This document shows positions 1 to 64,000 of a DNA stretch of 64,000 bases, piece after piece. Position numbers and translations under genes: made by a program. Within the stretch, counting starts at the first letter, position 1. Each line of letters starts with the position of its first letter. Source of the stretch: Diplonema japonicum (taxonomy: Eukaryota; Protista; Euglenozoa: Diplonemea); contig OZ025650.1 of assembly GCA_964019335.1 (NCBI GenBank), forward strand, positions 682,001-746,000, written 5' to 3'. Under the pieces are notes generated by a model. It did no database searches. It saw only the letters and a list, made by a program, of their open reading frames with translations, and was not told the DNA's origin.

Positions 1-2
1 AC

Positions 3-1340
3 CTCATCCAGGCCTATATCCTCCGCAACCGACAAGTGGGGTACTGCCAAGGCATGAACTACATAGCAGGTATCCTTGGGAGAATTATGCCTGTTGAGAA
101 GGCGTTCTGGTTGTTCACATATGTTGTGGAGGTCATTGTGCCTGACTACTACCGAGGCCTGCAGGGTGTCGTCGTGGATTTGAAGGTTTTGGAAGCCATG
201 CTGCAGCATCTCGAACCGGCTCTTTGGGAGCATCTGAATAAAGTTGGCCTGACATGCGGGCTGGCCTTCACACAGTACTTAGTCTGCCTGTTCAGCTTAG
301 GGATGCCCCCCGAAGCTGTTTTGCAACTGTGGCAGGTTATCTTCAAAGCATTGAACCCGAGGGTGAAGCTGCTCCGTTTGACGTGCAGTCTCATGAGGTT
401 GCTCAAGGCAGACCTGCTCTCTGCACCTGATCTAGACACTGCGATAGCAGTCTTTGCGGAGGGATCGTCTTCGCTGTACAACGCACAACGACTAGTCGAT
501 GTGTCCTCTGTGACGGAGGAGAGCCTCTCAGACGAGTGGATCATCTCACAAAGGGAAAGCTTCTCGACCTCTGTCAGGGAGTCACAGGCTCACATCGAAC
601 GGCTTGAGTTCATACAAAACGCGAAATTAACGCGGGTTCTGATCAAACAGGTGAAGGCAGCATGGGGGGGCGCTATGAACGACACCATTACACAGGCGCA
701 GCTTGAAAAGCTAATTGGGGACACAGGGATCACACCGGACATCAGTTCTGCGCTTGATTGGGGCGAGCGGGAGGTCACCTTCAGAGAAATGATTCTGACA
801 ATGGTCCTCCTTCAGGAAGGCTCGAAGGAGGAACTGCTGAAGACTGCCACTGATGTCATGGAAGATGGTGAAAACAGTGAAATCGGCGTCGCGAGGATAG
901 CGTCAGTTAGGAGTAGGGTCAGCTTGGCCCTGTCGGCATCAGGGGGGATGGATGAGAAAGATGAAGAAGAAAAGGAACAAGCTGAATTGCGATCCAAACG
1001 GCCTTACCTCATACCTGACACCGATGTCCTCACCTGCTATCTATGCGAGAGGGAGTTCAAGTGGTTCCGCCGACGCCACCACTGCCGTGCGTGCGGCAAT
1101 GTTGTCTGCAGTACTTGTTCCCCTACCAAAGCACCCATTCTCGTCTTAGGGTACCCAGCCCCTGTCAGAATATGCCGGTCGTGTGAAGTACATTTGCATG
1201 TTTCACCAGAAGAAGAAGAAGAAGAAGAAGAAGAAGACCCCTCTTCACCCAAGAATGATTTCACGTCTCCTTTTTCCGTCGACACCGATAGCGAGGTGCT
1301 TGAAGGCAACATCGAACCAGATTTAATATTGAAAGAATGA
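3..1340 (+). CDS. TBC (Rab-GAP) domain protein with C-terminal FYVE zinc finger; 5' end outside window
   Basis: Frame open from nt 3. LRNRQVGYCQGMNYIAG is the TBC YxQ signature, followed by EKAFWLF. The C-terminal CYLCEREFKWFRRRHHCRACGNVVCSTCS...VRICRSC is a FYVE motif. Confidence 0.88.
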   Translation, partial: LIQAYILRNRQVGYCQGMNYIAGILGRIMPVEKAFWLFTYVVEVIVPDYYRGLQGVVVDLKVLEAMLQHLEPALWEHLNKVGLTCGLAFTQYLVCLFSLGMPPEAVLQLWQVIFKALNPRVKLLRLTCSLMRLLKADLLSAPDLDTAIAVFAEGSSSLYNAQRLVDVSSVTEESLSDEWIISQRESFSTSVRESQAHIERLEFIQNAKLTRVLIKQVKAAWGGAMNDTITQAQLEKLIGDTGITPDISSALDWGEREVTFREMILTMVLLQEGSKEELLKTATDVMEDGENSEIGVARIASVRSRVSLALSASGGMDEKDEEEKEQAELRSKRPYLIPDTDVLTCYLCEREFKWFRRRHHCRACGNVVCSTCSPTKAPILVLGYPAPVRICRSCEVHLHVSPEEEEEEEEEDPSSPKNDFTSPFSVDTDSEVLEGNIEPDLILKE

Positions 1341-2028
1341 TTTTTTTTTTTCTTTTTTTTTTTCCATCCGACAATGGGAAGGTGAGAAAAAAAAAAAAAA
1401 AAGAAAGGGAGGGGTGAAAAAAAAGTGTCTTGGTTTTTTTTAAGTGTTTATTTTTTTTTTTTCCAGTTTTAATTTTATTTTTCGTGTGTGGTCTTTCCCT
1501 CTTTTTTTTTTCTCTTTGTTTTGGGTGAAATTTCTACCTTTTTTTTTTTCCCTCGTTTTTTTTCCCCCTTTCCTCTACTTTGCTATGTATCCTTGTTGCA
1601 ACCAGAGCTGAACCAGAGGGAGAAAAAAAAGAAAGTGTCAGTTGATAGCCCCCCGAGAGCCTACTGTGTAGGGAACCTATAAAAAAAAAGGAGGGGGGTA
1701 AGGGGAACCTGTTGTTGGGATGTACGCCTCGTTTGTGTATATATATTTTTTTTTTCGCACTCTGAATCATAAAAAAGAAAGAAATGGCAAAAACCCCTTT
1801 CTGGAAAACTTTTTTTTGAATAAGAGAGGGGAGGGGGGAGAGTGGAAGGGGGGGAGAGAAAAAAAATGTTTCATAAAAAAGAGAAGATAAAAAAAAAAAA
1901 CAAATCGTAACAACCATCTGTTTCCTCTTTCCTGTTTTTTCTTCTTCTTTCTTCTTCTTTTTCTTTTCTTTTCTTTCCCCTATTTTTATTCTCGAAGCGA
2001 ACAAAATAATAAGAAAAAAAAATAAAAA

Positions 2029-2307
2029 ATGTGCACCACGTACCAAGAGTTCAGCGACAAGCTCGACCGTCTGGATGCTGAGTTCAGCAAGAAGATGGAA
2101 GAGCAGAACAAGAAGTTCTTTGCTGACAAACCTGACGAGTCGACCCTTTCACCTGAGATGAAGGAGCACTACGACAAGTTCGAGAAAATGATCAAGGAGC
2201 ACACCGACAAGTTCAACAAGAAGATGAGGGACCACTCCGCCCACTTCAAGCAGAAGTTCCAGGAGCTCCTTGAGCAGCAGAAGAACGCCCAGTTCCCTGG
2301 TAAATAG
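2029..2307 (+). CDS. KMP11: kinetoplastid membrane protein 11
   Basis: 92 aa, MCTTYQEFSDKLDRLDAEFSKKMEEQNKKFFADKPDESTLSPEMKEHYDKFEKMIKEHTDKFNKKM...AQFPGK; matches the highly conserved euglenozoan KMP-11. Confidence 0.96.
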   Translation: MCTTYQEFSDKLDRLDAEFSKKMEEQNKKFFADKPDESTLSPEMKEHYDKFEKMIKEHTDKFNKKMRDHSAHFKQKFQELLEQQKNAQFPGK

Positions 2308-2470
2308 AAAAAAAAAACCCCCCCCATAGATTTTTTTTAGTTCCATTTTTTGTAATTTTTTATTACAAAACACAAAAAAAAAAAAAAAAAAAACCACAGT
2401 GTGTACTTTTCCCCTGTATCCCCTTATTACACTTTGTTAACGCGAGAGAGAAGAAGAAGAAGAAAAAAAA

Positions 2471-2813
2471 ATGGTTGCAATTGAGACTGGGTACATTAAC
2501 CATATCAAGGATTTGGAAAGCATGGAGTTAGGTGCAATGGACCAGGAAGACGGTTTGAAGCTCTGCAAAAGGGTGGAAGAGAAGGAAGTTTTGGACAGCC
2601 CGCTGGATGAGGTGTTGGAAAGGTTCCCGGGTTTTAGGGGAAATTTCCAGGCGTGTGACATTAGGTATGAGGAGAGAAGGGGGGAAATACGATACCTTCT
2701 TCAGGCGGCGGACGCAGCTCCGTCAGTGGTGGACCCAGCAAGACTCTCGGCTGAACCCCTTGATTAAAGCTTGTGCAGACTTGGGCAATTTTGATATAGT
2801 TCTCGAGCCTTGA
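2471..2813 (+). CDS. small hypothetical protein (~100 aa), probably one intron
   Basis: ATG follows an A-tract. A GTATGA...TTCAG intron at 2665-2704 (40 nt) joins the 2471 frame to the 2607..2813 frame. The unspliced alternative ends at 2767. Confidence 0.55.
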
Positions 2814-3800
2814 AAAAAAAAAAAGAAAGTGAAGAATTGTTAACATTTTTTTTTGTTTAGATTTATTGTAGCTTTTTTTTGTTTTGTTATGCTGTTCGCG
2901 CAAAAAAAACATTGCGTGAGCATCCTGGGGGAAAAAAAAAGAATTTCTTTTTTTATTTTATTATTGTTTTCATTTTAAATATTCTGGGGGGGGGGGGGGG
3001 GGGTGTTTGGTTACTTAAGTACGGTACCCCCCCCCCCCCCCTTTATGGCTTCCCTCTTTTTTTTCTCTCTCACCTGAAAAAAAAGGGGGGGCATAGGAGA
3101 AGAAGGCCAATGTTCCATTCTACCCCCCCTCCCCCCCATTGTTCCGAAATGTATTTGCGAGAAGAAAAAGGGAGAAGGCGAGAAGGAAAAAAAAAATGAA
3201 GAAGAAAATGCCAATTGCTGTGTTGTTTATTCAGTTAGCTTCCCCTCGTTTATTTCGTTGTTTCGTTTTTTTTTTATTTATTTCGTCTAGTGAATCCTTA
3301 CTTGAACATCGTGAGAAAAAAAAATGGATTTTTTTTGTTGTTCTAGTTTTCAATTTCCAATCCCCCCTCGCTCCTCTTCTTTTTTTTTTTTAAAAAAAAA
3401 AGCAATTGCGTTTGTACCACAATAAAAGAGAAAAAAAAGAAAACTGAAGAAAAGAAAATTAAAATAAATGAAGAGTAGCATGAATAGAATGAGGAAAAAA
3501 TTCTTATTACCCCAGTCCCTCCTTCCCCCCCCCCCCCCCACCTTATTTTGCAGTCATTCTGTACTAATGACTTAGCTTATTGTTAGAAAAAAAAAGGGAA
3601 AAAAAAAAAAAAAAAAAAACCTCTCTTTTCCCTTTCTCCCCTCCCTCTGTCTTCCTTTGAGACTCCCCATTGTCAACATTTTCTTTTCTTTCCGTATCTC
3701 CACCCATTATTTTTTGCACCGTGTTGTTCTTTGACCTATTAAAAAAAAAATAATAACACCACAGGGGGGACGGGGGGAGAAAAACAAAAACAAAAAAAAA

Positions 3801-5153
3801 ATGCCGATCCCAACCGAAACAGGGATGCACATAGTCCCCCCTCGTTTAGACATTCTCAATGAAGGCTACACACGGTGGGCCGTGAAGGGGAAGGCAGCGG
3901 GGTCACTACTAAGCCCGGAATTTTCAGTGAACCCAGACGACGAAATAGCAGAGCTGCTTGGAGGCGTAGAAATTCAAAATGAAAAAGACAGGGAGTTCAG
4001 TATGGATAGGAGCGGCCCTGTGTTGTCATCCTTCACAGGTGATCTAGGGGAAGGGGTGCATAAACCTGTTCCGGTCCCAGTGCAGCCGCATCAACAACAA
4101 CAACAACAGCAGCAGCCAGAGCAGCCACCACCGTCTGTTCCCACAGAGGGTGTTACCACACTAGATGCTCAGCTGGCGGAGCTGCGGAAATGGTCTGACA
4201 TCCTCCAGAAGCAAAGAACGGTTGTTGTGGAACAACAAGAAACGGTTTCAGAGAAGCTGCACGCCGTGTCGCGCAAGGAAGCGGAACTCGACAAGCTGCT
4301 CAACGACGCAAAACTGAAACATCCCACCAATGAAGACATACAATGGAGGGCCATGTCCCTGGATGCTAAGGAGAAGGATTTGCTGATAAGGGAGCTGAAC
4401 CTTCAGACGGCGTTGTCGGATATGGCCGCCAAAGAAGAAGCGGTGAACGTGAAGTCGGGTGTTGTAGAGCAGCGCGCGAAGGACGCACAAGAACTCTTTC
4501 AACTCCTGGAGGAAAAATCCCAGCAGATCAACGGAAAGATCGCCGAGCTACGGAAAAGAGAAGAAATGCTCGGAGGCCAAGAACGCCTGGCAACCATGAG
4601 GGAACATGACATCGTTTCAAAACGGGAGCAGATTGAAAGGTTTCAAACATTGATGGCAGAGAAAATCAACAAAATCGAAGAGACAAGAGTGGAGCTTGCA
4701 GCGTGGAACCGTGACCTTGAGCAGCGTGAAAGGTTGTTGGAACTCCGTGCGAATGACATGGAGGAGACAGAGAGGTCGTTGTCGGACCTCTCCCGAGAAG
4801 TCAAACATCAACAAAGAGGGTTGGAGTCTAAGATTTCGGTTCTCAGACATTTAGAAAGATCTGCAAAAATGCAAGAAACATCACCTTCTTTCGTGCGGAA
4901 CCAGAGTGTAGAGGACTCGTCGTATCAATCGATTTCGAGGAAGCTGAACCTTGACGAGAGTACGGACACTGCAGAGGCCTTCGCGCCCCTGCATGACGAA
5001 AGGGAGCACATTGTGAAGGAAGACCATCTCTCGCCAAACGGAGCTCCCGATGTTGGATCCCTCCCCCCTGCCCGCCCTGCTCCCATTGACGATCCTGCAG
5101 CCGAAGTACTGAATTCCACAAATGGTTCTACAAATGTTTACGATATTGATTAG
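3801..5153 (+). CDS. coiled-coil hypothetical protein
   Basis: 450-aa ORF with long E/K/Q/L heptad-rich segment and polyQ; ATG preceded by an A-tract. Confidence 0.8.
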   Translation: MPIPTETGMHIVPPRLDILNEGYTRWAVKGKAAGSLLSPEFSVNPDDEIAELLGGVEIQNEKDREFSMDRSGPVLSSFTGDLGEGVHKPVPVPVQPHQQQQQQQQPEQPPPSVPTEGVTTLDAQLAELRKWSDILQKQRTVVVEQQETVSEKLHAVSRKEAELDKLLNDAKLKHPTNEDIQWRAMSLDAKEKDLLIRELNLQTALSDMAAKEEAVNVKSGVVEQRAKDAQELFQLLEEKSQQINGKIAELRKREEMLGGQERLATMREHDIVSKREQIERFQTLMAEKINKIEETRVELAAWNRDLEQRERLLELRANDMEETERSLSDLSREVKHQQRGLESKISVLRHLERSAKMQETSPSFVRNQSVEDSSYQSISRKLNLDESTDTAEAFAPLHDEREHIVKEDHLSPNGAPDVGSLPPARPAPIDDPAAEVLNSTNGSTNVYDID

Positions 5154-5844
5154 AATTGAACTTTTTTTTTCCCCCCGGCGAAAAACCATCCTTGAACGAT
5201 GCGATTTTCTCGAAGGAATGAAAAAAAAAATAAAAATAAAAATAATTGTACATTTTTTTTTTAAACCTATAAAACGGGGGGGTTTTTTTTGAATAAAAAG
5301 GAATAAAATCACGCAAGGGTCCTTGTTGAATTATTGCTTTTCCTTAACACCTATTTTTCTCCCCCCCCCCCGTTTGCAGTATTTAGAAGAAAAGGGGGGA
5401 AAGGGAGAGAGATAGAGAGAGGGTTTTCCCTTTTTCCCTCCATTCCCGCCCCCCGTAAATCCCCCCTTGCCCCTTTAGATCGTTATTCTGTTTTCCCTCT
5501 TTTTCCCCCTACTCCACTCATTAGAAGCGGTTGGGAGGACGCCCTTGTCATGTAGCGTAGGTAAAACCATCGCAAAGGGCAAGTCCTCCTGATACTTAGA
5601 AATATATGTGTTGTGTTAAAAGAAAAGAGAATATGAAAATTGTGCCTAAGGTGTTTCCAATGAACCTTGGAACCTTCATCCATTTTTTCCCCGCCCCTTC
5701 TTCTTCTTCTTTTTTTCAGGCGTCCTGCCACATACCGCAGGTACCCTTAAATGTCTCTTTTTTTTTTTTTTTTCTTTTGATTAAAGGAAATGAGAAAACA
5801 AAACAATTTCCAGAGGGAGGGGAAAAAAAAAGGAAAAAAAAAAC

Positions 5845-7914
5845 ATGCAGGCCTCTGTATTCGAGCGTTTGAAAACAGAGTATCAACAATTGGAGACATC
5901 CAGAGGGAAGGATGTGTACAAAGTGGACTTAGTAGAAGAAAACTTATGTGTGTGGGAGGTGCGCATGAAGTTTCAGGAAGGTACCAACATACAAAAAGAG
6001 CTGGATCACTATGGTGACAAGGTCTTGGCGGATAAGACGAAAAAGTGTTTGGTACTGAGGTTGTATTTTCCCGGAGACTACCCTGTGGCGCCTCCTGAGG
6101 TGAGGGTTGTGGAACCAAGGTTGGATTACTTTTGTGAAGTGGTAACCTTTGGGGGTGTGTTTAAGACAGTGCTTATCGGGCACGATTGGACAGAGAACCT
6201 TACAGCCCGCGACATCGTGAAGGACATACATCTCAGGCTAGCAATGTGCGAGGTGAAAATCGCACCAGCTTCCCGTTTGCTACGCCCTTACCACCCCAAG
6301 CACCCTTCGCAGGACCCGAACGCCTTCCGGTCATCATCCTTCCCAACTGTGAACAACTTCAACATGCAATTCAAGGTGATCCCTGCGAAGGAGGCTGCGA
6401 ATACTTTCCACATCTCCGGGCTTGACGAGTCGGATCGCATCTGCCTGCCGACCTCTCTGATGCCCAACCTGTACCATGAGCACACGAAGCTCCCTATTAT
6501 CTTTGAAATCGCAACGCAAGAAGGACGTGTCCGGCACATGGGTATCTCTGACAAGCACAGCTTTGTGGAGTACCTCCCAGCCAACACCGTCATCGTCCCC
6601 GACTGGATCCACGCGGAGCTCCGCATTGCGCACAAGTCGATGGATGTCAACGTGCGCTGCGTGCAGCTGAAGGCCGTCGAGCAGCTTCTCCTTCAACCAC
6701 ACGATGCGTCCTTCTACAAGGACATGGAGGCATGCTCGGGGATCGGCAACACACAAGCTGTTCTGAACCAAGCGATGAAGGACTCCAAGCTCACTGCGTT
6801 GACTGTGAACTCCGCTGTGAAGATTGAAGTCCCGAAGCCTGGAGGTGCGGTGTCTCATATGCTTGAAATCTTACACGTGTACCCACCCGGTGCGGGGAGG
6901 CTCATCTCGTCTGCCGCAGAGGACCAATGGGAGGTTAGCTTCAAAGTGGAATTCGCCCCTGCTCCTGATTTTGAAGACGAAGACGACTACAAAAAGAGAA
7001 TGAACGAAATCGAGACCAGAATGCTGACAAAGGAAAGAGCGAAGGCGCAGATCGCGTCGCAAACGGAGAACGCGCGTCGGGAGGAACTCATGAACACGGT
7101 GATGATGCAGCGGTGCGAGCTTGAGGACGAGATGCCGTCGGTGGGGAAACGAGGGGAGGTGGATGTGAAACTAACGCTTCCTGATGGGACGCAGATGGAC
7201 GGGAAGTTCAAGGAAGGTGCCAAGGTGTCCAGCATCACAGCCTTCATCATGATAAACGCCGACTGGGTGCTGAACGAGACAGTCGAGAGATCGACCATCA
7301 CACTGTCCACTGCATTCCCTAAGAAACAACTCTCTGTCGATGAGACGATTACCACCAAGGACCTTCACCGGCAACGAGTCATGGTTTCCCGCACTTCCGA
7401 CTCTGCACTAACCTCCGCTCCAGAACAGGCAGAACCCGTAGCACCGCAGTCGCCACAATCCCCAGAAACCATCACACGGTCGAACACAGGACGTCTGGAA
7501 GCAGCCTGGGAAAATGCTACTCAACAACAAAAAATTCGTCGGACAATGCGGTCCGAGGAGGCTTCTTTCAACCCTGCAGAGCATATAGACGACATGGTAC
7601 GCATAAAAGGGTGACGAGGGGAGGGAGGGGGACAAAATAATGGAATTAATTACGATTAAATTAAATACACACAGCCCCCCGCAGCAGCACCAACCCCTGA
7701 CACCCAGAGTGTTGCACAGGGAGACTTCGCCACCCAACCTACCCCGGAAGAAATGACTATAAGGGTATGAAAGGAGAACAATGAAGAAAATAAAAAGGTT
7801 CAAACGGTGTCGGAGATCACCGGAAACAGCGACCCTGAAATGATTCAAAATATTCTTGAGGCCTGTAGTTGGGATGTTGAAAGGGCAGTGTCCTTGTTAG
7901 TTGGTGGCTTGTAG
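5845..7914 (+). CDS. multidomain UBC-like (UBE2Q-type, catalytic Cys absent) - UFD1-like - UBX - UBA-like protein, 652 aa
   Basis: Exons 5845-7596, 7675-7764, 7798-7914 (introns 7597-7674, 7765-7797). UBC: ENLCVWEV...FPGDYPVAPPEVRVVEP...GGVFK. UFD1: DRICLPTSL...LPIIFEI...HMGI...VPDWI...LQPHDASF...VEFAPAPDF. UBX: VKLTLPDGTQMDGKF...LSTAFPKK. UBA-like: EITGNSDPEMIQNILEACSWDVERAV. Confidence 0.8.
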
Positions 7915-8760
7915 AGGGGGAAGAGGAGAATAAAAAAAAAGAAAACAAAAACAGAATTAAAGAGAGAAAAAAAAACATATGAAAGCTGTCTCGTCTCCCT
8001 CCCCCCTATTTCCCCTTTTCTTTGTGATGTGTGACGCTAAAATGGTTTGCGGGTTTCCTAGGACTCCCCCCCCCTTTTTTTTTTTACAATTCTTTACATT
8101 CCTTCAGCCTACACAACTAGCCTTTTGGATTAGGAGAAGCAAAAAAAAAAAAAAAAAAGAGAGAAACAAAAAAAGAAAAAAAAGAGGAGGGGAAGCGGAA
8201 AGTGACGATGAATGTGTAAAAAAACCATAACAAAGACGCAGGTATCTAAATAGGAATTCTAGAATCTTAAAATACATGGGCCTAGGGGGATAACACTTCA
8301 AGAAGCACCCAGATTAATCCATTTTTGTGCAGACTGCATCTTCCAAAGTTCCATTTAGCGATTACACGCACAGTGTTGGGGATTGTCTAAACATAAAAAA
8401 GGGGTAGAGCGTTGGCAACGTGCGTTCGGGTTTAAAGCTTCTCTAGGTTTCTACCCCCGGCTCAGTTCCTCTTTTTTTTAAAGTTTTTTTATTTTATCCC
8501 CCCCCCCCATTTCTTGTTCTATTTTTTTGTTGTTGAGGGTTTTTCTCTAGTTTTTCTTTTTTTAAAAAAAAGAATTTGATGACAAAATGAATCAGATTTT
8601 TTTCTCTTTTTTTTTTCCCCATCTTAGTTGTGTTTATACGACCCTATCCCCCATCTCATAAAACGGTGCATTAAAAATCACGCATAAACGCATAATTTTT
8701 ACAAACGAAAACAAAAACAAAAACAAAAGGGAACCAAAAAAAAAAAAAAAAAAAAAAGAA

Positions 8761-9978
8761 ATGCCTTCCGACCCTGATTCTGCTCCACCACAAATATCGA
8801 AAACAGATGAATTCCTAATAACAACTGCCCTGGACAAATCGGAGTTGAAAGTCAAGAGCAGTGATGGGAAGACATTCTACGTGAGCCCTGTGAACCAAGT
8901 CACAGGGGGCAGCGTGTCCGTTCAAGGGGCTTGGGACGTTGCAACCAAGAGAGCTAAAGAGGAGGCTGAGATACTATGCGAAATCGACGAACTAGAAAGC
9001 ACAATGCAACAATTAACCGATCAAATCGAGACCCTCAGAGAGCCCATTCTATCCGAAGCCATGGCAGTGAAGGCCCTGCAGCGACGTGTAGCTACTGACG
9101 AGGTAAAGCTCAAACGGCTGGAAACCGACAACGACAACGAAAAAGAACTTCGTTTAATCGCCTCGCAAAACTTAGAAGCAAAGGTAAAGGAACTACAAGC
9201 GGTCATCAACCTAGAACAAGCCGAGCGGAAGGAGCAAGAAGACAAGCTCGGCAAAGCAGCAGAGGAAGGCCAACAACTACGCAGGGAGATCGAGGACGAA
9301 AAGAGAAAAGTGGAATGGACAAAAATAGAGTTCCGCAAGGCGGAAAAAAAACAAGAAGACGTCCTGCAAGAACAAAAAAAACTCAGACAACAAGCGAGAC
9401 ACAGCGAGGAGCTGTATGATGAGATCGCTGCGACGAACAATGATTTACGAGCGCAGCAGAAAACACTTAAAACAGCTTGTTTGGAGTTGAGATCGGAGCT
9501 GCTGAAGGTGAAGAAGAATATACAAAACGCGCAATTGACGTTATCGTCGAAAGGAGACCACTCCGAGATACGAAGGGAGTATGGGGAGAAGCTTAAGATC
9601 TGGAACGACCTTGAGCTTCCCGCAAAACTGCGTGAGGACATCACCTTCATGGAGAGGGAGAACACTAACCTCAGACGGAACCTCAAGATAGCAGAGGGCG
9701 AGGAAAAGGCCCTTGCCTCCTCTGCCAAGATGCTGATCGACTCCACCCACCGTGCTCAAGTCACCGAAGCCATGCTCCGCAAAGAGAATGAACAGCTCGA
9801 GCTGGCCATCCAAACCTTAGCCAACGACGCCGCAGCACTCCTTGCAGAGGAAGACACCTGGTCCACAGACTCCGAAGAACCTGATGAAGAAGTCGACTAC
9901 GACAGCTATCAAACCCATGCTACACCAGCCGATCCTGCATATCTGAACTCGCTGAGGCAGTTCATGTCAGCTGTGTGA
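8761..9978 (+). CDS. coiled-coil hypothetical protein
   Basis: 405-aa ORF dominated by heptad repeats; ATG after an A-tract. Confidence 0.8.
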   Translation: MPSDPDSAPPQISKTDEFLITTALDKSELKVKSSDGKTFYVSPVNQVTGGSVSVQGAWDVATKRAKEEAEILCEIDELESTMQQLTDQIETLREPILSEAMAVKALQRRVATDEVKLKRLETDNDNEKELRLIASQNLEAKVKELQAVINLEQAERKEQEDKLGKAAEEGQQLRREIEDEKRKVEWTKIEFRKAEKKQEDVLQEQKKLRQQARHSEELYDEIAATNNDLRAQQKTLKTACLELRSELLKVKKNIQNAQLTLSSKGDHSEIRREYGEKLKIWNDLELPAKLREDITFMERENTNLRRNLKIAEGEEKALASSAKMLIDSTHRAQVTEAMLRKENEQLELAIQTLANDAAALLAEEDTWSTDSEEPDEEVDYDSYQTHATPADPAYLNSLRQFMSAV

Positions 9979-10236
9979 CAGAAATGCCCCCCATTATGGT
10001 AGGCACGCCGTTCGTTTCCTATCGCAGTGAATTTTTACTTGTTTTATAAAAAAATGTTGATAACGAGATGTGTAGAGAAAGTTTTTTTTTTTTTTTTTTT
10101 TTTATAGAACGTGTGTCTTTTTTTTTTTTTTTTTCTTTTTTTTTTTTTTCAATTTTTTTTTTCTTACGGTTTTATTGAGAAAAAAGAAAAGGAAAGGAAG
10201 GAGGGGGGTAACAAGAAGAAAAAAAAGGGGGAAACC

Positions 10237-11061
10237 ATGACGACGAAGGGTGTGGTGAAGGTCTGGAATGTGGCGAAGGGGTACGGGTTCTTGAAAGCAG
10301 AGGACGGGACAGAGGCGTTTGTTCACTTTTCGACGCTGCCCGGCCCGGGTTTGGTGGAGGGCGAGGAGGTCGTTTTCGACATCAAAGAGGAAGGTGTCTC
10401 CTCGAAGGGGAACAAGAAAAAGGTCGCGCTGAACATATCGGGTGCCGGTGTGCTATCTGAGCAGAGCGGGACGGGACCCTTCTCTGGGACGGTGAAGCTA
10501 TGGGTCTCAGGGAGGTCGATGGGGATTATCTTATCGAACGAGGGAGAAGAGATCCATGTCCACTCCTCCGCCTTCGGGGGAGGATCCTTGGCTGTGGGGA
10601 AACCTGTCACGTTTGATGTCCGAAAGGAAGTCCACATCAAGTCCAAAAAGAAGATTGCATCAAACGTCCAGGGGGAAGGTGTTGTCAAAATCGGCCAACA
10701 CCAGGGCACCATCAAGGCTTGGATCGGCGGCAAGGGCTACGGTTTCGCAGAACTTGAAGACGGAACAGAAGTCTACATCCACCGGTCAGAACTATCAGAT
10801 GGGCACTGCCTCTCCGGCAAGACGGTGTACTTCGATATTGAAATACAGGAACACGCATCTGGCCGAAAGCTCGCCAAAAACGTAACCGGTCCCGGTGTGC
10901 GCCCAGGCTCTGCTGTTGTCCTTGGAAAAGGTTTCAAAGGAGGCAACAAAGGTGGTCACAAAGGAGGACAGAAAGGCGGGAAAGGCTCAAAGGGCGCCCG
11001 AAAAGGCGGGAAAGGCTCGAAGTCCGGTAAAAAAAGCAAGAAGCCCGATGCTACAAAGTAA
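10237..11061 (+). CDS. triple cold-shock-domain protein with Gly/Lys-rich tail (paralog 1, intronless)
   Basis: ATG at 10237 (MTTKGVVKVWNVAKGYGFL...AFVHFS). Three CSDs with RNP1/RNP2-like motifs; GGKG repeats at the C-terminus. Confidence 0.9.
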   Translation: MTTKGVVKVWNVAKGYGFLKAEDGTEAFVHFSTLPGPGLVEGEEVVFDIKEEGVSSKGNKKKVALNISGAGVLSEQSGTGPFSGTVKLWVSGRSMGIILSNEGEEIHVHSSAFGGGSLAVGKPVTFDVRKEVHIKSKKKIASNVQGEGVVKIGQHQGTIKAWIGGKGYGFAELEDGTEVYIHRSELSDGHCLSGKTVYFDIEIQEHASGRKLAKNVTGPGVRPGSAVVLGKGFKGGNKGGHKGGQKGGKGSKGARKGGKGSKSGKKSKKPDATK

Positions 11062-11533
11062 GTAAAGAAAAAAAAAAGAAGGAACCAAAAAAAAAAAGTG
11101 TGTGTTTATATGGGGTGACATGAAGAAAGAGGAAAAGGAAGAAGAAAAGTAAAGACAGATGGGGGGGAACAAAAAAAGAAAAGAAAAAGAAAAAGAAAAA
11201 TAAAAAAAAATAAAAATGCAACAAAAAAGAAAAAAAATATAAAAAGTAGCTTCACGTAGATATTAACAACTTTCCCCATGTTTTCCCACACACACACACA
11301 CCCCACTGTCCCTGCTCGGTTAGTTAAGGAAAGAAAAATAAGGGAGTTACCCGCTCTCCCTTCTTCACCTTTTCTTTTTCTCCTTTCTTTTCTTCCCTTT
11401 TCTTCTTATTTTAAGAAATTAAGAAGGTGGGAATTGTAACACCCCCCCGACACCCCCCCACCTCTTCCGGCCAAGGATTATTTGGCTTTGCAAATCTATG
11501 TGAGGAGAAGCAATGATTTATACTTTTTTAAAT

Positions 11534-13490
11534 GGGTAAAATTCAAAATAGGGGTACAGAATTTAGCCCTGGATTGCCCTGATGTCTTTCCACGCCCTCC
11601 CGAGGTGTTTCTGGGTGGTTTTCGCCATCACAGACCCCCTAGGAACCAAGTGGGGGGTGGGAGAACCACTAAAATGGGTGAATACACTTTTCCCCCCCCT
11701 ATTTTTTTTGCTCATGAAACAGTACGGACAGGAGATCGTCAAATGGCTAGGGCAGCTCAAGTGGTACCGGGGCCCGAGGAGAACAACGGTCACGACAATA
11801 GAGCTTGCGCTAGACTTCGAGAACAGCACAATGAAGTCGCTGGTGGGTGAACGTGGAGACTGACACTAATAGGTAAAAAGGCGAGACGGCTGCATGGCCT
11901 GCTGGTGAGGCTGCAGGAAGGCTGGCAGGACGCGCGGATAAGGAGGAAGGTCAGGGGACACAGAGCCATACCGGCGGAGCAACGGCGGAACCACGGCCTG
12001 AGGACCATAGGGGGGAGAAAGGTCTTGGGCTGGGACAGAAGACCGCTGCACGTCTCGGAACAGACGAAGAAGGACCTCCAGAAACTGAGACAGCAGTGGC
12101 AGAAGGAGCGGGTGAGCGCCATGAGGGAGCGGGCTCAGCCCAAAAAGGAAAGACCGAAGCCGCTGAAGGGAGATAGGGGCAGGTAGAAGAACAAGACAGG
12201 ACGTCCCAGATCAGGGATTTCCTTTTACCTCTTTAATTTTTTTTGCTTTTTTTGTAGTAGTGGTTTTTAAGTCCATTTGAATGGCAGTTGTAGAAGAGAT
12301 TCCGGCTACGACTCTTTGATAGTCGCTGATGGTGAGGATGGATGTGTGGCGCACATGGGACATGACAGTTCTGGAGACCACCCCGAAGTGTGAGTCACAT
12401 TCGTTTTTTCCGTGTCGGCCCGGAAAGAAATTAAAGAAACGGGTTCGGGAATGGAGAAGGAAAAAGGATGCGACCTGGCTTTGAAAGTGTTTCCCAGAGT
12501 CGCACCATATGTTCAAACTTCATAATTTGAGCTTCGTTTTGAACAGGTCCTCTTTCATTAAGGTTTCAAAACAGCTGATGACAACAGGACTGTCTTGGTT
12601 GAGGGACCTTAATAAGAAGTCAAAGTGATGGACTTTTGTTTCCTCGCCTTCTAAATAATGGGCAGTGAAACCCAGAAATGCGAACCCAGCTTGATTATAA
12701 AAATCTTGGTTCGGCTGTTCCACCCTCATCGGGATTTTGGGCTTCTCCACACTGAGGACGATCAGCTCACCCTCTGGTCCGTTCGCTAAATGGGGTTACT
12801 ATACTCAGCTGCAAGTCTTGCAGGCCGTGGTGTGTTGCACCTTGTTTGCGATTGTTTTCAGACGGACTTTCATTAGCAGGACTTGCCGGGCTTGACTCTG
12901 TTGACGACACAGAACCTTCTCGAGACAATGCGCAACCTTCTGTTGTGTGGCTGCACTTGAAGCACCTGAACCTCTTTCCAGCCTTTCTTAAGAGTGTTGT
13001 TCTTAATATGCTGCAGAAACAAATTTAAACTCGATTTGTCCAGTTTCCATGTCTTACGTAACTCCTCAATCTCCTCTGTTTTCAAGCTGCAAAACTGGCG
13101 CTTTTGTACCTGAGTTTTGGCCATAAACCGCTCCCCTTCCAGGATTGCAAAGTCGATTTTAGACTTGTTTTCAAGGGTCCCATGGGGTGGTGTTTGTGGT
13201 GGTTCGGTGTTTTTGGGGTAAAATATGGTGTTTTGACATGCAACATGTCAAAAGGACGGTGTTCTGAGCCCTGTCATACAGGGGGTGTCAGGGGTTTCCA
13301 GTTCTTTTTCTGATTCATAAAATGACCCCCCTGGGGTGAGGAAATGGCATGTTTCACACCCTACGACCTCTGGGTACAACCACAGGGTGGTTTTGGTGAC
13401 AACCGTGAGGTGTTCTTCCTCACCTTAGGTCATTTTATGGCCAAATCCAAAAAAGGGCTAAATTCTGTACCCCTATTTTGAATTTTACCC
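11534..13490 (-). mobile_element. decayed TIR DNA transposon, Sola-like (DDD transposase), 1957 bp
   Basis: Perfect 37-bp TIRs GGGTAAAATTCAAAATAGGGGTACAGAATTTAGCCCT at 11534-11570 and 13454-13490. 4-bp TSD AAAT at 11530-11533 and 13491-13494. Minus-strand fragments include IWCDSGKHF and FFPGRHGKNECDSHFG. The superfamily call is inferred from the AWWT-type TSD and these motifs. Confidence 0.8.
12211..13124 (-). pseudogene. disrupted transposase of the TIR element
   Basis: ORF pieces 13124-12873, 12750-12520 and 12516-12211. There is an in-frame TGA at 12522-12520 and a frame change between the first two pieces. Confidence 0.7.
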
Positions 13491-13972
13491 AAATAATAAT
13501 ATATAAAAAAAAAAACATTTAGTGTAACCATTAACAATTCGTTTTGCTTCTTCTTTTTTATTTTTTTTTTTACTCCCCCAAAAGTCTTAGAAAATGAAGT
13601 GAAATAAAATAAAGTAGAATGAAAACGGAACGGAGAAACAGGTGGGATGTTACAGTTGAGTGCCTTCTTCCGTTTTTGTTCTAGGTTATTTTATACATGG
13701 TTTTCCAAATCCCCCCCCCCCCCTTTCCTGTATTGTGTTCCCTCTCTATTGTCCCCCCTCCATTTTTTAAACCTCATCCTCTGTTGCCCCCCACCCTCCA
13801 ACTTCCCTTTGCCACTTGTTCCTGTTTTTTTTTTTTTTTTTTTTTTTTTTCTTCTTACCTCCGATTATTCTTCCTCATGGGGGGTAAGAAATATCTTAAT
13901 TGTTATACAGACACCCCACACACTGCTGCACGCCAGTGCCCTTCCCACCCCTCCCTCCCTCCCTCCCCCTCA

Positions 13973-15147
13973 ATGACGACCGAAGGGAAGGTGAAAAGCT
14001 GGAACCTCGCGAGGGGCTTCGGGTTTGTGGTGAACAACGATGGAGAGGATGAAGCGTTCGTGCACACGAGCAACATCGACGGCGGTGTCCTGATCGAAGG
14101 GAAGGTGGTCACATATGACACAAAGCCATCCGAGAGGAAGGTGAAGGGGGAAAGCAAGCTGGTGGCATACAACCTAGGCGGTGAAGGGTTCAAACCCAAG
14201 TCAGGCGTGAGAGGTCAACTCTCCGGCGTCGTTAAATCTTGGAAACACGGGAAACAGATGGGGTTCATAAAGGGTGACGACGGTGAGGTATGCATTGTCC
14301 CCTTTCCTTCAACCACCCTCAGGAAGTCTATGTACACGCGACCTCCTTCGGAGGAGGTTGTTTGAGAGAAGGCGCTCAAGTCTATTATGACTCTGAAGAT
14401 GTTAAGCATAAATCCCACCGAAAAGCTGCTGTGAATGTCTCAGGCGAAGGCGTCATCAAGGGCTCCATGAGCGGGTACGTCAAACGCTGGATTGCCGACA
14501 GGGGCTTTGGTTTCATTGAAGCGTCCGACGGCTGCCAGGTGTACGTGCACTGCAGCAGTATCTCCGACGGGCATCTTGTCGAAGGCAAAGAGGTTTACTT
14601 CAACATCACCGAAGAACAGTCAAAGAACGGCGACAAATTAGCCACACGAAAGGTTGGAATGGATCTCTCTGGCCCTGGTGTGAAAGACGGCCCCCCAATG
14701 CCAGGTTACCAACCTATGCAATACGACAGCGGGAAAGGCTCTTCCCACACACCTTACCAAGGCAAAGGCAACAAGGGAGGTAACAATCATGGCGGTGGTA
14801 AAGGAGGCAAGAACCAGGGTGGTGGTGGTGGCGGCGGTGGTGGTGGCGGTTACAACTCATATAACACATATAATCAGCAGTATTCACAGGGGTATGGTTA
14901 TGGGTATGGTGGAGCACCGGACCCATACTCATATGGCTACGGTTACGGGGGGCCATCATACCAGAAAGGCGGCGGAAAAGGAGGACATTACCACCACCAC
15001 CACCACCACAATCATCACCATAACCATCACCATCATCACCAACACCAAGGTGGTGGTGGTGGTGGCGGCGGTGGTTACCACCATGGTGGCCAGGGCGGGA
15101 AAGGAGGTTACAAGGGTGGCAAGGGTCACAAGTCTGGCAGATACTAA
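13973..15147 (+). CDS. triple cold-shock-domain protein with Gly/Tyr/His-rich low-complexity tail (paralog 2)
   Basis: Exons 13973-14287 and 14323-15147. The intron 14288-14322 restores DGE|EVYVH. Three CSDs; polyG, YGY and polyH tail. Confidence 0.9.
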
Positions 15148-16770
15148 ATATAAGGGGGTAAGGAAACAAAAAAGAAAAAAAAAAGGGGGTAATATGTTTT
15201 TTTTTTTCTTTTTTTTTTCAGGGAAAGAGAGAGAAAAAAAGGGGAGGGATGGGGAAAACATTCAGAAGAAAAAGTGTCAAATTTGTTTTTTTTTAATTTT
15301 CACACTCAAAAAAAAAAAATACCAGCGGGGGAAAACTGTGTTCCCTCCCCATATTTTATGTATTGTGTTTCTTTACCACCCCCCCCCCCACCCCAATATT
15401 GTTCTTGTTCCTTTTTTAAAAGAACAAAAAAGAAAGCGAACACCCTCCCCATACATCCACCCGTTTTCTATATGAGAAAAAAACCTTTAAAAAAAAGAGA
15501 TTTCACCTGAAAAAAAAATGTTCCATAATATAAAAAAGGCGGTCGGGGGGATAGGATCTGCCCAGTTTTTTTTTCTTGTTTTTTTTTTATTCCCTCATTT
15601 TCTTCCAGGGGCAGCGTGTTTGGGGAAAAGTGTGAACTCATAATACTCTGAAATAAAAGAAAAAGGAAAAAAAAAGAAAAGAACAAAGTAGTCGAATATT
15701 AAAAAAAACAAAAAAAAAACATTGAAAAACCCTTTCCTTTTTATTTTTCTCTTAACTTCCTTTTATTTTTCTCTGCTCCCTTTCTTGCGAAAATAATACC
15801 CCCCCCCCCCACCTTTGTTTCCTGTTGACTTACACAAAAGTTATTTTTTTATTTATTGTTTCTCCTTTTTTTATTTGCTTAAGGCTACACTTCCCCCACC
15901 CCACCCACCCTCTTTTTTTGCTAAATAAAGAAGAAGAAAAAAAAACCCGCAATTTTGTTAATGTTTCATATCTTAAAAGTGTGTCAACAAGGGGGGGGGG
16001 GGGGGGGTGGATAGGTTTAATAAAAATCTAACAAAGCGTAAAAAAAAAAAATTAAATTCTGGACACGTTCTTCGAAAACCACCATTCAATTCTCTCTCTT
16101 TTTTTTGTTGCACAGCTAAAAGAACCAATAGCATTAGAGACCCGAGACATTAAAGTTTTGCAAAGAAGCGAAGGGGGGGAAAAAGGTGAGAGGGAGGGGG
16201 ACAAAAAAACTTTTTGTTGTTACACAGAAGGGCTAAAGAGACTATATTTTTTAAAGGAAGAACGAAGGGGGCGGGGGGGGGGGGGACATAATAGTTATAC
16301 GTTTCTAAACTTTTTTTAAAATGAAGAATAAAAAAAAAACTTGCTCCAAAACAACGCAATACCAATTAATTAAAAAAAAAATGTAGCCCTCTTCTCCACT
16401 ACACCCCTCACACCTGGGTTCTTACATGGGCAGGGGAATGGGAAATAAAAACAAGGGCAAATCCATGACGGCTTTCCAGTACCTTTTCCGTCCGCCTTTT
16501 CCCTCTTTTTTTTAAAAAAAAAACCCCCCCTCCGCAGTATTCGATATTGCCCTGTTTTTTTTTTCTTCCCCTTCGTTCAAACATTTTTTTTTAAAAAAAA
16601 GGACATGGCATCCCACACAACCCCCCTATTCCCCCTTTTTTAACACGTTATTTTTTTTTTTTCCCGCCCCCCTGCCTCTTTTCCCCTCCCCCTCTTTTTT
16701 TATTCCCCGACTCCTCATTTCAAAAAAAAAAAAGAAGAGAAACAAAAAAGGAAGAGGGGGGTATAAAAAA

Positions 16771-17568
16771 ATGTCCACGACAGGCAAAGTTGTTTCTTGG
16801 AACACAGCGAAAGGGTTCGGGTTTGTGCAGAATGAGGAGGGGGAGGCGGCATATGTGCATTCTTCATTCATAGATGGGGGCTCGCTAGTGGTAGGGGAGC
16901 AAGTGGCGTATGACGTGGAAGAATCGTCAAGGAAGGGGAAGAAGCTCGTGGCAGCGCAGATCAGCGGCGCAGGCGTATTGTCCCGACTTCCAGGGAAGCA
17001 AACAGGCACTGTGAAATCCTGGAATGTATCAAACAGCATAGGGTTCATAAAAACTGACGACGAGGAAGTATGAGTTTCAAAAAAAAAAAAAGAAAAAAAA
17101 AAGGAAATCTACGTGCACCGTTCTGCGGTTGGTGGTGGCAACCTCGAAGTTGGAAAGACCGTTCAATTTAACACAGAAGACGTCAGCCACAAATCGAAAC
17201 GTTTGGTCGCAGTTCACGTAACAGGGGAAGCTGTTCTCCCCATCGGCGAGCACAGTGGTATTGTGAAAAAATGGATCCACCAAAGCAAGGGAGGCGGCTA
17301 TGGATTCATTGAACCAGACACGGCAGAGGGGGACTCAGAGAAGCAAGAAATTTTCGTGCACTCCTCAGAGCTATCTGGCGGTGCGCTGTATACCAACAAG
17401 CAGGTATTTTACGATGAATCTGAAAAGGACCATCCCTCCGGTCGCAAAATCGCCACCAATCTTTCTGGCCCAGCCTTAAACGCCCTCTCTACAAAATTCT
17501 ACGGAAAAGGAAAAGGACACGGCCGTGGTGGGAGAGGCGGGCGTGGTGGCCGCGGTCGTACACAGTAG
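16771..17568 (+). CDS. triple cold-shock-domain protein with RGG tail (paralog 3)
   Basis: Exons 16771-17067 and 17104-17568. The intron 17068-17103 (GTATGAG...poly(A)...AAG) restores DEE|EIYVH. Ends GRGGRGGRGGRGRTQ. Confidence 0.9.
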
Positions 17569-18028
17569 ATTTTAGTTTTTTTCTTTCTTTTCTTTTCTCA
17601 TAAGTGTTTCCCCCTCTTTTTTTTTCTTTCAAATTTAAAGAAAGGAATTGATTACACCTTCTCCCCCCCCCCCCCCCCCCCCTGTTTCTTTTTTTGTGTT
17701 GTGGGAACCTCCCAGTTCTCTCAGTGTAATCTTTTTTATCGTTTTTTTGAAGTTTCACTGTATTTTTTTGTTTTTTTCCCAGCTCTTTCCCCACAGCACC
17801 CCCCCCCCCCCCCCCCCCCTCCGTATCTCTCCACACTTTTTTTTCCTTTCCCCCCTTCTCATTTCTTATTAGGTTTACCTCCGCTCGTTTCTTTTTTCTT
17901 CTTGTTTTCTTTCTGAACGTGATATTCTTTTTTTCTTCCTTTGTTGAAGTTTTTTTTTTCGATGCGAAAAAAAACACCCCAACCCCCTAACCAAAAAAAG
18001 AAAGGAAAAAAAAAGGGGGAAAAAAACA

Positions 18029-20395
18029 ATGGTCCACTTCAGCGGCGGCCAGCCCATCACCTTCTCCTTCGACGGGGAGGGTGTCTCGGTGAACTTGCCC
18101 GATGGGGTGTTGGCTCCGATGGTGCCTACACCGCCTACACCTGTTGAAGAACCAGTGGAGGAGAAGCAGGAGGAGAAAAACAGTGGTGACCATGTTTATG
18201 AAAACCCAAAAGACAGGGAGCCGACAGTTCCGAGCGAGAAGCAATCCTGGAACAGCGGTGGCACTTCGGGCATCCTTCCTTCAGAGCGTGCCAAGGCGAC
18301 ATTCACGACAGAGCGCATGACAGAGGCCCTGTACGGCGGCCCTGAGATGGTGGCCAAGCGTCGCTTCGTGCTCGCCCCTTCCAAGCGCAACGGTCTCCAA
18401 ATGCTTGAAAAATACACAATGGACAGAGAGGAGCTCATGTCAGCACACTTCCGTGACTTCATCGGCATTCACAAGTCCTTCACAAAGAAAGCGTACCGCC
18501 CCAGCCCTGACGAGACAGCCTGGATGTCTGCCTGCAGCATGAACAGTGGAGCCCTCACCACGCACATGGGGCTGTTCCTTCCCACGCTCGTCGCGCAGAC
18601 ATCTGGACACCAGCAGATGCAGTGGCTCCCTCGCACTATGAAGTTCCAGATCATCGGTGCTTATGCGCAGACGGAGCTCGGCCACGGCAGCAATGTGCGC
18701 GGCCTGCAAACTATCGCCGAGTACAACGTCGAGAAGCAGTGCTTTGTCCTCAACACGCCCACACTGCAGTCTATGAAGTTCTGGAACTCGGGCGCGGGGC
18801 TTGCCGCCACACACTGTGTCTGCTATGCTCAGCTTGTTATCAAAGGGAAGAACTATGGCGTGCATGTTTTTTTCGTGCAGCTGCGCGACGAGCACCACCA
18901 CCCCCTCGAAGGCATCGAGGTCGGCGACTGCGGCAACAAGCTCGGCGACAACGGCATCGACTGCGGCTACATCAGGATGAAGGACGTGCACGTCCCGAGA
19001 GAGCACCTGCTGGCGAAGAAGTCCCACGTCGAGCCCGACGGCACGTACGTGAAGCACACAGCCCCTGCGAACACAGACCCCAAGGCAGCGGAGAGGCTGC
19101 AGTACATGACGATGCTTACCGCAAGGGCCAACATGATCGGTGTGTCGGGGGGGAAGCTGGCGCTCGCTGCAACCTCTGCTGTTCGTTACAGTTGTGTGAG
19201 GAAGCAGGGCTTTGTCAACACAGACAAGACGCAGACGTATGAGTCGGAAGAAAGGCAGATCATCGACTACCAGATGCAGAGCTACAGGCTGATGAAGCAG
19301 GTGGCCATGTCCTACGCCATACAGTTCGTGTCCCGGTGGATGATGATGAGATTCACGCAGCTCTCGAAGGGGCTGTGGGACCTGGGGGACCAAGACGACT
19401 CGGACGAGGCACCTGACTCAGGTGCAGACCTGCCTGAGATCCATGCTTCCGCGGCAGGCTTGAAGGGTCTATGCTGCAGGCTCGCTGCCGATGGAATGGA
19501 GGACTGCAGAAAGGCATGTGGTGGCCACGGGTATCTCCTCGCAAGCGGCACCGCAGCAAGCTGGGCAGACTACGTCTGGCAGGCAACGGCAGAAGGCGAC
19601 CTTATCGTGATGATGCTGCAGACCGCGAGGTTTTTGATAAAGTCTCTTGCGGCTGCCAGGCGTAGGGAGGACGTGTCGGGGATGATGAAGTACCTGGAGC
19701 CCTTCAAGAAGGACGCGCACCACAACCCTTTGAAGCTGACGTTGCCGAAAGCGGCGACAGTGGCGGAGTTCATTTCGTTTGAAAACATCGGAAACCTGTT
19801 GCGACACCGTGCGGTGGTGGCCTTGTACAGGGCAGAGAAGCAGATCGCAGCGATGGTGGGGCAGGGCATGAGCAGCGACCAGGCGTGGCAGAAGTCCAGC
19901 GTGTCTCTGGTGGCGGCAGCGGAGAGGCATTGCTACTACTTTATGTTCTCGAAGTTTGTCGATGGTGTGAACGGGTGTGAGGATGCCGCTGCAAAGGTAG
20001 CCTTGGAGAAGATATGCCAGCTGTACGGGCTTAACCAGATTATGGATGGCAATGGGTGGGCTGGCATTGTCTCTGCTGAAGAGGCAGAGCTTGCCGAGGC
20101 TGCCGTCGGCCTCCTCCTCAACGAGCTCCGCCCCAATGCCGTGTCCCTTGTTGACGCCTTTGACATCCCTGACCGCATCCTCAACAGCGCCTTAGGACGC
20201 AGTGATGGCAATGTCTACGAAGCCATTTATGACCACGCACGCAAGTCCCCTCTCAACGCCACGGGGCCCTTTGCTGGCTTCACAGAACATGTGAAACCGC
20301 ACCTTGACCTTGAGTTCTTAAAGCTTCGCGGGGACGCCCATAAATCTATTAAAAAGGCAATGCAGCCTAAGAAGAAGAAGGGTTCAAAGCTTTAA
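18029..20395 (+). CDS. ACOX: peroxisomal/glycosomal acyl-CoA oxidase
   Basis: IIGAYAQTELGHGSNVRGLQT, MKFW, CRKACGGHGY, TAEGD and LRPNAVSLVDAF...NSALGRSDGNVYE motifs; C-terminal PTS1 -SKL. Confidence 0.95.
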   Translation: MVHFSGGQPITFSFDGEGVSVNLPDGVLAPMVPTPPTPVEEPVEEKQEEKNSGDHVYENPKDREPTVPSEKQSWNSGGTSGILPSERAKATFTTERMTEALYGGPEMVAKRRFVLAPSKRNGLQMLEKYTMDREELMSAHFRDFIGIHKSFTKKAYRPSPDETAWMSACSMNSGALTTHMGLFLPTLVAQTSGHQQMQWLPRTMKFQIIGAYAQTELGHGSNVRGLQTIAEYNVEKQCFVLNTPTLQSMKFWNSGAGLAATHCVCYAQLVIKGKNYGVHVFFVQLRDEHHHPLEGIEVGDCGNKLGDNGIDCGYIRMKDVHVPREHLLAKKSHVEPDGTYVKHTAPANTDPKAAERLQYMTMLTARANMIGVSGGKLALAATSAVRYSCVRKQGFVNTDKTQTYESEERQIIDYQMQSYRLMKQVAMSYAIQFVSRWMMMRFTQLSKGLWDLGDQDDSDEAPDSGADLPEIHASAAGLKGLCCRLAADGMEDCRKACGGHGYLLASGTAASWADYVWQATAEGDLIVMMLQTARFLIKSLAAARRREDVSGMMKYLEPFKKDAHHNPLKLTLPKAATVAEFISFENIGNLLRHRAVVALYRAEKQIAAMVGQGMSSDQAWQKSSVSLVAAAERHCYYFMFSKFVDGVNGCEDAAAKVALEKICQLYGLNQIMDGNGWAGIVSAEEAELAEAAVGLLLNELRPNAVSLVDAFDIPDRILNSALGRSDGNVYEAIYDHARKSPLNATGPFAGFTEHVKPHLDLEFLKLRGDAHKSIKKAMQPKKKKGSKL

Positions 20396-21105
20396 AAAAG
20401 AAAACGAGAAGGGGAAAAAAAAAAAAAAAAAAACCTTCCCTCGTTGTGAGGAACCACTCGCTGGAGGGGGGTGTTCAAAAAAGAAATTACAGAGGTGTTT
20501 TCTTTTTTTTTTTTTACCCCGCTTGTAACATTGTCGTGGTGAGAATTCAAGAGCAGATCGGGGGGTATTGAATTTCTCTCTCGTTCCCCCACCCCACCCC
20601 CTTTTTTTTAACGTGTCAAGGGTATTGTTGGACACCTTTGCTCTATCTTCCGAGAAAATAAAAAGAGAGAGAGAGAAAAAAAATCAGCGCGAAACTGCAA
20701 CAGGAGGACAATAACACTTTTTCCACTTTAGGAATCTTCGCCAGGTTGCTCCTTTCATTCTTTTTTTTCTCATTCTTATAAATGTGCTTTTTTTTTTTGT
20801 GTGCGACCTTACGTGTTGTGAGCTTTTCACTTTTGTCGACGTTTCCTCCTTTCTTTACTGTTTCTTTCTTCTTCTTCTTTTCACACTCCTGCGAGCATCT
20901 CGCAGCAAGGTGCAAAGGATGAAGGGGGGAAAATAGAGAAACAAAAAGGGAAAGCAAAATGTCAGCCCCTTTTTTTTATAATAAGAAAGTGACAATTTTC
21001 TTTTTCTTTTTTTTCCCCAAAGATAAAAGGACTCTGCCATCCCTCTTTTTTTATTTTTTTTTTGTAATACCCCATGTTGCAACTACGAACACCAACAGTA
21101 GGGAG

Positions 21106-22928
21106 ATGGATGAGCTCCCTGATGTCACGCTCCGTGAAGTAGACCCTGTGCTGGCAGTGGCAGCCGCGTTGCCCATATTGCTGAAAATCTTGAGTTTGTT
21201 GAAGATCCGGAAAAGCAAGAGAAAGCCACAGTCTGCGTCCAATACCTCCACAACCACCCCTCCGGACAGCCCTGTGCAACGGAAGAAAGGGTACGGCATC
21301 TTGACAAAAATCTGGTTTTTAATATGTCTCGGAGCAGCAGGGACCGGAGTAGGCATTGCTGTATTGTACAGCAGCCTTGCCACCACCTTAGCATGTGTGG
21401 GGCTCTTGTTCTTAGGGTCCAGGCTGACGGGCAACGCCAGATTCTCGTCCGACATTTTCATTGCAATCACCTTAACGTTGACTCTCATCCTCCTGACGCT
21501 CATCCCTGTGGATCACGGTGATGTCTTGGTGTCGACCGACGAGACGGTCACAGCACACCGTGAGATCCAAGCAGCCATCCAAGCATCACGTGAAGGCGCC
21601 TCTGTACGAATCCTCCCAGGGGTCTACAACGAGACCATCTACATTTCAAAGCCCGTTTTACTGCAGGGTTTGGGCGTCTCTCCCGACGCAGTAGTGGTGC
21701 ACGGGGACATTTATTTGACATCCGACACGAAAATCTCGAATCTGAAGACGACAGGACGGCTTGTAGTAGGCGACTCGTTCCTCGGTGGCTCTGCTGTGGG
21801 GTGTGAGATTCAGAATGGCGTCCTGTACTTGGGAACGCACCCTTTTTCGACGTTTGCAATCGAAGGCTGCGACGTCGGTCAGGAGCTGGGCGTGACGAAG
21901 GTGCTGTCAGGTGTCTCCGATGTCAAGTCCAGCGCGCTCAAGCACGACCTGGCGCTGATCCAATCCCACACGACAGGCGAGCTCGCTGCACTGATAGTGT
22001 TCCTGCAGTGGGTTGACACTTCAGCACATTGGATCGTTGTCCTATCAGGCACCATAAAAAGCTTCTGGACTGTCTACGGGCAGGTTTGGTTCTCCGTTGC
22101 GCTCTCCTACACCGAAGCAGCAATAAGCGCCTTCTCATCGATATTCATAACAAAACTATCAAGCTTGCTGTGTGGTGCTGTCGGAATCCACAGCCTCTGC
22201 CCCTCAGACAGAGACGAGTCCCTCTTCCTTGTGGGCGAGGTCATCTACGACTGGATCACCTATTCCATATACGAAACTCTTTTGTTTCTTGTGACCGTTC
22301 TGTTCACCTGGCTTCCTGACATCACCTACACCGTCTTGGCTGTGTATCTTGCAGCCTCTCAGTACATGCAGCTTGTGATTCACTTTTGCTCCTTTATCGT
22401 TACCATGTTCCTGCTTTACAAAGGGAGTGTGACCGAGCTTGTGAATGGTAGTTACATGCAGAGAATGCTAGAGGTGAGCAAGCATATCCCGATATTCCTC
22501 CCGGTCGGGCTTGAGTATCTGGCGTCCTTCTTCATGGTTTTTTCGTGCTGGATGGTGCTGCCGTTCTTGTTACCGTTTGTGGATCAATATGGTATGAGGG
22601 GAGGGAAAAAAAAAAAAAAAAAAAACTAAAGTTACCCTCATGGTTGTTCACATCGTACTGCCGACGCAGTCTGCCTATACACTGTTGAAATGGATGGCTT
22701 CTGGAAAGCACAGAGCATCGAAGTTTTGGTGGGTCGCATTGATATCTGGCCGTGCTTTGGTTTTGCTTTACCCTCGTGAGGTTTGTCTGGAAAAAAAACA
22801 AAACAAAAAAGAGTGATACCTAACTACAGACCGCGGTGCTTGCTGGAGGGTTTTACTTTGCTTTCCGAAATAAAGGGGCGGCTGATAGCTTGGAGAAAAA
22901 ACGACTTGAATCGAAGAAAGTGAAGTGA
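21106..22928 (+). CDS. multi-pass membrane protein with a parallel beta-helix (pectin-lyase-fold-like) domain and C-terminal KKxx
   Basis: Probable ATG at 21106; introns 22592-22631 and 22781-22829 (CTAAC branch-like). IQAAIQASREGASVRILPGVYNETIYISKPVLLQG is typical of beta-helix N-termini. Several hydrophobic helices; the spliced end is ...ESKKVK*. Confidence 0.7.
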
Positions 22929-23167
22929 AGTGGGGGGGGGGGGGGGGGGGGGAGGGAGGGGGTCTTTTTATGGGGGAAAACACATTAAAAAAAAATAGTG
23001 CAAACGTAGTTTTTAACCTTTACGGTCTGTGGGTGTAACCCTTGTTCTCTGGTTGGTCGTACTTTTCTATTTTACAAGCTCCCCCCCCCTTTTTTTTTGG
23101 GTTGAAATATGTATCGATCCCTCATACATTTTTTCAATATCCATGGGATTAAAAAAAAATCTTATAA

Positions 23168-24925
23168 CCCCTAAACGCCCGGAGCCTATCTACGGTACCC
23201 CCCCATTTTCGTTGTTGCTTTGAATACTCAAAAAAAGGGCAGCATGCAACCATAGGAAGGTGCAAGGAAAGGGTAAACGGTACTAAAATTTTCAATTCCA
23301 GGTGCCAGATTCAGATGAGAACACTTAACTATATGTGTAAGAGGGGGGTTGAGGGTGTACTTTTTATGTCCGATTTTGGGGGGTCTTGTCGTGGGGGGTC
23401 CGTGGAGTTATGGCTGGGCTAAATAGGGCAGCATTCAGCCCTATTTGGTGCCCTGAATTCTAGGATTGAGGTCAGTCTGGAGACTTTTTGGGGCTGTGGG
23501 ATGAAAAAAGCAACTTGTGAGTTTTTTTTCCAGCTGGGGTAGCATGCAAGGATAAAAAACACGTTTTGCATAAGGGGGTTTTGCAACAGGGGCACCACGT
23601 TTGCCCTTCTTCCCGCACCCAGGAACAGCACAGAGCACCCTCCTCACCTTCGTTCCGTTCATCATGGTCTCGGTGGTGTGATTTAGGGTTAAATAGAGAC
23701 GTTTTGGGTATTTCTGAGTGAGGGAATCCTCATTGCTAGCGTGTTTGCGCTTGGGGGTCGGTGACGGTGTTGTCGGGGTGTGTGCTATCGGGTTTTGGGG
23801 CATGGGTGAGAAGCTTGCCAACAAGTTCTTCTTTGAAGCTCGGGAAGCCATAATTTTTGCCACATTCCTTGCTCTTCTTCCAGATTATGGAGGAGTTGGC
23901 AACACAGCTTTCCAGGACCCAATAAAAAACAACCATGGTCCACTTCCGGGTTTTCATATGCCGAACTCCAGTCCCCTGGAGCTGGTCTTGCCGGTCAGGG
24001 GTCGACAGCAAACCCTTAGGAGTCGACAGTACGCATGACTAGGTCCTGTGTTGTGGACTTCTTGCTGAAAATGTTGAAATTCGCAAGGTAACAGTTTTAT
24101 GAGTCGCATGTAGCTGTTTTTTCGTGGTGCCATGACTTTTATTGTTGTCGGGATAACACTGTCGTCAACAGACAACCACTTGCCAGGGGTCCGCACAGTC
24201 CTACACCGGTTGACAATGATGTCAAGAAACCTGCGCATGAGGCGCAGTTTCGGGCCTTATTGATGTTTCCAGGTTGTCAAAGGTGAGGTAGCGCTGTATG
24301 TCAACGAATCGGTTGCCTCATTTTCTTAAAAGCCGGGATGGTTAAAATAGAATCTGTTGTCCAGTAGCTCTTCATGTTCGGTGCCGAGCGTAAACCCATT
24401 AACAGGACCAACCCAAGCCAAATTTTGTACTCTGGGATGGAAAGATTCAGATTCCGCTGTTTTTTTGAATCGAAACGACCGTTCGTGGAAGAAACTATGA
24501 GCTCAAGTACCGCGTGTGTAAAAAAAAGACTAAAAACACCCTCCACATAGGCCCCTCCACCTAGAGGTGTCCTGAGCCCACCTTTTCACGGAAATGATAT
24601 GTTTTGGGCCTTTGGGAGTATTTCTCCCACCCAAGCATCGTTTCCGGCCCCTCTTTGACCGCCTCATCGTCTTTTTCTTCTTTATCTGACCAGTCGGGGG
24701 AGACTCACGTTTTCGCTGCTATTTTGACCATCTGATTTCATTTTAAGCCAACCCTGCCGGTTTCACTTAAAACAAAACTTTTAACGCAAAATGTAGTTCC
24801 AAGACAAAATAAACCGCGCAACAATGCCATATTTTGAAGTCCAGGGGCCGTGTTCAAAAAAAAGTACTTAGCGAAAAAGCAAATTTTGAAATAAGGACAA
24901 AAACGTCCGCGCGGGCGTTTAGGGG
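23168..24925 (-). mobile_element. decayed piggyBac-like transposon, 1758 bp
   Basis: 14-bp TIRs CCCCTAAACGCCCG (23168-23181) and CGGGCGTTTAGGGG (24912-24925); flanks are ATAA (left) and TTAA (right). Frameshifted transposase pieces include FSLFFT..LELIVSSTN, MGLRSAPNMKSYW, LSVDDSVIP, KWTMVVFYWVLE and a Cys-rich C-terminus. Confidence 0.88.
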
Positions 24926-25311
24926 TTAATTGCTATTTTACTACCAACAAGTCATTCTTGGCTTTAGGTACATCGTCTCTTTTTTTTTTTCATTCTTACT
25001 TTTTTTTTTCGCAACGCTCTGAATTCACTTTCACCGTGAAAGTGGAGAAGTAGACCACAGATGCCCCCCCGAGTGTGTCTAGCAATTTCAGAAAAGTGAA
25101 GGAAAAAAAGGAGGGGGGGAAAAAAAAAGAAACGCGAAATGACGTTTTTCAAACGGGGAGGGGGGGAAAAAAAAATCGACCTTTTTTTGTTTTCCCTTGT
25201 TGTTCCACTTTTTTTTTTTTTTTTTTTTTTTTTTGCTGAGCTGTTTAAAAAAAAATAATAATAATAATAATAATAATAGTAATAACAAAAAAAAGAGAGA
25301 GGGAGGGGGAA

Positions 25312-25848
25312 ATGTTCAATTGGTTGGTTGGCAGGTTCGTGAGGAAGCCGGATGTGGAAAATGTGGGTGATTCTGCGGAGGAGACGATGGAGAGCGCTGA
25401 AGTGAGCTTGAATGAGATTATAAGTTGTATAAAGAAGGCCGAGGCAGAGCTGAGTGAAATAGAGGAGAGAGAAGAATCGCTGAAGGAAGAAGGGGAAAAG
25501 CTGATGATGCAGTCCCACGACGAGATCGAAGGCGCCATCTCCACAAAAGGACAAAAACTGCTGGAGACAGAAGTAGCAAAAACCATAGCTCACGTTTCAC
25601 GCCACCGAGAAGCACACGAGCTTAAGATACTAAACCTTGAAATCCGAAAAGCTGCACTTCTGGGTGAACAACTCAAGGCTCAAGAACTGCTCCGAGACTT
25701 AGGCCGCACGGATCCTTTACAAGACATAGCAGTCCCAGCATACCCAGGAAGGGTGGTCTGTGAACCCAATGCAGAGGAGGAACAAGAAATGTTGATGAAA
25801 ACACCTGCTGAAGAAATTGAAAATGAAACGGCCAAGGTTGCGTGTTGA
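25312..25848 (+). CDS. hypothetical helical/coiled-coil protein
   Basis: 178-aa ORF with coding-like composition, lying downstream of a T-tract-AG and an A-rich leader. Confidence 0.7.
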   Translation: MFNWLVGRFVRKPDVENVGDSAEETMESAEVSLNEIISCIKKAEAELSEIEEREESLKEEGEKLMMQSHDEIEGAISTKGQKLLETEVAKTIAHVSRHREAHELKILNLEIRKAALLGEQLKAQELLRDLGRTDPLQDIAVPAYPGRVVCEPNAEEEQEMLMKTPAEEIENETAKVAC

Positions 25849-26175
25849 AAGAAAATGAAATAGAAAAAAGGGAGGGAAAAAAAAAATAGAAAGGGCGGTT
25901 TTTTTTTTTTTTTCTTTTTTTTCTTTCTGTGTCTCTCGCTTTCCCCTCCCCTTTTTTTTCCCTCTCTTTTGTGCCTGTTGTAAACCTCTTAAAGCGGGGG
26001 AACATTATATCAGGGACAAAATTAGAAGGGAAAAAAAAAGGGGGGTTTTACAGAATCCTCCCCCCCCCTTTTTTTTCTTCACACGCTCATGGTTCTTTGT
26101 TTTTTAAAAAAAAAGATTCTTTGGAAAAATAAAAAAAATTAAAAAAAAAGAGGGAGAAAGAGAAGGCGCGAACCC

Positions 26176-27264
26176 ATGCCGATCTACCCTGCCCGCCACT
26201 GGACAAGGCTCAATGCCAAGTACATACAATGTGATGTTTGTCCGAATTTTTGCAAATTGAAAGAAGGGAAGCGGGGCCGGTGTTATGTGAGGGGGAACGA
26301 AGCCGGCAGGATGGCACTCTACACTGATGGAAAGACAAGTGGGGTCTGTGTGGACCCGATTGAGAAAAAACCTCTGAACCACTTCTTGCCCGGGACGAGG
26401 GTGCTGAGCTTCGGGACGATTGGGTGCAACCTGAGCTGCAAGTTCTGTCAAAACTGGCATATATCCCACTCGAAAGAAGACGACAAGCTCTACCAGGAAG
26501 TCACTCCCGAGTCGCTGGTGAAGGCAGCAAAGCGTCACAAATGCGAATCGATAGCCTTCACCTACAACGATCCTGTTATATTCATGGAGTTCGCATTGCA
26601 GGTTGCAAAGCAAGCTAGAGAAGAAAACATCAAGACAGTCGCAGTCACAGCAGGCTTCATGACGAAGGATGCAGGGAGGGAGTTCGCACAGGGTATTGAC
26701 GGCTTTAATGTCGATTTGAAGGCCTTTACGCAAGGGTTTTATTCAAAGGTTTGCAACGCCAAGCTGCAGCCTGTCTTAGACACGCTCCTGCTGATCAAGG
26801 AGGAAGGGAAATGGGTCGAGATCACGACTCTGCTGATCCCTGGTGAGAACGACTCCCCTGAGGAGATCCGAGGCCTGTCCCGATGGGTTGCTTCCAACCT
26901 CGGGAAGGATACTCCTGTTCACTTCACGGCCTTCCATCCTGATGGTGTCATGCTGACTACCCCTCGCACCCCTCCCTCGACCCTCATCTCTGCCGTGTCT
27001 ATCGCCCGTTCTGAAGGCCTTCTATATGTCTACACGGGGAACGTGCACTCGCCTCTCACCCAGTCCACCTTCTGCCCTTCATGCAACACGTGCCTCATAT
27101 CTCGAGATTGGCATGACACGCATATCAACCCGGAGGTCGTGTTCCCAGAACGAAACCATGGACACATGGGATGCCCTTCGTGCGGGGACACTATCCCTGG
27201 AGTCTTCTCCAAAAGGCAGTACAACGATGCCACTATCGACAGGCCCTTCAGGGTGATCTTGTGA
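26176..27264 (+). CDS. amrS: AmmeMemoRadiSam-system radical SAM enzyme (prokaryote-type, PflA-like superfamily)
   Basis: N-terminal QCDVCPNFCKLKEGKRGRCYVR, then VDPIEKKPLNHFLPG, the CX3CX2C motif GCNLSCKFCQNW, IAFTYNDP, NVDLKAF, HFTAFHPD, YVYTGNV and C-terminal CPSC...CPSC; intronless. Confidence 0.9.
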   Translation: MPIYPARHWTRLNAKYIQCDVCPNFCKLKEGKRGRCYVRGNEAGRMALYTDGKTSGVCVDPIEKKPLNHFLPGTRVLSFGTIGCNLSCKFCQNWHISHSKEDDKLYQEVTPESLVKAAKRHKCESIAFTYNDPVIFMEFALQVAKQAREENIKTVAVTAGFMTKDAGREFAQGIDGFNVDLKAFTQGFYSKVCNAKLQPVLDTLLLIKEEGKWVEITTLLIPGENDSPEEIRGLSRWVASNLGKDTPVHFTAFHPDGVMLTTPRTPPSTLISAVSIARSEGLLYVYTGNVHSPLTQSTFCPSCNTCLISRDWHDTHINPEVVFPERNHGHMGCPSCGDTIPGVFSKRQYNDATIDRPFRVIL

Positions 27265-27467
27265 TGCTGCGCGGTGGAGTTGTGCGTCTATCGACACACC
27301 TGACCTTGTGATGTTTGTGTTTAGTTTGATTTTTTTTTTCTTTTTTTTTCTTTTTTCCATTGAGGAAAGTGGAGGAGAAAATGAACAAATTACAGGAGAG
27401 AGGGAAGGCTGGAAGGCCGTTTTGAAAACACCACACAAAAAGAACTTATAAAAAAAAAAAACGAGAA

Positions 27468-29131
27468 ATGCCGAAAAAAATAGGAAAGTATGAACTGGGG
27501 AAGACGCTGGGCGTGGGGACCTTTTCAAAGGTAAAGCATGGGACGGACACCGAGGCCGGCGGGTGTTACGCCATTAAGGTACGCGAGAAGAGAAAAAAAA
27601 AAAGAAGAACAAAATAATTGTTTTTATTCCACAGATTATTGATAAAGCTCAGCTGGCGAAGGAACACATGGAGGAGCAGTTGAAGAGAGAGATCGCGGTG
27701 ATGAAATTGCTGCGGCATGAGAACATTGTGCAGTTGAAGGAGGTGCTGCAGACGCAGAAGCATATTTATTTGATACTGGAACTGATCACTGGAGGGGAAC
27801 TTTTTGACAAGATTGTGGCAGCGAAACGATTTGATGAATCAACAGCAAGAAGGTATTTCCAGCAGCTCATCATGGGAGTGTTCTACTGCCACCAGCAGGG
27901 CATCGCCCACAGGGACTTAAAACCAGAAAACCTGCTGCTTGATTCCAATGATGTCCTGAAAATATCCGATTTCGGTCTCTCTAACCTTCAACGAGGCGGT
28001 GTAGGGGGCGGAAGCACCCTCCTCCAGACCGTCTGCGGCACCCCCAACTACGTTGCCCCCGAAGTCCTTAAAGAAAAAGGCTACAATGGGATCACCGCGG
28101 ATATTTGGTATATAAGTTTTTCCAAGGGGTGACAAAAAAAAAAATAAATAAAACAAGGTCGTGCGGTGTGATCCTTTTTGTGATGCTTGCAGGGTACCTC
28201 CCCTTTGACGATCCTAACATGAACGCATTATTCAACAAAATCGAAAGGGGTGAGTACAGGATGGCAAGGTACTTCACTGAACAGGTATTTCTTTTTTTTT
28301 CCTTTTTTTTTTTCTCTCTCTCAAAAAAAAAAAAGGCCAAAAGTTTAATAGCAAAAATGCTTGTCATCGAACCCGAGAAGCGAGCGACCTTAAACGATGT
28401 ATGTAGTGAATAAAACCGGGATAGGGAAACTTTTTTTTTAAAAGGTGATTTCAGACCCGTGGTTCAAGGTTGGTTTCGATGAATCATTGCTGGAAAAATA
28501 CAGAGGGAAAACGGTATGATTTTTTTTTTTTTTTCTTTTTCCAAAAAAAAAAAATTTTTTTTTTAACCCCAAGGTGTCCGTCTCATCAACACAAGTCCAA
28601 GGGGCTGTCAGCAATGTTACAGAGAGCAGCGATGCTCAACCTTCAAGCCCGAACGCTATCGACGGCCTGAAGGGTCTGGATGCTTTCGATTTAGTGCAGA
28701 AGCTGATGAGTAGGTCGTTGGGCCTGTACACAAATAACGATTCCAGCACTTACCTTGCTGCTGAGATGAAGAAGATACGGATTTGTGTGGGGATGGACGT
28801 TGGGAGGGCGATAAAGGTAATGAACCACAGAAAAAAAAAAAAAAAAAAAAAAAAACAGCACGTCTTTGAAACTCTCATCGAGCTGAAAGGAAACCCGAAA
28901 CGTAAAGAGTCTTCTCTGGAAATCAAAGGTTTCTGCAATTCGTCCCGTGGCTTGCTCACTTACGTTGTGAACGCCACCCCTCTGGCTACCACCGAATGGA
29001 CTTTCTTCGAATTTAAACGGGGTCGGGGTGACACAATGGATTTCCACAAGTTCTACCGCTCGGTAGTTGCCCGTTTGGGGTCATCCGTGATTTCCAAGGA
29101 ATGTGGTTCATTGTTCCCTGTGTCAGGGTGA
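27468..29131 (+). CDS. CIPK/SnRK-like (CAMK group) Ser/Thr kinase with NAF-like motif, 452 aa, 6 introns
   Basis: Introns 27579-27634, 28108-28157, 28285-28335, 28399-28444, 28514-28573 and 28817-28858 give [23 protein letters not shown]...AIK|[28 protein letters not shown]|[18 protein letters not shown] and LDAFDLV. Confidence 0.92.
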
Positions 29132-29985
29132 ACTGGGAAGGGATTAAGTGTTTACACTTTTTTTTTTTTTTTTTTTTTTGTTTGTTTGTTTGTTTTATAA
29201 TTTTTTTTTTGAAAAGAAAAAAAAGGAGAGAGAATAACAAAAAAATATAGGTACCCCCCCCCTCATTTTCTTTTTTGTGCGAAGATTTTCTTTTTTTTTA
29301 GAACGGAAGAAAAAAGATAAAATAAAAAAAAATAGAAAGAAACATCGCAGTTGTTTGAAGGTAACGTTGAAATATTTTTTTATAATGATAAGAGAAGACT
29401 TTAAAAAGAGATAAGAGAGGGAATAAGGAAGAAAAAAAAAAAACAAAAAAGTGAATAATTTAAAAAGAAGAGAGGAGGCCCAACCCCGCTTTCTGCGTTC
29501 TTTTTATTTTATTTTTCTCAACATTTTTTTTTTTTCAGTTCCTTTCCCCCTTTCCTTTTTTTCTCACTCAACAACATTTCTTTTTTAAACGCCCTCTTTC
29601 CTGCCCACTTCCGTGAAAACCACCTTCCGTAAGATATTAACTCTTGTTGGGTGGAATAACAAAAAGAGGGGCTGGAAAAAAAAAAAAAAACAGAAGAAAA
29701 AGGCAAAGGAAGAGGAAAGCACGCTCTTATCTCTCCCTCCCCTTGTGAAGCACCACTGTACCTTTATAACACCACACACGCTCTCACACGACGGTGCGGT
29801 CGATAAGATAAAAAACTCTTTTTTTTCATACCCCCCCTTTCCCGTTTCGCGACTTCCTTATTCCCTTCGCCCCCCCCCCCCCCCCCCTCTCCAATTCCAT
29901 GCACTTTTTCGGAGCCTTTCGGTTTACATACAAGAAATGCAAACGAACCAGCAGCAAAGCGAAGGAGTCTCCAAATAAAAAGAAT

Positions 29986-31314
29986 ATGTTAGACATTCTA
30001 ATCTACTCCACTGTGGTGCACTGCAAGGATGACCCTATTGGCGAGATCGAGATTCTTGAAAACATGGCGGTTGGAGTGAAGAATGGGGCGATCGTGTTCG
30101 TAACGAAAGAAAATGAATCCCACAACGAAGAGGCAGAGGAGACAATAAAAATTGAAAAACCAGGGTTTTTGTGCCCCGGAATGGTCGACACACATTTCCA
30201 CGCCCCACAGGATGAGTACAAGGGGACGGGGCTGGACCTTCCTGTGATGGACTGGTTGCAGAAGTACACGTTCCCAGCAGAGATGCGTATTTCCGACATT
30301 GAGACTGCAAGGAAGGAGTACAGCCGTGTGGTGTCCACCACCTTGCGCAACGGGACGACCACATGTGTGTACTTCGCGTCCATCCACACAGAAGGGTCGG
30401 TGATCCTCGCAGAAGAGTGTTTGAAGCAAGGCCAGCGTGCCTTCGTAGGCAAGGTCTCAATGGACAGGAACAGCCCAGACGGCTATGTCGAGGCAGACTC
30501 CGTCAACGAGTTCAAACGTTTTCTGGAAAAATTTCCCACAGGCAACCCCGAGCTTGTACAGCCTATCGTCACACCGCGATTCGTCCCGACATGCAGCCAA
30601 GAGAGCCTCAAGGGTTTAGGGGAGGTGAAGAAGGAAAGAAAACTGAGGATGACGACCCACGTGGCAGAGTCGATCGATGAGGTGATGTTCTGCCAGGCTT
30701 TGAAGGCTGCACACGGTGGCGAGGAACGTGATCTTGCGATTCTTGATGATGCAGGTCTGCTTGAGGGTTCTATCTTGGCACACGCCGTGCACCTCTCTGA
30801 TGAGGAGTTAAAAACATGCCGAGACAGGGGCGCGGCCATCGCACACTGCCCGTTGTCAAATTGCTACTTTGGGCACTCTGTCCTTCGCGTCAAGGAGGCT
30901 CTTTCCCTAGGTGTGGCTGTTGGTCTTGCCACTGATGTTGCAGGTGGCTACGACCCTTCTATGCTGAGCGCCATACGGCACGCCATGACCTCGTCCCACC
31001 TACTTTCAACTGGTGTCGACAAGTACCTTACCACTCCAGGTGCTGCACTCGCTGTCAAGGATGCCCATACCGTATCCTTTGGAACAGCCTTCTACTTGGC
31101 TACGCTCGGTGGCGCTCGGTGCACGCAGACCGCTCGTATTGGTGCCATCCGTGCAGGGTACTGTTTTGACGCCTTGTGGGTGGACCCCCTGGCAGTGCCT
31201 TACAGACTACATGTTGCTGCCTCTGACTCTGTTTTAGAGGTTTTCCAAAAATGGCTGCATTTGGGGGACGACAGGTGTTTGAAAAAGGTTTGGGTTGATG
31301 GGCGGGCCGTGTGA
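29986..31314 (+). CDS. GDA: guanine deaminase (amidohydrolase superfamily)
   Basis: PGMVDTHFHAPQ, WLQKYTFPAE, LRNGTTT, TPRFVPTCS, THVAES, AHAVHL, HCPLSN and GLATDVAGG motifs. Confidence 0.93.
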   Translation: MLDILIYSTVVHCKDDPIGEIEILENMAVGVKNGAIVFVTKENESHNEEAEETIKIEKPGFLCPGMVDTHFHAPQDEYKGTGLDLPVMDWLQKYTFPAEMRISDIETARKEYSRVVSTTLRNGTTTCVYFASIHTEGSVILAEECLKQGQRAFVGKVSMDRNSPDGYVEADSVNEFKRFLEKFPTGNPELVQPIVTPRFVPTCSQESLKGLGEVKKERKLRMTTHVAESIDEVMFCQALKAAHGGEERDLAILDDAGLLEGSILAHAVHLSDEELKTCRDRGAAIAHCPLSNCYFGHSVLRVKEALSLGVAVGLATDVAGGYDPSMLSAIRHAMTSSHLLSTGVDKYLTTPGAALAVKDAHTVSFGTAFYLATLGGARCTQTARIGAIRAGYCFDALWVDPLAVPYRLHVAASDSVLEVFQKWLHLGDDRCLKKVWVDGRAV

Positions 31315-31450
31315 AGGGGTTTTCCATTTGAGTGACACGGTGCCGTTACGAACGATTTCTTTTTTCTTTTTTTTTACGGCATACAGTCATGAAGAATTAT
31401 TAAGGTTGGGAGGAAGGAGAGAGAGAAAAAAAAAAGAAGAAAAAAAAGAG

Positions 31451-31855
31451 ATGTCGGCAACACCACCCAACCTCATAGTCCTCATGAGCTTCAACCCTCC
31501 AAACATCACTCTGATCGGTGCAATTAAAGAGAGAACCGTAATGCATCTGAACGAAGTCCTCCCCGCAGAGTGCACAACATCAAAAGAAGGAAGGCGGCCA
31601 CCTCCCGTTTTTAAGAAAAAAACTCAGGCATCCAGCGGTTTGGAATATTGGAATGTGGAGTTGTCGGGGCAATTTTGCGATCAGATGGGAGTGTCGAAAT
31701 TGTTTATTGTGCTTTTTGATGCTCTGGAAGAAGAAGGTATATCCCCCCCTTTCCCATCTTCTACTTTGTTCTTAGGCCGTTGGATTCTAAAGGACACAAA
31801 CGCGCTGACCACCGACCGAGAAACTTACAAATTCTTCTTTGTAAAAAGAATGTGA
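31451..31855 (+). CDS. small conserved-looking hypothetical protein
   Basis: ATG at 31451 after an A-tract; probable in-frame intron 31737-31775 (39 nt) giving EEEG|RWILKD. Confidence 0.7.
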   Translation: MSATPPNLIVLMSFNPPNITLIGAIKERTVMHLNEVLPAECTTSKEGRRPPPVFKKKTQASSGLEYWNVELSGQFCDQMGVSKLFIVLFDALEEEGISPPFPSSTLFLGRWILKDTNALTTDRETYKFFFVKRM

Positions 31856-32069
31856 GAAGTGAAGGAAAAGGGAAAGAGAAAGGCTGCAATGCTATTACAC
31901 GTAATTCGTTTTTTTTTTTTCCCCTTTTTTTCTTAATACAATTCCTATTCGCGTTGCCCATTGCGAAGAAAGAAGAAGAAAAAAAAAAAGAGAAACGCCC
32001 CAAACAAAAAAAGAAAACATGATACGATAAGGAGAAACGGGTAAGTAAAATAAAAGGAAATAGTAAGCA

Positions 32070-33350
32070 ATGCTCGCACGGAGTGCTTCAAAGCATGCAA
32101 AACAATTTTGGAGAGAGAAGACACATCAAGCGAAACCGGTGAACTTAAAACACGAAGAATGGAAATTTAGTAGCGATAGACCGGTTTTAAAAGCCAGGCG
32201 TAATCCAGACACAACGCTACGCAACAAGAACGCCAGGAAGGCGATGGGGGAAAAGTTGTATCAAAGTGGAACAGATCGTGGTGCATCTGGGAAGACGGAC
32301 CGTGAAACGGCAAAGGTTCTTCTGGAAAAGTACGGGAAAAGATCGAAAAGTATAAAGGCAGCGAGTCTTCAGAAACCTTCGAGGGCCGAGATCAGGGTGA
32401 TGTTGGGGGAGATCTCCGCTGACTTGAGTGAGTACAAAGCGACAGGCCACGACATTGGTGTCAAAACACTCGCAGTTGTCCTCTACCCGCTGGCAAAGTT
32501 GGGACTGGTCCACTCTATGAAACAAATTCTAGTCGATTACCACTCCTCCACCACTGAGGAATCTCAAGCATTGCCGGCCAACCTCGACCTCCTTTTGTTC
32601 AAAGGTATTGCGCGCAACAGAGAAACCGAATTTCAACAATTTGAAGAATACTGGGAAAGCCTTGTAAAAAGAAGGCACAACACACGAGAAGCGTATCTCG
32701 TGTATCTCAACAAAATCTGCGGGTCGGGCTTCCCAGGAAGGAACGAGAAGAAAAAACAGATTTTAGAAGACATGAAACAAGCTGGCATGCGGTTTGATGA
32801 TGAAATCTACTCAATTCTCCTCAAAAGCTGTGAGGGCTTCGAAGAAGGCGTACGGGTTGTTGAAAAGATCAAAAACATAACCGCGCCAACATTTTGTGTT
32901 TTGTTAGAGGTTTCAAGCAGGAAAACAGGGTCGAAGGGAGCCGAGCAAGTCTTTGAACTGATGAAATCCCTCGGCAAACGCCCCGCTCCCATGCATTACA
33001 ACATCTTGCTGAAGCACTACAAGGACGAACGGAACCATGCAGGGGTCGTTCGAACTTTTCAAGCTCTTTCTTCCTCCGCCGATATCATCTCAAAAACCAT
33101 CCTGCTTAAATACTGCAGGGACAGCATCACCGCCCCCCACGACCAGTTTGACACCCTCGCTCATGAAGTACTGCCGGGGGTTTCCTTCACAACACCATTG
33201 ATGCTTAAGAGCATCTTTGCAGTGATACACGCTAAAGCGGGAAGAAAAGACGACGCCATTCACTTGTACAACTCGACAGTCAACAGCGACAAGAAGACGA
33301 AACGTATCATGGACGAGGACCTACACGCGGCTGGGGTGGTGCTATTCTGA
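32070..33350 (+). CDS. pentatricopeptide-repeat-like protein, probably mitochondrial
   Basis: Basic N-terminus (MLARSASKHAK). PPR-like units: ILEDMKQAGMRFDDEIYSILLKSC and VFELMKSLGKRPAPMHYNILLKHY. Confidence 0.75.
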   Translation: MLARSASKHAKQFWREKTHQAKPVNLKHEEWKFSSDRPVLKARRNPDTTLRNKNARKAMGEKLYQSGTDRGASGKTDRETAKVLLEKYGKRSKSIKAASLQKPSRAEIRVMLGEISADLSEYKATGHDIGVKTLAVVLYPLAKLGLVHSMKQILVDYHSSTTEESQALPANLDLLLFKGIARNRETEFQQFEEYWESLVKRRHNTREAYLVYLNKICGSGFPGRNEKKKQILEDMKQAGMRFDDEIYSILLKSCEGFEEGVRVVEKIKNITAPTFCVLLEVSSRKTGSKGAEQVFELMKSLGKRPAPMHYNILLKHYKDERNHAGVVRTFQALSSSADIISKTILLKYCRDSITAPHDQFDTLAHEVLPGVSFTTPLMLKSIFAVIHAKAGRKDDAIHLYNSTVNSDKKTKRIMDEDLHAAGVVLF

Positions 33351-33435
33351 GATTTTATTACAGCTTGGCTTTAAATTTAGCTTAAATTCAAGCTAAACAA
33401 AAGGTTCGGGGTACAAAAAAAAAAGCAGAATAAAT

Positions 33436-33906
33436 ATGGGCGGCCCCTGTACGTGCGATGGCAAGGTGTGGCACAGTATGGACAATTTCTCGAAGACTCC
33501 CTTCATGCTTGATGGGAAGACCTGGATCAGTCCCGAGCAGTATTTCCAAGCAAAGAAATTCACCGACGCAGGTTACATTGAAAAAATTCGTAAAGAAACA
33601 GAAGGGAACGCACAATGGGTACTCGGGCAGAAGCGGTGTGTGCCCATCGTGACCAACTGGGAGGAGGTCAAGGTGGATGTCATGTACGATGGGAACAAAG
33701 CAAAGTTCGAACAGAACCCGGAGTGCATGGTGGAGCTGCTCTCCACAAAAGGGCCCATCAAGGCGGTAGGGTTTGCCTTCTGGGTCAAATGGAACCAACT
33801 GATCTTGGAGAGGATAAGAGAGGAATCGAGACCGGAGCCGGACCAGGAAAGAGTATTACACTACAGGAAGCTGTTCGACAATTACAGAGCAGCGAACAAG
33901 AAATGA
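33436..33906 (+). CDS. NADAR family (YbiA-like) protein
   Basis: NFSKTPFMLDGKTWISPEQYFQAKKF and WEEVKVDVMYDGNKAKFEQNPE..LLST...ILERIRE motifs. Confidence 0.85.
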   Translation: MGGPCTCDGKVWHSMDNFSKTPFMLDGKTWISPEQYFQAKKFTDAGYIEKIRKETEGNAQWVLGQKRCVPIVTNWEEVKVDVMYDGNKAKFEQNPECMVELLSTKGPIKAVGFAFWVKWNQLILERIREESRPEPDQERVLHYRKLFDNYRAANKK

Positions 33907-34088
33907 TGAGATGTATTTTACAATTACAACCCGTATCCATCTAAAGGCTGCTAAACGTTTAGAGTCTACCCTTGCCTTTGCAGACAGTCCCAAGTGGGAC
34001 TGTCCTTTCTTTTTTTACGTCGTTCCATTTCGGTTAACTATCTTATTCTTCTTTCGCATAAAAATCACTTAACACACCAAAAGGGACA

Positions 34089-35929
34089 ATGCAAAGCAGC
34101 GGTCCCCTGAACATGGCAGGGATGCCGAGCGTTCCGATGCCATCAGCGAACATGATGCAGGGTTGTATGCCAAGCCAGCACACGACGCAGCCAAACCTTC
34201 AAGGCTCGTTCCTTAGCAACATATCTGGCATGGCAGGGCAGATGAGCGTCCCAGGTGTCTCTGTAGCAGGGCTTGGGGGGCTCCTGGAGACTCTGCAGAG
34301 CACAGGGATGCAAGGATTGCTGCAGGTGAACAGCTCTATGTTGTTTACATGCATTGTATCGTTGTTGAGATGCGTCGGGGAACATGAGCATGCTCTGGAG
34401 AACTTGAGGAAGGGCCAGGCTGAGACAAAGTCCGTGGTGGAAGGAGTCCCAGGGCTGACTCAGAAGGTCGAGCATTTGTCAGCCCCCCAGCAGGTGGTGG
34501 TGCCGCAGCCGTCGAACCCTTTAACAGACCCTTCCCTGCAGCAGATGATAGCCGGGATCCATGAACGGCTGCTGAGTGTGGAGATGAAATGCGAGGAAAC
34601 CAACGTGAGAACCAACAAAATTGAGAGAATAGACCAACTGGAAAACGAGGTAGCAAGGCTCCGCCAAAACCCTTCTGAGACAGCCACTCTGCAGGCCTCG
34701 ATCCAGGACATGCTGCAAACATGTCAATCTCTAGCTGCCAAGCAGGCCGACACTGTGGCGGTGGTCTCGCAGTCTTGCCAAAGGCTCGACATGTTAGAGG
34801 GCAACGTTGCTCAGCTTCGCGACATGGTCATGAAAACACTTCACTCGTCTGAAGAACAAGCCGAGCACGTCAAGGCGTTGTTCGACCTCCCAATGGATTT
34901 GAAACCACACCTGGGGACCCCTGAACGCCGTTTTAAGCTCCTCGCGGGGACACCCACGTTCCATGCGATATTCTCGGACATCAGCGACCTTCGAGGGCGG
35001 CTGCAAAACAACACCAGCCACCTTGGCAATCTGCAGTCACAGACCGCGCAGGTTTCTCAAGGTCTCTCACAGCAGCAACTCCAACAGCAGCAGCAACAAC
35101 AGCAAATAGCGGTTTTGCAAACACCACAAAAAATCATAGAGTACCAACCGCCTCCCACGCCTGCCACGTCATACCAACCTTCGCGGCCCCCTCCGCAGAA
35201 CCCGTCCCCCGCATTGCCTGCTGCAACGTCTCCTGGCGACCCATACTACCGTGGGATAGACAATGCGCATATTTCTCCTTATAGGCAGTATGTTTAATTT
35301 GTCTTTTCTCTCTTTTTTTTCAAACCCAATCCAGGAAGTCCCCGTCGCCTAGCGGGGCGAACTACGCCGGAAACCAAGTTGACCATCTAAGAAGGCTCGT
35401 CAGCGACCCGCAGACCTTGTCCAACGTCCCTGAGCTTACAGGCGCGACTCGGTCAGGGTTGGAGAACGCAGATAAGCTTGTTGCCGTGCTGGCGCAAGCC
35501 CTCGCGGATCGAGGAGAGAGCGCGAAGGCAGGGTTGAGGAGCCCTGTGAGGGTCGGGTCACCGAGGGCACGGGAGTTCGTTGCGCTGGACAGATCGGAGT
35601 CCTCCTGCACGGCAGTCGGGAGGAACTCTGCAGATTTCACGCTTCTCGGGCTTGAAGCCATCGAGACACCTCCTGGCATTGTTATTGTGCAGTCCATCCA
35701 ACCTGACTCACCTGCAAGCATAGGCGGCATCCGAATGGGCGACAAGCTCATCTCCCTCAACGGCTCATCAATCGGCTCCCGTTCTGACCTCCTTCGCTCG
35801 TTAGCCAAAACCAAACCCTCCCAACTCATCCCTGTGATTTTCGTCCCGAAGGGCACCTCTTCCCCCGTGGCCACTCACCTTGTCGTTGGAGGTGTTACTG
35901 TCCCCAATACACCCGTGCCTGGTGCATAG
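34089..35929 (+). CDS. coiled-coil protein with C-terminal PDZ domain
   Basis: Intron 35288-35334 joins the 34089 ORF in frame to the 35417 ORF. PDZ: LLGLE...GIVIVQSIQPDSPASIGGIRMGDKLISLNG. Confidence 0.82.
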
Positions 35930-36296
35930 CAAGCTGGTTAGAACGTTCTTTTTCATTTTTTTTTTGATGGCGTGCTCTCAATTGGAACACGCACACGTTG
36001 TTTACGCTTTTCTTTCAAAAAAAAAGGGGGGAAGGCGAGATGTATAAATTATGAATAGATATTTTTTTTTTTGTTAGAATGAAAACATTAAGTAGATTTT
36101 TTTTGTTTGCCTTTCATTTTTTTTTTGTTTGTAAAAGCCACTTTTTTTTTTTATTTATTCGCACCTGTTTTCTTATTTCCTTGTCCTCCGCTCCCCTTCT
36201 ACAGTATTCTTTTTCTGTTGTACATTCAGCGGAATAAAGCACGGCATACAGAAAAGAAAAAAAAAAAAAACGGAAAGAAAAAAAAAAAGCAAAAAG

Positions 36297-38201
36297 GTGG
36301 ATACCCCACACCGTGTTGCGGCTGCGTGTATCTTGGGCAGTGTAGGAATAGCTTGGGCGGCGACAGGTATCTACATAAAAATGACTGAGTTTGGTAAGGC
36401 TGTAAAGGAGGTTGACAAGATGATGGAAGACCTCAAAGAACTGGCAAAGAGAATAGGAGCAGCCTTGGATGGAGGCAAGGAAGAAGAGATAAACGATATT
36501 AAAGAGACACTTGAAGGCTGGACAGGGAACATTGGCGAAACGGGATCGCTAGGAATGAAGGCTGCAAAGTTCAAAAAGAAGGCAGAAGAGCCTGCAGAGT
36601 CCCGTCTTTACAGCGACAAGATGGTGGAGAAGGTTGAAAACTTTTTGAAAACGGTGGAGAAAATTCGTGAAGATCTGAAAACTACGGTATCTCCGATCAC
36701 AGAATGGATCGAGAACAAAGAGCATCTTGCAAGGGTCCTAGCTGAGATAGCGGAACGCCTTGAATACTGCCTTGCAGATGAAGCAGCTTGCAGAGCGAGC
36801 ATAGCATTCGAGACCTCCGAAGCCACTGCAAGACTCACGATCGAGAACAACCAGCTGGTAGACGTGAGCGCCGAACTGAATGTGCTGCAGAAAGCTCTGC
36901 GCGAACTCGAACGGAAGGCAGCTGCGAAAGAGCGAAAAAAACAGAAAAAACGAGAGCAGCAAGCGCAGCTTCGCGGGGACGCTGAAAAGCGCAAGGTGAG
37001 GGAAAAAGAGGAGCAACAGCAACAAATGGCCGAGGCTTTTGAAAAGGCCTTGAGGCAGGTTGAAAGGAAAGAGATAAGCACCCGTGTGACACTCACAGAA
37101 GAGGAACAAGACAACTCCCTGTCGATTCTGAACGCATTCTACAAAGTGATACGAAGGACGAAGTCACCCACGAAGCCAGGACGGGCCGGGCAGAGAAAAA
37201 GCCCACCAGGGGGCAGGGTGACACCGCCCCGTGGTGACCGTCCAAAATCTCCAAAATCCCGTTCGGGGAGAGACAAGCGGGCATCGAAGGGGCAGGGAGG
37301 TGCTGAGGGAGTCAGCGCTGACCTTTTCGACCTCCCCCCTGGCGCTCTTGACATGGTTTATGACGTGAAGGCAATCCCGAACACACCAAGCGTGCAGCTG
37401 TCGAACTCCCTCCACAACATCGAACTGACTGTGTACAAATGCTTGCTGTCAATACGCGACGTGGCAGAGCCGATACCTTTCGAGCTCCCTCCTGAGCTGC
37501 TGACCGACAGGAAAGCCAAGAAGCGGTACGAAAGCGGCAAAGTGCACCACACGGCCCAGTCATCCCTCGCAACCTACGATGAGGGCGGCATTGAGGGGGA
37601 CGACGACGATGAGGACGACCTGCTTGGGAACACCGACAGTGATGATGATGACCTCTTCATCGAAGACTACGAACAAGAAGAAGAAGAGGACAAAAGAGCC
37701 CTCCCTGAGAACCTGAATGTGTCCTTCCTCAAGAGGCTAACAGGAGGCTGCGTTGTGGTGATGATGTCAGTTGGGGGCTCCTTTGCAGGGGGCATCTTCA
37801 TGGGAGGGGACTGTATCGTACACACCACCTTCAGCAGGTACATCACAAGAAAGAAGCAAGGCGGCAGGCAGTCCAACCACGAAGGGCGCTCCGACACCAT
37901 GGGATCCCAACTAAGGAAGTCACACGAGACACGGTTCAAGGAGCTCATCTCTCAGCTGCTGCACACTTGGGCCCTCCCTTTGAATAATGCTTCTGCAATT
38001 TTCCTCCACGCCCCTAGCCCTGTGAACAGGATGCCTTTCTACTCGGTCACTCCTCTTCCGCCTTCAAACACAGTCGCGCATGGGTTGAAGAAAACAGACC
38101 CCAGAATACTGCCTGTGCCACTCACGACAAAGAAACCTACTTTTACTGAGGTACAGAAGGTGTACTCTTCCCTTGTCAGCTGCGTTTATAAGAGCTCATA
38201 A
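36297..38201 (+). CDS. Vms1/ANKZF1-like (VLRF1 domain) protein with coiled coil; start uncertain (GTG 36297 or ATG 36381)
   Basis: C-terminal GGSFAGGIF...HTTFSRYITRKKQGGRQS...MGSQLRKSHE...IFLHAP...DPRILPVPLTTKKPTFTEV matches the Vms1-like release factor domain. Confidence 0.82.
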   Translation: MDTPHRVAAACILGSVGIAWAATGIYIKMTEFGKAVKEVDKMMEDLKELAKRIGAALDGGKEEEINDIKETLEGWTGNIGETGSLGMKAAKFKKKAEEPAESRLYSDKMVEKVENFLKTVEKIREDLKTTVSPITEWIENKEHLARVLAEIAERLEYCLADEAACRASIAFETSEATARLTIENNQLVDVSAELNVLQKALRELERKAAAKERKKQKKREQQAQLRGDAEKRKVREKEEQQQQMAEAFEKALRQVERKEISTRVTLTEEEQDNSLSILNAFYKVIRRTKSPTKPGRAGQRKSPPGGRVTPPRGDRPKSPKSRSGRDKRASKGQGGAEGVSADLFDLPPGALDMVYDVKAIPNTPSVQLSNSLHNIELTVYKCLLSIRDVAEPIPFELPPELLTDRKAKKRYESGKVHHTAQSSLATYDEGGIEGDDDDEDDLLGNTDSDDDDLFIEDYEQEEEEDKRALPENLNVSFLKRLTGGCVVVMMSVGGSFAGGIFMGGDCIVHTTFSRYITRKKQGGRQSNHEGRSDTMGSQLRKSHETRFKELISQLLHTWALPLNNASAIFLHAPSPVNRMPFYSVTPLPPSNTVAHGLKKTDPRILPVPLTTKKPTFTEVQKVYSSLVSCVYKSS

Positions 38202-38651
38202 AGGGGGGTTTTGAAAGGAAAAAAAGAGGGGGGAGGAAAGTGAACCATTTTACCGTATTTTCTTACCTAACCTTATTTCGATATGATACTGTTGGTTCCA
38301 GTTTTCTCTCTTTTTTTCTTGGGGAATTTTTTTTTTCTTTCTCCTTTTTTTATTCGTGGATGCAGGCAGGCAATCGCGATACAGGCCAGACAGGAGAATA
38401 AAGAAAGAGAAGCAAAAAGTGTGTGCTCAGGGGAAAGAAGAAGAAAAAAAACGTGTTCTCAATCAGTTCGTTTCTCCCTATTTTTTCTCCATGCGTCCTC
38501 AAACAAACAACACACAAAAAAAGGGGGAGGGAGGGAGGGGCGGGGGCGGTAATCCACACGTTTTTCTTTTTCTTTTTTTCTTTTTAACATTTAACACACA
38601 CGTCTTTTAATTTTTTTTCTATAAAAAAAATAAAATAAATAAGAGAGAAGG

Positions 38652-39261
38652 ATGACGAGGCAAAGAGGGGTGGTGGTGAAGTGGTTTGAAGATAAAGGCT
38701 TCGGCTTTGTGATGCCAGCGGGGTCACAGCAGGAAATTTTTGTGCATTATAAGTCAATCGCTGGTGGCCAACGACCAACTGGGGGGGAAAAGGTGTGCAC
38801 ATTATTTATTTCCCCCGCTACATATTAAAAATAAAAAGGTGGAATTTGAAGTATCAAGCGATCCGAAGCATGATAAGCCGAGAGCTATCGATGTTAATAT
38901 ACTTGATGCAAACGGGGTGAGTGTGATGACCCGAGCACCGCGAGGGGGGCCTGGATATGGGTTCACCAGCAGTCCTTATCAGCAGCAGCAGCAGCAGCAG
39001 CATCACCATCATCATCATCACCACCACCACCACCACCACCCTCCTACTCCCTACTCTTCGGCTCCAGAGCACTGGGCCCCCCCCGGCCCCCCGCCCCCAG
39101 GGGCCGGCCCGCCCCCTCCCGGCCAGCCTCCTATGACCGGCTACTCCGTCCCGCCCCCTACCAATGGGGCACCTCCTTACCCGTATCAGGCATACCCTTA
39201 CCCAGCCCAAGGGTACGCTCAGCAAGGGTATGGAATGGCCCCCCCTCCACCACACTTCTGA
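38652..39261 (+). CDS. single cold-shock-domain protein with Gln/His/Pro/Tyr-rich tail
   Basis: Exon 1 38652-38792 (MTRQRGVVVKWFEDKGFGFV...IFVHYKSI; absent from the ORF track), intron 38793-38838, exon 2 VEFEV...PRAIDV. Confidence 0.88.
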
Positions 39262-40115
39262 GAATGGATGTGAAGATAAGAGAGGGAAAGATGGCAGTTT
39301 AAGGAAAAGGAATTGAAACAACAAGAGAAGGCACGAGAAAAAAAAAAAGAGGAAGGAGTGCACACTTACACCAGCTTCTTCCTCCTCACCCCGCTTTTTT
39401 TTTTTTTTTTTTTTTCCTTTTGGCCTCGTTTTTTCTTTTGTGTCTTCCCTGCTCTGCTCATTTCCGGTATAGACGCCACCCCCCCCCCCCCCCCCCCCGC
39501 GTGCCATCCTCGTTTCTTTCCTTTTTTGACGAAGGCCTTTCCAGAAAGGGATGAATGCATTGAAAAAAAAGTCTTTTTTTTTGGTGGGTTGCTGCTAACA
39601 CTTCCCGGATTTTTTCCCCCACTTCTTTTTGTGAAAGTATCCTTTTCTTTCTTTGAATTGTTTTTTTCTTTCTTTTTCTTCCTTGTTTGGCAGTTATAAA
39701 ATTCATTTCCCCCCTTGTTTTCTTTTTTTTTCTTAGTGTCCCCTCTCCACAACACACACACACTTCCTTTTTAAGAAGAAGAAAAAGCTGTGTCGGAATA
39801 CGAGCGTTAAGTCAACCAACAGCATTTTTTTTCTTTTTTTTTTTTGCTACGTTAGGAGAAAGAAGAGAAAAAAAAAAGAAATACCGAAAAGAAAAAAAGA
39901 ATATGCTGGGGTGGTGCTAATAAAAAAAGGAAGAAAAAATGGAAACGGGCGCAGTAAAAAAAAAAAAAAAAAAGAAGAAGGAGAGAAGAAGAAAAAAAAA
40001 GTATATATTGCCATCTTTTGGTTCTTCCTTTTCATTTGATACCGGTCTGCACACCGTGCGGGGGAGGGGGGGAAAGAGAACATGAAAGGTCATAACTCAA
40101 AAACTTTATATTAAA

Positions 40116-40748
40116 ATGTCGACCCCTGCCATGAAGAAGATCAGAAAGTCTCACCGTGCTGAGGCCACCGAGCTCGAGACCCAGGTTGCTCAGGTTCTCT
40201 TCGACCTTGAGAACGACTCCAAGAACCTGAAGAACGCCCTCACCGGCTTCGCCATCAACTCCGTGAAGGAGATCGAGGTGACCGCCACCAAGACCGCCGC
40301 CGTTGTGTTCTTCCCCCTGCGTTTCATCCGCAAAATTCACAAGGTCCAGAAGCAGCTCGTTGTTGAGATCGAGAAGAAGCTGTCCGGCAAGAACGTGATC
40401 TTCGTGGCGCAGAGGAAGATCCAGACCATCGCCGGGAGCAGCTCCGCCCCCATCCAGAGGTCCAGGACCATGAAGGCCGTCCACGAGGCCATCCTTGACG
40501 ACATCTGCTTCCCCAGCGAGATTGTGGGCAAGCGCATCCGTCAGCTCACTGACGGTTCCAAGCACCTCAAGGTGTTCCTTGACAACCGTGACAGGAACTC
40601 CTGCGGTCACAAGGTATGAATGAAGCAATGAAGTGGACCATCGAACACACAGATCGACACCTTCGTTGCCGCGTACAACAAGCTGACCGGCCGCAACGTG
40701 GCCTTCGGGTTCATGTCCAACCACCAGCTCCAGCAGGTCGTTGCGTGA
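40116..40748 (+). CDS. RPS7: 40S ribosomal protein eS7, copy 1
   Basis: LVVEIEKKLSGKNVIFVAQRKI, RSRTMKAVHEAILDDICFPSEIVGKRIR; intron 40614-40652; last exon IDTFVAAYNKLTGRNVAF. Confidence 0.96.
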
Positions 40749-40892
40749 GTGGTGAAGTGACGAAGAAACGAAAAAGTGGCATTCATAAAGTTTTATTTTG
40801 TTTATTTCCCATTCGTCAGTATTCCCTCGTCACAGTTCACGAGATCACCTTCTTCCTAGGTTTCCCGCTTGGGCTTAGATACCTTTACTACC

Positions 40893-41525
40893 ATGTCGAC
40901 CCCTGCCATGAAGAAGATCAGAAAGTCTCACCGTGCTGAGGCCACCGAGCTCGAGACCCAGGTTGCTCAGGTTCTCTTCGACCTTGAGAACGACTCCAAG
41001 AACCTGAAGAACGCCCTCACCGGCTTCGCCATCAACTCCGTGAAGGAGATCGAGGTGACCGCCACCAAGACCGCCGCCGTTGTGTTCTTCCCCCTGCGTT
41101 TCATCCGCAAAATTCACAAGGTCCAGAAGCAGCTCGTTGTTGAGATCGAGAAGAAGCTGTCTGGCAAGAACGTGATCTTCGTGGCGCAGAGGAAGATCCA
41201 GACCATCGCCGGGAGCAGCTCCGCCCCCATCCAGAGGTCCAGGACCATGAAGGCCGTCCACGAGGCCATCCTTGACGACATCTGCTTCCCCAGCGAGATT
41301 GTGGGCAAGCGCATCCGTCAGCTCACTGACGGTTCCAAGCACCTCAAGGTGTTCCTTGACAACCGTGACAGGAACTCCTGCGGTCACAAGGTATGAATGA
41401 AGCAATGAAGTGGACCATCGAACACACAGATCGACACCTTCGTTGCCGCGTACAACAAGCTGACCGGCCGCAACGTGGCCTTCGGGTTCATGTCCAACCA
41501 CCAGCTCCAGCAGGTCGTTGCCTAA
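40893..41525 (+). CDS. RPS7: 40S ribosomal protein eS7, copy 2
   Basis: Near-identical to copy 1; intron 41391-41429. Confidence 0.96.
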
Positions 41526-41885
41526 GCATGAAGCCTTAGCCGAAAAAAAAAAGAAAAGCGGAAAAAAAAAGTGCCTTGGAGGGGGAGTGGGAACAAAAAA
41601 CAGGGGTAATCTTTTTTTTTTTTTTTTTTTTTTAGTGGGCTCCTCGTTTCCCTCCCCCCTTCTATGTGATCCCCTACATCAATGGTTTTTTTCATTTTTT
41701 TTTTTCAAAACATTTTTTTTTTTCATAGGTCAAATTTGTTTTCCATCAAAGCCTGCTTCGCAACCAAAAAAACCCCACACAAAAAAAAAATCACGAACCA
41801 AAGGAGGAAGAAAAAAAGAGAGAAAAAAAGCAATCTCGCTATTAAAAAAAAAAAAAAAAAAAAAAGAAACACGCATGTATAATAA

Positions 41886-43701
41886 ATGATACGCACGCCA
41901 TTGAGGATGAGCCTCTCTTTTGAGGAATGTGAATATGTGGATAAAAGTTGGTCGCCAGTGATGCCAGTCCTGCACACTGCAGAAGAAGGTGACTATCAGA
42001 GGTGGTATGCACAGACAGAGAGGACATTGGAGGAGAAGTTTGAGAATAAACCAGAAAGCCCGCCAATGGGAAGAGGCAGGTTGGTGTCGTTGTCGCAGAA
42101 GCTGAGCAGCAGACAGCCGAAAGACATCAATGAAGTTTTGAAATTGCTGTCAGATGTTATAGATGAAATGAAATCTAACACCACTGTCCTGGACACGCTG
42201 CCGTCACCACGGGACGAGGAAGAGGACAACCATGGGACTCTAAGAAAGGCGTTCAGAAAGTACGTCCCCACGTTATGGAAATCGCCTTTGCCTGATGCAG
42301 ACGAGGCGTGTCATGAGAACTCAGTAATCGTGCTTCTCTGCCGAGCAAGGGTCATCATGTCCGACCTAGTGATCGGGGCACTGCTCATAGTAAAGGAAAA
42401 GCTAACAGCACATTGCATCTTTTGGAGATGGGTCGAAATGCACCCGAAGCTCTATGCATCAACCTCTTACGCAAAATCTTTGATACAAATCTTCCACAAA
42501 CTGGAACAAGCCATCGATATCGCCTCAGGCCTGGTGCACACCTGTGCAGCGAGAGTGGGCGCATTGACGGAAACAGACTCCGATTTGCTTCGTGGAGCAA
42601 TATTCGAGGTGTCTTGCGTGAACAAAAAGCTGTTAGATGAGCTGACAGGCGGAGCTGAGAGAATATTTAAAGCTCCAAAGCGGCAAGTGAAATCGCTGAT
42701 TAGCGAGGAGTGTGTGAAGAAAGCCCACTCCCTGGACACCAGCAGGTTCACCTTGCAAGACGACAACACTGTTATCCACCAGATGTTGACAGAGCTCGAG
42801 ACAGTTAACAGCTTCCCGAAGAAGCTCCTCGACACCATCGACAGCCTGTACACGCAGTACTACTACATGCAGCTTGGTACGCTTATGACGACGGTCTCTG
42901 TCATCACTACTGTTGTCTTCCTGTTTCACAGGTCGGGGAAGTGGGCGAAGATTTTGAAATGGTGGTCGTCAACGAAGGTAGCGTGGGGTGAGTTCATCCA
43001 GTACCACCTCGTGGAGCCTATCAAGGGTATTTACCATGAGCTGCTTCTTCCTGTCCCTGACTGGGTAGAGCGTGACCAAGCCATCGAAGCGGTGAAGGAG
43101 GGGAACAAGTCCCTTCAAAGAATGCTCGTTGATTTCATAAACACTGCAAAACCAGAATGCGCAGAAGCGTTGAATCTGGCTAAGAACGGCGACATTCACA
43201 ACACGGAAGCATGGCTGCCTGTGATGGAGCTTCTCGAGGAACAGATACGGTACCCCTTGTTCAATGCAGCAAGGGGTGAGGTCGGGCGAGCGTTGCTGTT
43301 GCAAGCTATCAAAACAAAAATCACGATTGACTACCAAACAGTTGAAGTTGACCTGCTTCTGCGTGCCAACCGGCTGAACATGAACGCACTGTCAACTGTT
43401 CCTGCTTTTGGCGTCATCTGGTGTTTTGCGAAGTGCCTTTCGAACATTAGAGCCCGCTTTGCAAAACGCCTTCCTACGTCAGACCCTTCCATCCGGTGTA
43501 TTCTCTGCCTCAGAGAAATCCACCGTCTGTTCTCACGACTCTCCATTACGCGGCCTCCCGATGTCCTCGTCTCGGATGCACACCTCACAGCTTATCTATC
43601 TTGGCTGGAAGAGCATGGTAGGGTCCTCTCCTCTTTGTCCCTTTTGGAACGGTCTGCTGCGTCCATGAATCTCCGTATAGAAATCAAGGTATGGCGAGAA
43701 G

Positions 43702-43732
<31 letters not shown>

Positions 43733-43849
43733 CAGACAGCCCTTGCAGAGGATCTCGAAGGGTTGAAAGCGATGTACGCGGCAAACGACATCCAGCTTTC
43801 AGAGGTCGATAGAATATGGAGGACTTACCCCTGGATCATCACATCGTGA
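41886..43849 (+). CDS. NCA2/DGS1-like mitochondrial membrane protein
   Basis: HLVEPIKGIYHEL, SLQRMLVDF, EEQIRYPLFNAARGEVGRALLLQ and DLLLRANRLN motifs. Intron 43689-43735 gives the C-terminus TALAEDLEGL...DRIWRTYPW. Confidence 0.78.
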
Positions 43850-43993
43850 TACAAGAACATTAATGGTTCTTTCCTCATTTTATTTCGTTTTTTTCTTTTT
43901 TTTATATACTACATGTTTCCCGCCCCCCTAAAGAATATCAGAAAAAAAAAGGGGGAGAGGAAGGCGGAGAAAAAGAAAATATATAAAAAAGAA

Positions 43994-45227
43994 ATGCTGA
44001 TATTAAAATCCTGCAGCATACAGAGCGGGCTGCGGAAGGCCGTGTCGCAGCGACGGGAAGCAACGTCTTGGAAGTATGGTGAAGTGTCGCATGACAGAAA
44101 GGATGCCACGTGGATGGGACCTGTGAAGGGAAGAGCGGGTGAGGATGAACCAGACACAGACTATCCAGGGAATATTAAAACTCCAAACTGGATGTTGGGG
44201 GAGAACGGCGACGAGATTGCTGAGAAGATGAAGGTTCTGTTTAAAGGGTACGACCCGACCTTGAAGAAACCAATTGCGAATTTCAGAATGCGTCTTGCTC
44301 CCGGCAAGGCCACGGCAGCGCCACCCGTCGGACCTTCATTCTCCCAAATGGGCGCCAAGCCTATCGACTTCATCAAAGCCTACAACGATGCAACTATGGG
44401 CTTGTTCGTCCCCGACCCAGAACTGAAGCTTAAGGTTTACGTTAGGTTCTATGAGGATAAGACTTATCAGTGGAAGGTCCTTCCCCCAACAACCGCCTGG
44501 TTGATCAGAAAGGCAGCCGGCCTCCCAGCAATCGGTGTTTCAGGCTTCGGTGCCGGGAACCCCCCTCAAATATCCGGAAAATGGGCTGGGTACATCACCC
44601 TCCAACAATTGTACCACGTGGCAGCCTTGGCGAACACGTGGAACAACTTTCCTGACTGGCTCCCTCTTGAGTTCCGAGTTGACGGTCTCATCAAGCAAGC
44701 TGACGTTCAGGGTATTTGCGTCCTTGGTGTGCACTCTGCGCCTCCTCCAATGCTTGGGAAAAGCGACGCGCAGCAGTATGAATATATTCGCGAAATGAAA
44801 AAGAAATGGACGGATGACCGGTTAAAGGAGATGGACAGGAATCCTTTGGACCGATTGCCTTGGGCAACCAAGTATGATGAGGGGAGAAGACAAATAAGGG
44901 AAACAAAAACAGAATCACATACCGAAACACAACTGGTTTCGACCTTGTTGCCAAACCGGATAAGAGGGTATGGAAGGAAAAATCTTTGAATAATAAATTG
45001 TAAAAACAGAGCGTGATCAAGGATGCGCAAGCTATTGATAAAAAATTCCAGACAGTGCTTGACAAACAGGCAGGGGGCGAAGGGGGGCAGAAGGGGAAGG
45101 TGTTATGGGACGAATGGAAGAAAACAGGGAACCTGATCAAACTGAAGGAAACCCCAACTACTATCGAACAACGACACATGGACTGGGTATGAAAGAGGGG
45201 GGAAAGGGGTTTATAAAAAAAAAAAAG

Positions 45228-45260
<33 letters not shown>

Positions 45261-45408
45261 GTAGAACAAACGTGCACGAGTCGACTACCTCTCCAGACGG
45301 TACCCCTCTGTTATCGCAAGACACAGGAACTACAGAGCTATGTGGTTCTCTGACGAATGGGAAAACCTGCAAGCCAACAGCCAGCATATTGGGGAAAGGG
45401 TCAGATAG
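43994..45408 (+). CDS. MRPL11: mitochondrial ribosomal protein uL11m, extended (417 aa, 3 introns)
   Basis: PGKATAAPPVGPSFSQMG...DFIKAYND...PPTTAWLIRKAAG. Introns 44872-44912, 44968-45009 and 45187-45264 keep an open frame to TAG at 45406-45408. Confidence 0.85.
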
Positions 45409-45547
45409 AAGCAAAAACCGAGAAAACAACCTTTTTTTATTTAAAAAAAAAAAAAAGAAAAGTGTATTTTCATCCATTTTTTTCTTTTTCTTCAACGCCT
45501 CACTAATCCCCCCCCAGGACCGGTGGAAAAAAGACCAAAAAAAAAAA

Positions 45548-47536
45548 ATGTCGATCAAATTAAAATACGCGTTTAAGAAGGAAATACGCATGATGACAGT
45601 GAAGGAGGCCCTCCCCTTCGAGAGTCTTGTCAAAACTCTGAAGGAAAACACAGAGCAGATGATGAAGAAGGACTCGGTCCTGAAGGGGAAAAAACTGATC
45701 ATAAGATATCTAGACGAGGATTTGGTGACTGTCATAAACCAAGCAGACTGGGACGAGTGCAAGATATACTACAGAGAGGACCTCGCACCGAACGGGCAAA
45801 AATTGAAACTTTTTGTCGAGTATGAAAACTCAGGCTTCACTCTTGAAGAGCAGCTTCCTCCCACATGGTCGCCAAACACTGTACAGGTTCCTGCTACGAC
45901 AAATATTTCATTCACGAACGCAAGTGGGGTTGTGACGAAATCACCTCATCTTGCCCCGGCAGATGTCGACTCTGGGTACCCAACTGAAACAATTCAGGGC
46001 TGGGTGAAGGGGAATTTAATAGGAAAAGGAGCAAATTCCGAGGTTTTTTTCGGGATGAACAAACACACAGCGAAATTCTTCGCAGCAAAACAGGCCATCG
46101 TCGACAAGAGGGACCCGGAACATACCACGAAGATCAAATCGCTTCAGAAGGAAATAGAACTGATGTCGAAACTCAACCACCCACACATTGTAAGATACCT
46201 TGGATCCGAACTGACGAGCGGGATGTTTTCCATCTTTCTTGAATACGTCCCTGGGGGGTCTATCGCCTCGCTTCTTTTAAGGTTCGGGAGCTTTCATGAA
46301 AAGGTGGTCCGATTGTACACGAAACAAATCCTGTTCGGTTTGAAATTCCTTCACAACAATAGCATCCTGCACCGGGACATCAAGGGCGGCAACATACTTG
46401 TGTCGGACAAGGGTCAGATCAAACTTGCCGACTTCGGATGCTCGAAAAAGGTAGCTGTCGACTCAACAGGAACTCAAACATTACGAGGGACCGCTCTCTG
46501 GATGGCTCCTGAGGTCATCCGTCATTCCATCTACGGAGAAGCAAGCGACATGTGGGGCGTGGGATGCACTGTTGTGGAGATGGCGACTGGCAAGCCACCA
46601 TGGATGCAAGACAATGTTTTCGAATCTGAGATTCAAGCTATGTACCATATTGCACAGTCGGGAAGCCACCCAAGGATCCCAGCACACTTATCGAAAAACG
46701 CGAAGGATTTCCTACGACTCTCGTTCACGATGGATCCCAAGAAGCGATCAACCGCCGACGATTCCCTCCGCCACGCCTTCATCACCGACGAGTGTGTCGA
46801 TATCAACAATATAGGGAAATCGCCAGACACTACTGTTGAAAGCCTTCCCGAGGTTGTTGACCCACTGTGGGAAGCGTCCTCTTCGAACCATTCTTTGAAT
46901 TGGAACAATGTGACAAGCTGTTCGTACAAGGTAGGTGCCATCACGGAATCGACGGACCCCGACTCTTCACCATCGTCGTCGAGCAGTGGCATTGTCAGGG
47001 ACCAATCTGTTTTGTTAGATTATTTGCAAAAATCTACAAGGAGGACATTGTTGGAAAATCAGATAGAACGTGAGGAGGTGGAGGCACCTTTAACTGACGA
47101 TGATCCTATCCCGCCAATGAAGCCTCCCAAGTCACCTGGGACGCCGTGCAGCAGGAACGGTTGCAGCTCTGTTCGTCGGTTTTCTGCTTCTGAGGTCTCG
47201 TCCAATGGTACCAGCCGTTCTCTGTCGCAGATTGTCGCGGAACAAGAAGAGCAACTTGCGGCAGTTCCCGTAAAACCCGTTAAAGCAAATTCCCCCCGCA
47301 GGACAACATCTGTTTCGAAGGCAAAGCCCTGTAAGACTTCTGCATCTGCGCCTGCTGCACGTACCACGAAGGCATCTGCTGTTGGTAAAACCCGTGTTTC
47401 GATGCCGGTGTTAAAAGATGTTTCCACAGAGTCCCCAACCACCACCCGGAAAACATCCCAGGGCGGCCGCAGGCACTCGCAGCCTAAGAACGTTGAATAC
47501 TCACAAATGCTGGTTGATCCACAAGTCTTTTCTTGA
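45548..47536 (+). CDS. STE11-family MAP kinase kinase kinase with N-terminal PB1 domain
   Basis: PB1: MSIKLKYAFKKEIR...IRYLDEDLVTVINQADW. Kinase: WVKGNLIGKGANSEV, FLEYVPGGSI, HRDIKGGNILV, DFG, GTALWMAPE, EMATGKPPW. Confidence 0.92.
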   Translation: MSIKLKYAFKKEIRMMTVKEALPFESLVKTLKENTEQMMKKDSVLKGKKLIIRYLDEDLVTVINQADWDECKIYYREDLAPNGQKLKLFVEYENSGFTLEEQLPPTWSPNTVQVPATTNISFTNASGVVTKSPHLAPADVDSGYPTETIQGWVKGNLIGKGANSEVFFGMNKHTAKFFAAKQAIVDKRDPEHTTKIKSLQKEIELMSKLNHPHIVRYLGSELTSGMFSIFLEYVPGGSIASLLLRFGSFHEKVVRLYTKQILFGLKFLHNNSILHRDIKGGNILVSDKGQIKLADFGCSKKVAVDSTGTQTLRGTALWMAPEVIRHSIYGEASDMWGVGCTVVEMATGKPPWMQDNVFESEIQAMYHIAQSGSHPRIPAHLSKNAKDFLRLSFTMDPKKRSTADDSLRHAFITDECVDINNIGKSPDTTVESLPEVVDPLWEASSSNHSLNWNNVTSCSYKVGAITESTDPDSSPSSSSSGIVRDQSVLLDYLQKSTRRTLLENQIEREEVEAPLTDDDPIPPMKPPKSPGTPCSRNGCSSVRRFSASEVSSNGTSRSLSQIVAEQEEQLAAVPVKPVKANSPRRTTSVSKAKPCKTSASAPAARTTKASAVGKTRVSMPVLKDVSTESPTTTRKTSQGGRRHSQPKNVEYSQMLVDPQVFS

Positions 47537-48929
47537 TGTGATTTTTTTTTTTTTTTTTTTTCTCTGGGTGGTGGGGATAACATGGAAATATAAGAAGTAC
47601 ATCAGATGTGTTGTTCGCTGTTGACCTCCTCGTCGGTCATCACCGGTAGCGCCCGAGTGGAAGAATGTAACGCAGATGCTCAGGGTGACGAACAGGCAGC
47701 AAACTGCACGAGCGCAGAATCTTGGTTACCCGGGACGCCCCGGCTAGGGTTGAGCACACCGCACGCATTAAGGACACGACGCGGAACGCAGAAGAAGCTA
47801 CTGCTCGGCCGAGGAGCGCCCCCCTGTAATCAAGTAGTTCGTGCTTCATTGCACGCTTAACGCCACCTAGTGTTGCAATCAAAGCCCCATTTTTTTTTTT
47901 TTTTTTGTTACTCCCTAGCCCCTCAAGAAAAATGGTCGGAAAAAAAAAATAAAGGGTGGGTGGGGGGAAATATCTAGATTGCGAACCGAGTTTCCCTTTC
48001 CTCTCCTTTTTTTTTTTCTTTCCGATTTTTTTTTATTCTTTTCTATATTCGTTTTTCTATTTACAATGTTGATGGACCAAGGGAGTTTTTTTTTTTTTTT
48101 TTTCCTTTTTTCCTTTTTTCCTTTTTTCTTTTGCTATGTTTTAGTGCTTGTTTGCTATTCTCGTTTTTTTTTAAGGGGGGAGTCCTCTTACTAACACCTC
48201 TCCCAGCTCTTTTTCTTTCGGCTTAACCCTTTTAGTAACCAAGCCAAAAACGCCAGGTACACAAAAAAGCATCAATCCATACTAGAAGCAGAAGCTACCA
48301 GGATTAGTCAACACAAGCATACGGTCTAGTTATGCCTGGTAATTATTTATTTGAACTCCTCTTTTGACAAAGAGAGAGGATGTTTCACTTTCCCATTTAT
48401 ATTTAAGAGGAAAAGGCTTTTTCATGCCTTCCTTCCGTTTTCCCTCTTTCATCAGCCTGCCTTTCTCAATGGAAGTGGGGGGGGTCTCTTTTTTTCTTTT
48501 TGTTCCCCCCCCCTTTTTCCCCCCTTTCAGTGTTTTTTTCCAGATCGGCTATTTTCAAAAAAAAAAAAAACTGTTTACACTGCAGTTTCCTTCTGGTGCT
48601 TCGATCTGTAGTCCCACCTATCTATCTATGGAACACCACAGGCTGGCGGCTCTTGCAAGCAATCTCAATGCATCTTCGAAGAAAGCACTAGAAGAGCACC
48701 CATGCCTCCTTTCGGGAAGAAATTGCCAAAGCAAAACCCGTCACTTGGAAAAACACTGCCTCCCCCCCCCCCTTATTCTTCTCCTACCCCGTTTAAACCC
48801 GTCCTCACAATTTCACCAGTTTTCTTCTCCCTTGTGTAAAGGGGAAATGTTATTTTTTTTTTCTTCTTCTTTTTTTTACCCCGCCATTTTCTCTTCTAAC
48901 CTTAGTTCTTGAAGACAAAGAAAAGAAGG

Positions 48930-49544
48930 ATGCCTGGAACCACCACTTACGCAGAAATACATAGAAAAGAAGCCAAGGCAAAGTGGGTGCTGAAAGAAGT
49001 TGCCGGTGAGAAAGGCCCAGAGGTATGTGAATGCTTAGGGAAGATGAGGATACGAGGAAAGGCGGTGGGGGTAGCGTGGGAGGTTGCTGGGGACGGGTTC
49101 GTGGAGGAGGTGCTCGGGATGAAGAAAGAATTTGTAGACAAGGTGAACAGGAGCATCGTGCTGTCGGGGTTGGCGGGTGAGCTGCCCTTGGCTTTGTACC
49201 ACGAGCCGCTGTGTTCTGTGTGCGGGAAGCTGGCCACATACGAGTGTCCTCACTGTGCTTCGGAGCTTAACGGACCTACCTCCTTGTTTGTCTGTTCCCA
49301 ACCTTGCCTCTCCGCAGCATGGCCGGCTCACTACCCGACCCACGACCCTCGCACAAAATTCTGCAAAAGATTCAAAAGAACCACTTCTTTCTCCCGCCTC
49401 GCGTCATCTGCGTCCGCAGCCATCACAGCCCGACTGCACCTTATTGCTATGGCGTGTCTGGTGGTCCCGTTTTGCGTGTATTTCTATACATTCTGGACGC
49501 GGAAGTACTTCGGGTGGGGTGTAAATGTCTTGTTGCAGCTCTGA
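48930..49544 (+). CDS. MYND-type zinc finger protein with C-terminal hydrophobic segment
   Basis: CSVCGKLATYECPHC...VCSQPCLSAAWPAHYPTH; hydrophobic helix near the C-terminus. Confidence 0.75.
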   Translation: MPGTTTYAEIHRKEAKAKWVLKEVAGEKGPEVCECLGKMRIRGKAVGVAWEVAGDGFVEEVLGMKKEFVDKVNRSIVLSGLAGELPLALYHEPLCSVCGKLATYECPHCASELNGPTSLFVCSQPCLSAAWPAHYPTHDPRTKFCKRFKRTTSFSRLASSASAAITARLHLIAMACLVVPFCVYFYTFWTRKYFGWGVNVLLQL

Positions 49545-49627
49545 AACAAGAAAAATTTCGTTCCTTTCTTTCTTTTCTCTTTCACCCCCATTCCAGAGAA
49601 CAAAAGAAAAAGAAAAAGAAAAAAAAA

Positions 49628-50611
49628 ATGTCGCGAATGGGCCGTAGAATGATGTCGTTCGGTGCTGGTGGGCTTCTGGCGACGGGCTGTGGCATCTACG
49701 CCATCAGCGCGAAGGAGAAGAGGAGTTATATGGTGTACGCGGCACCCGGAATGGAAGAGATGGCGCTGAAGCTGGTGAGGTCTGAGCCTGGAGTGCATAG
49801 ATACATGCCCATACAGTGGGGGAAGAATGAGGATGGATCTGACAATGTGAATGTGCAGGGGATTCAGAATGGCGAGGTGCTGAATGAGAACGTGTTGTTT
49901 CTTGCAGCACTGACGGACAACGAGTCTGTCCTGATGCAGTACCACGCCATGTCTGCCTTGTGCGGGGCTGTTGTGAACTCGATGACGGTGGTTGCCCCCT
50001 ACATGCCGGGGACCTCCTCTGGAGACGCCTCGAACACAGCACAACTCCTTTCTTCGCTTCCCAACTGCGGCACGCCGCACCGCATCATCTCCTACGATAC
50101 TGTCATGTCGTGCGGGTCGGGTGCCAAGGCGGATGTCAAGTCCGTTGCTCCTGTGATTGCATCGCTCATGAAGGAGAAGAAATTCAACTGTATTGCCTTC
50201 CCGTCCTCGGAGGCCTCTGGTGTCTACAAGGAAGCGTTGCACCTTGCAGGGTCGAAACACAGCGTTGTTCGCTGCGACAGAAAATCCGACGAAATCATTG
50301 CCGCCAAGACCACCGTAGAGGTCCTTGAAGGCTCGCCCAAAGGCATGCACGTGCTCCTCGTCGACACCGTCCTCCAGAAGAACAACAAGAACCTCTCCGA
50401 AGTCTCCGAAGCGCTGCTCAACAAGGGCGCTCTTTCCGTCTCTGTTTTCTGCACGCACGCGCTTCCCACTCACGACTGGGCTGCCTACAACGACTCCACC
50501 ATCTCCAAGGTGTACGTCTCGAACTCACACTCTGCGACAAAAACCTCCATCCCTAAATCCCCCAAATTCGAGGTCGTTGATATGCATCAGGTTGTCTTCA
50601 AGGACATCTAG
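49628..50611 (+). CDS. ribose-phosphate pyrophosphokinase (class II PRS)-like protein, catalytically degenerate
   Basis: Overall PRS layout: IQWGKNEDG, VLFLA, MTVVAPY, IAFP, EGSPKGMHVLLVD, GALSVSVFCTHA, VYVSNSH. Key motifs are altered. Confidence 0.75.
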   Translation: MSRMGRRMMSFGAGGLLATGCGIYAISAKEKRSYMVYAAPGMEEMALKLVRSEPGVHRYMPIQWGKNEDGSDNVNVQGIQNGEVLNENVLFLAALTDNESVLMQYHAMSALCGAVVNSMTVVAPYMPGTSSGDASNTAQLLSSLPNCGTPHRIISYDTVMSCGSGAKADVKSVAPVIASLMKEKKFNCIAFPSSEASGVYKEALHLAGSKHSVVRCDRKSDEIIAAKTTVEVLEGSPKGMHVLLVDTVLQKNNKNLSEVSEALLNKGALSVSVFCTHALPTHDWAAYNDSTISKVYVSNSHSATKTSIPKSPKFEVVDMHQVVFKDI

Positions 50612-50845
50612 AGTATCCCCCCCTCGTAGAGGTAGTAAAGTTGTTGCTTTAACTCTGAAAGTGTTCTTTTTTTGGGTTTCTTCTGGCGTCTTCTTTTTGC
50701 TTTTATATTTTTTCACCCCCCCTACTTTTTTCTTTGCCAACCCCTCCCGCCCTGCGACCGACAATACCCCTCCATATTTTATAGTATTGCCAATATTTTT
50801 TTTCCATTAATCACTGTGTTGTAATAAACCTCAAAGGAGGGGTAG

Positions 50846-53800
50846 ATGCCCGCGGACAAACAGAGCTCAGGGGTATGGGATCTTGGAGGGAGGAGCATCT
50901 CACCGTCGAGGGGGGCCACGCCCCTGACTGGTGGGAGGTACTCAAGCAGGGGAGGAGAGAACCCTTTTCAAACAGGGCAAAACCGTAGGAGTGACGAAGG
51001 GATGCACGGGGGTATCGATCCCCTGAGGATGTCCGAAATGAATGACCGAGACCAACTGATGAAGTCACAACTGCGTGCGAAGCATCTCCTGATGGAGGAG
51101 CAGAACGACGAGATCTCAGCGTTGAAGTCCCACTGCGACATGTTGACGAGGGCTCTCGAGACAAAAGACGAGGAAGCTTCGATTCTTCAGCAGGCCATTG
51201 AACAAGTGAACAACAGCCATATGTCCGCCCTTGGTGGACAGACGCCACAACAGCTCCAAGATGAAATCCAAAGACTCGAGGCACTCTTACGAACATCCCA
51301 CACGCAAGGCAAGCGGCTCTACGACGATTACCAACGTCTGCAGCAGGATCACGAAGACCGTCTTTCCTATGTAGAAGAGGCAGAGGATAACATCCAGAAG
51401 CTCCAGGACGCACTTCAGAAAGCTATCGAGCAAAAGAACGCTATTCAACACCAGCCGCCCCCGCTTCCTGTTAAGACCCCTGCTGTCGAGGTCGTGCAAC
51501 CCCAAGTTGAACCTCCTGAGCAGCACCGTCCCTCTGAACCCCCTACCCTCCTCAGTTTCTCGCCTCCTCACAAAAGCAAAGGAGGTCCACGTGCTCCGCC
51601 CTCACTCTCATCGCGTCAAAAGACTGCTAACTCTGCCCCCAGCAGCCGTTCTTCGACGCCCACCGCGCAAAAGGGGAAACACGAGAACGCCGAGCTCCGC
51701 GACCTTCGCGAGAATATGAAACGTGCCACCCAGCAGCTCATGGACTACGCGGACAAGCTGCGGAAGCTGGAAGAAGAGAACGACAGACTTAGGCAGGAGC
51801 AGGACACAAACGAAGCGAGCATCAGGACCCTCCCTGTTACCCGACGAGACGCACCTCAGATGGATGATCTGGTGAGGAAGAACAACGATCTAATGCTAGA
51901 GCTCAAGAGGTTGAAGAAGAGGCGCACCACCCCCGACACGCTGGCAGAAAGCTACATTAAGGAACTAGAGGACGAGATCGAGAAATTGAAGACCATTGAT
52001 CATGGGAGGGTGAACCCTGCCCTCGTTGCGAGGAACGAAGACCTCACAAGAGAGAACAACAAGCTGCATGCTGAACTCCAAGCCCTTGCTGGTGGCAGCA
52101 GACGTGGCTCGATCACACCTACAATGGGCCATGTGGATCCACACAACCAAAAGCTAGCGCTTGCTAACGGTAAGGTCGCAGAACTTCTTGACGAGATCAG
52201 CAACCTGCAGATGAGGAGGCCAAGTCACAGCTCGCAAGGAACAGACTACACACCCGAGCTGCTTGACGAGGTGAACAGACTGCGTGGTGAGCTTGCTTCA
52301 TTGGGCCAGAATGACGAAAGGCTTGCAGCCGCCAACAACAGGATCAAGGAACTCTTCGATGAGAATGACAGGATTCATGCTGAGAACAAGGCGCTTAACA
52401 GAAATTTGGTCGAAACACCGACAGACGGCAGACGCGCTTCTGTCACCCCTACGAGAAGTCATGCAGTGCCACAAGACTATCGTCTTGAGGCAGCTGATGA
52501 AAAGATTCGTGAGCTGCTGGCTGAGATTGCAGACTTGCAGATGAGGAGATCAAGCCACGGCTCACGGGGGTCTGACTACACACCCGAACTAATTGACGAG
52601 GTGACCAGGTTACGCAACGAGCTTGCCTCCCTCGGCCAGAGCAATGCAAGGCTTGCAGCTGCCGATGATAAAATCAAGGAGCTTTTTGACAAGAACGACA
52701 TTCTCGCGGCGGAGAACAAGTCACTCAAGATGCCGCGGCCCCGTTTAGCTGCCGACGATCAGATCCGAGACGTGCTTGACGACGTCGAGAAGCTGCTTCT
52801 GAAGAACCCAGGGTCAAGGCGCAGTTCGCAAGGCGAGGACGACACTCCGCGGTTGCTCGACGAAGTGAACAGGCTGCGCAACGATATTGCAAAACTTCCG
52901 AAATCCAGCCCGCGTAACGGCACAAAGCTCAAGGAGCTTGAAGATGAAAACAGAAAACTCAAATCGCAACTGAGGTCTGACCCTTCTGGTCCACGGGACC
53001 GACTTGCTGCAGCTGATGCAAAGATAGAGGAGCTGCTCGACGATATAGCGAACTTAAAAAAGCCCAGCCATGTCCCACAAGGAATTGATTACACACCTCA
53101 ACTGCTTGATGAAGTTAACAGGCTACGTGGTGACCTGGCCAAGCTGTCGACAGCCGGTAACGATCCACAAGCCAATGCTAGATTGAAAGAACTGGCTGAT
53201 GAAAATAGTAAACTAAAGTCGCAGCTAAGATCTGCTCTCGGTGACACTGGTGACAAGGTGAAGGAACTGCTGGAGGACATCGCAAACTTAAGGAGACCCA
53301 GCAGCAAGTCCGAAGACACTCCTAAGCTTCTTGATGAAATCAACAAGCTGCGTGGTGAAGTTACAAAGGTGGCCAACCCTGTTGTTCCACAGGACCGTCG
53401 CCTTGTTGCAGCTGACAATAAAATAAGACAGCTGCTGGATGACATCGAAAATATGAAAAAACCCAGCTCTGGCCACAGCACACATGGTCCTGATTACACA
53501 CCTGAGTTGCTTGACGAAGTTAACAGGCTGCGTGACGAACTGGCCAAGCTAGGCCGCCCACGAAATGACGACAAAAAGCTAAATGTTCTGTCTGACGAAA
53601 ACAGCAGATTGAGGGCTGAGAATGCTGCCCTGCGCAGCGGACAAGTGCCAGGGGACGACCACAGTAGACGCCTTGCTGCAGCTGATGATAAGATACGAGA
53701 GCTTCTCGATGATATCGCCAACCTTAAGGCAAGACCAGAGTACGGATCGCAGGGGACCGACTATACGCCTGAGCTGCTTGACGAGGTGAACAGGCTACGT

Positions 53801-56800
53801 GGTGAGCTTGCTAGACTCGCGCCCACAGATGCCAGGATGAAAGACTTGGTCGACGAAGTTAACAGACTACGGGCAGAGAACCAGGCAATGATAGTACCTG
53901 CTGAGGAGCAAGACCATAGGCTCTTAATGGCTGACGACAAAATTAGAGAACTCCTTGACGAAGTGGCGAATTTGAAGGTGAAAAAAGCGAAGAAGGTGTA
54001 CCCTGATGAACTGGTGAAGGAGAACGACGACCTGCGCAGCGAGATTAAGAAGCTGAAGAATAGGAGATCCTCGCAGCCAGTCGAGCAGGCCTACGACCCG
54101 AGAGTAGGCAGCGCTGACGACAAGATAAGAGATCTCCTCGACGAAATCCGCAAGCTCAAAGCGAGCAGGCGCCCTAGCGACTCTGATGACAAAAAGGTTG
54201 TGGCACAAAACAAGAAACTCCGTGAGGAACTAACCAGGCTCATGGATCCGTACAGTCGGGTCGCCGTGGACCCCAAGCTTGAAAAGTATATAGGCGAGCT
54301 TAAAGCAGAAAACGAACAGCTGAGGAGGAACCGACCTGGTCCTGCTGGGAGGGACCAATACGTCAGGGACCTTGAGGACGAGATCGAGAAATTGAAGACC
54401 ATTGATCATGGGAGGGTGAACCCTGCCCTCGTTGCGAGGAACGAAGACCTCACAAGAGAGAACAACAAGCTGCATGCTGAACTCCAAGCCCTTGCTGGTG
54501 GCAGCAGACGTGGCTCGATCACACCTACAATGGGCCATGTGGATCCACACAACCAAAAGCTAGCGCTTGCTAACGGTAAGGTCGCAGAACTTCTTGACGA
54601 GATCAGCAACCTGCAGGTGAGGAGGCCAAGTCACAGCTCGCAAGGAACAGACTACACACCCGAGCTGCTTGACGAGGTGAACAGACTGCGTGGTGAGCTT
54701 GCTTCATTGGGCCAGAATGACGAAAGGCTTGCAGCCGCCAACAACAGGATCAAGGAACTCTTCGATGAGAATGACAGGATTCATGCTGAGAACAAGGCGC
54801 TTAACAGAAAACCGGTCGGAACACCAACAAGAAGCCACCCAGTGCCGCAGGATCACCGCCTCGAGGCTGCAGACGACAGAATCAGAGAACTGCTTCATGA
54901 AATTTCTGACTTGAAGATGAGGAGGCCCAGTCACAGTTCACAGGGTTCGGATAACGTGCCTGAGTTGCTCGACGAGGTGAACAGGCTGCGCAGGGAGCTT
55001 GCTAGACTGAACAGTCCGTCGAATGTCCAAACAGTTCCTCAAGACCGACGCGTGGAGGCTGCAGATCGCAAGATAAAGGAATTGCTGGATGACATTGCAG
55101 AACTGAAAAAGAGGAGGCCCAGTCACAGCTCGCAAGGGACCGACTACACTGAGTTGCTCGACGAGGTTGACAGGCTGCGTGGTGAGCTTGCTACCTTCAG
55201 CCAGAATGATAAGGGCCTCGCAAAAGCCAACAATAGGATCAAAGAGCTTTTTGATGAGAACGACAGGATTCATGCTGAGAACAAGGCACTCAGAGCAAGG
55301 AGCACCCCGACGCAGGTGCCGCAAGACCACCGTCTGCAGGCGGCAAACGATAGAATACAAGATCTGCTTGCAGAGATCGCGGACCTGAAGAGGAGGCCGA
55401 GCCACAGCTCGCAAACGTCAGAGTACATCCCCGACTTGCTTGATGAGGTGAATAGGTTGCGCAAGGAGCTTGCCAGGTTTTCAACCCCACACTCACGTAG
55501 CGGACGGACTCCTTCGAAAGTACACATGGAAGATGAGAACACGCTGAATGCTGAGATGCAGACACCAACGAGGGCTCAGGACATCCGCCTCATCGCAGCT
55601 GACGAAAAGATTCGTCAACTACTTGATGAAAACGCAAGTTTGAAGAGAAGGCCAAGCTACGGATCGCAAGGAACGAACCAGAGCACCCCTTCGAGGGGGC
55701 ACGAAGCGGAACGTCTTGCAGCAGCTGATGATAAGATCAGAGAGCTATTGAACGAGAATGCCAGACTGAAAGGAACAGCTGCCAAGCCTGTGAAGGACCA
55801 GCGAGAGGCCGAGACGTTGCGCAGAGAGAACGATCATCTAAGAAGCCTACTGAAGAAAAACTCGCAGCCGTGGCCTAGCAAGCATGAGCCCCTAGAGACA
55901 GACGAGGATGTGAGGAGGCTCCTTGACGAAGTCGACGAATTGAGGAAAAGGCTGATTAATAAGAACAGCGATCCTCCTGCGCACCTAGCAGAACAGAACA
56001 GAAGGCTGGCTGATGAGAACTTGCACCTGAGAAACCTCCTCCGGAGGCCTGAGAACGCTGGGAGCAGCGCACAAGCAGGGAAGTTCGTCGACGACACAGT
56101 GGACGAGCTTCACGGTGAAGTAGCTCACCTGAAGAATCTGCTTGCTGGAAGGAACTCTCAGGAAGTAAACCCTGCCTTGCTGGAGCGCAATAAGCAGCTA
56201 GTTAACGAGAACAACAACCTTCGCGAGCAGCTCTTGATGCAGCCGCGTCCATGGGGCAGTGAGGGCATGGTGAGGACGCAGGAGCTAGCTGAGATCGAGG
56301 ACCTGAAGAACAGACTGAGGCAGAACGAAATGTCCGACGGGCAGAAAATGAAAGATTTGGAGCTTGAGAACCAGATGTTGCGCAACAAGCTGATCGAAGG
56401 TCCACGAAGATCACATGAGGAGGGGTTGCAGTCCTTGATAGAACGGCTGCAAGAGGAGAACGCCGCACTGAGAAATGTTGGACCTTCGAGATCGTCTACT
56501 TACGCGTCTGATGTGCCTGCTTTACTTGATGAGATCAGTGAGCTGAGGGGGCTGTTGGAGGCGAGGGGGGACCACGCACCCCATCTTACAGAGCAAAATC
56601 GACAGCTTGCAGAGGAAAATACGCATTTAAGACAGATGCTGCAGAACCCACAGCGTACCTCTTCCGACGACTTCGGGAGGGTGCCGTCGGTGTCGGTAAA
56701 TGATGTCAACCCTGCTTTGCTAGAGAGGAACAGGCAGCTTGTGGACGAGAACAACATGCTGCGGGACACGTTGGGCTCGCCAAGGAGGTCGCAAAGTGTG

Positions 56801-59800
56801 AGCACCAGAAGGGACAGCAAGGATCTGGCTGAAATTGATTCCCTGAAGGATAAAATCAGGCGCTTGCAGAATATCAGTGACGGAAATGAACGCATGGAGC
56901 AGATGATGAGGGACCTTGAAGGGGAGAACGCCATGCTTCGCAACAAACTTCTCTCGAAAACAGGCAACGAAGACCGCATCAAGGACCTCCTCGACGAGGT
57001 AGCTGCTTTGAAGTCCGACAATCGCTACCTAAAGGGAGTGGCTATGCAAGGCGGCACGCCTAAACCTTCAAAGGACCAGTCCGACGAAGTCAGACGCCTC
57101 CGCGATGAAAATGAGTATCTCAGAGGCTTGGCTTTGCACCACGAGCTTGCAACCAAAGACAAGGACAGGGAAACCTCAGAACTCCACGACGATGCAAAGA
57201 TCTTCATGGATGAGATCACAAGACTGAGAACCTGTTTGGTATAAGAGAATAAAAAATCAAAAATACGCATCTTAACACCACAGAGCCAAACTGAGTCACC
57301 CGGACAGGTCAAGAAGCTCCGCACCCAGCATGATAAACTTGTGGTATGGATAGAAAGGAGCGGTGGGGTAAATACAAACTAATCAGGCAACTGTTGAGCA
57401 GAAGGAAGACGTCGAAAAATTCACCGAAGTCGAAATGGAAGAGCTTCGTTCTAAACTGCAGAACCTCAGAAAGGAGAACATAGAGCTGCGCGGTGTGAAG
57501 TCTCCTGATAAACTGGAGTACAAGATGCAAAGGCTTCGAGATGAGAACGACTTCTTGAAAAAGATTATTGAGGTATTCTACACAGCAAACAACAACAACA
57601 ACAACAACAACAGCGTGAGCGAGCCGATGGGTACTCTCAAACTGAGCAACACGTTGGCGATGCGCAAGACCTCCACAACAGGGTTTTGCTTTACCAGAAG
57701 GAAGTGGGTGACTTGAAGGAGCAATTGGTATTTGCAGGAAAAAAAAAAGGAAACCTTAACAAAACAGAACGACAACAAGCAACTCGCAACGTACACCAAA
57801 AACATCCAAAAGGAATTCAATGAGAACCTTGGAACCCTCCATGAGGAGTGCTTCCATCTCAGGAAGCAACTGCAACGCACGGACTCCGATGCTCCAAGGC
57901 TCACCCATGAGGAGAGGCGGATGTTCTCTTCCGAGGTGTGCTTTCTAAGAGGTGGACGTGCAAATAATACATTCCCACTCACAGCTCCAGCGCATGAACA
58001 ACAAAGTAAGAGACATGCAAGACGAAATTGCTAGACTGCTTGATCTTTTGGATCGTGAGGTATTGTCGAAAACAATGAAAATAAAAAAAAAACCTTTAAA
58101 AAAAAAATAACAGAAAATGGACAAAACAAAGGCCACCATTCTTGCTGACAAGATCGCCGACATGAGCACGAATACAAAGATTCTACAAGAAGAGTGCACC
58201 TACTTGAGGGGTCTTCTCAGCGATCAGGAAGGCCACTCTGAACAGCTTGTCAAGGCTCTTCGCGAGGAGGTTCTTCAGCTGAAAGACAAGCTGAAGAATG
58301 ATGACTCAAAGAGGCTGAAGGCAGAACACAGGAAGCTAACTCAGCGACTGGGAGACGTAGAGGAGGAGAACACCGCGCTGAAGGCAGCACTGCAGAAGAA
58401 GCGAGACGACGACGACATGAAGCGCAAAGCAGAGATGGAGGAGCTCGAAGAACGTTCGAAGGAGCTGCAGGAGGACAACGACTATCTGAAGGACCAGCTC
58501 ACGAAGTATCTTGGAGAGGCCGACGACATGAGGAAAATGGTGTCATCGCTGCAGGTGGCTAACAACACGCTGCTGAAGAAAGAAACAGACCCCGCCAAGC
58601 TTAAGGATCTCGAGAAAAAACTGCGGAAGTCGGAAGAAACCCTTAAAACCTCCGAGGATGAAAACCGGTACCTCAAAGAGCAGCTGCATGCTGCATCGCC
58701 ACAACAGGAGAAGCAAGCCAAAGAAATCAAAGAACTTCAGAGCGAAATCGACATCCTGATAGACAAGCTTGCTGACGCCACCAACGAGAACAAGTACCTC
58801 AAGGAGCAGCTGATGACATCCCCACAGCAGAAGAAGGACCTCGAGGATCTGCGAGAGGAAATTGAGACTCTTGATAAACAGCTTGCGGAGCTAAAGGACG
58901 AGAACGCGTACCTCAAGGATCTCACAATCAATTCAGATGTGAAGCCCAAGGACGACGAGGAACTAAAAGCACTCCAAGAGAAAAATGACTACCTCAAGAA
59001 CAGGCTTGCCGAGTTGGACACAACAGGCGACGTCAGATTCCGCAGGTTGCGGTACTACGCAGGCGGTGCGCTGACCCGTGGCAGCGCTAACCAGCTCGCC
59101 TCGGCTTATTTCAACAAATTGAGGCAGTACAAAAAGGGTACACCTGGCAGCAAATGGGGGCTATGGGAAAAGGAAAGGTTCGACGCCCTCAGGAAGAAGG
59201 TAGCCAACGTGATGCTCCACACGAAGATCCGCAACGTAGCGTACACCTATTACAGCAAGTTGGCGAGGAACAGGAGGCGCGTCGGGCCGCAGTCTTCCAC
59301 GAACACCGACGCGAGAAGGCTGGCCGCAATCTTACTGAAGCAAACGAATAAGGGGAAACTGCAGGTAAGTTTCAACGCCTTAAGGGACCATTCCATGACA
59401 AAGCGCCGCGAGGGTGACAACGTGCACTGGCTGAATGTTCTGTGGAAGACGAAGCAGCAGGCAGCGTTATCAGCGAACCTTGCAAACAACTCGAGGGTGA
59501 TGCGAAAGTACTACAAGAAGCTTGCTGACCACTTGACGGAGGCGAAGAAACGTCATCTGGAACAAAAGATTTGCGAGACGCTCCTTATGCAGACCGCGAA
59601 GGGTAGCTTGCGTGTGTCGTACGGCAAGCTCGAGAGGTACGCGAAACTGACGCGAGAGTACACAAGAAGGCAGCACCTGCGCAACAGGGCACTGTCTGTC
59701 GTGATGCAGAGCACTCTGCTAGGTGTTCTGCGGTACAGATGGAAGATATGGAAGGAGTACCGTGTGGCACGACGCGAGTCCGTGCTCCACTTCAGACAGC

Positions 59801-60870
59801 AGAAACTAGCTAGCAGGGCGGCTGCAATGCTTCTCTTCAGAACAAAACTAGGCAGGCTGAGGCACAGGTACAACCTGTGGAGGGACAAGACAGGCGGGGA
59901 GAAGAAGATTCACGACAAGACCACTGCCGCACACCTCTTACTAGGCAACACGACAAAAGGAATGCTAAGATCGAAGATGGCTGTGTGGAAGCAGTACGTG
60001 TCTGAGAGCAAACGTAAGGAAAAAGAAGCAATGCGGAAGCGACAGTTGTGCCGAATGCTGTTCGGGAAGTCGAAGCTGTTCCTCATGAGGTACGCCTACG
60101 GGAGGCTCATGGGTTACGTGACAGCAAAGAGAGAAGAGGGTTTCTACTGGAGACAGCAGAAAATCATGAGAAGGCTGATGGAAGCTCTTCTGAACAAGAC
60201 GAATAAGGGTCTTCTGAGGAATGGGTACAGCGCACTACAAGATAACACAAGACATCGTGCTCACAGGAGGAACAAACGACGTTTTGCGGAGTTGTTGTTG
60301 GGGCAAACAAAACGCGGGACTATGAGGAAGTACTATGTGAAGCTTCAAGAGCATTGTGGGAGGGCGTCGACTGACGAAGGGGAGAAGCTGAGGAGGAAAC
60401 GTGAGAAGATAAGGCTGTCGAGAGTTCTGTCTAGCTACAGCGATCACGGCCTCCTGAGGATTTACTACAACAAGCTTTACCAGCATATGAGGAGGATGAG
60501 AAAGCTTGATGCTAAGCAGCTGACGGCCACCGCGCTCCTAGGCAGCACCAGCAAGCTTCTTGTTGTGAAAGGCATGATCCGCATGTTGGCCTGGGCGCTA
60601 CACGGTAGAAGGCGTCACACTGATATGCTTTGGAACTCCACTGTAGCCCCGCTTAGAATGGTGATTGGTGGCAAACCCGAGAACATCGACAGGGAAGCTA
60701 GCAGCTACGGTAAGAGAAGACGAGCAATGTCTACTGTCACCAATACTGCACCTGTCTCTCCTTTGACTCAATCCCCTGGGCCCTCTCCTTACACTCCTCC
60801 TCGCTCCACTTCGCTTCTCGACAGACGCCGGCCAGCAGCACGCAAGCGAGACCCCCCTGTCGTTTTGTGA
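50846..60870 (+). CDS. giant repetitive coiled-coil (cytoskeletal/flagellar-type) protein, ~3250 aa, 6 introns
   Basis: Phase-0 introns 57239-57283, 57344-57386, 57573-57613, 57728-57767, 57936-57984 and 58060-58113 join the 2132-aa and 917-aa ORFs without stops. Recurrent LAAADDKIRELLDEI...DYTPELLDEVNRLR units; basic aromatic repeats in the C-terminal part. Confidence 0.85.
51968..52404 (+). repeat. ~437-bp intragenic direct repeat, copy 1
   Basis: Recurs at an offset of 2406 nt (54374-54810); one substitution noticed (ATG/GTG). Confidence 0.9.
54374..54810 (+). repeat. ~437-bp intragenic direct repeat, copy 2
   Basis: Near-identical to 51968-52404. Confidence 0.9.
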
Positions 60871-60947
60871 TCTACTTATTAATCCCCCTTTTTTTTCATG
60901 TGAACAAAAAAAAACTCAGGACATGGTGTCCGACGTTTGTGTTGTTT

Positions 60948-60988
<41 letters not shown>

Positions 60989-61381
60989 CCCCTCTCTCCC
61001 CCGTCTTATTCTACCTTAAAACAAACAAACAAAAAAAAATATTAGAATAGAGTTTCTGTATACAGAGCAACTCCCTTTCTTGAAGAAAAATAAAGAGGAA
61101 TATGATGCAAAACCTCTTTATGTTTGCCTCCCCCCCCCTCTTTTTTATTTTTAAACCTTTTTATTAGGTGCTCCCTTAATTCCGAGAAAACATAAAATTG
61201 GTTTTTGGGTTTGCAGGAATGAGAAAAAAAAAAGAAAAGGCACAAAGAAACCGTTATTTTAGATCTTTATTTACCCCCCCGTTCGCCCTCTTCTTATGAC
61301 CCACTGATTTCTTTTTTTATATTATGTACAAGCAATCACGTCTTCTGTAGTAGTAAACAAAAAAAAAAAAAGAAAGGCTCG

Positions 61382-61413
<32 letters not shown>

Positions 61414-61611
61414 CCAACTTTGTTTCTCTTCCCCTCCCCTTTTATTATGTGCCAGTCCGGTAGATGTTTTCTTTTTTTATTTTATTTTCCCCCTTGGGCA
61501 TTTGTATTATTTTCTTCTTTTTTTTTTTTAAATTTTTTTTTATATTTGTGCTGTCTTCTCAAATATAAGTTTCGGGCATCAAAAGAAGAGAAAAAAAAAA
61601 ACCTTTATAAA

Positions 61612-62192
61612 ATGCCGAAGAACGCCAAGTTGAGGTCTTCCCTTGAGGATGCCACCGGTGTGAAGGCCGGTACCGTGTGCATCTTGGTTGCTGGGCGCTT
61701 CCGTGGCCGCCGTGTTGTGTTGTTGAAGAAGGACACCAAGACCAACACCCTTGTTGTGACCGGACCCTACAAGGTACGTTTACTTGTTTTCCACCTTACA
61801 CCATAATTTTTTCTGCAGGTGAACGGTGTCCCCATCCGTCGTGTGGACCCCGCCTACGTCATTGCCACTTCCACCAAGATCGACCTCTCCAAGGTGGACA
61901 CCTCTGCCATCACTGACGACTTCTTCGCGAGGGCCAAGAAGGACCGCAAGAGGGGTGAGGACGGTTTCTTCAAGAAGGTTTGTATTAAACAAATTACGCC
62001 CCCTCCTAAAAAATTCTCAAACAGGGCGAGAAGGCTGAGAAGGTTGAGCTTCCCGAGAACAAGAAGAAGGCCCAGGCGACCGTTGACGAGCAGATCATGA
62101 AGCTCCTCTCCGGCAACGAGGACATGACCAAGTACCTCGGTTCCATCTTCACCCTCCGTGACCGTGACCACCCCCACGCCATGAAGTTCTAG
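61612..62192 (+). CDS. RPL6: 60S ribosomal protein eL6, copy 1
   Basis: [28 protein letters not shown]|[27 protein letters not shown]; introns 61774-61818 and 61978-62024. Confidence 0.96.
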
Positions 62193-62334
62193 ATCACTCA
62201 CACGATGATTGTGCTTTTTTTTCAGTAGGTTTTTTTTTCCGCTTGTTACTCTTATACATCGATGTGAAAAGGGAAACCACGCACCCACACCTGAAAACAG
62301 CTGTATTTCGCACCCCCTTTAAAAAAAATATATA

Positions 62335-62903
62335 ATGCCGAAGGCAGCAAAGTTGAGGTCTTCCCTTGAGGATGCCACCGGTGTGAAGGCCGGTACCGTG
62401 TGCATCTTGGTTGCTGGGCGCTTCCGTGGCCGCCGTGTTGTGTTGTTGAAGAAGGACACCAAGACCAACACCCTTGTTGTGACTGGGCCCTACAAGGTAC
62501 GTTTACTTAGCTTACTTTCAACAACTTTTTCTGCAGGTGAACGGTGTCCCCATCCGTCGTGTGGACCCCGCCTACGTCATTGCCACTTCCACCAAGATCG
62601 ACCTCTCCAAGGTGGACACCTCTGCCATCACTGACGACTTCTTCGCGAGGGCCAAGAAGGACCGCAAGAGGGGTGAGGACGGTTTCTTCAAGAAGGTATG
62701 ACTCGTGAGGGAATGAAGAAAAAATTCTCAAACAGGGCGAGAAGGCTGAGAAGGTTGAGCTCCCCGAGAACAAGAAGAAGGCCCAGGCGACCGTTGACGA
62801 GCAGATCATGAAGCTCCTCTCCGGCAACGAGGACATGACCAAGTACCTCGGTTCCATCTTCACCCTCCGTGACCGTGACCACCCCCACGCCATGAAGTTC
62901 TAG
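62335..62903 (+). CDS. RPL6: 60S ribosomal protein eL6, copy 2
   Basis: Near-identical exons; introns 62497-62536 and 62696-62735. Confidence 0.96.
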
Positions 62904-63067
62904 AGCGAGAAGGAGAAAAAAAAAAATAGCTTTATATCGTTCTTGTAGGTCGTTTCAGATTACTAATCAAAAATTCATTTTTTTTTCTTCATAGTGTTAC
63001 CGGTCGTTGGGGAACTACGGTTTATTCGCCACCCGTGAGCACATGCCAGGAAGGGGGATACATAAAA

Positions 63068-64000
63068 ATGCCAACGGCACGGATCTCCCTGACAGTGAAT
63101 GGCAACATCAACCCCATGAGAATAGTGGAACTAGTGGTGCAGCTGTGCATGGCGGGGCACACGGTGACGTTGTTTGTGTTTGCTATCATCGCGGCGTGGT
63201 TTGCGGTCACAATGGCCAACGCTTGCTTGAATGCCCCTTCGGTGCCTGTTCCATACACACAACTGAGGGAGTTGCCTTGCGAAGAAGACGAACCTGTGAT
63301 ATGGTTCTCGTCAAAGAGGCATGTCGGGAGGCACATCTCCCGATCTGACACGATGTCAGCAACACTGCTGCGGTCAGCAGCTGGGAGTCAAACCTTACAA
63401 AACACTTCTGGCAACGGAGTTCTAGCGAACCTAACCTTTGCAGAAGACCTGTGGACGGGACTGTCTTATGAAAAGAGGCGAGGCCAGCTGTTCCTGACCG
63501 TCGTTGAGCCGTCCAAGTGTGCAGTGAGGAGGTACTTTTCACGGATACAGCCGCTTTTCAGCGAGAAATTTCTGTCGGAAGAACACACTACGATACCTAT
63601 GAATGTGGAAGGGACTACTGACTGGACAATCTTCACGCCAGAACAAGTCCTTGCAGGCCCATGCTCCTGCATCGCCACTTCAGGCGACAAGACCCACATC
63701 GCAGTAGTCTACAGCACAACAGCCAACGAGTCGTCCATCCACACTGTCCGCATGTTCTACCCCAACAATTTGAAGCCCTTTGCGGATGACCTTCTGAATG
63801 AACAGGAGGAACAGCCTGACTTTATTCTCCCTATTGAAGAGTACACAAACACCTCCGCGGAGTTCCGGTTAAGAGGCGATCTCAATGTCAAATCCTTGGA
63901 ATGGACAGACGAGAACCGCTGCTTGACATACAGCAGGTCGGGTGACGTGGTGGACTACCGAAGGGTGTGCGTGGTGCAGGACGACAAGGGAGGGTATTTT
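63068..64000 (+). CDS. hypothetical membrane-anchored/secreted protein, 3' end outside window
   Basis: Frame from ATG 63068 (MPTARISLTVNG...) is open to the window end, so it is missing from the ORF track. N-terminal hydrophobic segment VTLFVFAIIAAWFAVTMA; several N-x-S/T sequons. Confidence 0.72.
   Translation, partial: MPTARISLTVNGNINPMRIVELVVQLCMAGHTVTLFVFAIIAAWFAVTMANACLNAPSVPVPYTQLRELPCEEDEPVIWFSSKRHVGRHISRSDTMSATLLRSAAGSQTLQNTSGNGVLANLTFAEDLWTGLSYEKRRGQLFLTVVEPSKCAVRRYFSRIQPLFSEKFLSEEHTTIPMNVEGTTDWTIFTPEQVLAGPCSCIATSGDKTHIAVVYSTTANESSIHTVRMFYPNNLKPFADDLLNEQEEQPDFILPIEEYTNTSAEFRLRGDLNVKSLEWTDENRCLTYSRSGDVVDYRRVCVVQDDKGGYF

What the first reader, a model, noticed from the sequence alone, without database searches (positions are those of the whole stretch)
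5845..7914. Four-in-one Cdc48/p97 adaptor: pseudo-E2 + UFD1 + UBX + UBA
Seen: after splicing two introns, one 652-aa polypeptide carries four domains. These are a UBE2Q-like UBC domain in which GGxxC becomes GGVFK (no catalytic Cys), a UFD1 UT3-like domain, a UBX domain with the FPK loop, and a terminal UBA-like domain hidden in two small exons. Established: UFD1 and UBA bind ubiquitin, UBX docks on p97, and Cys-less UBC folds (UEV) act as ubiquitin or E3 binders. I know of no characterised protein with this architecture. Inference: a self-contained, possibly Npl4-independent substrate-recruitment module for a lineage-specific p97 pathway.
Basis: partly seen in the sequence, partly recalled or inferred. 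Interest (0 to 1): 0.75.

Follow-up and report, generated by a model that had tools for sequence, protein, structure and literature searches.

The report
E2–Ufd1–helix–UBX–UBA fusion, likely p97 adaptor
This diplonemid (marine flagellate) gene is spliced into one 652-residue protein joining a ubiquitin-conjugating-enzyme fold without its catalytic cysteine, the ubiquitin-handling domain of Ufd1, a long helix, a UBX and a UBA domain; it likely acts as a pre-assembled adaptor for the p97/Cdc48 unfolding machine, and it belongs to an apparently undescribed protist family in which many dinoflagellate-like members keep the cysteine.

Summary
Observation confirmed. The two-intron product equals a transcriptome protein of Diplonema japonicum letter for letter, and contigs skip both introns. 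All four domains are supported by Pfam, PDB profile and fold search. 'Lineage-specific' is wrong: 70 distinct E2+UT3 fusions were found, including euglenid, heterolobosean, dinoflagellate and stramenopile proteins; 26 of 70 keep the catalytic Cys, 0 of 14 in the diplonemid groups. Best reading: a Ufd1 paralogue whose p97/Npl4-binding tail is replaced by a FAF1/2-like helix-UBX brace in the same chain. Against full function: cleft residue E145 is N in 8 of 8 close orthologues and the UBX Arg is lost in 7 of 8. Npl4-independence is untested and disfavoured by 2026 papers. No description found in 8 literature searches. This scan noted the family before on other DNA (e1-674024, e1-561121, e1-9779627). 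New variant of a known kind; interest 0.5.

The parts
5845..7596 (+). Exon 1 (aa 1-584): E2-like, UT3, helix, UBX, linker
   Evidence: identical to P0001
5845..6270 (+). UBE2Q-type E2 fold (aa 1-142), no catalytic Cys
   Evidence: Pfam UQ_con E 8e-6; PDB 1zuo/2qgx E 3e-12/6e-12; Z 18.3, rmsd 1.6, 135 aligned
6151..6165 (+). GGVFK (aa 103-107) at the place of the UBE2Q catalytic-Cys motif
6271..6345 (+). E2-UT3 linker (aa 143-167), predicted ordered, near-invariant Y149, length conserved (median 54 between anchors)
6346..6960 (+). UFD1 UT3 domain (aa 168-372), both subdomains; M206, D236, L307, N308, S365 stand for yeast L55, E86, L144, E145, D191
   Evidence: Z 18.6, rmsd 2.6, 176 aligned to 2yuj
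6979..7131 (+). 51-residue charged helix (aa 379-429) between UT3 and UBX; spacer length conserved
7156..7392 (+). UBX domain (aa 438-516); FPK loop at 7315-7323; T444 where p47 has Arg
   Evidence: Pfam UBX E 1.2e-5 above cut-off; p47 E 0.011
7489..7563 (+). Short helix (aa 549-573) with an L-x-x-A-W pattern kept in 8 of 8 close orthologues; role unknown
7597..7674 (+). Intron 1, 78 nt, GT..AG, holds the 7612-7614 stop
7675..7764 (+). Exon 2 (aa 585-614): linker and start of first UBA helix
7765..7797 (+). Intron 2, 33 nt, GT..AG, in frame but with an internal stop
   Evidence: (run X1)
7798..7914 (+). Exon 3 (aa 615-652, TAG): UBA-like domain
   Evidence: Pfam UBA_4 E 7e-8

Best explanation
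The gene makes one spliced E2-like/UT3/helix/UBX/UBA protein that likely serves as a substrate-recruiting adaptor of the p97/Cdc48 unfoldase. Shown: the spliced product, the domains, the missing Cys, the absence of Ufd1's SHP-bearing tail, and a family across several protist groups. Predicted: residues 1-519 form one ordered unit. Inferred: the UBX docks on the p97 N-domain; the fixed-length helix holds the E2-UT3 head about 60-70 residues away, much as the FAF1/FAF2 helix-UBX braces UFD1's UT3 in human cells but here in one chain; the flexibly tethered UBA catches polyubiquitin and the UT3 ridge (M206, D236) binds a proximal ubiquitin weakly. The Cys-less E2 cannot form a ubiquitin thioester and would act as a structural or partner-binding surface that gives the adaptor its own clients. 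If it starts chain unfolding, it would still hand over to Npl4 on the same hexamer.
For: Domain calls (6, 15, 33, 86, 103). AlphaFold on a 63-sequence alignment: pLDDT 94.2, pTM 0.81 over 519 aa, with the lowest confidence at aa 351-370, the cleft strand that is extended only on ubiquitin binding in ctUT3 (bioRxiv 10.64898/2026.03.07.710261 section 8). UT3-to-UBX spacer median 78, range 67-90, 25 of 46 at 77-79, against 91-574 for UBX-to-UBA (n=25). FAF2's UT3-contacting motif (286-312) lies 50-76 residues before its UBX (362-445) (PMC13578712 sections 11, 13); here UT3 ends 68 and the helix starts 59 residues before the UBX. Faf1 helix-UBX alone stimulates unfolding (PMC13356908 section 8) and FAF-type adaptors partly rescue UFD1 E84A, E143A, D186A (bioRxiv 10.64898/2026.03.13.711538, passage), so a built-in brace could tolerate a weakened cleft. 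UBX loop Pro kept in 44 of 46 and beta-1 Arg/Lys in 34 of 46 family members. Ridge: L55->M 8 of 8, E86->D/E 6 of 8; cleft L144 8 of 8.
Against: No binding was tested, by bench or by complex prediction. Cleft E145 is N in 8 of 8 close orthologues and E in only 16 of 70 family members (6 of 7 stand-alone UFD1 controls have E); D191 is acidic in 1 of 8; human K139 is Q/E in 8 of 8; E145K, D191K, E143A and K139A are loss-of-function in the papers read. In 36 of 70 family members L55 is Ala, the strongest ridge mutant in yeast. The UBX beta-1 Arg is kept in only 1 of 8 close orthologues. The helix does not carry a recognisable FAF2 activation motif (by eye), and the model's contacts could not be inspected. 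25 of 74 E2+UT3 proteins have no aligned UBX (some are fragments).
Confidence: 0.55

Rival explanations
1. It binds p97 through UBX, but its E2-UT3 head no longer handles ubiquitin: the head is a rigid recognition module for a specific client or partner, and ubiquitin is read only by the UBA (or not at all), as in p47/p37-type adaptors.
For: Ridge and cleft residues differ across most of the family; UBA is dispensable or moved in several members (Entosiphon and Willaertia proteins end after UBX); E2 surfaces are degenerate: RING-loop Phe in 0 of 8 vs 23 of 41 controls, UBE2Q His/Trp tail motif in 0 of 70 vs 15 of 41.
Against: L144 (62 of 70) and an acidic D191 position (45 of 70) are kept family-wide, and the cleft strand is predicted in its apo form, which suggests the cleft is still used.
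Confidence: 0.25
2. One reading: a self-contained initiator that loads polyubiquitinated substrates into p97 without Npl4.
For: No SHP box in 0 of 93 and no match to a UFD1-tail profile (best E 0.49 of 93); UBA, UT3 and UBX are all on one chain; UT3 alone can unfold a ubiquitin (bioRxiv 10.64898/2026.03.07.710261, abstract and section 12).
Against: Capture by Npl4 is rate-limiting and needed in yeast and human assays (same preprint section 12; PMC13356908 section 12); no UBX adaptor worked alone (bioRxiv 10.64898/2026.03.13.711538); the cleft needed for unfolding is altered here. Leishmania keeps canonical UFD1-NPL4 (PMC7403338, passages); diplonemid NPL4 was not checked.
Confidence: 0.1
3. 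The diplonemid copies are a decayed or inhibitory version: with E2 Cys, UT3 cleft Glu and UBX Arg all changed, they bind p97 weakly or not at all and act as a ubiquitin-chain scaffold or as a competitor of the canonical Ufd1-Npl4.
For: Three functional hallmarks are altered together on a long branch.
Against: The gene is under purifying selection (25 of 28 differences synonymous); the F/Y/M-P loop is kept in 8 of 8 and spacer length is 77-78 in 8 of 8; Leishmania p97 binders use variant GMPP/GFPP loops (PMC7403338, passages).
Confidence: 0.1

Closest known systems
UFD1/Ufd1 (Ufd1-Npl4 cofactor of p97/Cdc48)
   Same: Complete UT3 domain (Z 18.6 to 2yuj); ridge and cleft positions alignable; L144 kept.
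   Different: No UT6 tail with SHP boxes; E145->N, D191->S; fused to E2 fold, helix, UBX and UBA; fusion UT3s are separated from six stand-alone UFD1s in a UT3 tree (96).
FAF1 / FAF2 (UBA-UAS-helix-UBX accessory adaptors)
   Same: Long helix directly before a UBX; similar reach from UBX to UT3; a UBA on the same chain.
   Different: UT3 is covalently attached instead of bound in trans; helix about 51 aa against about 90; no UAS; no evident activation motif; UBA is C-terminal.
UBE2Q1/UBE2Q2 (non-canonical E2s)
   Same: Best sequence and fold match of the N-terminal domain.
   Different: No catalytic Cys in the diplonemid copies; Tyr343/His409/Trp414 triad (PMC10971424) absent in the whole family; no N-terminal extension here.
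UEV proteins (Mms2/UBE2V, TSG101) and RWD domains
   Same: E2 fold without catalytic Cys.
   Different: Derived independently from a UBE2Q-type E2 (TSG101 Z 11.3, Mms2 Z 13.4 against 18.3 for UBE2Q2); ubiquitin binding by this surface not tested.
p47/NSFL1C (UBA-SEP-UBX)
   Same: Closest solved UBX by sequence (E 0.011); UBA plus UBX adaptor logic.
   Different: No SEP domain or SHP boxes; beta-1 Arg replaced by Thr.

Membership tests
UFD1 orthologues | UT3 double-subdomain fold | tested here: met
UFD1 orthologues | UT6 tail with SHP boxes | tested here: not met
   SHP pattern 0 of 93 vs 4 of 9 controls; tail profile no hit; UT3 runs straight into the helix
UFD1 orthologues | Npl4-binding motif | tested here: inconclusive
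   my pattern also missed 9 of 9 controls
UFD1 orthologues | Ridge L55/E86 and cleft L144/E145/D191 (yeast numbers) | tested here: not met
   M, D, L, N, S in the window protein: ridge conservative, two cleft acids changed
UFD1 orthologues | Binds and unfolds K48-linked ubiquitin | not testable with these tools
   needs biochemistry
Active UBE2Q-type E2 | UBC fold of UBE2Q type | tested here: met
Active UBE2Q-type E2 | Catalytic Cys | tested here: not met
   0 of 8 close orthologues; 41 of 41 controls
Active UBE2Q-type E2 | Tyr343/His409/Trp414 triad | tested here: not met
   Tyr near -8 in 0 of 70, His..GlyTrp tail in 0 of 70; controls had them in only 5 of 41 and 15 of 41
UBX-domain p97 adaptors | UBX domain above Pfam cut-off | tested here: met
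   25.8 bits vs 21
UBX-domain p97 adaptors | R...FPR signature | tested here: inconclusive
   FPK loop present, beta-1 Arg is Thr; R/K in 34 of 46 family members; that this Arg is the signature Arg is recalled
UBX-domain p97 adaptors | Binds the p97 N-domain | not tested
   no eukaryotic p97 sequence was in hand and no complex job ran
FAF1/FAF2 (UBA-UAS-helix-UBX) | Long helix anchored on UBX | tested here: met
   H379-429
FAF1/FAF2 (UBA-UAS-helix-UBX) | UAS domain and N-terminal UBA | tested here: not met
   no such Pfam match; UBA is C-terminal
FAF1/FAF2 (UBA-UAS-helix-UBX) | Activation motif contacting UT3 in trans | tested here: inconclusive
   not evident by eye in 46 spacers; no FAF sequence was aligned

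The most novel reading that the evidence does not exclude
An old, undescribed protist family puts a ubiquitin-conjugating enzyme, Ufd1's ubiquitin-unfolding domain and a FAF1-type helix-UBX brace into one rigid chain, so that Cys-bearing members (17 of 21 in the dinoflagellate-containing clade, some with WWE or EF-hand sensors) would write or extend ubiquitin chains on p97 and pass them straight to the unfolding site, while diplonemids have turned the E2 into a pseudo-enzyme that selects clients. It would be a natural single-chain version of the UFD1-FAF1 initiation unit solved in 2026.
Probability: 0.25. Interest if true: 0.75.

Novelty: new variant of a known kind. Interest (0 to 1): 0.5.

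Why it matters
How p97 adaptors position UT3 to unfold the initiator ubiquitin was worked out only in 2026, with FAF1/FAF2 bracing UT3 in trans. A natural fusion with a fixed UT3-helix-UBX geometry is independent evolutionary support for that geometry and a ready single-chain reagent to ask whether a braced UT3 needs the UT6 tail or Npl4, and whether the cleft acids matter when braced. The Cys-bearing relatives raise the question of an E2 working on p97 itself. D. papillatum has an orthologue and genetic tools (search listing), so the tests are feasible. If UT3 proves inert, this is one more domain-shuffled UBX adaptor of modest interest.

Tried and rejected
Unspliced 589-aa ending at 7614 as the only product: rejected. 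Diplonemid-only family, as two word-indexed searches suggested (8 hits each): rejected by the full profile search. Pseudo-E2 as family trait: rejected. A replacement Cys in the E2 fold: none in more than 4 of 8 orthologues. VIM-like patterns in 6 of 70 (not the window protein), VBM and SHP in 0 of 70: treated as chance. A UIM reading of helix 549-573 was considered by eye; Pfam gave no UIM match at E<=0.5. ESM Atlas: one weak lead (0.75, UFD1+UBX cluster, mostly Chlorophyta) and one blank; leads only. No relative in viral or metagenome contigs. No whole genome is held, so canonical UFD1, NPL4 and p97 of this organism were not checked. No RNA holder is on record as RNA. The 5' end and spliced-leader site could not be seen. 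The E2-UT3 complex prediction never ran because the queue was full, so it gives no verdict. The careful tree did not finish; quick trees were used. Literature searches for the architecture found no description: 1 paper, listing only; 4; 0; 3 hold the terms, 2 listed; 4 VCP reviews, listings; 14, 12 listed; 2; 15 listed of 1,180, none naming Diplonema; the library lacks most subscription papers, and no supplements were read, where gene lists could name an orthologue.

Full report
Gene. The window is euglenozoan (KMP11 at 2026-2304), and the protein is 100% identical to a transcriptome protein filed as Diplonema japonicum, so the window is probably that species (inference). Exons 5845-7596, 7675-7764 and 7798-7914 give exactly that 652-aa protein. 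Contigs of two runs from other strains skip intron 1, one also intron 2, and two DNA holders skip neither (RNA status is the tool's guess). The first donor lies upstream of the 7612-7614 stop. Of 28 listed strain differences in exon 1, 25 are synonymous (22.5% expected).

Domains. Pfam gives UQ_con (26 bits, cut-off 27), UFD1_N1, UBX and UBA_4 (the last three above cut-off). A profile of 8 orthologues (39-69% identical) matches UBE2Q2/UBE2Q1 best and then UFD1. AlphaFold with those 8 rows gave pLDDT 68.8, pTM 0.42 for the full chain; with 63 rows and aa 1-519 it gave pLDDT 94.2, pTM 0.81. By a rough estimate of mine a freely moving 140-residue end would cap pTM near 0.73, so E2, UT3, helix and UBX are predicted in a defined arrangement; I could not see PAE or contacts, and long helices can be over-confident. 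Fold searches: UFD1 Z 18.6, UBE2Q2 entry Z 18.3, next best PEX1-N 15.3. The UBX is supported by Pfam and by p47 (E 0.011); in the fold list its region matched a beta-grasp chain (Z 9.8) and a p97-N/PUX5 chain.

Family. Word-indexed searches found only 8 diplonemid-type proteins. The profile search of 1.84 billion representatives found 832 hits at E<=1e-3 and 41 at 1e-30, of which 150 were listed. Of 158 proteins then held, 74 cover both the E2 and UT3 parts of the profile and 49 of these also the UBX part; I dropped 4 near-duplicates, leaving 70. Of 30 top new hits scanned with Pfam, 9 show all four families in the same order at E<=0.01. Of 20 hits looked up, 6 carried an organism: Sulcionema, Namystynia, Entosiphon, Willaertia, Gymnodinium, Platysulcus; one search added Effrenium and Durusdinium, labelled only 'UBC core domain-containing', 'uncharacterized' or 'UFD1 homolog'. 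Group names for these genera are my own knowledge. Most members are unnamed, so clade labels such as 'dinoflagellate-containing' rest on few names.

Catalytic Cys. All 41 stand-alone UBE2Q-like controls have Cys in one column. In the family 26 of 70 do: 0 of 8 close orthologues, 0 of 6 further diplonemid-group proteins, 17 of 21 in the Gymnodinium clade, 9 of 35 others; 17 of 19 further proteins show it by pattern. The label needs at least 10 changes on the quick tree (that count used 'Cys within two residues', 29 of 70), so the Cys was probably ancestral and lost repeatedly (inference). The Tyr/His/Trp triad that human UBE2Q1 needs for Ser/Thr discharge (PMC10971424, passages) is missing throughout, and the RING-loop Phe is rare, so even Cys-bearing members are not shown to be active.

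UT3 sites. Two 2026 preprints define a ridge (yeast L55, E86; human L53, E84) and a cleft (L144, E145, D191; human K139, E143, D186) needed to bind and unfold K48-linked ubiquitin (10.64898/2026.03.07.710261, abstract and sections 7, 8, 11, 12; 10.64898/2026.03.13.711538, passages). Against 1zc1 the window protein has M, D, L, N, S. Across 8 orthologues: M 8, D/E 6, L 8, N 8, acidic 1; K139 is Q/E in 8. Across 70: L55 is A in 36, E145 is E in 16, D191 acidic in 45, L144 L in 62. So the ridge is conservatively changed in diplonemids and the cleft is partly changed everywhere. This is the main evidence against simply copying Ufd1's function.

Brace. Human Faf1 anchors a long helix on its p97-bound UBX and braces UT3; helix-UBX suffices (PMC13356908, abstract and sections 8, 11, 12). 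FAF2's motif lies 50-76 residues before its UBX (PMC13578712, abstract and first parts of sections 11 and 13). Here UT3 ends 68 residues before the UBX, joined by a 51-residue helix, and the spacer is 67-90 (median 78; 25 of 46 at 77-79) while the UBX-UBA linker is 91-574 (the 46 include 8 close orthologues). The UT6 tail, whose role is to anchor UT3 to the ATPase, is absent. I infer that helix-UBX replaced UT6. FAF-type adaptors partly rescue weakened UT3 mutants, which would fit a drifting cleft. The same papers say Npl4 is still needed, so Npl4-independence is the less likely branch. The UBX loop is kept, but the beta-1 Arg is lost in 7 of 8 close orthologues while present as R/K in 34 of 46 overall, so p97 binding by the diplonemid copy may be weaker.

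History. Diplonemid copies group with the dinoflagellate-containing clade (SH-aLRT 99), not with the euglenid Entosiphon; holding the euglenozoan rows together is rejected (p-AU 1.7e-5, 22 rows, quick tree). The group was named after I had seen the first tree, and two of its rows are unnamed, so this is a lead: lateral transfer or hidden paralogy.

Novelty. Eight searches for the architecture found no description; the Leishmania VCP interactome passages (PMC7403338) and SELMA passages (PMC12412216, 12 of 13 shown) mention no such fusion. Supplements were not read. The scan's own notes record related proteins three times on other DNA; they are unchecked AI notes and not independent support, and my brace reading was noted before I saw them.

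Verdict. A real, conserved, spliced gene; a Cys-less, UBA-bearing member of a widespread undescribed protist E2-UT3-helix-UBX family; most likely a p97 adaptor with a built-in brace (0.55). Not a member of UFD1, UBE2Q or FAF1/2 proper; it likely works like a UFD1-FAF1 pair. New variant of a known kind; interest 0.5.

Noticed in passing
P0015, P0016, P0018, P0020, P0022, P0025, P0032: Members of the Gymnodinium clade carry N-terminal EF-hand and/or WWE domains ahead of the E2 (Cys kept in several), hinting at calcium- or poly-ADP-ribose-linked versions.
   Followed up: no
P0011, P0012 (Sulcionema), P0030, P0036: A second Cys-less diplonemid-group subfamily of about 950-1290 aa has a UBA before the E2 and, in three of four, a C-terminal CUE.
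   Followed up: partly
P0006, P0007 (ENA gene calls): Two genome-predicted orthologues end without UBA just after the conserved linker helix, probably because small 3' exons like those here were missed.
   Followed up: no
window 7765-7797: Intron 2 is only 33 nt and purine-rich up to its AG, with no pyrimidine tract.
   Followed up: no
window 36135-38201 +: ORF with a VLRF1 release-factor domain (E 1e-35); from recall the eukaryotic Vms1/ANKZF1 of this kind is itself a Cdc48 cofactor.
   Followed up: no
window 10108-17073 +: Three neighbouring cold-shock-domain genes with Gly-rich tails.
   Followed up: no
window 2026-2307 +: KMP11 gene (E 5e-52); the frame has a Cys-containing start that differs from a simple ATG start, so a 5' exon is likely.
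   Followed up: no
window 26143-27264 +: Radical SAM protein (E 8e-21), family not resolved.
   Followed up: no
window 50846-57244 +: 2132-aa open frame with only weak coiled-coil Pfam matches, likely a repeat-rich cytoskeletal protein.
   Followed up: no
whole window: All ORFs with Pfam matches lie on the + strand, as in the strand-clustered gene order of Euglenozoa (recalled).
   Followed up: no
tree: Diplonemid copies group with dinoflagellate-like copies rather than with the euglenid one; possible lateral transfer or hidden paralogy.
   Followed up: partly
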